In this document: positions 1 to 20,000 of the stretch, in pieces | Position numbering within the stretch: position 1 is the stretch's first letter | Layout of the letters: the number at the start of each line of letters is the position of its first letter | DNA from: an uncultured virus (IMG/VR IMGVR_UViG_3300043803_001696) | Taxonomy: Duplodnaviria > Heunggongvirae > Uroviricota > Caudoviricetes | IMG/VR virus record: IMGVR_UViG_3300043803_001696 | Direction: 5' to 3' (one strand) | Length of the DNA: 20,000 nucleotides | Made by a program: the position numbers and the translations under genes | Notes under the pieces: generated by a model | What the model was told of the DNA's origin: nothing | Seen by the model: the letters and a program-made list of their open reading frames with translations, nothing else | Database searches by the model: none

Positions 1-236
1 GCTATTTGCTTGCTAAGCAAGAAGAAAAAAGGAAGGAAGAGCAGGAAGAATGGATTTATGACCGCTTGTGTTCCATCATTGATAGTTGCATGGAGTGTGA
101 TGGCACCTACTACACAGAAAGTGCAGTGGAAGCCATTTTTGAAGTGTTTTATGATTGGTTAATTCACCACACTGAAAAGGACTGCGAAAAAGAACTTACC
201 AAATTGTTTAAGCCTTATATTGTGCAAAAGCACTAA
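1..236 (+). CDS. hypothetical phage protein, probably 5'-truncated by the window edge
   Basis: Frame is open from the window start to TAA at 234-236; acidic protein; no recognisable motif. Confidence 0.6.
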   Translation, partial: YLLAKQEEKRKEEQEEWIYDRLCSIIDSCMECDGTYYTESAVEAIFEVFYDWLIHHTEKDCEKELTKLFKPYIVQKH

Positions 237-266
237 TTGCTACCATTTTCTTTTTCCATAGCCTTT

Positions 267-298
267 AGCCTTAAGGAGCTAGTCTCTTTAGGGCTTTT
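267..298 (+). terminator. stem-loop plus short U tract directly before the ATG at 299
   Basis: AGCCTTAAGGAG (267-278) pairs with CTCTTTAGGGCT (284-295): 12 bp with 2 G-U pairs and a 5-nt loop, followed by TTT. Confidence 0.45.
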
Positions 299-487
299 AT
301 GTGGGATGATCTTCCTAGCCCCTTTATGGTGGGAGCCATTAAGGTGTGGCCGGTCCATTCCAGGCCAGATTTTTCTTGGTTTGTAGCTTACGAAGGTAAG
401 CCGTTCTATTTCAAAACCAAGAGCAGCGCCATGCTCTTCGCCAGGGACAAGCAGTCCATGGAAGACCCAGACGGGCTGTGCGACTAG
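299..487 (+). CDS. small hypothetical protein (62 aa)
   Basis: ATG-initiated ORF, co-oriented with its neighbours and filling the gap between them; aromatic-rich, protein-like composition. Confidence 0.7.
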   Translation: MWDDLPSPFMVGAIKVWPVHSRPDFSWFVAYEGKPFYFKTKSSAMLFARDKQSMEDPDGLCD

Positions 488-562
488 CGCCAATTGTGCA
501 AAGATGTTGTGATTAAAGCTGGCACGATGGAAGTTTGAGCTAGGCTTTTTCCTGTTGTCACC

Positions 563-584
563 AGCCCGCATGAGCGGGCTTTTT
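563..584 (+). terminator. intrinsic terminator-like hairpin immediately upstream of the RNR alpha gene
   Basis: AGCCCGC-ATGA-GCGGGCT followed by TTTT, ending 6 nt before the ATG at 591. Confidence 0.6.
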
Positions 585-590
585 CGTCTC

Positions 591-2036
591 ATGAAGCTGA
601 AGGAAGGAGCCAAGGCAGACAAGATTGCTCGCACAGGAAGAGTCCAAAATTGGATGGATGATACCAATGGACGCTTGCCCGTATCTTGCACAGTTTTTGT
701 AGTTGAAGATTCAATGGAAGGGGAGGAAGGCATTGAAGCATCTTGGCGCTTTGTTTCCCATGGTCTGCGTAATGGTGCAGGAGTTGCTGTTCATTTATCT
801 AATTTGCGCGGCAAAGGGCATGAAAATGGCAAAGGGCTTGTAGCAAGTGGTCCTGTAAGTTTTGGCAAGATTTATTCCACTCTCAATGAAATTCTTCGTC
901 GCGGCGGCGTCTATAAAAACGGGGCTGTAGTATTGCATCTTGATTATGACCATCCTGATGCGCTTGATTTCCTGCAAGCTTCTAGGCAAGAACTTCCATG
1001 GGTGAAACGTTGTCTAAACGTAGACGAAAATTTCCTTGAACGTTCTTCTAAGGAGCTGATTGATACTCTCCTTAAAGGCATTGGCACTGGCGACATCTGG
1101 CTTAATAAGATTCGCTACAACGAAAAAGGCGAGCGCATTCGTGCCAATGTTTGCCTGGAAGTGTATCTCCCCCATCGTGGCACCTGCCTGCTGCAGCATG
1201 TCAATATGGGCGCCTGCTCCATTGAAGACGTGACAGGGGCCTTTGTGGAGGGCATGGAGCAGCTCTGTGAGCTTCATGGCAAAACGGGCGTGGGCGCCAC
1301 AGGCGAATATCTTCCTTCTGTGATTGATAGACAAGTGGGGCTTGGCATGCTTGGGCTTGCTAATTTCCTTTCCCTCCATGGCATTTCTTATGCTGACTTC
1401 GGCAAAGCCCTGAAAGCCTTCAATCAAGAAGATCCGCGAGACTGGTATGAAATTATGGACAAGCCAGTGGGTAATGCCGTATTTGCCATCTTCCAAGGTA
1501 TTAGTGGTGCTGCTGAAGTGGCTCGTGAAGCTGGAATGGAACGCGCCTTCTGCATTGCTCCTACAGCCTCTTGCTCCTACCGCTATTTAGATTCCAAAGG
1601 CTTTACGACAGCCCCTGAAATCGCCCCTCCCATTGCTCGTTTAGTTGATCGGGATAGTGGCACTTTCGGCGTGGAAAGCTTTGACTATGGGGAAGTGGAA
1701 ATTGCTGCTGAAGTGGGCTGGGACAATTACAAACTGGTCGCAGATGAGCTGGTACGTCTGTATCAAAACACTGGTCTTTTCCATGGCTATTCGTATAACT
1801 CATGGAGCGACATTGTTATTTACGACGAGGCCTTCTTGAAAGATTGGCTAGAATCTCCTCAGACAAGCCTCTACTATTCGCTGCAAGTTCTCCCGGACAC
1901 GCAACGAAAAGATGATGCTTACGCTGCCTTAGACGACGAATTTAAGACCATGTTTGGACTCAGCGATACTGAGCCCTTAGGAGAGACTGTCTCTTGTGGC
2001 ATAGATGCTGGTTTCTGCGCTGCATGTGCAGAGTGA
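591..2036 (+). CDS. nrdA: ribonucleotide reductase large (alpha) subunit, minimal cyanophage type (Cyano SP / class O-slash-like clade)
   Basis: Motifs: LPVSC (proximal Cys), finger loop NVCLE, TCLL, IAPTASCS, SLYY tyrosine dyad and C-terminal CAAC. About 481 aa with no ATP cone. Start moved to ATG 591 because the upstream TTG extension overlaps a terminator-like hairpin. Confidence 0.95.
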   Translation: MKLKEGAKADKIARTGRVQNWMDDTNGRLPVSCTVFVVEDSMEGEEGIEASWRFVSHGLRNGAGVAVHLSNLRGKGHENGKGLVASGPVSFGKIYSTLNEILRRGGVYKNGAVVLHLDYDHPDALDFLQASRQELPWVKRCLNVDENFLERSSKELIDTLLKGIGTGDIWLNKIRYNEKGERIRANVCLEVYLPHRGTCLLQHVNMGACSIEDVTGAFVEGMEQLCELHGKTGVGATGEYLPSVIDRQVGLGMLGLANFLSLHGISYADFGKALKAFNQEDPRDWYEIMDKPVGNAVFAIFQGISGAAEVAREAGMERAFCIAPTASCSYRYLDSKGFTTAPEIAPPIARLVDRDSGTFGVESFDYGEVEIAAEVGWDNYKLVADELVRLYQNTGLFHGYSYNSWSDIVIYDEAFLKDWLESPQTSLYYSLQVLPDTQRKDDAYAALDDEFKTMFGLSDTEPLGETVSCGIDAGFCAACAE

Positions 2037-2062
2037 CCCATCCTTCTCCTCCTTTTGTTGAT

Positions 2063-2082
2063 GGGGCCGCTTTGACGGCCCT
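2063..2082 (+). other. intergenic GC-rich hairpin between nrdA and nrdB
   Basis: GGGCCG (2064-2069) pairs with CGGCCC (2076-2081) around a 6-nt loop, followed by a pyrimidine-rich tract. Confidence 0.45.
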
Positions 2083-2123
2083 CTTCTGTCTGTTTTCATT
2101 CCTTTCCATCGCGCTTTCTAATA

Positions 2124-2858
2124 ATGACCGTCCTTGAAAAGAGCCCCTATTCAGCAATGATCGCCAAGAAGCGCCCCTGGCAAGCCACGCCAGTGGACAA
2201 TTCGCCTGTGAAGGAAGGCGCTGAATCCACGCTTTTCAAGACCATTGCTTTGCGCCACCTTGAACTGCCCGTGAAGGACTTGCTTGAGCAAGGCTTACAG
2301 AAGGAACTGCCTTCCACTCCTGGCATCATTGAGGCGTTGCGCTCCAACCAGAAGGATGAAGAGCGTCATGATGAAGCGCTGAACTATGTTGCTGCCGCCT
2401 ATGGCACTGACGAGAAGGCAGAGCGAGAAGTGCAAAACATCTTGAAGGTGTGGATGGAGCACCCCGCCCATCCAATTCATAAAGTGTCCATTATTGAGCG
2501 TTCTATCTTCTTCGTTGCCCTGCCGTTCTTCCGCTTCAATGGCAACATCGGCATGCGCACGGTGTCAGCAGACATTAGCCGTGACGAGCAAGTGCATTGT
2601 GGCGTTCATGGTTTGGTGGCCAAGGAACTGGGCGAAACGGAAACGGAAAGCCTTAATAAGCTGCGCATTGCCACTGCTGGCTGGCTGTTTGAGCACTTGG
2701 GCAAGAGCGATGATCAATGGCTCGACAAAAACGCTTGGATGCAGCGCTCTGAGCGCCTGTTCTGGGAAGGAAAGGCTTCTGGCATGGAAGACTCCCGTCG
2801 TAGCCGTCAAATCGCGTTCTTTGAAAGTTCAAACGTAAATCTTCCATGCTATGGTTGA
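2124..2858 (+). CDS. nrdB: ribonucleotide reductase small (beta) subunit, ferritin-like, cyanophage type
   Basis: Directly downstream of alpha. Di-metal ligand pattern E (RHLE), DEERH, E (IIER), DEQVH. C-terminus AFFESSNVNLPCYG. Leu, not Tyr, lies four residues after the first His ligand. Confidence 0.9.
   Translation: MTVLEKSPYSAMIAKKRPWQATPVDNSPVKEGAESTLFKTIALRHLELPVKDLLEQGLQKELPSTPGIIEALRSNQKDEERHDEALNYVAAAYGTDEKAEREVQNILKVWMEHPAHPIHKVSIIERSIFFVALPFFRFNGNIGMRTVSADISRDEQVHCGVHGLVAKELGETETESLNKLRIATAGWLFEHLGKSDDQWLDKNAWMQRSERLFWEGKASGMEDSRRSRQIAFFESSNVNLPCYG
2823..2855 (+). repeat. imperfect direct repeat, copy 1 (3' end of nrdB)
   Basis: 25 of 33 nt identical to 3516-3548, including a perfect 14-nt core AACGTAAATCTTCC (2832-2845 and 3525-3538). 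Confidence 0.9.
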
Positions 2859-2885
2859 CATTTGATTCCCTTCTTATGCTATGAT
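2855..2885 (+). promoter_or_regulatory. sigma70-type promoter for the HNH gene
   Basis: TTGACA (2855-2860, overlapping the nrdB stop codon), a 19-nt spacer, and extended -10 TGcTATGAT (2877-2885). The spacer is longer than optimal. Confidence 0.6.
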
Positions 2886-2886
2886 T

Positions 2887-2912
2887 ACGGGGTTAACCAC
2901 CCCGTTTTTTTT
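2887..2912 (+). terminator. intrinsic terminator hairpin abutting the HNH start codon
   Basis: ACGGGGT-TAACC-ACCCCGT, with a run of 8 T (2905-2912), then ATG at 2913. Confidence 0.7.
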
Positions 2913-3554
2913 ATGGAAGAAATCTGGAAACCTATTCCTGGCTACGAAAATTTATACGAAGCCTCAAGCTTGGGTAATATTAGATCTGTAGACAGGACTG
3001 TTTTAGATGAGCGAAATCAGAAGCAGCGCACGCGCACATTCAGGGGGAGACAATTGTCCCCAAATATCAATAAAGATAGCGGCCGTCATTCTGTCATGCT
3101 TTCTAAAGAAGGAAAGACAAAAAGATTCACAGTCGCTCGTTTAATTTGCCTGGCTTTTCATGGCTTGCCTCCAGAAGGGAAAAATTTAGTATTGCATTAT
3201 GACGACATTCATACAAATAATATGCCAGAAAACTTAAGGTGGGGCAATCACTTGGAAAATCTAGAAGATTGCGTTCGCAATAGAGGCTCTCATCCCCGTT
3301 ACATTGATGGCAGAAGCAATCGCAAGAGAGGACCAGTCGGGGGCGCCATCTTAAATGAGTATCAAGTAAGAGTGTTGAGGCGACTTCCTGACCTACGCTC
3401 ACTGCGAGGGTTGAGGGAAGACCTGGCCGAAGAGTGGGGAGTCGCTCCTTCTAGCATATCCAGCGCCAAATACAAACAAACAGCGTGGAACACGCTATCT
3501 CCTGTGCCGCTATGGGAAATCGCCAACGTAAATCTTCCTTCCTACGGCTCTTGA
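2913..3554 (+). CDS. NUMOD4 + HNH homing endonuclease with a C-terminal helical domain and an nrdB-derived tail
   Basis: N-terminal EEIWKPIPGYENLYEASSLGNIRS (NUMOD4); HNH_3-like VARLICLAFHG...VLHYDDIHTNNMPENLRWGNHLEN; ends in EIANVNLPSYGS. Confidence 0.92.
   Translation: MEEIWKPIPGYENLYEASSLGNIRSVDRTVLDERNQKQRTRTFRGRQLSPNINKDSGRHSVMLSKEGKTKRFTVARLICLAFHGLPPEGKNLVLHYDDIHTNNMPENLRWGNHLENLEDCVRNRGSHPRYIDGRSNRKRGPVGGAILNEYQVRVLRRLPDLRSLRGLREDLAEEWGVAPSSISSAKYKQTAWNTLSPVPLWEIANVNLPSYGS
3516..3548 (+). repeat. imperfect direct repeat, copy 2 (nrdB-like 3' end fused in frame to the HNH ORF)
   Basis: Encodes EIANVNLPSYG, compared with ESSNVNLPCYG at the end of nrdB. Confidence 0.9.
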
Positions 3555-3558
3555 CGCT

Positions 3559-3598
3559 GTGGGGCTTCCGCTATTGCTACATCGGAAGCCCCGCTTTT
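3559..3598 (+). terminator. terminator-like hairpin after the HNH stop codon (probably the original nrdB terminator)
   Basis: GGGGCTTCCG (3561-3570) pairs with CGGAAGCCCC (3583-3592), followed by GCTTTT. Confidence 0.65.
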
Positions 3599-3657
3599 CC
3601 CGCATAGAAAGCCCCGTCTTTCTTGTCTAGAGTTGATTAAAGACTTCTTCAAAAGCC

Positions 3658-3870
3658 GTGGGCGAGCGCAGGACGTTTGACACCCCCATTCGCTGCAAAT
3701 GGAACGCGCCCATTCATAATTTATTGAAAGCCATTGATAATCACACTGAATTATTTCTTCTCCATGGAGACCCTTGGCATGCCAAAAAGGCAGCAGAACT
3801 CAGGGCTTATGTTCACGAACTAAAAACTTGGATTCACAAAGAAGAACAAAATACCCTTGGTCAGATTTGA
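3658..3870 (+). CDS. hypothetical phage protein (70 aa)
   Basis: GTG start with a TAGAGT -10-like hexamer at 3628-3633; helical Trp/His-containing sequence; 3' end overlaps the antisense tRNA by 19 nt. Confidence 0.7.
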   Translation: MGERRTFDTPIRCKWNAPIHNLLKAIDNHTELFLLHGDPWHAKKAAELRAYVHELKTWIHKEEQNTLGQI

Positions 3871-3925
3871 ACTGACACTTGTCTGAGCTTAAATCAGATG
3901 CCTCTTCCTATTGGGCTACAAGGGC
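3852..3925 (-). tRNA. trnL: tRNA-Leu (anticodon UAA), 74 nt, short variable loop, no intron, CCA not encoded
   Basis: Minus strand folds into a cloverleaf: acceptor GCCCTTG/CAAGGGT with discriminator A; D arm GCC..GGC with GG in the loop; anticodon arm TCTGA-TTTAAGC-TCAGA; variable loop CAAGT; T arm GTCAG-TTCAAAT-CTGAC. Confidence 0.92.
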
Positions 3926-4083
3926 GTGAGACAGAACTTATCCCGCATTAGGGAATTAACAGGTGCGGCCTGTAGTTCTGTCAACAAGAACCATGAATGC
4001 TTCAACTCATCCACGGCATCTCCGAAACCAGCATTGACGAGGATGCTGGTGCCGTTGGCCAACGGGCTCCTGCAGGAAGCCCC
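3926..4083 (-). ncRNA. candidate structured RNA or long tRNA leader, family unidentified
   Basis: Dense helices: 3930-3938/3974-3982 enclosing two hairpins; 3993-3998/4005-4010; 4027-4034/4043-4050; 4013-4018/4050-4055; 4064-4068/4078-4082. Lies between a promoter and the tRNA. Confidence 0.5.
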
Positions 4084-4086
4084 AAA

Positions 4087-4115
4087 ATCTTAGCAGCGCC
4101 AGCTCCAAAACACAA
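4087..4115 (-). promoter_or_regulatory. sigma70-type promoter driving the structured RNA and tRNA-Leu
   Basis: Minus strand: TTGTGT, a 17-nt spacer, then extended -10 TGcTAAGAT; predicted start near 4080-4082. Confidence 0.65.
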
Positions 4116-4146
4116 CCGCTCCTTCTGAGCACAATTGCTTATGTAC

Positions 4147-4170
4147 GTGCCTTGCCTCTCGCAGGGGCAC
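4147..4170 (-). other. GC-rich hairpin downstream of the CP12-like gene (possible terminator or stabiliser)
   Basis: Minus strand GTGCCCCTGC-GAGAG-GCAAGGCAC; no clear U tract. Confidence 0.4.
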
Positions 4171-4220
4171 TACAACTTCCCTTTTCTGACCATGAAGGAT
4201 AAACAACAGTCCAACCATGG

Positions 4221-4451
4221 CTAGATGTCATAAAGCTTGCATCGCGGAGAATCAGGGAACAGCGAACATTCCTTGTCCCACCAATCCCCTCTGTCTTTCT
4301 CTCCATTGAGCCAATAATATTGCTGCATGTGGTGAGCGTAGGCCTTTTCAGCCAACTTGCGATCTTCCATGCTCACGCCAGGCTCTTGCATGGCATAAGC
4401 GGCTTCAATGGCAGCGTGAAACGCCTCTTCAGCAGCCCGAGAAAGAACCAT
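4221..4451 (-). CDS. cp12: divergent CP12-like protein (Calvin cycle inhibitor family)
   Basis: 76 aa ending in C-x3-P-x4-C-x2-Y-D (CSLFPDSPRCKLYDI), the CP12 C-terminal signature. TAGACT -10 hexamer 21 nt upstream. Confidence 0.6.
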   Translation of the reverse strand: MVLSRAAEEAFHAAIEAAYAMQEPGVSMEDRKLAEKAYAHHMQQYYWLNGEKDRGDWWDKECSLFPDSPRCKLYDI

Positions 4452-4475
4452 GGTGGAAACGCAAGTACGGCTAGT

Positions 4476-4664
4476 CTATTCAACGCTTTCTTTCTTTGCA
4501 AGTTGCTCCACCTTTAACTGCTGCTGCAGCTTTTTCAAGCGTGGCAGGAGCGAGGGTTCGTAAAAATGATCTGCTGCTAGCAGTTGAAGAGCAGTTTGCC
4601 TATCAGCTTCTAACAATGCAACAAGATACGACACCTCCTTCAAGGAAAGATAAAAATGCTTCAT
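4476..4664 (-). CDS. small helical hypothetical protein (62 aa)
   Basis: ATG ORF downstream of terL; TAGAAT hexamers upstream at 4683-4688 and 4700-4705. Confidence 0.65.
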   Translation of the reverse strand: MKHFYLSLKEVSYLVALLEADRQTALQLLAADHFYEPSLLPRLKKLQQQLKVEQLAKKESVE

Positions 4665-4712
4665 TTTTCAAAAAAGTCGATAATTCTAAATTCCTGAAAA
4701 TTCTAGTGGTGA

Positions 4713-6089
4713 TCAGCGTACCAGACTGTTCAGCCAATCAATATCATTATCCTTAGAGGCTTCAAGAATGGCACCAGCCAAGGCAAAAGCGTAGTCATCT
4801 ACTCCCACTTCTTTACCACCAGTTACTGCCCATTGCCCACTGCTTCTGTAGATAACACTGAGGTTTTTCAGTTGCTTGACGGCTTTCTCGTGAGGATACA
4901 TTTCAATAAGGCCAGCATTAAAGAGCTCCTTCATCTTGCTAAATGCTTTCATCTTGGTGCTAACGGACCAAGCAAGTTCAGCAATGGGGAAGTCTTTAGA
5001 CATGCTTTGAATGGTGCCAGAACTGTTGAACTGGTCAAGCACAATACTTTGAAAATCGTAAATGCGGTGGTGCTCCCTAATCCATTCTTCTACCTTGGCA
5101 ATATTCACTTCTTTCTTTCCGCCAATATCAAAATCAGGCTCAAAGGCGTGAAATTTGTCCACCACTAGGCGCTCACCTTCGTAATGCACAATGCAAGCAG
5201 TGTAATCATCTCGACCCACGCCACCACGAGCAGGGTCAAGGGCCAATACATATGTTCCCATTAGTTCACGCTGCGGAAACAAAATGCCCCTTTCTTTATT
5301 CACGGAAATGTCAACAATCTCCGCTGCCAACAATGCAGAGTTGTTCTTGGCAAACTGAGCACCATATTCCACCCAGAACTTATCAGGGTCGCGTTTTAGT
5401 TCAGCTTCAAGGAACGGACACCCCCATGGCAAATTTGGATTGACTGTCCAAGTGGCCAGGTTTTCCGCTTGCATGAACGGGTAGTCACCAGACGTGGCTT
5501 CGCAATAGTGTTGATAGAACAAGCCATCAGTGAGCCATGGCGAAGACAGTTCCAGGATGCGACCGTGCTTGCCAAACTGAGCGATGGAGGGAGACAGGGC
5601 TTGGTAGATGGCACCGGCGCCACGGTTGGCATCGCCTTCAATGGCAAAGCTCAGCTCGTCCATGATTAGCATCACCACGGCTTTACCACGAGAAGCACGA
5701 GCTGATGCGGGAATGGCCTGGAACACGCAATTATTGCTCACTTCAATCTCAGTGGCCGTCTCCCTAGTGATCTCACCCACCAAGGGAGAGTCCATCAACA
5801 ATTGACGGATGTTGTTCAGGGCAAGCTTGGCCTGGCTTTGATCGTTTGCAATGGTGAGGATGTAAAACTTTTCCGACTTTCTTACGCGCCTCTTGTATTG
5901 ATCTTCCAGAACAAAGCAGGCATAGAGCGCTGCAATGGAGGCCATGAGCGTCTTACCACAGCGTCGGCCTAGTGCCCACACAGCGTGCGTCTTGTCTCCA
6001 CCAAAATAAGAATCAAGAATGCGCTTCTGCTCAGGCCACAACTCTAATTGCAGAACTAGCTTGGCAAATTCACTGCATTTAAGCTTCAT
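4713..6089 (-). CDS. terL: terminase large subunit
   Basis: Q motif (LWPEQ), Walker A GRRCGKT, Walker B MLIMDE, coupling motif LSSP, and RNase H-like nuclease acidic motifs LALDPA...DDYTA, VLDQF, DDYAFALA. Confidence 0.95.
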   Translation of the reverse strand: MKLKCSEFAKLVLQLELWPEQKRILDSYFGGDKTHAVWALGRRCGKTLMASIAALYACFVLEDQYKRRVRKSEKFYILTIANDQSQAKLALNNIRQLLMDSPLVGEITRETATEIEVSNNCVFQAIPASARASRGKAVVMLIMDELSFAIEGDANRGAGAIYQALSPSIAQFGKHGRILELSSPWLTDGLFYQHYCEATSGDYPFMQAENLATWTVNPNLPWGCPFLEAELKRDPDKFWVEYGAQFAKNNSALLAAEIVDISVNKERGILFPQRELMGTYVLALDPARGGVGRDDYTACIVHYEGERLVVDKFHAFEPDFDIGGKKEVNIAKVEEWIREHHRIYDFQSIVLDQFNSSGTIQSMSKDFPIAELAWSVSTKMKAFSKMKELFNAGLIEMYPHEKAVKQLKNLSVIYRSSGQWAVTGGKEVGVDDYAFALAGAILEASKDNDIDWLNSLVR

Positions 6090-6571
6090 GCAAGTTCATC
6101 CATGCTGCGCAACTTTTCTTTAGGGACAAAATATGCAGGGCGTCCACGGGCAGGATCAGCCCAATATTTCTCCTCCATCGCCTCTTCTCCATAGCACCAG
6201 CCATGGATGAGGGTGGTCTTGTCTTCAATCGTAACCAAGACAAACTTCTTTTTCGGACTTTCGTTTTTTTGGACGATCAAGTCATATTTATGCTTGCTTC
6301 TGGTTTTTACGTCAATGCCAGGCAGATCATCAGAGCCGCGCTTAGCTTCAGTTTCTTGATAAAGCAAAGGTTTCATGCCCAGATAAGAGGCCACTGCCAT
6401 TTCCCCCGCCGCGCCCAGTAGATGAATATCCAGAGCCTTGCTTCCCTTCCAGGCTCCGCCATTACGCCCGCGCAAGCCTTTGCTTTCATTAAAGCCCTGG
6501 CGCCTCAGTCCTTCCTCCATGGCCAATTGACGTTCTTCATCAGTGAAGACAAATTCAATGGGAGTGGGCAT
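6086..6571 (-). CDS. putative PD-(D/E)xK nuclease-fold protein, translationally coupled to terL
   Basis: Pattern GAAGEMAVA...GSDDL..IDVKT; ATGA overlap with terL. Start set at ATG 6571 because the longer ORF runs into the portal gene. Confidence 0.65.
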   Translation of the reverse strand: MPTPIEFVFTDEERQLAMEEGLRRQGFNESKGLRGRNGGAWKGSKALDIHLLGAAGEMAVASYLGMKPLLYQETEAKRGSDDLPGIDVKTRSKHKYDLIVQKNESPKKKFVLVTIEDKTTLIHGWCYGEEAMEEKYWADPARGRPAYFVPKEKLRSMDELA

Positions 6572-6586
6572 GATTAAATGGACATC

Positions 6587-6603
6587 GTGGCTACTGTAGC
6601 CAC
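6587..6603. promoter_or_regulatory. perfect 8-1-8 inverted repeat in the divergent terminase/portal promoter region (operator-like)
   Basis: GTGGCTAC-T-GTAGCCAC. Overlaps a minus-strand TACAGT hexamer (6593-6598) and lies next to a plus-strand TAGCAT (6608-6613). Confidence 0.55.
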
Positions 6604-6637
6604 CAGTTAGCATGGATGCAACACATAATGCGGGAAA

Positions 6638-8683
6638 ATGTCGGAAGAAATCGTCAATCTTGGCCACAACGGCAATGAGAGCCTGCGAGTGGACGGTCTG
6701 GTGAATGCCCTCACAGGCATGGGCACTGGTCGCGACAAAAGCCAATTCACTTCCGCCCAGCCCATCGTCTTTCTCACACAGGAAGAACTAGAAAACCTTT
6801 ATTCCGAGTGGATTCCCAAGCGAATTGTGGACATTGTTGCCGAACAAGCCACTAGAAAGGGTTTCAAGGTGCTGTTTGGTGGAGAAGGTGCTGCCGCTGA
6901 AGAGGTGGCTGGCATTGAGCAAATTATCGAGGATTTATACATCCTTGAGAACCTCGGTCTTGCTTGTAAAAATGCACGACTTTTTGGCGGCGCAGTTATT
7001 CTTCTGTACATCGACGACGGGCGCCCTGCAAACCAGCCCGTAGATCGACGGAACATCCGCAGTATTGAAGGTATGGAAGTGCTTGATCGCTGGCAGATTG
7101 CCCCAGTGATCAGCGAGGAAAGTCTCTACGACTATTCCAAGGCCACTTACTATCAAATCATTTCTGGCGACCTCATTCGCCAGCCACAACTCACTTACAT
7201 CCACAAAGACAGGATCCTGAGGTTTGATGGGGAATGGCTTCCCTACAGGATCAGGCAGCGGAACTATGGGTGGGGGATGAGCAGTCTGCAGAGTGTTTAT
7301 GACAGCTTTCGCTTCTATTCCACTGGCATTAGTTCTGCAGCCACGCTTCTTACTGAATTTGACATCTTTGTGCATAAACTTCGCGGCCTGTCCACGATGC
7401 TTGCTGCTGGCAAAGAAAAGGACGTGCGCGATCGCCTGATCTTGAACGACATGAGCAAGAGCGTGTATCGCGGCTATGCAATTGACGCAGAGAAAGAAGA
7501 GCTGGAATTCATTAGCCGCAACTTTGGTGGCATTGGAGAAATCCTGGAGAAACTGCGCATTGATATTATTGGCGCCTCACAAATTCCTCACACCATTCTT
7601 TTTGGGGAAAGCCCTAGCGGATTGGGCTCCACTGGCCGGAGCGAAGAGCGTGACTTTGCAAAAATGTTGGGTGACTATCAGGCATCTCGATTCAAGCGCC
7701 CAATCAAGCATCTCATGGAGATGATTCTTCTGAGCAAAGACGGTCCCACCAATGGACAAGTGCCTGATTCATGGCGCATTCATTTCAACGACTTGTTTGA
7801 ACTGAATGAAAGGGAGAAGGCCGACGTGAGGGCTCGCGTGGCGGCAGTAGACGGCCGTTACATCCAACTTGGCGTGCTCCACCCGAAAGAAGTGGCAGAG
7901 GCCCGTTATGGCGGTTCTGAATGGTCAATGGAACTCACTCTCGACCCATCGCTTCCCCGTGAACTGCCGCAGCCCGGCGGTGAGATGAAAGTGCCTCCTG
8001 GTGGGCGCGACCCAATGAACGAAGAGAATGGCACTCTGCCGATGGACGGAAGCCGTGAGGTGCAAGATGCAGCAGGATTGTTCTTGCCTCGCGACCTTGA
8101 AAAGGTCAGGGGCGACGTGCAGTTCAAAGACAAGGATCTTCACCAGCAAGCCATTGCTGCTACAAAGTCAAAGTTCAAAGTATGGCCGAGCGCTTATGCC
8201 AGCGCATACATGGTTCAGAAATACAAAGAACTTTATTCCAAGAAGCACGGTGGTGGCAGTGGCTTCAAGGGGGACGATGGTGACGTGAATTACGACGATC
8301 TTGACAAGTGGTTCAAGGAAGAATGGGTGAGGATTGGAGCCAATGGAGAAATCCTTGGCGAATGCGGCGGTCGCGAAGAGAAGGAAGGTAAGCCCAAGTG
8401 CCTACCCAAGGCAAAGGCCCAAGCCATGAACAAGGAAGAGCGACAGACGATTGTAGCCCGCAAGCGTAAAGCTGACCCTGATCCTGATCGTCGGGGACCA
8501 GCAAAGCTTGTTAGCAGCAAAGTGGATGCTATTGAGCCCATGAAAGTGGAAGGGCTAATGCTTGCTGACATTGACGAGGCTGCGTTTATTTCGGACGAAG
8601 ACATCGAGGATGCTATGAAGCAATGGAAGGAAGAAGCTCCAGCACAGTTCAAAGAGCTGCTAGAGGCTGACAATGCTGAATGA
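6638..8683 (+). CDS. portal protein (DUF1073 / HI1409-like) with a C-terminal extension of about 240 aa
   Basis: Portal motifs LY...W..KRIVD..AE.ATRKG, ARLFGG, IHKDRILRF, GWGMS.LQ, IPHTILFGESPSGL and F..L...NE.EKA. Followed by a Pro/Gly linker and small domains (KFKVWPSAYASAYMV..YK; LDKWFKEEWV...CG...PKCLP). Confidence 0.9.
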   Translation: MSEEIVNLGHNGNESLRVDGLVNALTGMGTGRDKSQFTSAQPIVFLTQEELENLYSEWIPKRIVDIVAEQATRKGFKVLFGGEGAAAEEVAGIEQIIEDLYILENLGLACKNARLFGGAVILLYIDDGRPANQPVDRRNIRSIEGMEVLDRWQIAPVISEESLYDYSKATYYQIISGDLIRQPQLTYIHKDRILRFDGEWLPYRIRQRNYGWGMSSLQSVYDSFRFYSTGISSAATLLTEFDIFVHKLRGLSTMLAAGKEKDVRDRLILNDMSKSVYRGYAIDAEKEELEFISRNFGGIGEILEKLRIDIIGASQIPHTILFGESPSGLGSTGRSEERDFAKMLGDYQASRFKRPIKHLMEMILLSKDGPTNGQVPDSWRIHFNDLFELNEREKADVRARVAAVDGRYIQLGVLHPKEVAEARYGGSEWSMELTLDPSLPRELPQPGGEMKVPPGGRDPMNEENGTLPMDGSREVQDAAGLFLPRDLEKVRGDVQFKDKDLHQQAIAATKSKFKVWPSAYASAYMVQKYKELYSKKHGGGSGFKGDDGDVNYDDLDKWFKEEWVRIGANGEILGECGGREEKEGKPKCLPKAKAQAMNKEERQTIVARKRKADPDPDRRGPAKLVSSKVDAIEPMKVEGLMLADIDEAAFISDEDIEDAMKQWKEEAPAQFKELLEADNAE

Positions 8684-9350
8684 CTTATCTTCGTTCAGCA
8701 GCGTCGTTATGTCTATCAGGATGGACGCTGAATGGTCTTATGACCGCCGCAGTGGACGTTATCGTGACGAGAAAGGCCGATTCCTAAGTAAAACATCAGT
8801 GGGTAAGCTTGTTGATGGTCGCATTGACAAGCTGGAGGCGCAACTAAAGCGTTTCACGCGGATGTTAGGAGACGGTTCAATTACGCTTGATCAATGGCAG
8901 GGAAGCGTTCGTGAAGCAATTAAAGCAGCGCACATTCAAGCAGCGACCATTGGCTACGGCGGAAGGGCCGAAATGGGCAGCGCGGAATATGGTCGCATCG
9001 GCCAACGCCTCCGTGCGGAATACACTTATCTACAAGGTTTTGTACGTGACCTTTTGGATGGCCGTATTTCTGCCCCTATGGCTGTTGCTCGTATTGGCCT
9101 CTATGCTCAGAGCGTGCGGGGCTCTTATTGGCAAGGCACAGAAATGCGCGAGCAACAACGTGGGTTTTCGTTGATGCGCCGCATCTTGGATGCTCAAGCA
9201 GTGCATTGCCAAGACTGCCTTGGCTATGCAGCGCGTGGCATCGTGCCTATTGGCAGCGTTCCCATGCCTGGTGTGCGTTGTGCATGTGGAGCACGCTGCA
9301 AATGCACGGTTAAATACTTTAGGCAGCAACCACAAGCTGTGCCAGTATAG
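8673..9350 (+). CDS. minor head / head morphogenesis protein (Mu gpF / SPP1 gp7-like)
   Basis: Follows the portal gene; Cys-rich C-terminus HCQDC...PG..CACGARCKC; N-terminal RYRDEKGRF motif. Confidence 0.75.
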   Translation: MLNDLSSFSSVVMSIRMDAEWSYDRRSGRYRDEKGRFLSKTSVGKLVDGRIDKLEAQLKRFTRMLGDGSITLDQWQGSVREAIKAAHIQAATIGYGGRAEMGSAEYGRIGQRLRAEYTYLQGFVRDLLDGRISAPMAVARIGLYAQSVRGSYWQGTEMREQQRGFSLMRRILDAQAVHCQDCLGYAARGIVPIGSVPMPGVRCACGARCKCTVKYFRQQPQAVPV

Positions 9351-9370
9351 TAAGGCAAAGCTTGAAGCCC

Positions 9371-10123
9371 ATGAAAGTCCTTTTAGGAGACACTGGTTTA
9401 ATTGGCAGAGTTTTGCAGCAATCTACTAACTTTGATGCCACCTTTAATTCCAGCAACATTCACGAGCTGCCGAATATTGCCAATATGCCGGGGCAAGTAG
9501 ACGAGCTGTATCTTGCATGTCTGCCCGCGACGAAGTGGCTAGTTAATCAAGACCCAGCAAAAGATTTAAACAATATTCTTTCCATTGTCGATGTATTGAC
9601 GACAGTTTGGGCGACAAAAGTAATTCTTATTTCTACCATTGATATTTATCAACATACTGACTGCGGAGCAAGTGAAGACTTTTGGACACATTTTGGCCCA
9701 TTGGGTTACGGCTCCAACAGGCTTCTATTTGAAACACTTATCCAAAACACGCTTGCTTTTAACACTTGCATTGTGCGGCTCCCCGCTGTCTTTCATCCGC
9801 TCATTAAAAAGAACATTTTATTTGACTTGCTTAATGATAATAATGTGGAGCAAATCAACGGCAACTCGGCCTATCAGTGGTATCCACTTAATCGTCTATG
9901 GCAAGACATTCAATCGGTAAAAGGCGAAGGTGTAATCAATCTGTTTCCGCCTCCCATTGAAACTTTGGACATTATTGACAAGTTTTTTCCGAATGCGCAA
10001 ATCGCTTCTGGGGATCGAATTTCTTACGATTACAGCACCATGGCCACGCAAAGTGGTTATTGGCTTTCCAAGGATGAAGTGATGCAAGAGATGGAGGCAT
10101 TTATCAATGAAGCTCGGAGTTAG
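9371..10123 (+). CDS. NAD(P)-dependent epimerase/dehydratase (extended SDR-like)
   Basis: Rossmann motif LLGDTGLIG, ILISTIDIY, YGSNR (variant of YxxxK) and IVRLPAVF. Confidence 0.85.
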   Translation: MKVLLGDTGLIGRVLQQSTNFDATFNSSNIHELPNIANMPGQVDELYLACLPATKWLVNQDPAKDLNNILSIVDVLTTVWATKVILISTIDIYQHTDCGASEDFWTHFGPLGYGSNRLLFETLIQNTLAFNTCIVRLPAVFHPLIKKNILFDLLNDNNVEQINGNSAYQWYPLNRLWQDIQSVKGEGVINLFPPPIETLDIIDKFFPNAQIASGDRISYDYSTMATQSGYWLSKDEVMQEMEAFINEARS

Positions 10124-10826
10124 CGCGATTGGCTGGGAAGCCGAGGACCATTCTGAAATCGTGCTGCATCTTCCCGATGGCATTGAACTATTAGAAGCAG
10201 TGCCTTTTAAAAGGCACAGTCGTTTTTCTGGCTGTCTACAAAAATATTCTGCTCAATCGTTGTTCTACGGCATGGACATTGATGCGTTTTGGAATGAACA
10301 GGCTTTTGATCTGTGCTTGGCAAAGTTAATAGCAATGGCGCAAAAATATGAATGGAAAAGAATGGTACTTGGCAGTCCAGGGTTGCGCAAAGATGACAGG
10401 CGTTATTTAATGGACGCGCTTGCAAGAAACAACGATGCGCTTGCCGCCATTGATTGTATTGTTTGCATTGAGCCCGTGGCTAAGCCATATGGTGGTGAAT
10501 ACTTTTTCACGGTTGAAGAAATTGTTCAAAGCCTTGCCGAGTATTCTTTATCGCACGTAGCAACAATGATCGACACAAACAGTGCATGGCTAGAGAGTCA
10601 ATGGCCAGAAGACGTGCTTCTTCAATACTTTCCATACATTAAGCATGTCCACATTAGTGACCAAAACATTGGCGCCATTATTTGCCAGGACAAGCACGAA
10701 CGTTTTGCAGAGGCGTTGCGCAATACCGAGTATGAAGGCGGAGTGATTCGCGAGCTATTAAAGGCAAAAAACTATCCAGGTGAGTACGATTATTTCGCTC
10801 AAATTTACAAGCCATCCAGCATTTGA
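10107..10826 (+). CDS. sugar phosphate isomerase/epimerase (xylose isomerase-like TIM barrel)
   Basis: Motifs KLGVSAIGW, VLGSP..R, CIEP, MIDT and HVHIS; GGAGG upstream. Confidence 0.8.
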   Translation: MKLGVSAIGWEAEDHSEIVLHLPDGIELLEAVPFKRHSRFSGCLQKYSAQSLFYGMDIDAFWNEQAFDLCLAKLIAMAQKYEWKRMVLGSPGLRKDDRRYLMDALARNNDALAAIDCIVCIEPVAKPYGGEYFFTVEEIVQSLAEYSLSHVATMIDTNSAWLESQWPEDVLLQYFPYIKHVHISDQNIGAIICQDKHERFAEALRNTEYEGGVIRELLKAKNYPGEYDYFAQIYKPSSI

Positions 10827-11788
10827 CGCACTCGCTCTTCAATTAAGTAGATGCCTTGAATTTTGCCTGTGTAGCAAGACAGAAGATTGTCTTGCTGTTT
10901 GAATAATGGCGCTCGATAGGCACTGGCATTACTTCGCTTGCTTTTCATTGAAAGCACAATGCTGTGCTGAGAGAGATGGTTTGAAAAATCAGGCCAGTAA
11001 TGACAAACGTGATTTTCTGCTTTACGTCTAAGCTGTTCCAACTGTTCCCTTGATGGTTCTTCGTTGACAGGAGCGACTGATTCCGTCGCAACGCTATGCA
11101 CCACATGACTTAAAGAAACGGTGCCATCATGAAATGGATAAAAAGAAAACAATGGCCCGTCAATATAAGTAAGAGCGCCAAAAGGCAAAGGCTTTTGAAC
11201 GCTATAAAGAAACATTGCCACTGCTTCAAAGTATTCATTCTTTGATGGTTTCAATAGCGCATTATTAGTGCAATCAATTACCAAATCAAAGTCGCTTTTT
11301 AATCTTTCTACATCCTTGCTTGTAATTTCGCTTTGCTTGAACAATGGAGATAGCCGCTCAGAAAAGAATTTTTTGGCCTCTATGGGGGAAATGTAGCGCT
11401 CCTGTGTGCGCCAGACCATAGAAGTGTCACGGAGGAAGCTAGTCTCAACTTCTTCGTGTTGCCAAAGCAATGGAGGGAAAATAGTCTTAATAGTTCCAGC
11501 ATCTAAAAGGCTCTCGTCCTCTGGCACTGCGTACAAATTATTTTTTACAGCATAAGTAAGTGCTCCATATTCGTGCATAAAACGATCAAAAGTGAGCCGA
11601 CATAATGCGCGTGTGGCGGAATTTCTAGCGTAGTGGTAGCCAAGGTGAAGGCGGTTTTGGTTTACCAGTGAAGCGCCGTGGAATGGCTCATGCTCGCGAT
11701 CAAAAAGCGTGATGCAATATTCATTTCTAAGCTGATAGGCCAAGTGACATCCCACCCAGCCAGCTCCAATAATTGCCAAGCGTTTCAT
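10805..11788 (-). CDS. FAD-dependent oxidoreductase (DAO-like)
   Basis: AIIGAGWVG dinucleotide-binding motif, GAS..NQNRLHLGYHY and C-terminal YTGKI. Confidence 0.85.
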   Translation of the reverse strand: MKRLAIIGAGWVGCHLAYQLRNEYCITLFDREHEPFHGASLVNQNRLHLGYHYARNSATRALCRLTFDRFMHEYGALTYAVKNNLYAVPEDESLLDAGTIKTIFPPLLWQHEEVETSFLRDTSMVWRTQERYISPIEAKKFFSERLSPLFKQSEITSKDVERLKSDFDLVIDCTNNALLKPSKNEYFEAVAMFLYSVQKPLPFGALTYIDGPLFSFYPFHDGTVSLSHVVHSVATESVAPVNEEPSREQLEQLRRKAENHVCHYWPDFSNHLSQHSIVLSMKSKRSNASAYRAPLFKQQDNLLSCYTGKIQGIYLIEERVRQMLDGL

Positions 11789-12483
11789 TAAATGTCAATA
11801 CAAAGGTGAGGTTGAACGCCTTGCCAATTACTTTTTGCTTTGGCTAGGTCCAATTGAGGGAAGTATTCAATGCGGCGTTGTGAGCCAGTGCCATACGGGT
11901 CGGCGTGCCCCTGGTAATTCCACTCGTCAGGGCCATGACTATCTAGATGGTAAACATGGCAATGTGCGTCTTGGAGTTTCCAAAGCATGTAATCCTCGTT
12001 TGGCACTCCCCATTGCTTCCACTGTTGAAGTGCTTCTGGAGAGCTGTCCATGTTTTTGATGGCCATTAAGCGATCTCGATGCTGCATGAGATAGTCGTGG
12101 CGATACAGGCCAATACTCATTGACGGCGTGTATTTCATTGCAACCTTTTCTGGTGCATCCACAGGAGGCTCATAGGCTAATTGCTTAAAGGCCGCGCCTG
12201 CAATGCAGGTGTCATGCAGAAGGAACCAATATTCGCTTTCCATGGATTGCTCAACAATTTCAATGAGCGGGGTGTATTCAAAAGAATTTTGCTGCGTTAG
12301 CAACATTGGAACGCCTTCGCAGTCTGTCAAAGTATGAGCAGTCTGTCCACCATTCACAATTAATATTTCCTCTGGTTCGATACCAGCCGCAAGCAAGCTT
12401 GGAATAATTACTGGAATGGTATGGGGCGCAAACTTTTTGCAAGTACTGATACAGAAGCGAATCGAGCCCTCTGGAAGTGCCAT
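11788..12483 (-). CDS. putative GT-A fold glycosyltransferase
   Basis: N-terminal beta-alpha pattern (FCIST...ILIVNG), NSFEY and YWFLLHDTC (DxD-equivalent); located within a glycosyltransferase cluster. Confidence 0.6.
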   Translation of the reverse strand: MALPEGSIRFCISTCKKFAPHTIPVIIPSLLAAGIEPEEILIVNGGQTAHTLTDCEGVPMLLTQQNSFEYTPLIEIVEQSMESEYWFLLHDTCIAGAAFKQLAYEPPVDAPEKVAMKYTPSMSIGLYRHDYLMQHRDRLMAIKNMDSSPEALQQWKQWGVPNEDYMLWKLQDAHCHVYHLDSHGPDEWNYQGHADPYGTGSQRRIEYFPQLDLAKAKSNWQGVQPHLCIDI

Positions 12484-12544
12484 TTAGTCCCCTTTTGTCA
12501 TCAGTATAAAAGCCCACTAGGATGGCGAAGATTCACGAAGGATT

Positions 12545-13768
12545 ATGGCTCGCGTTCTTTATTGCGGTGACGCATTCGTTCAAACGGGCTTTGGACGAGT
12601 GGCTGAATACCTGCTCCCTGCGCTTGCTGAGAAGCACGAAGTGCATGTGCTCGCCACTAATTACCATGGCGACCACGATGAGGAGGCCATTAAATACAAA
12701 ACTTACCCAGCCATGGTGCATGGCTCCGACCCATTTGGCGGCCATCGTATTGCCGAACTAGTTCAAACCATTAAGCCTGATCTCGTATGGGTGACGAATG
12801 ATCTGTGGGTGGCTATTAACTTGTGGGGGGCAGTAAAGACTCTCAGGGAAACAATTCCCTTTAAATTTTTTGTATATACGCCCATTGACAGCTATGGCAT
12901 TTTCCCTGAGCTAAATGGTCCAGTGAGCGAATGGGATGGACTCGCCACTTACACAGAATTTGGCAAAGAAGAGCTAGTCAAGATGGGCTATGAAAAGCCT
13001 ATCGCCGTCATTCCACATGGCACGGACTTCACTAAATTCTTCCCCATTGACCCTCTTGAATGCCGCAAGGAGCTAGGCGTGCCAGGGGATACGTTTATTG
13101 TCTTCAATGGCAATAGGAACCAACCACGCAAGCGCATTGACTTGACCATTAAAGGCTTCGTTGAATTTGCCAAGGACAAGCCTGACGCTCGCCTGTGGCT
13201 AAATATGGGAGCTAAGGATATGGGCTGGGAGTTGATTCCATTGTTTAAGCGCGTGGCGCGTGATGCAGGGTATGACGCTGCTGGCAAGCTTATTCTCACT
13301 AGCCCGCATTTCTCCACGCATAACTGCCTTCCCATTGAACAATTGAACAAGGTTTACAACTCTGTTGATATTGGCCTAAACACCTGCATAGGCGAAGGAT
13401 GGGGCCTGGTGAACAGTGAGCACGCTGCTACAGGCGTTGCGCAAGTAGTACCCGACCACACAAGTCTTAAGGAGATTTTTAATGACATTCCACGCATCGC
13501 TTGTAACGGTTCCGAAACTGATAGAAACTATGGTTTAGAGCGTTTACTGCCTGACCCCAGTAGCGTTGCTGACATCCTTAATTACTACTACGAGGATCGT
13601 AATGCTTTGAAGGCTGCTGGTAATTGGTGCTACGAGCGCATTCACGAAAAGCAATTCACCTGGCCTGTCATCACCAAAAAGATGTTGCGCATCGTAAATG
13701 AAGTGCTTAATCAAAAGCCAAGTGATCAAGAGTTTAAAGGTTTTGGCACCCCCGCAAAAATTGTTTAA
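12545..13768 (+). CDS. GT-B fold glycosyltransferase (GT4-like)
   Basis: Motifs TGFGRV, IPHG.D...F.P, NRNQPRKRID and YNSVD.....GEGWGL...E. Confidence 0.9.
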   Translation: MARVLYCGDAFVQTGFGRVAEYLLPALAEKHEVHVLATNYHGDHDEEAIKYKTYPAMVHGSDPFGGHRIAELVQTIKPDLVWVTNDLWVAINLWGAVKTLRETIPFKFFVYTPIDSYGIFPELNGPVSEWDGLATYTEFGKEELVKMGYEKPIAVIPHGTDFTKFFPIDPLECRKELGVPGDTFIVFNGNRNQPRKRIDLTIKGFVEFAKDKPDARLWLNMGAKDMGWELIPLFKRVARDAGYDAAGKLILTSPHFSTHNCLPIEQLNKVYNSVDIGLNTCIGEGWGLVNSEHAATGVAQVVPDHTSLKEIFNDIPRIACNGSETDRNYGLERLLPDPSSVADILNYYYEDRNALKAAGNWCYERIHEKQFTWPVITKKMLRIVNEVLNQKPSDQEFKGFGTPAKIV

Positions 13769-13773
13769 TCATC

Positions 13774-14487
13774 ATGCAAGTATCACAAATTTTTCTTTCT
13801 GATAACGGCGCCGAACTGTCACCATTCCTAGGACACGCCACGGGCACTGTACGTCAAGCATTTCCTGACGCAGACCATCACATTTACACCAAGGAAACCC
13901 TTCGCGCCTTCATTGAAGCTAACTATTCAGGGGAAGTGCTATGGGCCTACGACTGTCTAAAGCCCTATTCGTATAAAGCTGATCTTGGCAGGTTTTGCTT
14001 GTTGAATAAGCTTGGAGGGTGGTACATGGACATTGCCGTCAGAATGGTAAATCCAGTGGAGGTGGGAGATCGTATTGAATTTTTGGCCTTCCGCGATATT
14101 CAACGATTTAGCTACACCACTTGGGCCTGCGCGACCACTGTTCTTTATTCAAAGCCCGACAACATAGCACTGACTACTGCCATTGAAATGATTGTCAACA
14201 ACTGTCACGAACAGTACTACGGAATCACTCCATTGTGCCCCACTGGCCCAACATTACTAGGAGCAGCTCTTGCTGCAAATGGCGGCAATGCCAATTTCGT
14301 CTACGGCGATTATCTAGAACTGACACCCACGCACGAACAAAAGAATCGTGCCTTTGTGCTGCCCGATGGCACGATCATGGCGTGGAGCAAGCCTTCGGGA
14401 GGGGGCGACTTGACTGGCGTTGGGGCCAAGGGTGTAAACAATTACAACGAACTTTGGGCTGCGAGGCAGGTATATGCAACCGTCTGA
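13774..14487 (+). CDS. DxD glycosyltransferase (GT32 / Och1-like)
   Basis: Motifs KADLGRFCLL...GGWYMDI and TGP.LLG. Confidence 0.85.
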   Translation: MQVSQIFLSDNGAELSPFLGHATGTVRQAFPDADHHIYTKETLRAFIEANYSGEVLWAYDCLKPYSYKADLGRFCLLNKLGGWYMDIAVRMVNPVEVGDRIEFLAFRDIQRFSYTTWACATTVLYSKPDNIALTTAIEMIVNNCHEQYYGITPLCPTGPTLLGAALAANGGNANFVYGDYLELTPTHEQKNRAFVLPDGTIMAWSKPSGGGDLTGVGAKGVNNYNELWAARQVYATV

Positions 14488-15190
14488 TTGCGCAATTTAT
14501 GCCGTGTGCATTCCTGGCGAAGAAGTGCGTTACCAAGCGCAGTCTCAAATTATTCCCATCATGGGAGGAAGTTATAGTCTTAATGAAAAAGAACGAGAAA
14601 AGTTGCGACTAAAGGGTTACGCTTTTGACGATGAAAACGCTGACTATTCCTCCTTGAATAAATATTGGGGGGAGCTGTCTTGTATTCATTGGATGCTTAA
14701 AAATGCAAAACAAAGTAATATCGGAAATGCTCAATATCGGCGCAACTGGATAGAGCCAGCGGAGATTTGGTATGTAAAAGATACTTTATATGTGCCAGAA
14801 TTTGCAGAGTTTAGCTGCAGCCTTGAGCAGCAATTTTATGGCGGACACTCGGGCTTTGATGCACCTGCTATCACGAAAGAGCTGGCGGATAGTGGCGCAT
14901 GGGTATTTACCAGAGAAGAGATTGATAAGCTGTGGGCTCAAAATTTATTCATTGGTTGCAACATGGCGCGTGGCCCGAGGATTCATTATCAATTATTCAT
15001 GGAAACATTATTCACCTGTTTGTCACCTATATGGAGCCGATACAAGGAGCGCTTTCTTTCTATTGATGGTTATGACAAGCGTGCCTTAGCCTTTATAGCT
15101 GAACGATTGATAACAGGCCTGGTGCTATATCGCGACAAATTCTTCCCTAATATGAAAATTGAAACAGCCCCAATAGGCTTTATTTCTTAG
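14474..15190 (+). CDS. DUF4422-like putative glycosyltransferase
   Basis: Motifs N..WGELS..HW, IG.AQYRR, CNM and R..AFIAERL. Confidence 0.7.
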   Translation: MQPSDCAIYAVCIPGEEVRYQAQSQIIPIMGGSYSLNEKEREKLRLKGYAFDDENADYSSLNKYWGELSCIHWMLKNAKQSNIGNAQYRRNWIEPAEIWYVKDTLYVPEFAEFSCSLEQQFYGGHSGFDAPAITKELADSGAWVFTREEIDKLWAQNLFIGCNMARGPRIHYQLFMETLFTCLSPIWSRYKERFLSIDGYDKRALAFIAERLITGLVLYRDKFFPNMKIETAPIGFIS

Positions 15191-15205
15191 AGCGAAATTT
15201 TTATC

Positions 15206-15463
15206 ATGACCAAAAAGCAAAAGCAAGCAAAAGTGTCTCGCGTCATGAAGGAATTCAAGGCAGGCACGCTGAAAAGCAGTAGCGGCGACCCCATTAAAAA
15301 CTACAAGCAAGCGGTTGCAATTGCCCTCTCTGAAGCCGGCATGAGCATGCCAAAGAAGGATGCAAGCGAAGAGTACATGCGGGCATTCATTCGCCAAGTG
15401 CTTCAAGAAGAAGAGGCGATGGAAGAAGAAGGAGAAGAGGAGGAAGAACAGGGAAAGGATTGA
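15206..15463 (+). CDS. small basic/acidic protein, DUF6496-like (frameshift ORF A)
   Basis: KV.RVMKEFKAG.LKSSSG......KQAVAIALSEA followed by a poly-Glu tail; ends CAG GGA AAG GAT TGA. Confidence 0.8.
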   Translation: MTKKQKQAKVSRVMKEFKAGTLKSSSGDPIKNYKQAVAIALSEAGMSMPKKDASEEYMRAFIRQVLQEEEAMEEEGEEEEEQGKD

Positions 15464-15494
15464 GGGGAGATGCCCAGTCATTCTCCCCTCCATC
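15437..15494 (+). promoter_or_regulatory. programmed -1 ribosomal frameshift signal
   Basis: Internal SD GAGGAGG (15437-15443), slippery heptamer G GGA AAG (15451-15457) in the correct phase, and a perfect 9-bp stem GAGGGGAGA/TCTCCCCTC (15462-15470/15482-15490). Confidence 0.8.
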
Positions 15495-15807
15495 GTCTGT
15501 ACGGTCTTCCGCTCGTCGCGGCCTAGAACTGCGTAAGAAGCACGGCAAAGGCGGTCTTAGCACGCAAGAGGCTGGCAAGCAGGGCATTGGAAGTGGAGTG
15601 GCAAGAGCTTCTGATTTGGCTGGTGGCGGCGCCGTGAGCTATGCAACGATCAAAAGGATGGCTGCATTCTTCTCTCGCCATGAAAAGAACAAAAGCGGAG
15701 GGGAAGATGATGCTGGTTACATCGCATGGTTGCTATGGGGAGGAAACGCGGGTAAGGCATGGGCCAATCGCATTATTAAGATGGTTGAAAGCGCTAAAGA
15801 TCAATGA
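15460..15807 (+). CDS. phage domain of unknown function (frameshift ORF B), probably expressed as a ~200-aa A-B fusion
   Basis: Lies in the -1 frame relative to ORF A, with only a TTG start overlapping the hairpin. Motifs ARRGLELR..HG.GG, GVARA.DL, RM..FF.RH and IAWLLWGG..G..WA. Confidence 0.8.
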   Translation: MRGDAQSFSPPSSVRSSARRGLELRKKHGKGGLSTQEAGKQGIGSGVARASDLAGGGAVSYATIKRMAAFFSRHEKNKSGGEDDAGYIAWLLWGGNAGKAWANRIIKMVESAKDQ

Positions 15808-16112
15808 GCGAATACGTGCGGGTGATTGAAGAAGAGGAGGATGGCATTGGCGTTATGAAAGCGCTTGCCATTCTTTCTGCCAACGAGCACCGCAACACCT
15901 CACAGTGGCGCCTCGTCGAAGAACAGCATTTCAAAAATGGACGCCTCGATGAAACCCACATTTTTGTCATCAATGCCTATGACAAGCCTGACGAGCATTT
16001 TGATCAGGTGAAGATGCTGGTTTTTGAGGCTGAGGCTATTGCAAAGTCTTATGTGATGGAAGGTATTGAAAGTCAACTTGCAGAACTGTCGGATGAAGAG
16101 GACGATGATTAA
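15804..16112 (+). CDS. acidic hypothetical protein (102 aa)
   Basis: ATGA overlap with the upstream ORF; protein-like composition. Confidence 0.75.
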   Translation: MSEYVRVIEEEEDGIGVMKALAILSANEHRNTSQWRLVEEQHFKNGRLDETHIFVINAYDKPDEHFDQVKMLVFEAEAIAKSYVMEGIESQLAELSDEEDDD

Positions 16113-16408
16113 TCTTCGCTTACTGCGGAGACTACAAATGTGGGATAGCCAAGAAGATACAAAATTGAAAGCTGAAAAGCAGAACTAAGCAAGCGTATCT
16201 CCGCACAGTCAGGCGAAATAATACCTCGCTCCATTCGCGAAACGGTGGTTTGGTCGCAATGAAGAATGGCCGCTATGTCGCATTGTGACATGCCGCTGTT
16301 GAGACGAGCTTCTTTTATGCGCTGTCCAATCACTTGCCTACTTTCCTGCATGGAAAGCATGGGAGCTTTTACTTTTGTGGTGATGCGCCGATGCTGAATA
16401 TGCTGCAT
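16109..16408 (-). CDS. XRE/Cro-C1 family helix-turn-helix protein
   Basis: IGQRIKEARLNSGMSQ.DIA..L...QTTVSRMERG...P; TAGACT hexamer 23 nt upstream. The true start may be a downstream ATG. Confidence 0.88.
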   Translation of the reverse strand: MQHIQHRRITTKVKAPMLSMQESRQVIGQRIKEARLNSGMSQCDIAAILHCDQTTVSRMERGIISPDCAEIRLLSSAFQLSILYLLGYPTFVVSAVSED

Positions 16409-16431
16409 TTTTAGGCTGTATTTCCTAAGTT

Positions 16432-16463
16432 AGTCTATCTCGCGTTTTATTTCTTGATAGAGT
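16432..16463. promoter_or_regulatory. back-to-back -10 elements for the HTH gene and the protease/capsid operon
   Basis: Minus strand TAGACT (16432-16437); plus strand TGaTAGAGT (16455-16463), 6 nt before ATG 16470. Confidence 0.5.
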
Positions 16464-16469
16464 ATTGCC

Positions 16470-17663
16470 ATGAGCGACACCTGCTTTCGTTACGATGTAG
16501 CGCCGATTGACAAGTACGAAGTGACCCCTGAGGGTTATCTTCGTGCCTGGGCAACCATTGCGCGTACTGGTGTACAACATTACACCGACGCTGATGGCTC
16601 CATTCGTCGCGAATATCGTCCCGAAACCGAAGTGGCGTCTCCTGAAAGCTTGGCCTCATTTGCGGGCAAAGCAATCACTCTTGAGCACCCGCCAGTCTTA
16701 TTAGATAGTGTTAATACCAAGGACTATCAAATTGGCTTCAGTGGCACTGAAGTGGTATATGACAACGGCTTTGTCCGTGCAGTTATGACTATCACTGATA
16801 AAGATGCCATTGAGCGCATTATGCGTGGTGATGCGAAGGAGGTCAGCGCAGGCTATCGCGTCAATTACGAGGCGACTCCTGGTGTAACTGACAGTGGTGA
16901 GAATTACGATGGCATCCAAAAGGAAATCAACGGAAATCACATTGCTGTTGTTCGCAGAGGTCGCGCTGGCCCGCAAGTGAAGCTTCATCTAGATCGTCTG
17001 GATGCTGCCGATCCTTCTCTATTTACTCCCATTGAGGAACCATCTATGACTGCAAAAGTCAATTTTGATGGCGCTGAGTTTGAGGTGACCGAGAGCGTAG
17101 CTCTGGCGATCACCAAAGAACGGGAAGACGCCAAAATGTCCTACGAGGACATGAAGAAAATGTACGATGGCATGATGGCCAAAGCTTCCGAGATGAAGGA
17201 AGAAATGGACGCCATGCAAAAAGAAATGAAAGGTAAGTGCGACTCTGCCGAAGGGCGGGCCGATGCCCTTGCCGAAGAAGTGGAAAGCCTCAAGACTGAC
17301 CTTGACACTGCCAAGCAAGTGAATGTTGACAGCCTTGTTGAAGAGCGCATTGCGCTAATCGACAAAGCTCGTACTTCCCTTGACTCCGCTTTTGACTTTG
17401 CTGGCAAATCTGCCCGTGAAATCATGGAAGCTTCCATCAAGGCTATTCGTGGTGATGCTGATCTGTCGGAACGCTCCGATGATTATGTGACTGCGATGTT
17501 CGACACCTTGGCCGAATCTGCTCCTCGTGGCGATTCTGCTGCTACGGAAGAACTGCGTAAAGCCGTTGCTTCCATTGCTTCCCCAATGTCTGCTCCTTCG
17601 TCCTATATGGATAAGCTGCAGAATGCTTGGAAATCCCCTCTCTCCGTCTCTAAGGAGCGCTGA
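16470..17663 (+). CDS. DUF2213-type prohead protease fused to a coiled-coil scaffold domain
   Basis: Motifs TPEGYL.....IARTGVQ.Y, ITLEHP, EVSAGY and NHIAVV.RGRAG, then a Met/Glu/Lys-rich coiled coil; located upstream of the decoration and capsid genes. Confidence 0.9.
   Translation: MSDTCFRYDVAPIDKYEVTPEGYLRAWATIARTGVQHYTDADGSIRREYRPETEVASPESLASFAGKAITLEHPPVLLDSVNTKDYQIGFSGTEVVYDNGFVRAVMTITDKDAIERIMRGDAKEVSAGYRVNYEATPGVTDSGENYDGIQKEINGNHIAVVRRGRAGPQVKLHLDRLDAADPSLFTPIEEPSMTAKVNFDGAEFEVTESVALAITKEREDAKMSYEDMKKMYDGMMAKASEMKEEMDAMQKEMKGKCDSAEGRADALAEEVESLKTDLDTAKQVNVDSLVEERIALIDKARTSLDSAFDFAGKSAREIMEASIKAIRGDADLSERSDDYVTAMFDTLAESAPRGDSAATEELRKAVASIASPMSAPSSYMDKLQNAWKSPLSVSKER
17046..17663 (+). 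CDS. putative nested in-frame scaffolding protein (205 aa) from an internal start
   Basis: TGAGGA (17033-17038) lies 7 nt before in-frame ATG 17046 (Met193), at the protease/coiled-coil boundary. Confidence 0.6.
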   Translation: MTAKVNFDGAEFEVTESVALAITKEREDAKMSYEDMKKMYDGMMAKASEMKEEMDAMQKEMKGKCDSAEGRADALAEEVESLKTDLDTAKQVNVDSLVEERIALIDKARTSLDSAFDFAGKSAREIMEASIKAIRGDADLSERSDDYVTAMFDTLAESAPRGDSAATEELRKAVASIASPMSAPSSYMDKLQNAWKSPLSVSKER

Positions 17664-17666
17664 CCC

Positions 17667-18227
17667 ATGGCCGTAACTTTTACCACGTCAGGGACCGCTT
17701 CCGCTGGTGGTGTGCAACAGAGCTATGCTCTGACCCACGCTGCGCTTCTGGAAGGCCAACTCACTGACATCCGCGACAACACCATTGGCACCTATATCAA
17801 CGAAACCGCAGTTGTCCTGCCTTTCGGTGATGTACAAGTGTACAACTCTGCTGGCACCGTTGCCAACTCTGCTAAAACCCTTTCCGCTAGTGGCGACACC
17901 GTAGTTGGCATCAACGTGCTCACCTACGTTGACGAAACTGCGCTTAATAGCGACAACCGTCCTGGCGTAAAGATTGATCAAGTGCTGAACGTTGCCAACG
18001 AAGGCGCAGTGGCTGTCTATGTGACTGGCGCTGTCAATCCTTCGTCTGTGGTTCGCGTGCTGTTCTCAGCAAGCGGCACTGGCAAAGCTGGTCAATTTAG
18101 CCATGCCTTTGCTTCTGGCAAAACTGTTCGCCTTTCCAATGCTCGTTTCCTTTCTGCTACCACTGGTAGCGGACTGGCGATCCTGGAACTGAATGGTCCT
18201 AGCTTCACTCTCTCCGCTGATTCTTGA
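17667..18227 (+). CDS. head decoration / cement protein
   Basis: Lies between the protease and capsid genes; rich in small residues and predicted beta-rich; motifs LPFG and NV..EG.V.V.V. Confidence 0.75.
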   Translation: MAVTFTTSGTASAGGVQQSYALTHAALLEGQLTDIRDNTIGTYINETAVVLPFGDVQVYNSAGTVANSAKTLSASGDTVVGINVLTYVDETALNSDNRPGVKIDQVLNVANEGAVAVYVTGAVNPSSVVRVLFSASGTGKAGQFSHAFASGKTVRLSNARFLSATTGSGLAILELNGPSFTLSADS

Positions 18228-18242
18228 TAGGAGGCCCTACTA

Positions 18243-19157
18243 ATGTCTGATTTTCGCATGGACGAAGCGGGCCTGTTTCTTGAGCGTCAGCTTGAGTTCA
18301 TCCGCCCCCAAGTATTTGAAGTCACTTATGCCGACATCAAATACCCCACCCTGCTGCCTGTAACCAGCGAAGCTGGTCCTGGCGCACAAACCTTCACCTT
18401 CCGCATCATGGACTCCACTGGAGAGTTCAAGCTGATTGCGGACGCTGCTGATGATCTGCCCCGTGCCGACATTAGCCAAGTGGAGAAGAGCATCAACATC
18501 CGTTCGTTCGGCGGTAGCTTCGGCTACACCGTGCAGGAACTGCGTGCCGCTCAAATGGCAAACATTGCTCTTGAGCAACGTCGCGCTTCTGCCGTTCGTC
18601 GTGCTTACGAAGAGAAAGTTGAAGCCGTTGCAATGTTCGGTGAATCGAGCGTTGGCCTGGCTGGTTTCTTCAACAACGCCACTGTTGACGTTATTACTGC
18701 TGACAAGTGGTTCACTGGCACCACTGCTAGCGGCACTGCTCAAGACATGCTGGAACTGTTGAACTATGGCGTTAGCGCCATCATCAACGCCTCCAACATG
18801 AAGGAGCAGCCCGACACCATCCTGTTGGCTTACGAGGACTACAACAAAATTAGCACCACTCGCAACTCCGATTCTTCGGACGTGACTGTGCTTGAGTATT
18901 TCCTCCGCACCAACCCCTACATCCGTAACGTTGAACCTATCAACCAACTGGATGCAGACAACAGCGTTCTGAACACTAACCGCATGGTGGTGTACAAGCG
19001 TGACCCCGAGAAAGTGCAACTGCACATCCCCCAACCCCTGGAGCTTTTCCCGCCCCAGCAGCGCGGTCTTGAGTTCATTGTTCCTGCTCATGCTCGCGTG
19101 GGTGGTGTGGCTCTGTACTACCCCAAGAGCGTCATCTACGTTCAAGCTTCGGCTTGA
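18243..19157 (+). CDS. major capsid protein (DUF2184 / HK97 fold)
   Basis: Motifs FL.RQLE.I, DLP, Y..QELRAA and A.FG....GL.GF.N; strong SD AGGAGG at 18229-18234; strongly biased codon usage. Confidence 0.92.
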   Translation: MSDFRMDEAGLFLERQLEFIRPQVFEVTYADIKYPTLLPVTSEAGPGAQTFTFRIMDSTGEFKLIADAADDLPRADISQVEKSINIRSFGGSFGYTVQELRAAQMANIALEQRRASAVRRAYEEKVEAVAMFGESSVGLAGFFNNATVDVITADKWFTGTTASGTAQDMLELLNYGVSAIINASNMKEQPDTILLAYEDYNKISTTRNSDSSDVTVLEYFLRTNPYIRNVEPINQLDADNSVLNTNRMVVYKRDPEKVQLHIPQPLELFPPQQRGLEFIVPAHARVGGVALYYPKSVIYVQASA

Positions 19158-19158
19158 G
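19141..19158 (+). other. cUUCGg extra-stable hairpin spanning the capsid stop codon
   Basis: TCAAGC-TTCG-GCTTGA; no U tract. Confidence 0.6.
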
Positions 19159-19210
19159 CCTAGACAAGCAATGGGCGTTAAGCTAATTGACAGTTCTAAT
19201 TGAACACAAA

Positions 19211-19597
19211 ATGTTAATTGCTTACCGCCCTGAGCTTGAAAACCCGCCGCGTGAAGGTGGTTTTGGCATTATCACGGATACTGGCCTGATCCAACTGGCG
19301 CCTGGTCTTAATCAGGACATCCCAGAGCTTCAATGGAAAACCGCACGAGAGAATAAAACCGTCAAACGGTTGATGACTATCGGCGCCATTGAAGAAGTGA
19401 AAGAACAACTCACTGTGGAAACCATTCCTCAGGATGTTCAGACACTGGTCAACATGCCTCTGGTGGAAGCTTTTCGCATTCTTGAGGTGATTCACGATCT
19501 GGATCAACTTGCAGAATGGAAGAAAAGCGAAGGGCGCGTCAGAATTCGTAATGCCATTACCAAGCGTCAAGAAGCAATCAAGATCGGGAAGGCTTGA
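19211..19597 (+). CDS. hypothetical protein following the capsid gene
   Basis: ATG at 19211 with a TAAGCT hexamer upstream; I.L.PG.N motif and a C-terminal helical E.R..IRNAI.KR segment. Confidence 0.75.
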   Translation: MLIAYRPELENPPREGGFGIITDTGLIQLAPGLNQDIPELQWKTARENKTVKRLMTIGAIEEVKEQLTVETIPQDVQTLVNMPLVEAFRILEVIHDLDQLAEWKKSEGRVRIRNAITKRQEAIKIGKA

Positions 19598-19599
19598 TC

Positions 19600-19914
19600 A
19601 TGACCGTTACTTACGAAAGCTTTCTTACGCGCTTCCCCGAATTCACTCCCCATCCATCGGGAATTGTAAACGGGGCCATCACTGAAGCTACTGCCGACGC
19701 CTCGGAAGATGTGTTTGGTGATCAAACTGATCGTGCAGTAAAGCATCTGACGGCACATATTATTGCCATTCAACTTGCACAAATGGGCGTTCAAATTGGC
19801 GCCACTGAAGGCAAAGTGTATGGCAAGGGGCTGGAGGCCACTCAATATGGCCAAGAGTTCAAACGAATGCTTGAAACCGTTGCTGGTTCTTTCTCCATTG
19901 GCTTTGTCGCATGA
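19600..19914 (+). CDS. head-tail adaptor (DUF4054-like)
   Basis: Motifs FL.RFPEF, LTAH and T.YGQEF. Confidence 0.8.
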   Translation: MTVTYESFLTRFPEFTPHPSGIVNGAITEATADASEDVFGDQTDRAVKHLTAHIIAIQLAQMGVQIGATEGKVYGKGLEATQYGQEFKRMLETVAGSFSIGFVA

Positions 19915-20000
19915 TTAACGGCCTCTCACCATTAGCTAATGCCACACTTGTGTGGTCGGTGGCTTCTGGTTATGCCGTTGATAGTGAAACTGGAAATTAC
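19911..20000 (+). CDS. probable head completion protein, 3'-truncated by the window edge
   Basis: ATGA overlap; reads MINGLSPLANATLVWSVASGYAVDSETGNY, open to the window end. Function inferred from position only. Confidence 0.55.
   Translation, partial: MINGLSPLANATLVWSVASGYAVDSETGNY

Follow-up and report, generated by a model that had tools for sequence, protein, structure and literature searches.

The locus lies in a 20-kb window, the whole stretch of DNA analyzed here, from an uncultured lake cyanophage, and consists of two ribonucleotide reductase (RNR) genes followed by an HNH endonuclease gene. Its features are, in order:

591..2036, + strand: predicted class Ø RNR alpha subunit, open from 555 with a likely start at ATG 591.
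2124..2858, + strand: predicted class Ø RNR beta (nrdB), a ferritin-like small subunit of 244 aa; a hybrid of resident body and cassette-borne end.
2832-2845, + strand: repeat copy 1, codons N-V-N-L-P, still resident nrdB sequence.
2847..2858, + strand: cassette-borne substitute gene end, C-Y-G-stop, keeping the radical-transfer tyrosine.
2859..2912, + strand: cassette leader, with a -10-like element (TGCTATGAT, 2877-2885), a terminator-like hairpin (2887-2905) and a T run up to the HNH ATG.
2913..3524, + strand: predicted NUMOD4-HNH homing endonuclease proper, 204 codons, from Pfam and alignment.
3525..3554, + strand: displaced native nrdB end, N-V-N-L-P-S-Y-G-S-stop, in frame as the HNH C-terminus; repeat copy 2 is 3525-3538.
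3559..3594, + strand: terminator-like hairpin of native nrdB, now downstream of the HNH ORF (-26.8 kcal/mol, z -3.1).
3630..3680, + strand: metallophosphoesterase 3' remnant, 16 codons and a stop; the gene is otherwise deleted here.

The alpha product, whose homologs begin M-x-LKE, matches Pfam Ribonuc_red_lgC (E 8.6e-19) and PDB 7URG (E 4.3e-206), the latter being the RNR of cyanophage S-CBP4 (PMC9531940). S-CBS4, at 69% DNA identity the nearest cultured phage, has an annotated beta counterpart, and a Pfam search with the nrdB product gave zero matches, as described for class Ø by Burnim 2022 (PMC9531940). According to the available portion of that paper, class Ø beta ends 1-3 residues past the radical-transfer tyrosine and is without the stretch of roughly 10 residues by which class I beta docks on alpha. 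We found 111 IMG/VR relatives of nrdB; all 80 related beta ends compared stop 1-3 residues past this tyrosine, and the beta of the window has no class I-type docking peptide of about 10 residues beyond it. A minimal alpha related to the S-CBP4 enzyme, together with a 244-aa beta ending Y-G-stop, indicates at the sequence level an RNR of class Ø.

The nrdB ORF (2124-2858, +) ends in FFESSNVNLPCYG-stop, that is, NVNLPCYG-stop, and the long HNH ORF behind it (2862-3554, +) ends in PLWEIANVNLPSYGS-stop, that is, NVNLPSYGS-stop. The initial annotation had described twin gene ends spaced 693 bp apart around a perfect 14-nt core, and both ORF reading and repeat search confirm them. A 32-nt direct repeat (2823-2854 and 3516-3547; 78% identity, 693-nt spacing) includes the core AACGTAAATCTTCC at 2832-2845 and 3525-3538; with a minimum length of 14 nt and a 1-kb distance limit, the entire window has just 3 direct-repeat families, this one included. 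The several synonymous differences claimed between the copies number three (P, Y and G) in the eight shared codons N-V-N-L-P-x-Y-G, alongside one replacement (C/S), and the terminator-like hairpin reported after the second copy at 3561-3592 is present at 3559-3594. Copy 1 agrees with the nearest relative, L007, through AACGTAAATCT, beyond which differences are scattered. Metagenome assemblies can fuse strains at short repeats, and the arrangement might in principle be a chimera of two nrdB alleles. The probability of this is practically negligible, however, as three IMG/VR contigs assembled from other samples (L002, L003 and L033) show the identical arrangement, independent Logan contigs from two runs (X10 record 1 and X15 record 8), one of them not flagged as a possible source, span both copies with zero differences, and the same layout recurs in seven other lineages.

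A relative without the HNH gene, whose nrdB should carry the native end directly before the hairpin, had been predicted and exists. In L005, NrdB is 96% identical and ends in EASNVNLPSYGS-stop (NVNLPSYGS-stop), directly followed by the same hairpin, which is also found in L004, L006 and L041. The earlier proposal that the displaced original end is fused in frame to the HNH ORF is therefore borne out by a match to the L005 nrdB end. L005 and window 3523-3608 are 88.5% identical over 87 nt, which amounts to an 11.5% difference in the remnant region; no exactly matching empty allele was found, and L005 also carries the phosphoesterase gene that the window has lost, with L005 790-1272 (483 nt) swapped for window 3609-3627. 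The phosphoesterase remnant shares 12 of 13 residues with the C-terminus of the L007 phosphoesterase. L007 itself lacks the cassette, with 96.6% and 95.7% identity on the two sides.

Placement of the HNH family is equally regular. Where HNH is at least 57% identical, nrdA and nrdB lie directly upstream at 15 of 15 IMG/VR loci, an FFE... nrdB tail precedes it in six of six further metagenome loci, and the close homologs found in the nrdB 3' end thus number 21 of 21. None of the 42 distant homologs (46% identity or less) lies near nrdA or nrdB, and none ends in the duplicated tail, the occurrence of which at unrelated loci would have spoken against insertion. Among the 80 nrdB loci kept, 7 carry HNH, 3 a scar and 70 a native end; for lineage A, to which the HNH of the window belongs, a metagenome scan added no closer variants. 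The data establish the anatomy of the element, its empty-site allele and the fixed location of its HNH family.

How much of nrdB travels with the cassette can be read from these alleles. All listed HNH-bearing and scar alleles (10/80 nrdB loci) terminate at the Tyr codon pair or immediately past it, as CYG-stop, MYS-stop, QYG-stop or SYG-stop, whereas the 70 native alleles have one or two more residues after Y-G. The same short end occurs in four of five other HNH lineages, the exception being lineage D with SYGR-stop. By this comparison only the last three codons and the stop are clearly cassette-borne, and the earlier suggestion of a replacement nrdB end supplied by the cassette holds for these alone. 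Similarly, insertion into the nrdB end is correct as first proposed, but its placement about 11 codons before the stop is not: the remnant comprises 9 sense codons plus the stop, starting at N (3525), since the preceding E-I-A aligns with D-M-A of HNH homologs.

Between the substitute end and the HNH gene, the leader hairpin was found by a terminator scan (fold z -2.7), is present in seven of seven lineages and shows compensatory changes at 3 predicted pairs; the -10-like element ahead of it may be a promoter, as inferred from its sequence only. The HNH start is ATG 2913, as all 7 aligned homologs open with MEEIWKPIPGYE. Pfam places NUMOD4 (E 4.1e-17) and HNH_3 (E 1.1e-6) on the ORF, both passing curated cut-offs, and H95, D97, D98, N102, N103, N107 and N116 are invariant across 7 lineages in the HNH alignment. 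Structure prediction from the 7-sequence alignment gave a mean pLDDT of 57.9, with residues 123-213 below 50, and this low-confidence model was left out of domain borders and fold searches. Of 7 pairs, 3 had a usable dS, and their dN/dS of about 0.05 reads as evidence for purifying selection on HNH. The window copy may be impaired because it has lost the 15 C-terminal residues (ERLxGxxxGRDKPKR) of its homologs. Motifs, site polymorphism and independent movement together point to a homing endonuclease of the NUMOD4 plus HNH_3 type.

In T4 and RB3, the HNH genes of nrdB reside within group I introns, as the available part of a T4 review describes (PMC2988022), and splicing that joined NVNLP to SYGS-stop would give the present ORF the same setting. 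Such a self-splicing intron is scarcely credible here. Splicing is not needed, because nrdB has a complete end and stop ahead of HNH, and covariance models of intron families gave no match, whether at gathering scores (window plus 10 related loci) or at E up to 1 (2600-3800); group I and group II introns were rejected for want of a recognizable ribozyme core. Among assembled Logan contigs of four runs, which cannot show rare variants, no join removes the 693 bp, and RNA run X17 provided only two short contigs, from a relative.

Movement between nrdB lineages, decay and loss are all documented by the related loci. Lineage C HNH is 83-85% identical to that of B and G, whereas its NrdB is only 62-63% identical to theirs and 83% identical to that of A; the switch is located at the nrdB end, and the HNH and NrdB identity matrices disagree. 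Over 110 nt of remnant and flank, lineage C is 100% identical to L070 and L055, both HNH-less, versus 83-85% upstream. In lineage B, L085 and L086 are 98-100% identical per 100-nt bin across HNH, past which the remnants differ at 4 of 33 positions, all synonymous, and the flanks are unrelated; L141, a third variant of this lineage, has yet another remnant. Identity changes stepwise at the cassette borders. Downstream native nrdB ends of related cassettes match local HNH-less alleles at 88-100%. L145 holds a frameshifted cassette, and L012-L014 retain the cassette left end and a remnant, LPAYGQA-stop, but have lost the HNH ORF. Related cassettes therefore cover all stages: intact, frameshifted, and deleted with a scar.

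These observations bear on the idea of the HNH protein as a conventional phage nuclease that does not move, for instance one that assists packaging close to the terminase, with a tail repeat that arose by a single local duplication or slippage. HNH proteins beside terminases are common packaging factors, and terL (4713-6089, other strand), a gene annotated in S-CBS4, lies about 1.2 kb downstream. By sequence comparison this explanation is already contradicted and must be considered very unlikely: the gene is missing from L007, 96% identical on both sides, the HNH and NrdB trees disagree, and remnants match different HNH-less alleles. Moreover, the lineage C copies are not a local duplication, because NVNLP and NNDLP stem from different nrdB clades.

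The initial annotation also proposed that the beta-like tail is functional, NVNLPSYGS allowing the HNH protein to dock on RNR alpha, where it would serve as a tether or compete with beta. In class I RNR, the C-terminal peptide of beta docks on alpha, and peptides corresponding to this end are inhibitors of the enzyme. The tail is identical to native beta ends, its motif holds the radical-transfer tyrosine equivalent to Y356 of the inter-subunit radical path, and in lineages A, B and G translation continues into it in frame, the HNH ORF of these junction types running to the native nrdB stop. All four L085/L086 remnant differences being synonymous might also suggest selection on the peptide, but this pattern is explained by remnants taken from different native alleles, because the flanks are unrelated. 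The nrdB frame is kept in 4 of 6 junction types versus 2 expected by chance (binomial P about 0.10), and there may be a mild preference for in-frame junctions; we rejected this count as evidence because B, C and G are related and not independent. The class I docking premise does not carry over, because the enzyme is class Ø and its beta, according to the available portion of Burnim 2022 (PMC9531940), is without the alpha-docking extension, which likewise leaves peptide competition not established for this class. Nor is in-frame fusion conserved among cassettes: lineage G fuses just two residues (KA), in junction type C the HNH gene closes with a TGA of its own, immediately ahead of a remnant that is in frame, and the remnant is out of frame in types D, E and F and in L140. 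Because the remnant in relatives may be in frame, behind a stop or out of frame, the fusion looks incidental, and binding of the tail to alpha is not supported. L-P-x-Y is kept in the remnants of A-F, and such well-preserved remnants would fit recent capture from recipients, although selection on remnants could also contribute. We consider a functional tail improbable, and doubt strongly that the nucleases of lineages A and B gained a working RNR-alpha ligand in the form of a class Ø beta end with its radical-transfer tyrosine. If they did, a selfish endonuclease would have been recruited to, or would be throttling, the phage's own dNTP factory, and the motif would be direct evidence that class Ø beta meets alpha via these last residues.

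Collectively, 2847-3524 is very likely a free-standing NUMOD4-HNH cassette inside the last nrdB codons of this uncultured lake cyanophage, with an incidental beta-like tail. The cassette, without intron or intein, consists in order of a short gene end (x-Tyr-Gly/Ser-stop), a hairpin leader and the HNH gene, and nrdB stays intact because the cassette carries its own replacement end. The native end, NVNLPSYGS-stop plus terminator hairpin, is displaced 693 bp downstream; in the lineage of the window, loss of 15 HNH codons joins the HNH frame to this remnant, so that the nuclease ORF finishes on the old nrdB stop and terminator. We infer that the enzyme cleaves nrdB alleles lacking HNH within, or immediately beside, the N-x-x-L-P-x-Y-G codons and that repair copies the cassette in. 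The remnant would provide right-hand homology beside the break, a role suggested because DNA past the nrdB stop is hypervariable. With the presumed site already split by the insertion, recoding of the replacement end for cleavage resistance, as once envisaged, would not be required, and the beta-like nuclease tail would be a by-product with no role of its own.

The cassette indicates that an essential phage gene can harbor a homing endonuclease within its coding sequence, the nuclease gene bringing a spare gene end and dispensing with both intron and intein. It sits on the radical-transfer tyrosine codons of a little-studied class Ø RNR, in a natural series from uncultured lake phages that extends from empty sites through seven or more occupied lineages to a frameshifted copy and a deletion scar, and that would allow target site and homing cycle to be worked out. 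In practical terms, automatic annotation and RNR-based virioplankton phylogenies will go wrong at nrdB 3' ends and at the chimeric HNH ORF.

Among phage systems, the closest parallels are the mobE genes, as far as the available parts of the sources describe them. T4 mobE is a free-standing HNH gene between nrdA and nrdB that targets nrdB, and in Aeromonas phage Aeh1 a mobE gene divides nrdA into two parts (PMC2988022, PMC3653736, PMC2790892). Shared with the present cassette are an intron-less HNH homing endonuclease gene tied to phage RNR genes, a terminator close to it, and co-conversion of neighboring sequence. However, T4 mobE is intergenic and Aeh1 mobE breaks its gene into two polypeptides, whereas here the replacement end that the cassette carries keeps nrdB whole, and the old end persists as a remnant. 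Nuclease genes of phage ICP1 likewise lie where relatedness between genomes switches, but duplication or replacement of a host-gene end is not described in the available portion of Barth et al. 2023 (PMC10448857). Our literature search, including the available text of the T4 review (PMC2988022), where the string 'duplicat' is absent, found no phage example of gene-hybrid architecture.

The spare-gene-end solution itself is already described for fungal mitochondria (PMC3630166). There, mobile endonuclease ORFs (mORFs) form 'gene hybrids' in Glomus atp6, atp9, cox2 and nad3 and in Allomyces macrogynus atp6 (Beaudet et al. 2013, PMC3630166, which cites Paquin et al. 1994). As in the available portion of that account, an endonuclease ORF occupies the 3' part of an essential gene and brings a substitute C-terminal piece in phase, here CYG-stop at copy 1, while the native piece is left downstream, closer to relatives' native ends than to the inserted copy, here NVNLPSYGS-stop at copy 2, matching L005. 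The differences are a NUMOD4-HNH nuclease instead of LAGLIDADG or GIY-YIG, and a phage, entered as a virus record and with terminase and portal-sized ORFs in the window, instead of a mitochondrion. Furthermore, the substituted piece here spans only about 3 codons and the stop, and in 3 of 6 junction types the native stop also closes the nuclease ORF. The cassette works like an mORF, and is not a member of that group by descent.

The window comes from a 48.6-kb virus record of lake-water metagenomes, with the Synechococcus siphovirus S-CBS4 as nearest cultured relative (69% DNA identity over window 1800-2855). It carries the following ribonucleotide reductase (RNR) and nuclease features:

555/591-2036, RNR alpha subunit; Pfam barrel domain, match to PDB 7URG (E 4e-206), the class Ø enzyme from cyanophage S-CBP4 (PMC9531940)
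2124-2858, RNR beta subunit (nrdB), 244 aa; C-terminus FFESSNVNLPCYG, then stop
2913, ATG of the nuclease gene; NUMOD4 and HNH_3 domains (Pfam), with MEEIWKPIPGYE opening all homologs in the alignment
3554, stop of the nuclease ORF after nrdB; C-terminus PLWEIANVNLPSYGS, then stop

A repeat search of the 20 kb confirmed the duplication of the nrdB end at the HNH ORF end: 2823-2854 and 3516-3547 form a direct repeat (78% identity, 693 nt apart) with a 14-nt perfect core (2832-2845 and 3525-3538); the window has two further families of this kind. The initial annotation was right about the shared NVNLP... end but not about E-I-A as part of the copy. Window W-E-I-A aligns with W-D-M-A of homologous HNH proteins, whose next 15 residues are absent from the window HNH; thus, the displaced native nrdB end (the remnant) starts at N (3525).

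An IMG/VR scan with NrdB yielded 111 relatives, the best 80 of which were retained for occupancy counts. HNH lies behind nrdB in 7 of these 80 loci (L002, L003 and L033; L020-L023), a cassette scar in 3 (L012-L014), and native-type nrdB ends in 70, including 6 with under 1.1 kb of downstream DNA that were judged by tail alone. The scar retains MYS-stop, a leader of ~60 nt and the remnant LPAYGQA-stop; the HNH ORF is gone. The empty-site allele predicted by the initial annotation exists in L005, an HNH-less relative with 96% identical NrdB. Its nrdB ends EASNVNLPSYGS, then stop, directly followed by the hairpin of window 3559-3594, and L005 703-789 is 88.5% identical to window 3523-3608. HNH is also absent from the closest genome overall, L007 (96.6% identity over window 1-2854, 95.7% over 3628-5264), where nrdB ends PSYGAA-stop; in place of window 2855-3627, L007 has 1364 nt of different DNA that includes a phosphoesterase gene.

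Other DNA behind nrdB also varies. A metallophosphoesterase gene is found there in S-CBS4, L004, L005, L007 and L013; at window 3609-3680 it is deleted save its last 16 codons (ELIKDFFKSRGRAQDV, then stop), 19 nt replacing L005 790-1272. The S-CBS4 gene at 2654-3091, annotated 'endonuclease VII', is a different nuclease in the same variable slot. An abiF RNA motif (Rfam RF03085; gathering score 37) lies just 3' of the nrdB gene, or past the remnant, in some relatives (L004 1051-1087, 55.7 bits; L085 3784-3820, 48.9 bits) and is absent from the window. Rfam and ARAGORN place a tRNA-Leu (anticodon TAA) at window 3852-3925 (-), and several relatives have a tRNA at the matching place. Glutamine-II riboswitch aptamers (RF01704; 34-40 bits, gathering score 33) occur a few kb from nrdB in related phage contigs, all on the minus strand (L021 5975-6031, L090 5319-5374, L085 5676-5729, L088 3966-4025, L086 5166-5219); none was reported at gathering score within the window.

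Across HNH-bearing lineages, the cassette consists of x-Y-G/S-stop, a leader with a hairpin, and HNH, set between two N-x-x-L-P codon copies; the left copy follows the resident gene and the right opens the displaced native end.

Cassette ends in HNH-bearing lineages
A (this window): nrdB end NVNLP-CYG-stop; HNH end and remnant ..PLWEIA-NVNLPSYGS-stop
B (L085, L086, L141): nrdB end NTSLP-MYS-stop; HNH end and remnant ..GRDKPKR-NTSLP(S/A)YGR(A/G)-stop
C (L091-L094): nrdB end NVNLP-MYS-stop; HNH ..GRDK, TGA stop, in-frame remnant NNDLPQYGRA-stop
D (L087/L143): nrdB end SYGR-stop; HNH stop a TAA within out-of-frame remnant (in D-F, ..LNLPAYGKS-stop and similar)
E (L090/L144): nrdB end QYG-stop; HNH stop as in D
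F (L095/L096): nrdB end SYG-stop; HNH stop as in D
L140: nrdB end NTSLP-MYS-stop; remnant out of frame
G (L088, L089, L142): nrdB end ATSLP-MYS-stop; HNH end GRD-KA-stop

In lineage G, native nrdB end (96.7% to L036) makes up AAAGCTTAG at the HNH end and the 140 nt after it; L145 is a frameshifted cassette copy with a G-type nrdB end. A hairpin and T run extend up to the HNH ATG in 7/7 aligned lineages (A-G; L140 left out), with compensatory changes at 3 pairs. The L144 remnant reads LLNLPAYG then stop (TAG, versus CAA in L090), and is either decaying or a native allele ending at Y-G.

Scanning IMG/VR with the HNH protein returned 57 loci. nrdA and nrdB lie directly upstream in all 15 of at least 57% identity and in none of the 42 distant ones, and no distant homolog has an L-P-x-Y-G/S-like tail, bearing out a tail specific to this location. 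A metagenome scan added 6 members, each behind an FFE...LPxY nrdB end; best matches in GenBank phages are below 36% identity, to generic 'HNH homing endonuclease' or NUMOD4 proteins. By this distribution, the HNH group is a site-specific family.

Lineage C HNH is 83-85% identical to those of B and G, and its NrdB 62-63% to B/G NrdB and 83% to that of A, the switch in relatedness being located at the nrdB end. Its remnant and flank match HNH-less L070 and L055 at 100% over 110 nt (upstream, 83-85%); in lineage B, L085 and HNH-less L074 share 95.3% identity over 128 nt (upstream, 79%). L085 and L086 are 98-100% identical in each 100-nt HNH bin and have unrelated flanks; 4 of 33 remnant positions differ, versus ~0.4 expected at the HNH rate by our arithmetic. 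HNH dN/dS is ~0.05 in three pairs with estimable dS, indicative of purifying selection. Synonymous HNH sites are saturated between most lineages; the cassette is thus old, whereas the remnants are young and best read as native nrdB ends of genomes invaded one after another. The repeat might instead be a target-site duplication from insertion, but the two N-x-x-L-P copies of lineage C belong to different nrdB clades, and this explanation was rejected.

The initial annotation also proposed that its beta-like tail lets the nuclease bind RNR alpha. As described by Burnim et al. 2022 (PMC9531940), class Ø ferritin-like subunits have a Y356-equivalent tyrosine, terminate one residue downstream of it, and contact alpha in a mode given there as not known. 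Related beta ends stop 1-3 residues past the tyrosine in all 80 of the best 80 of 111 loci. With ends this short, alpha docking by the beta C-terminal peptide, the starting assumption of that proposal, is not established for the window's enzyme. Moreover, 3 of 6 junction types end on the native stop (one adding two residues only), 1 has its own stop and 2 are out of frame; the fusion is thus not conserved among lineages. Alpha binding is therefore unsupported and unlikely, and we consider any function of the tail on the nuclease very improbable.

The cassette-insertion interpretation, as corrected here, is supported. The HNH enzyme would break HNH-less nrdB alleles in or beside the N-x-x-L-P codons, after which the left end would prime on donor nrdB and the right end pair with the remnant, the only conserved right-hand sequence because DNA past the nrdB stop varies even among close relatives. 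The substitute end, which retains the tyrosine, would keep nrdB working. The leader hairpin is probably a stand-in for the displaced nrdB terminator and a limiter of HNH expression; T4 mobE has an internal terminator limiting its expression (PMC2988022). In the window, having lost its own last 15 codons, the HNH frame reads into the remnant and finishes on the native nrdB stop, ahead of the native terminator. A TGCTATAGT-like extended -10 motif follows the native nrdB stop in many relatives, directly so in L004, L007 and L074, and the remnant in L085, L086, L087 and L095. The similar TGCTATGAT in the window leader (2877-2885) hints that the cassette's left end may derive from a former host's nrdB end and downstream promoter.

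Known phage homing endonuclease genes at RNR genes include T4 mobE, the I-TevIII intron in nrdB, and Aeh1 mobE, which splits nrdA (PMC3653736, PMC2988022); in the portions of literature searched, these accounts included, we found no replacement gene end described in a phage. Mobile endonuclease ORFs (mORFs) of fungal mitochondria are described as bringing a foreign C-terminus that continues the host gene's reading frame, with the gene's own end pushed downstream (PMC3630166). The window cassette has the same architecture as these gene hybrids but, unlike them, is HNH-based and resides in a cyanophage. It resembles an mORF gene hybrid in how it works, with an HNH gene at its core.

Follow-up and report, generated by a model that had tools for sequence, protein, structure and literature searches.

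The case, made computationally, that phages bring ready-made proteins into the cell rests mainly on fusions of extra domains to portal and MuF proteins. In an S-CBS4-like cyanosiphovirus, the 681-aa portal protein continues past its core with a C-terminal tail of 247 residues (residues 435–681). A preliminary description had read this tail as a string of small domains and as a possible slot for delivered effectors. Here, we describe what the tail consists of, how it varies among close relatives and which role agrees best with the evidence, based on a stretch of 20,000 nucleotides (the window) from a 48.6-kb viral contig.

The portal gene and the anatomy of its tail

The portal belongs to PF06381 (Phage_portal_3, formerly DUF1073; 213.6 bits against a gathering score of 33.8, profile positions 2–353 of 357), and it also matched the phrog_146 portal (E 8.3e-102). 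A sequence search of solved structures with the whole portal returned matches to portals only, the closest being the Pam3 portal 8hds (E 7.5e-24). As expected for a PF06381 portal, the gene lies in a head-gene cluster beside the large terminase gene (4713–6089, minus strand, divergent from the portal), with genes for a protease, a cement protein and the major capsid protein (MCP) downstream (Table 1). The PHROG family of the protease, phrog_530, is that of head maturation proteases. The start of the 225-aa protein encoded next to the portal overlaps the portal stop by 11 nt, and its initial ML is invariant in 11 aligned relatives. This protein matched no Pfam family at E up to 10, including the MuF/SPP1 gp7 profile (PF04233). 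Its position makes it a candidate for a minor head protein, and we take its place after the portal and its C-terminal Cys cluster to resemble those of MuF.

Table 1. Features of the portal gene, its tail and related head genes (positions in the window)
Feature	Position	Strand	Basis
Portal gene (P0001), 681 aa	6638..8683 (stop codon included)	+	ORF list, translation, Pfam/PHROG matches
Pfam-matched portal core, residues 50–403	6785..7846	+	PF06381, E 4.4e-63
Pro/Gly-rich flexible linker, residues 435–472	7940..8053	+	Composition, pLDDT below 50
Copy of MCP N-terminal peptide, residues 476–491, QDAAGLFLPRDLEKVR	8063..8110	+	Sequence match to MCP
Module A, helical hairpin, residues 498–545	8129..8272	+	Pfam; AF2 helices, pLDDT 84–87
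Module B, basic two-Cys cassette, residues 553–629	8294..8524	+	phrog_23735, E 3.1e-13; AF2
Disordered joint, then acidic terminal helix, residues 630–681	8525..8680	+	Net charge -13
Downstream 225-aa Arg-rich protein with C-terminal Cys cluster	8673..9350	+	phrog_24776 (unknown function), E 2.8e-78
Prohead protease (DUF2213) with coiled-coil, scaffold-like C-terminal half	16470..17663	+	PF09979, E 9.6e-43; phrog_530, E 1.2e-100
Major capsid protein (MCP)	18243..19157	+	PF09950

The tail starts just past the last core residues conserved with S-CBS4. Translation, composition and AlphaFold2 (AF2) models bore out the anatomy proposed earlier, namely a Pro/Gly linker after the core, a part of about 50 aa, a Cys-bearing basic part of about 80 aa and an acidic terminal helix. 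Pro and Gly make up 14 of the 38 linker residues; the length of the linker differs among relatives through Gly-rich insertions, and the block 'VPPGGRDP..NG.LPMDG.RE' is conserved. Module A, of 48 aa and net charge +6, shows the pattern 'F.DK.LH..A.AAK.KFKVWPSAYAS'. Module B, of 77 aa, contains two Cys, 19 K/R and 15 acidic residues, so that its net charge is only +4; its predicted fold is alpha-beta3-alpha2, and when modelled alone it reached a pLDDT of 80 and a pTM of 0.65. In the AF2 models, A, B and the terminal helix (tail residues 219–242, pLDDT about 80) each folded on their own, and pLDDT fell below 50 in the stretches between them. Note that these models were built on shallow alignments (23 and 42 rows). 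No convincing ribosome-binding site for an internal start of the tail was found before M449 or M469.

The K/R-x-D motif, which had been taken to mark the domain boundaries, failed in this role. The tail contains four such motifs (at residues 491, 544, 611 and 628) against 3.9 ± 1.7 predicted from composition, 2849 of 5000 shuffles reached four, and one of the four falls within module B. Among 20 aligned relatives, only K628-x-D630-A631 was invariant. As a processing motif, K/R-x-D was rejected because of this chance frequency.

The absence of the paired HxT motifs of Acb1 and the 2H phosphoesterases was confirmed: of the two His in the tail, one lies in 'LHQQ' and the other in 'KHGG', and neither HxT nor HxS occurs. 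Neither did the tail match any Pfam 2H family at E up to 1. The fold-search lists for the tail and module B contain no 2H chain, although such lists do not exclude a fold.

DUF5872 as two separable modules

DUF5872 (PF19197), a family of unknown function from nucleocytoviruses and tailed phages, matched portal residues 498–595 (42.3 bits, where the cut-off is 27.5; E 1.3e-10; profile positions 3–87 of 116) and occurs once in the contig. The basic domain had previously been called DUF5872-like. The family assignment stands, with a match above the cut-off, but the extent has to be revised, as the first two 'domains' of the tail together make up one DUF5872: module A is its N-terminal half and module B its C-terminal half. 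At the level of sequence, modules A and B together are the Pfam family, which is made of two separable modules. What differs from the family as recorded is that DUF5872 is here resolved into two modules, each of which can occur without the other and either of which can come first. It would represent two independent, strongly conserved mini-domains common to cyanophages, other marine phages and giant viruses. In the literature, we found DUF5872 only as an entry in a gene table, in the available part of PMC12085832.

Neither module A nor module B matched an enzyme family, and searches by sequence and by fold paired neither with a solved structure. A profile of the tail gave no matches to solved structures at E up to 10, and neither the tail nor module B had a Foldseek match in the PDB at E up to 0.001. 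With VIA wide, the best match of the tail (Z 4.5, rmsd 3.9, 50 aligned) lay over the generic helical hairpin of module A, and module B alone reached a best Z of 2.4. The ESM Atlas neighbours were DUF5872 clusters from Nucleocytoviricota and Uroviricota. Structure prediction gave A, B and the terminal helix as separate folds in AF2, and Foldseek and VIA wide matched neither the tail nor module B to a known fold. Such absent matches are no proof that the folds are new.

Modules A and B recur, in either order and at any position, in 1587 clusters of very different proteins. When 64 module-bearing representatives were scanned, three were portals (of two families), one was a Mu-type prohead protease and four carried phrog_13484, annotated 'virion structural protein'. 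DUF5872 was found in the tails of a Portal_Mu portal (P0129) and of the more distant PF06381 portals P0136 and P0145; P0129 and P0136 combine portal, InPase and DUF5872. The modules also adjoin GNAT, methyltransferase and kinase-like domains.

In T4-like cyanophages, a module gene lies among neck and terminase genes. The members of 'T4-GC 119' with modules are PSSM2_123 of P-SSM2 and SSM1_115 of S-SM1. ORF29 of S-SCSM1, whose record is without the T4-GC 119 label, consists of modules B and A and two further small Cys-bearing basic blocks. The product name deposited for ORF29 is 'virion protein', and the S-SCSM1 paper, in its available part, reports a virion proteome by mass spectrometry. The P-SSM2 homologue is annotated 'hypothetical protein', and another gene in the same fetched stretch 'virion structural protein'. 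These mosaic basic proteins are built from the same modules A and B, together with the two small Cys-bearing basic blocks, but they stand alone and are not portal fusions.

A tblastn search of 50,697 phage records with modules A and B of the window gave no match at 1e-3, though S-CBS4 carries module A, tblastn being insensitive for such short pieces. When the cyanomyovirus-type member P0175 was used as a query, 370 records were matched. A related-locus search from an alignment returned only close portal relatives, and one from a second portal lineage (P0145) weak module matches only. In one of the latter loci (L092), a gene with a module-region match sits downstream of tail-fibre genes.

Tail variation among relatives and a copied capsid peptide

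We compared the tails of the 120 best core matches, which share at least 88% identity over residues 1–434. Modules A and B were present in 61 of them, A, B and DUF3721 in four, A only in 52, and the remaining three tails were truncated. Module A was kept in all full-length relatives (117/117), as was the terminal helix, whose alleles (two or more) reassort with the other tail parts. Module B was absent from S-CBS4 and from 52 of the 120 close relatives, and its function is therefore dispensable. S-CBS4, for which the record gives Synechococcus sp. CB0101 as host, has a tail of the A-only type. The relatives P0087 and P0074 matched DUF3721 with 36.1 and 34.0 bits, respectively, in an insertion that follows 'SSKVDA' and precedes the terminal helix; the tail in the window had no match to this family (PF12518) at E up to 1, and no mention of it was found in the literature.

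In one A-only portal, the core is almost identical; up to about residue 476, P0276 and the portal in the window are near-identical, after which P0276 continues into a divergent short tail; and P0094 joins module B to the terminal-helix allele of the short class. Modules of 72 aa and 60 aa come and go between crown and terminal helix while the core is unchanged. The tail behaves like a slot in which small basic domains are gained and lost between near-identical phages, and since it varies among the 120 core relatives, the extension is not an invariant part of the portal. The comparison of portal C-termini that the preliminary description had proposed gave four tail classes among the 120. The proposed effector slot is partly supported: the variable tail (61/4/52/3) and the presence of DUF5872 on two portal families speak for a slot, whereas a role of the modules as effectors, which have no enzyme family or structure match, and processing and ejection of the tail are not supported. 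This natural presence/absence series of one 77-residue module on near-identical portals amounts to a ready-made genetic experiment on what may be a head-internal passenger.

We next estimated selection on the portal segments from 49 unique genes (400 random pairs, saturated pairs dropped). dN/dS was about 0.04 for module B, the lowest of the portal segments, and 0.06 for both module A and the core, values that are rough because dS was saturated (about 1.6). Judged by these ratios, purifying selection acts on module B as strongly as on the core. Across 42 distant copies of module B, nine columns were invariant, among them G, C, C, P, A, R, K and G.

Between the linker and module A, portal residues 476–491 are identical at 10 of 16 positions to MCP residues 6–21 (window 18258–18305). 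None of 5000 shuffles of the tail reached the score of this match, and among 53,429 six-frame 16-mers of the 48.6-kb contig, the portal peptide was the best non-self match to the MCP 16-mer (score 47 vs 29 for the next). Note that the match is short, with a BLASTP E of 0.16 for the single pair, and that it was noticed before being tested. The same pairing of portal and MCP is seen in S-CBS4 (11/16). In five related contigs, the matched MCP stretch was near-constant (only residue 8 varies), and the portal pattern was recovered in three of the five. A search of the literature by title found no paper on a capsid copy on a portal.

The MCP of phage TLS is described as T1-like, and its mature N-terminus is 'ASDMGIW' (available part of PMC11447400), which begins three residues before 'MGIW'. 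In the solved 319-aa MCP 9kmg, 'MGIW' aligns with residues 9–12 of the MCP in the window, so that via 9kmg the mature N-terminus of TLS maps beside the copied peptide; the same paper states MCP maturation for T1, too. The residues before the putative site, however, are not common to the two proteins of the window, being 'MSDFR/MDE' in MCP and 'SREV/QDA' in the portal (the slash marking the putative cut). The MCP may escape cleavage altogether, because only five residues precede its putative cut. The papers searched gave no cleavage specificity for DUF2213 proteases. The peptide copy nevertheless suggests how the portal could be coupled to, or cut by, the assembly partner of MCP, and the protease-scaffold protein is a candidate for a partner common to the capsid N-terminus and the portal tail.

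Possible roles of the tail

The explanation that we prefer, as a tentative one with a real chance of being wrong, is that the portal tail is flexible and head-internal, that its constant parts serve as a frame for assembly and that its optional part is a cassette of modules that are packaged and probably face the DNA. Such a tail would hang inside the head, because portal topology puts the parts after the crown inside; in the Pam3 portal, the parts from inside to outside are barrel, crown, wing and stem, followed by the clip (available part of PMC9942802). The frame, kept in every full-length relative, would comprise the Pro/Gly tether, the capsid-peptide copy, the hairpin of module A and the acidic terminal helix, and the single cassette site between A and the terminal helix could be empty or hold either B or B with the DUF3721 module. 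During prohead assembly, the partner of the MCP N-arm, most likely the protease-scaffold protein, would bind the capsid-like peptide, and this contact would couple the portal to the scaffold core and might provide a cleavage site. Near the portal, modules A and B, both basic, would subsequently contact the packaged DNA, and the acidic terminal helix would bind a basic partner or fold back on the basic modules. Both A and B would be non-enzymatic members of a large pool of promiscuous mini-domains on marine-phage virion-associated proteins, with B on the portal as an optional, selected passenger and not a part of the portal machine. By portal stoichiometry, each head would probably contain twelve copies of these optional passenger domains, provided that the tail is not cut off and lost.

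Alternatively, the tail may be delivered effector cargo, which we regard as somewhat unlikely. The prohead protease would free it, plausibly at the capsid-like junction near residue 475, and the polypeptide of ~23 kDa or its modules would accompany the DNA into the host, where they would target a defence system or host nucleic acids. The prohead protease of phage T4 acts on internal proteins that bear a capsid-targeting sequence. In the tail, the capsid-junction copy is placed exactly where the tether gives way to the modules, the combination with InPase in P0129 and P0136 and the enzymatic neighbours of the modules elsewhere point the same way, and presence/absence polymorphism in near-identical phages is expected of an arms-race gene. 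Furthermore, the SPN3US portal gp81 is a substrate of the prohead protease, although the cut removes an N-terminal propeptide (PMC10052503). Portal and MuF fusions to InPase, 2H and PBECR domains have been read as injected effectors in the available part of Iyer et al. (2017, PMC5512222), so that the 2H-phosphoesterase fusions mentioned in the preliminary description are indeed in print. On the other hand, no enzymatic or known anti-defence family in Pfam matched the tail, the invariant residues of the modules (48 and 77 aa), namely W, G, P and two Cys, look structural, the residues before the putative cut differ between MCP and portal, and the conservation of the terminal helix at the distal end of the tail agrees better with a role in assembly than with one as cargo.

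Among the closest described counterparts of the tail are the polyvalent proteins of Iyer, Burroughs, Anand, de Souza and Aravind, among which gp124 of the Burkholderia phage BcepF1, a portal-InPase fusion, likewise carries extra domains C-terminal on the portal and thereby in the head. Modules A and B resemble these proteins in their co-occurrence with GNAT and kinase-like domains, and P0001 is anchored in the virion as the portal itself. Unlike them, the tail in the window is without an enzymatic domain: only portal and non-enzymatic mini-domains were detected in P0001, in place of the two or more domains of disparate, typically enzymatic activity that define polyvalent proteins, and the InPase-bearing P0129 and P0136 are closer overall. 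None of the Pfam LPD families matched modules A and B. The available part of PMC5512222 does not describe module presence/absence in populations, a capsid-peptide copy or DUF5872 modules. A broader version, which we consider unlikely, is that the capsid-peptide copy is a general loading and release device, on which the protease-scaffold protein docks, as on the capsid subunit, cuts and frees twelve module-bearing polypeptides in the head, with A/B as a widespread 'ride-with-the-DNA' adaptor. If this were true, the adaptor would load GNAT, kinase-like, InPase and methyltransferase domains into the capsids of marine phages and some giant viruses, and would add a second principle of anchoring to that of MuF and portal fusion.

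Module B and DUF3721 might also be tolerated mobile inserts, that is, selfish or drifting mini-domains brought by illegitimate recombination into permissive disordered regions at no benefit to the phage. The presence of modules A and B in 1587 clusters, whatever the position and order, the frequent gain and loss of modules and an insertion site in a linker with pLDDT below 50 agree with this, as does the short-allele junction 'YFKEDA/IEP', which looks like a clean deletion joining the first and last residues of B. However, dN/dS is lower for module B than for any other portal segment, nine of its columns are invariant in 42 distant copies, and the DNA-level direct repeats flanking it are only short, chance-like pairs, with no other mobility signature. 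The strong conservation of the protein module argues that its product is in use, and we consider such inserts quite unlikely.

No more probable, in our view, is that the tail, or at least its terminal helix, forms a fixed barrel- or crown-like extension of the dodecamer in which the modules are architectural. The P22 portal has a C-terminal barrel that projects into the head. Likewise, the closest solved relative, the Pam3 portal of 621 aa, is described as having a barrel that extends C-terminally into the head (available part of PMC9942802), and the terminal helix of the tail is long, modelled with a pLDDT of about 80 and always present. The AF2 model of the tail is that of a monomer and does not bear on a 12-mer barrel. 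The P22 and Pam3 barrels are continuous ordered helices, whereas the tail in the window consists of optional folded mini-domains on disordered linkers: its pieces are set apart by a linker that varies in length and by two stretches whose pLDDT is below 50, and the 72-aa and 60-aa modules are optional between crown and terminal helix on an unchanged core.

Anatomy, variation and selection of the portal tail

The 681-aa portal ORF matched PF06381 over residues 50-403 (Pfam, E 4.4e-63) and PF19197 (DUF5872) over residues 498-595, the latter with 42.3 bits against a cut-off of 27.5, so that the label DUF5872-like in the preliminary description was correct. Judged from its sequence, the window's portal belongs to PF06381 and PF19197 but not to PF12518 nor, as far as its motifs show, to the 2H family; the reported absence of the paired HxT motifs of the 2H family was confirmed, as neither HxT nor HxS was found anywhere in the tail (portal residues 435-681, 7940-8680). 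The K/R-x-D motifs proposed as domain boundaries did not hold up, given that the tail has 4 against 3.9 +/- 1.7 expected, 2849 of 5000 shuffles reached 4, and one lies inside module B.

The AlphaFold2 model of the tail (shallow alignment of 23 rows) had a mean pLDDT of 64.7, and tail residues 1-58 and 197-213 were mostly below 50. Three folded pieces were predicted, namely a helical hairpin in module A (pLDDT 84-87), an alpha-beta3-alpha2 unit in module B (75-89) and a 24-residue terminal helix (~80). Module B modelled alone, on a shallow 42-row alignment, gave a pLDDT of 80.1 and a pTM of 0.65. Foldseek searches of the PDB with the tail and with module B were negative, which is not proof of a new fold.

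Features of the window and segments of the portal tail
Feature	Position	Strand	Remark
Ribonucleotide reductase (RNR) large-subunit ORF	555-2036		before large terminase
RNR beta-subunit gene	2124-2858		before large terminase
NUMOD4+HNH homing-type endonuclease	2862-3554		before large terminase
Large terminase (TerL)	4713-6089	-
219-aa ORF	6086-6745	-	upstream of TerL
Portal	6638-8683	+
Tether, Pro/Gly	residues 435-472
Short conserved stretch	residues 473-497
Module A	residues 498-545		net +6
Acidic joint	between A and B		7 residues
Module B	residues 553-629		19 K/R, 15 D/E, two Cys
Acidic end	residues 630-681		net -13
225-aa Arg-rich protein	8673-9350		start overlaps portal stop
Sugar-modifying gene island	9362-15190		between portal/minor-head pair and prohead protease
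Island: ORF without family	9362-10123	+
Island: xylose-isomerase-like TIM barrel	10107-10826
Island: FAD oxidoreductase	10805-11788	-
Island: ORF without family	11788-12483	-
Island: GT4 glycosyltransferase	12545-13768
Island: DXD sugar-binding glycosyltransferase	13774-14487
Island: DUF4422 protein	14474-15190
102-aa ORF	15804-16112		just 5' of prohead protease
Prohead protease, DUF2213	16470-17663		coiled-coil C-terminal half
Cement protein	17667-18227
Major capsid protein (MCP), PF09950	18243-19157

The portal core alone (residues 1-434) was searched against 5.8 billion proteins, and the tails of the 120 best matches, all with at least 88% core identity, were classified. The counts come from this core-based list only; another match list was left out of them as biased to B-bearing tails. 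Modules A and B were both present in 61 of the 120 (676-697 aa), and 4 more (742-749 aa) carried an additional DUF3721 (PF12518) module that follows B and precedes the terminal helix, while 52 had A only (607-621 aa) and 3 were truncated (441-492 aa). DUF3721 was Pfam-confirmed in P0087, one of the four, and in the 733-aa relative P0074, which belongs to the same class but came from a separate search. In the 626-aa portal of S-CBS4, module B was precisely missing; the terminal helix was kept, as were the tether, module A and the stretch 473-497 between them. Furthermore, a 609-aa relative, P0276, is one residue off the window's portal to about residue 476 and then has a clearly divergent short tail, and another, P0094, combines module B with a terminal helix of the short-class allele, indicating that tails are exchanged as cassettes and that pieces inside them reassort. 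Comparison of portal C-termini for domain swapping, which the preliminary description had pointed to, thus yielded four tail classes among core relatives and the tail switch in P0276. The short-allele junction 'YFKEDA|IEP' looks as if the beginning of B ('WFKEE') had been fused to its end ('KVDA|IEP'), which suggests that the short allele may have arisen by a deletion. No flanking repeats were found at module B at the DNA level.

Selection was estimated by the Nei-Gojobori method on unique A+B portal genes, 49 in all, taken from the window and from viral-contig loci, using 400 random pairs from which saturated ones were dropped (142-293 left per segment). The dN/dS values, which are rough as dS was ~1.2-1.7, were 0.042 for module B, 0.063 for module A, 0.064 for the core, 0.096 for segment 473-497, 0.125 for the tether and 0.126 for the terminal part. 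Where module B is present, constraint on it is at least that on the portal core.

A capsid-like peptide in the tail

Portal residues 476-491 (QDAAGLFLPRDLEKVR) and MCP residues 6-21 (MDEAGLFLERQLEFIR) were alike at 10 of 16 positions, and the corresponding S-CBS4 pair had 11 of 16 in common. BLASTP of the single portal/MCP pair gave only E 0.16. The following statistics are post hoc, the resemblance having been spotted before it was tested: none of 5000 shuffles of either tail reached the observed ungapped score (window 47, S-CBS4 55; shuffle means 18, maxima 42 and 41), and when the MCP 16-mer was compared with all 53,429 stop-free six-frame 16-mers of the contig, the best non-self match was the portal tail (47), followed by scores of 29, 28 and 27. 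The pattern AGL[FY]L occurred in the contig only at the portal tail and the MCP N-terminus. In five related contigs the matched MCP stretch was nearly constant, only residue 8 varying. Two distant DUF5872-bearing portals, P0136 and P0145, have no capsid-like peptide before module A.

The MCP of phage TLS is described as T1-like, and its mature N-terminus was determined by Edman sequencing as 'ASDMGIW' (PMC11447400). Aligning the solved 319-aa MCP 9kmg to the window's MCP paired 'MGIW' with residues 9-12, 'AGLF'; the copied peptide therefore corresponds to the stretch with which the mature capsid subunit of those phages begins.

Modules A and B in other proteins and the role of the tail

A full HMMER scan with the tail as query, covering 1.84 billion representatives, returned 1587 proteins at E<=0.001, 771 at <=1e-10 and 19 at <=1e-30. 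Among the 150 matches listed, lengths ranged from 62 to 1703 aa and the match lay at any position, some extending over A+B (tail residues 74-196) and others over B alone (119-196). In short members the two modules stand in either order, or B is paired with another small module; DUF5872 therefore consists of two independent mini-domains. Across 42 sequences, module B had 9 invariant columns (G18, G22, C24, C36, P38, A42, R50, K57 and G68) and 18 nearly invariant ones, including W6, F7, W11 and K-P-K at 33-35.

Of these 150 matches, 64, chosen for length (>=305 aa) and not at random, were scanned with Pfam. Three were portals (P0129, Portal_Mu; P0136 and P0145, PF06381), two of which also have a phage-type InPase, and one, P0134, has a Mu-type prohead protease domain. 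DUF6321 was found in 5, GNAT domains in 3, and methyltransferase, Pterin_4a and sigma-70 region 4 in 1 each; 27 of the 64 had no Pfam family at 1e-5. A further scan gave a kinase-like fragment in P0143 and a sub-threshold ParB_N in P0265. Most scanned proteins fell into four families without known function (phrog_727, 3477, 38880 and 23735), and four proteins fell into phrog_13484, 'virion structural protein'. The typical member P0175 matched 370 records of isolated phages (308 Synechococcus, 36 'Cyanophage', 14 Prochlorococcus and 12 others). The module gene lies between gp15 and gp16 in P-SSM2 and between gp16 and gp17 in S-SM1, labelled T4-GC 119 in both. A Foldseek search of BFVD showed the B fold to be present in cyanophage proteins, one of which is named 'Virion protein' of S-SCSM1. 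The gene for it, ORF29 (L091:6663-8213; 517 aa), lies three genes upstream of TerL and carries B, A and two further modules; its virion status is that of the deposited product name, 'virion protein'. Mass spectrometry of the S-SCSM1 virion is reported to have identified 45 proteins, 13 of unknown function (PMC9602691).

Small Cys-bearing basic modules, such as 'CW.GY..KGMK..G..VPNCV' and a C-terminal '...CAR..GM...R.W.C' block, accompany A and B in P0137, P0140, P0143, P0146, S-SCSM1 ORF29 and P-SSM2 PSSM2_123 (L003:5983-6795), forming mosaic proteins whose module order varies from phage to phage. Separately, a 215-aa ORF of an unrelated 24.5-kb viral contig (L092:9992-10639), which directly follows three tail-fibre or collar-like genes, weakly matched the P0145 module region (36% identity, E 6e-6).

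A computational study of 2017 (PMC5512222) described portal and MuF proteins fused to InPase, 2H phosphoesterase and PBECR domains, and the window's locus likewise puts extra domains on the portal. Unlike the polyvalent proteins of that paper, its tail has no detectable enzymatic or disparate activity, their defining feature. In the literature searched, we found nothing on DUF5872 as two shuffled modules, on population-level presence or absence of a module on a portal tail, or on a capsid-peptide copy on a portal.

Because portal parts after the crown lie inside the head according to the Pam3 paper, the tail is most likely suspended inside the capsid by its ~40-residue tether. The mini-domain pool of B is common to portals, a prohead protease and virion-annotated proteins, and we therefore take the modules to be non-enzymatic parts of the head interior that are probably turned towards the packaged DNA or a partner in the head. 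We tentatively favor a tethered internal frame plus cassette, in which the parts that never vary (tether block, capsid-like peptide, hairpin A and acidic terminal helix) would fit an assembly role and B, with or without DUF3721, would be a passenger, selected yet dispensable. In the numerous other proteins that carry them, the modules could serve to keep the protein with the DNA. If the tail were cut at the capsid-like junction and ejected, the released and delivered effector of the preliminary description would follow, an outcome we regard as unlikely. That the modules are tolerated mobile inserts is quite improbable, as the selection on B speaks against it, and an ordered barrel-like structure, which would concern at most the terminal helix, seems no less improbable.

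Genome setting and neighboring genes

The source contig is a 48.6-kb IMG/VR record with an estimated completeness of 68%. The Synechococcus siphovirus S-CBS4 is the only named close relative, with 66% portal identity and 80% DNA identity along a 1-kb stretch of the capsid gene. The genes that S-CBS4 has at the place of the sugar-modifying island are fewer and of a different make-up, comprising two glycosyltransferases and a SAM methyltransferase. The 102-aa ORF weakly resembled the phage-type InPase, the domain fused to the DUF5872-bearing portals P0129 and P0136; the match (E 0.021) reached 15.1 bits and stayed below the cut-off of 26.8.

The 225-aa protein starts 11 nt inside the last portal codons; in 11 relatives its 'ML' is invariant and the third residue is N in at least 90%. 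It has a conserved C-terminal Cys cluster (HC..C ... C.CG..C.C) and no Pfam family, its sole match being phrog_24776 of unknown function, and hence a MuF identity was not detectable. The RNR large-subunit ORF has a TTG start and, at 493 aa, is short for the family, the Pfam barrel domain being matched in two stretches; the beta-subunit gene is next, followed by the homing-type endonuclease, which S-CBS4 does not have there. The 219-aa ORF matched phrog_18407 (unknown function) over residues 67-218. Read from its first TTG, it overlaps the portal start by ~100 nt, and its true start is probably further in; by position, it is a candidate small terminase.

Follow-up and report, generated by a model that had tools for sequence, protein, structure and literature searches.

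In the Escherichia coli dnaX gene (tau/gamma), an A_AAA_AAG heptamer is found with an upstream Shine-Dalgarno (SD) sequence and a downstream hairpin, and the -1 shift truncates the protein. In IS3/IS911, a heptamer of the A_AAA_AAG type and a downstream structure fuse two overlapping ORFs into OrfAB, of which ORF B has no efficient start. To our knowledge, few programmed frameshifts are conserved among tailed phages, apart from those of the tail chaperones and of some capsid genes. In phage lambda, the ratio of G to GT was given as 30:1 and as crucial for assembly in the recoding review PMC5009743, and frameshift clusters of the IS3/IS911 type were mentioned in PMC4066793.

The locus described here was found in a 20,000-nt stretch of DNA (hereafter the window) from an uncultured lake-water virus (IMGVR_UViG_3300043803_001696), which forms part of a 48.6-kb IMG/VR virus record estimated to be 68% complete. 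It contains two overlapping ORFs, ORF A and ORF B, that are very probably joined by a -1 frameshift.

Reading frames and signals of the cassette

The features of the cassette are given in Table 1. The 3′ end of ORF A was found to contain the codons CAG (15449-15451), GGA (15452-15454), AAG (15455-15457) and GAT (15458-15460) followed by the TGA stop codon, so that the in-phase G_GGA_AAG noticed in an earlier sequence-only reading was present where that reading had placed it. The heptamer was followed, after 4 nt, by the GC-rich stem which had also been claimed, its 5′ arm GAGGGGAGA being the perfect 9-bp complement of its 3′ arm TCTCCCCTC. The local fold of the hairpin in the window was -19.8 kcal/mol (z = -2.0 against shuffles). 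ORF B was likewise found in the -1 frame, and the TTG at 15460, which overlaps the stem, was its sole candidate start downstream of the preceding stop. The predicted transframe fusion contains 84 + 1 + 115 = 200 aa with the junction ...EQGK-G-LRGDAQS.

GGGAAAG was counted three times in the window against 2.65 expected. The bare heptamer thus occurs at chance frequency, and the case for frameshifting therefore rests on its context and conservation; the phase, the position and the conservation of the heptamer in relatives are what exceeds chance.

Table 1. Features of the frameshift cassette and of the adjoining ORF, in coordinates of the window
Feature	Coordinates	Strand	Remarks
ORF A, 85 aa, zero-frame product	15206-15463	+	DUF6496 core at residues 4-50, helix, acidic tail, QGKD-stop
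Shine-Dalgarno-like GAGGAGG	15437-15443	+	7 nt 5′ of the heptamer; possible stimulator
Slippery heptamer G_GGA_AAG	15451-15457	+	In phase with ORF A as X_XXY_YYZ
-1 frame after the predicted slip	15457-15807	+	GGA (15457-15459), then ORF B; 15206-15457 completes the 200-aa coding sequence
ORF B, 115 codons	15460-15807	+	-1 frame relative to ORF A; predicted all-alpha domain; part-match to phrog_2859
ORF A stop TGA	15461-15463	+	One codon past the heptamer, within the stem base
Predicted stimulatory hairpin	Arms 15462-15470 / 15482-15490; conserved 7-bp core 15464-15470 / 15482-15488	+	11-nt loop
102-aa ORF	15804-16112	+	ATG overlaps the ORF B stop (ATGA); conserved beside the cassette; same position as S-CBS4 gp020

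Conservation of the heptamer in relatives

The nearest isolate was found to be Synechococcus phage S-CBS4; a 2.6-kb query matched its DNA over 69% of the query length, at 71.5% identity. In the S-CBS4 annotation the two ORFs appear as separate hypothetical proteins (gp018 and gp019). The 3′ end of gp018 was found to contain AGA AAA AAG GGC TAA, that is, an in-phase A_AAA_AAG, followed by the presence of an 8-bp stem (AGGGGCGA / TCGCCCCT) in which, relative to the window, one pair was changed on both arms (A-U to C-G). The -1 frame of S-CBS4 was open from just 5′ of the heptamer and was 78% identical to ORF B from the first residue.

IMG/VR was scanned with ORF B (the best 80 of 429 relatives kept), with ORF A (the best 80 of 214) and with the in-frame fusion P0125 (the best 80 of 88). 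The junctions were anchored on the conserved F-x-P-P codons rather than on RGD. An ORF B match was obtained in 203 rows, the window and S-CBS4 included; a single contig may occur among them up to three times. Rows at contig ends (L203 and L236) and rows without the F-x-P-P anchor (L223 and L102, the latter with a one-base deletion within the loop) were dropped, and the remaining 199 rows were found to contain 120 distinct 100-nt junctions.

The -1 arrangement with an in-phase X_XXA_AAG at the same place was found in 109 of the 120 distinct junctions from the listed loci. The heptamer and its phase, which the sequence-only reading had proposed to align, were thus kept in homologous loci in the form of three alternatives, A_AAA_AAG (71 junctions), G_GGA_AAG (29) and C_CCA_AAG (9, with that of L233 shifted by one codon). 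ORF A and ORF B were found in one frame in 9 of the 120 junctions (L059, L071, L105, L116, L118, L164, L166, L169 and L017), among which L017 was of the L046 type with one extra A. Of the two remaining junctions, L051 has no ORF A and starts ORF B at an ATG of its own (ATG-RGD), and in L112 a missing base puts the heptamer out of phase (1/120 each). A search of genome contigs gave 6 loci, all of them in MAG bins, and four further -1-type junctions were found in MAG contigs.

The stop codon of ORF A was found one codon past the heptamer in 98 of the 109 -1-type junctions and immediately past it in 8. The codons before GGA were CAG, GAG, TCG, GCG, CTG, ATG and GTG, all of which end in G; at the X position the nucleotide is conserved and the residue is not. 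On a quick ML tree built from a 300-nt stretch inside ORF B, from which the columns that define the trait were excluded, the heptamer type was found to change at least 16 times (mean of 34 with shuffled labels), with pattern and phase kept, and the frameshift or non-frameshift architecture at least 6 times (mean of 9.7 with shuffled labels), counts which take the tree at face value and could be inflated by recombination.

Conservation of the hairpin

For the hairpin, 68 -1-type junctions (60 distinct rows), all of them taken from scans one and two, were aligned without gaps. In the nine-pair stem, 93% of the cells were found to be paired, a value reached in 0 of 500 shuffles and against which slid partners gave 57-74%; the related sequences are not independent, so that the shuffle tests overstate significance. 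The RNAalifold consensus contained the 7-bp core. The covariation sought in the stem was found at one pair (20/36), which contained AU (28), CG (17), UG (8) or GU (4) and was unpaired in 3, and which joins the third base of the Gly codon with the first base of a Ser/Ala codon. It was the only stem pair to covary in the main set, the others being mostly invariant. Most pairs never vary because they lie within the R-G and P-P codons, and the conservation of the stem is due in part to this coding constraint. A second compensated pair was found in L215, where RDD replaces RGD and where a perfect stem (GGGACGA / TCGTCCC) is formed through changes on both arms, the compensating change turning Ser/Ala into Val.

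The 38 nt past the heptamer folded more stably in the 109 -1-type junctions (mean MFE -16.7 kcal/mol) than in the 8 clean in-frame ones (-10.0 kcal/mol; Mann-Whitney p = 7e-5, relatedness ignored). The hairpin was absent in L204, L211, L233 and L247, which contained C_CCA_AAG with SLD or ALD; it would therefore help the shift and not be indispensable to it.

For a -1 stimulator, a spacer of only 4 nt between the heptamer and the start of pairing is short, although the distance to the conserved core is 6 nt.

Other routes to the expression of ORF B

The first codon of ORF B in the 109 -1-type junctions was found to be CTG (50), CTA (23), TTA (16), TTG (6), ATG (1), GTG (1) or another codon (12). 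This bears on the possibility of two separate genes, in which ORF B would be translated by termination-reinitiation at TTG 15460. The TTG of the window does overlap the TGA of ORF A (TTGA), but it is buried in the base of a -20 kcal/mol hairpin, and TTG, ATG or GTG was found at this codon in only 8 of the 109 relatives against a non-start codon in 101. Reinitiation at TTG is therefore not the conserved mechanism. The sequence-only reading had named, as evidence against itself, homologs lacking the heptamer and giving ORF B its own ATG; L051, with ORF B alone behind ATG-RGD and no ORF A, is a case of independent initiation, and the start codons at the junction are confined to those 8 of the 109. 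The annotation of S-CBS4 gp019 as a separate gene starting at a GTG further in also points to two genes, but this GTG is GTA at the equivalent position of the window. Two separate genes would moreover leave unexplained both the in-phase X_XXA_AAG kept in three variants at one position and the X base kept despite a changing amino acid. Taken together, reinitiation is improbable as the account of the locus, and at the TTG of the window it may be a minor route in the window itself.

Slippage of RNA polymerase, which would add or drop a base in the A run, is more improbable still. Runs of 6-8 A were found in 71 of the 109 junctions, and the in-frame variants with one extra A (L017, P0013, P0156 and P0012) could have been yielded by slippage of DNA or RNA polymerase. 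The window and 37 other distinct junctions, however, contained AAA only (in G_GGA_AAG or C_CCA_AAG), a run shorter than polymerase slippage is known to need; a heptamer kept strictly in codon phase and a 3′ hairpin 4-6 nt away are signals to the ribosome and not to transcription. A 152-nt contig from an RNA library (15391-15542) covers the heptamer and the hairpin with the genomic sequence and no indel, which speaks weakly against polymerase slippage because contigs drop rare variants and DNA may be present in such libraries.

The window was also compared with contigs of sequencing runs, matches to which say nothing about transcription or about rare variants. A DNA contig of 1929 nt, assembled from a different lake-water run, was found to cover 15225-15850 with zero differences, and at least 95% of the sampled words were found in 19 runs; the RNA-library runs contained only small shares of the window. 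The cassette is not an assembly error, because the identical sequence recurs in independent runs. A broken gene, that is, an ancestral in-frame A-B fusion with a frameshift mutation or an assembly error and with ORF B unexpressed, has hardly any probability, for although in-frame fusions are common in sister lineages and obvious single-base lesions were found in L102, L112 and L229, the same -1 offset occurs in 109 distinct junctions, ORF B is open across the relatives and 84-100% conserved at the protein level, the sequence is identical in those runs, and a random lesion would not fall on a conserved heptamer and a covarying stem.

SD-like sequence and RGD motif

An SD-like 4-mer was found within -20 to -3 of the heptamer in only 65 of the 109 -1-type junctions, and the GAGGAGG of the window falls in GAG/GAA (Glu) codons of the acidic tail of ORF A. 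On this comparison of junctions, the signal is not conserved in its SD-like sequence, and the support for a dnaX-type architecture does not extend to the upstream SD, which in the window is a possible stimulator. Of the dnaX-like triad described by the sequence-only reading, the heptamer and the hairpin held, and the SD was dropped as a conserved element.

The same reading had seen an RGD-A motif at the junction. In the wider alignment of the ORF B family, two prolines were found to be conserved at 90% or more and RGD was absent. Among 49 in-frame A-B fusions, a non-exhaustive set picked from 240 listed rows as carriers of PF20106 or as already read, the motif was RGD in 30, RDD in 18 and KED in 1. 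Of the four G in the 5′ arm of the hairpin, two come from the Gly codon of RGD, and among the 109 -1-type junctions Gly was replaced by Asp only once (L215), with compensation in the stem. Because the Gly codon feeds the stem and its sole replacement is compensated, RGD is best read, from these alignments, as a lineage-specific trace that the RNA structure has left in the protein, and the motif claimed earlier would mostly reflect the GGGG arm of the hairpin.

An adhesion motif of the integrin-binding RGD type was rejected, given its absence from the wider family and the presence of RDD or KED in 19 of the 49 fusions.

ORF A, domain B and natural fusions

ORF A was found to match DUF6496 (PF20106) at residues 4-50 with an E-value of 1.4e-8 and 35.4 bits against a gathering cut-off of 24. 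Stand-alone DUF6496 genes also occur in structural modules, where they adjoin small genes whose PHROG families also match the portal extension of the window. The protein database was found to contain many proteins of 170-218 aa with DUF6496 followed by the domain of ORF B (domain B). The junctions of three of them (P0156, P0012 and P0013) contained ..SCGKK-ALRGD.. or ..KKQKK-VDRGD.., the exact peptide predicted for a -1 slip on A_AAA_AAG. These three entries contain one more A in the run, which is either genuine or a homopolymer error.

The AlphaFold2 model of the natural fusion P0168 (pLDDT 83, pTM 0.54) contained confident domains at residues 1-66 and 88-199, with pLDDT 80-89 in the DUF6496 part, separated by a disordered acidic linker at residues 68-86. 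In this model, the shift site is placed within the linker between DUF6496 and domain B. The AF2 model of ORF B was all-alpha with seven helices (pLDDT 88.7, pTM 0.80).

No Pfam family at E <= 0.01 and no NCBIfam family was found for ORF B. None of the named polyvalent-protein domain models (LPD1-40 etc.) matched it either, the relation to such domains being one of co-occurrence. In the structural searches, no PDB match was found for the P0168 model, the best Foldseek match of the ORF B fold in PDB had an E-value of 1.3, the best match in the wide VIA-align search had a Z of 4.2, the sequence search of PDB gave nothing below E 0.5, and the ESM Atlas search gave unnamed viral clusters only. The models therefore give no readable function for ORF B or for the fusion. 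In these searches domain B, of ~110 aa, thus has neither a Pfam family nor a solved relative.

Domain B was matched at E <= 1e-3 by 2853 longer proteins and 1762 proteins of similar length. In the 120 listed longer proteins it was found at the N-terminus (54), in the middle (34) or at the C-terminus (32), with 54-87% identity. Its partners were found to include Phage_portal, Phage_portal_3 with DUF5872 (P0018, which is the portal type of the window), XkdF protease with ChaB, and Phage_capsid, as well as InPase, LPD1, ddrB-ParB, SNF2-type helicase, methyltransferase and Acb1 with NUDIX, WGR and ART. In other phages the domain sits at the C-terminus of portals, and BFVD matches agreed with this picture. 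Polyvalent proteins with this domain repertoire are predicted by Iyer et al. 2017 (PMC5512222) to be packaged in capsids. Judged by these fusions to portals, to prohead proteases and to polyvalent proteins, the most likely site of action of domain B is the capsid interior, close to the portal.

Genomic setting

The gene order of the window was found to start with ribonucleotide reductase and HNH endonuclease genes, followed by the terminase (minus strand) and the portal (Phage_portal_3 + DUF5872). Next comes a block of genes for sugar modification and glycosyltransferases, which extends up to ORF A. The cassette was followed by the 102-aa ORF and a minus-strand HTH repressor, and then by the DUF2213 prohead protease, the cement protein and the major capsid protein. 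The 102-aa ORF had no family match in the Pfam, PHROG and NCBIfam searches; its ATGA overlap and its conserved adjacency make translational coupling to ORF B probable.

A tail assembly chaperone pair of the G/GT kind was rejected for the cassette, which sits after the portal and glycosyltransferase genes and before the prohead protease rather than between the major tail protein and tape measure genes, and ORF A and ORF B showed no similarity to tail chaperone families in the Pfam and PHROG searches. A separate -1 pair of the genome, with an in-phase A_AAA_AAA, was found directly upstream of a 1536-aa ORF (L251 2755-3734). The 1536-aa ORF is a candidate tape measure gene and the pair a candidate tail chaperone, assigned by position only because the PHROG searches found no match for it. 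The view that ORF A and ORF B are not tail chaperones, already taken in the sequence-only reading, agrees with the position of this candidate pair.

Proposed mechanism

The comparison of heptamers, stems and start codons, together with the natural in-frame A-B fusions, supports the proposal that a -1 shift yields two proteins from the locus, and with high confidence we regard it as a genuine programmed -1 frameshift. Its products would be a DUF6496 protein of 85 aa and a 200-aa protein in which a linker joins DUF6496 to domain B. We infer the slippage of the ribosome, its efficiency and its purpose. Most ribosomes on ORF A would read GGA AAG GAT and terminate at TGA, which would give the 85-aa protein. 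Some ribosomes would pause over G_GGA_AAG while the hairpin located 4-6 nt downstream resists unwinding, and the two tRNAs would re-pair on GGG AAA. Translation would then continue in the -1 frame with GGA TTG AGG GGA GAT ... and run to 15807, and the 200-aa product would contain the DUF6496 domain followed by the disordered acidic linker and domain B. The slipperiness of A_AAG is taken from E. coli, and the host of the window's phage and its tRNA-Lys set may differ.

A likely purpose of the shift would be to keep domain B, tethered to the DUF6496 module, at a low and fixed dose. The metering of domain B into heads stays conjectural because sister lineages contain hard-wired in-frame fusions; a fixed ratio of A to A-B is thus not essential for the family, and L051, which contains ORF B alone with an ATG, indicates that domain B can be made independently. 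In L103 ORF B is naturally deleted. The in-frame A7G variants (L017 and P0013) would have a dnaX-like logic.

A wider proposal is offered tentatively, at somewhat less than even confidence. The cassette would be an unrecognised and widespread recoding module of aquatic siphovirus-like phages, in which the shift, and not gene fusion, tethers a mobile cargo domain of the capsid interior and portal, from a new domain family with no solved fold, to a DUF6496 carrier at a set low dose, and whose lineages toggle among three heptamers, in-frame fusion and, via one extra A, a dnaX-like truncating logic.

Relation to known systems

The mechanism of frameshifting is canonical, and what appears to be new is the gene family and its context. 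No mention of DUF6496 was found in the literature searched, and the word "frameshift" was absent from the accessible part of the polyvalent-protein paper PMC5512222. In the accessible parts of the S-CBS4 and cyanophage literature nothing linking to this frameshift was found; those of the literature on frameshifting with portal or capsid gave tail-chaperone or T7-type cases only, and that of the review PMC5009743 contained neither "prohead", "scaffold" nor "cyanophage". The gene family and its context thus appear to be undescribed in the literature compared, although the supplementary tables of conserved frameshift clusters in PMC3711429 and PMC4066793 may list it. Neither a paper nor a database annotation that describes the site was found.

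The cassette represents a well-supported new frameshift family, whose distinct natural variants number more than 100 and form a ready mutational series of three heptamers, compensated and uncompensated stems and in-frame controls. The annotation is corrected for S-CBS4 gp018/gp019 and for hundreds of metagenomic genes that are at present entered as pairs of hypothetical proteins. Domain B, which is uncharacterised and highly conserved (55-80% identity across unrelated architectures), was found to accompany portals and prohead proteases as well as polyvalent anti-defence proteins, and S-CBS4 on Synechococcus CB0101 provides an isolate system in which its dose can be manipulated. The RGD case illustrates that a protein "motif" can be the imprint of an RNA structure.

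Domain B resembles the domains of polyvalent proteins, as presented in PMC5512222, in sharing polypeptides with LPD1, InPase, ddrB-ParB, SNF2 helicase, methyltransferase, ART, NUDIX and portal, whereas here it would be joined to its partner by recoding and not by gene fusion. As in T7 gene 10A/10B and Listeria PSA/A118 (PMC5009743), recoding of a head gene would give a minor extended head-associated protein; in those phages the major capsid protein is extended at G_GUU_UUC or a +1 site, whereas in the cassette the carrier is DUF6496 and the addition is a mobile domain.

As in IS3/IS911 OrfAB, a heptamer and a downstream structure join overlapping ORFs, but the biology and the proteins are different and natural in-frame fusions coexist in sister lineages. 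With lambda G/GT the cassette shares the identical G_GGA_AAG in the window and the predicted combination of a short abundant product with a rare C-terminally extended one from overlapping structural-module genes, whereas it differs in its position between the portal and the prohead protease, in its conserved hairpin and in having no chaperone similarity. With dnaX it shares a heptamer of the X_XXA_AAG class, of which the majority variant in the relatives is the identical A_AAA_AAG, a stable hairpin a few nt downstream and two products with a common N-terminus; unlike in dnaX, the shift would extend the protein, the SD-like element is not conserved and the proteins are unrelated.

Variant forms of the cassette

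The related locus L017 (2480-2510) and the database proteins P0013, P0156 and P0012 were found to be in-frame variants of the A-B fusion, in which the run was one A longer than in the frameshift-type neighbours (AGA AAA AAA GTA GAT AGG). The A_AAA_AAA heptamer of these variants was in phase with the fused reading frame; slippage by -1 on it would bring ribosomes to a stop codon within a few codons. The variants would then follow a dnaX-like inverted logic, provided that the additional A does not stem from a homopolymer error in the assembly.

The junctions of the related loci L204, L211, L233 and L247 were found to form a C_CCA_AAG sub-lineage containing SLD or ALD instead of RGD, and no stable hairpin was present 3′ of the heptamer (-2.6 to -6 kcal/mol). 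The related locus L103 (1501-1800) was found to be a natural deletion variant in which the entire domain B was gone, and the final ORF B codons directly abutted ORF A. The 102-aa ORF downstream of the cassette was retained in relatives, including the in-frame ones.

Second candidate frameshift site

A second candidate -1 frameshift was found in the same phage, at 2755-3734 of L251, a locus of its own genome (G000:C1, about 25254-26233). Two ORFs overlapped there in a -1 relation directly 5′ of a tape-measure-sized ORF of 1536 aa, and an in-phase A_AAA_AAA was present within the overlapping pair (3261-3267). The pair is probably a tail assembly chaperone pair; a PHROG search with the two ORFs returned zero family matches.

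Other genes in the window

Further features of the window are listed in the table.

Positions and content of further features in the window
Feature	Position	Strand	Content
Ribonucleotide reductase genes	555-3554		493-aa alpha-like ORF and beta subunit, then HNH endonuclease
Portal protein	6638-8683		Phage_portal_3 with C-terminal DUF5872 extension (residues 498-595)
Sugar-related gene block	9362-15190		Inserted between portal and head genes; xylose-isomerase-like TIM barrel, FAD oxidoreductase (minus strand), GT4 glycosyltransferase, DXD sugar-binding glycosyltransferase, DUF4422 protein
102-aa ORF	15804-16112		No family; ATG overlaps ORF B stop (ATGA)
Small HTH repressor gene	16109-16408	minus	Xre/cI-like

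The alpha-like ribonucleotide reductase ORF was matched by family profiles in parts only. The relative P0018 (821 aa) was found to contain the same portal and DUF5872 followed by the presence of domain B at its C-terminus. The HTH repressor gene sat amid the genes of the head module, on the opposite strand and immediately before the prohead protease, and was shared by the nearest isolate, Synechococcus phage S-CBS4 (gp021). The sugar block of S-CBS4 resembled that of the window but was not identical to it, and contained a methyltransferase and an HNH endonuclease.
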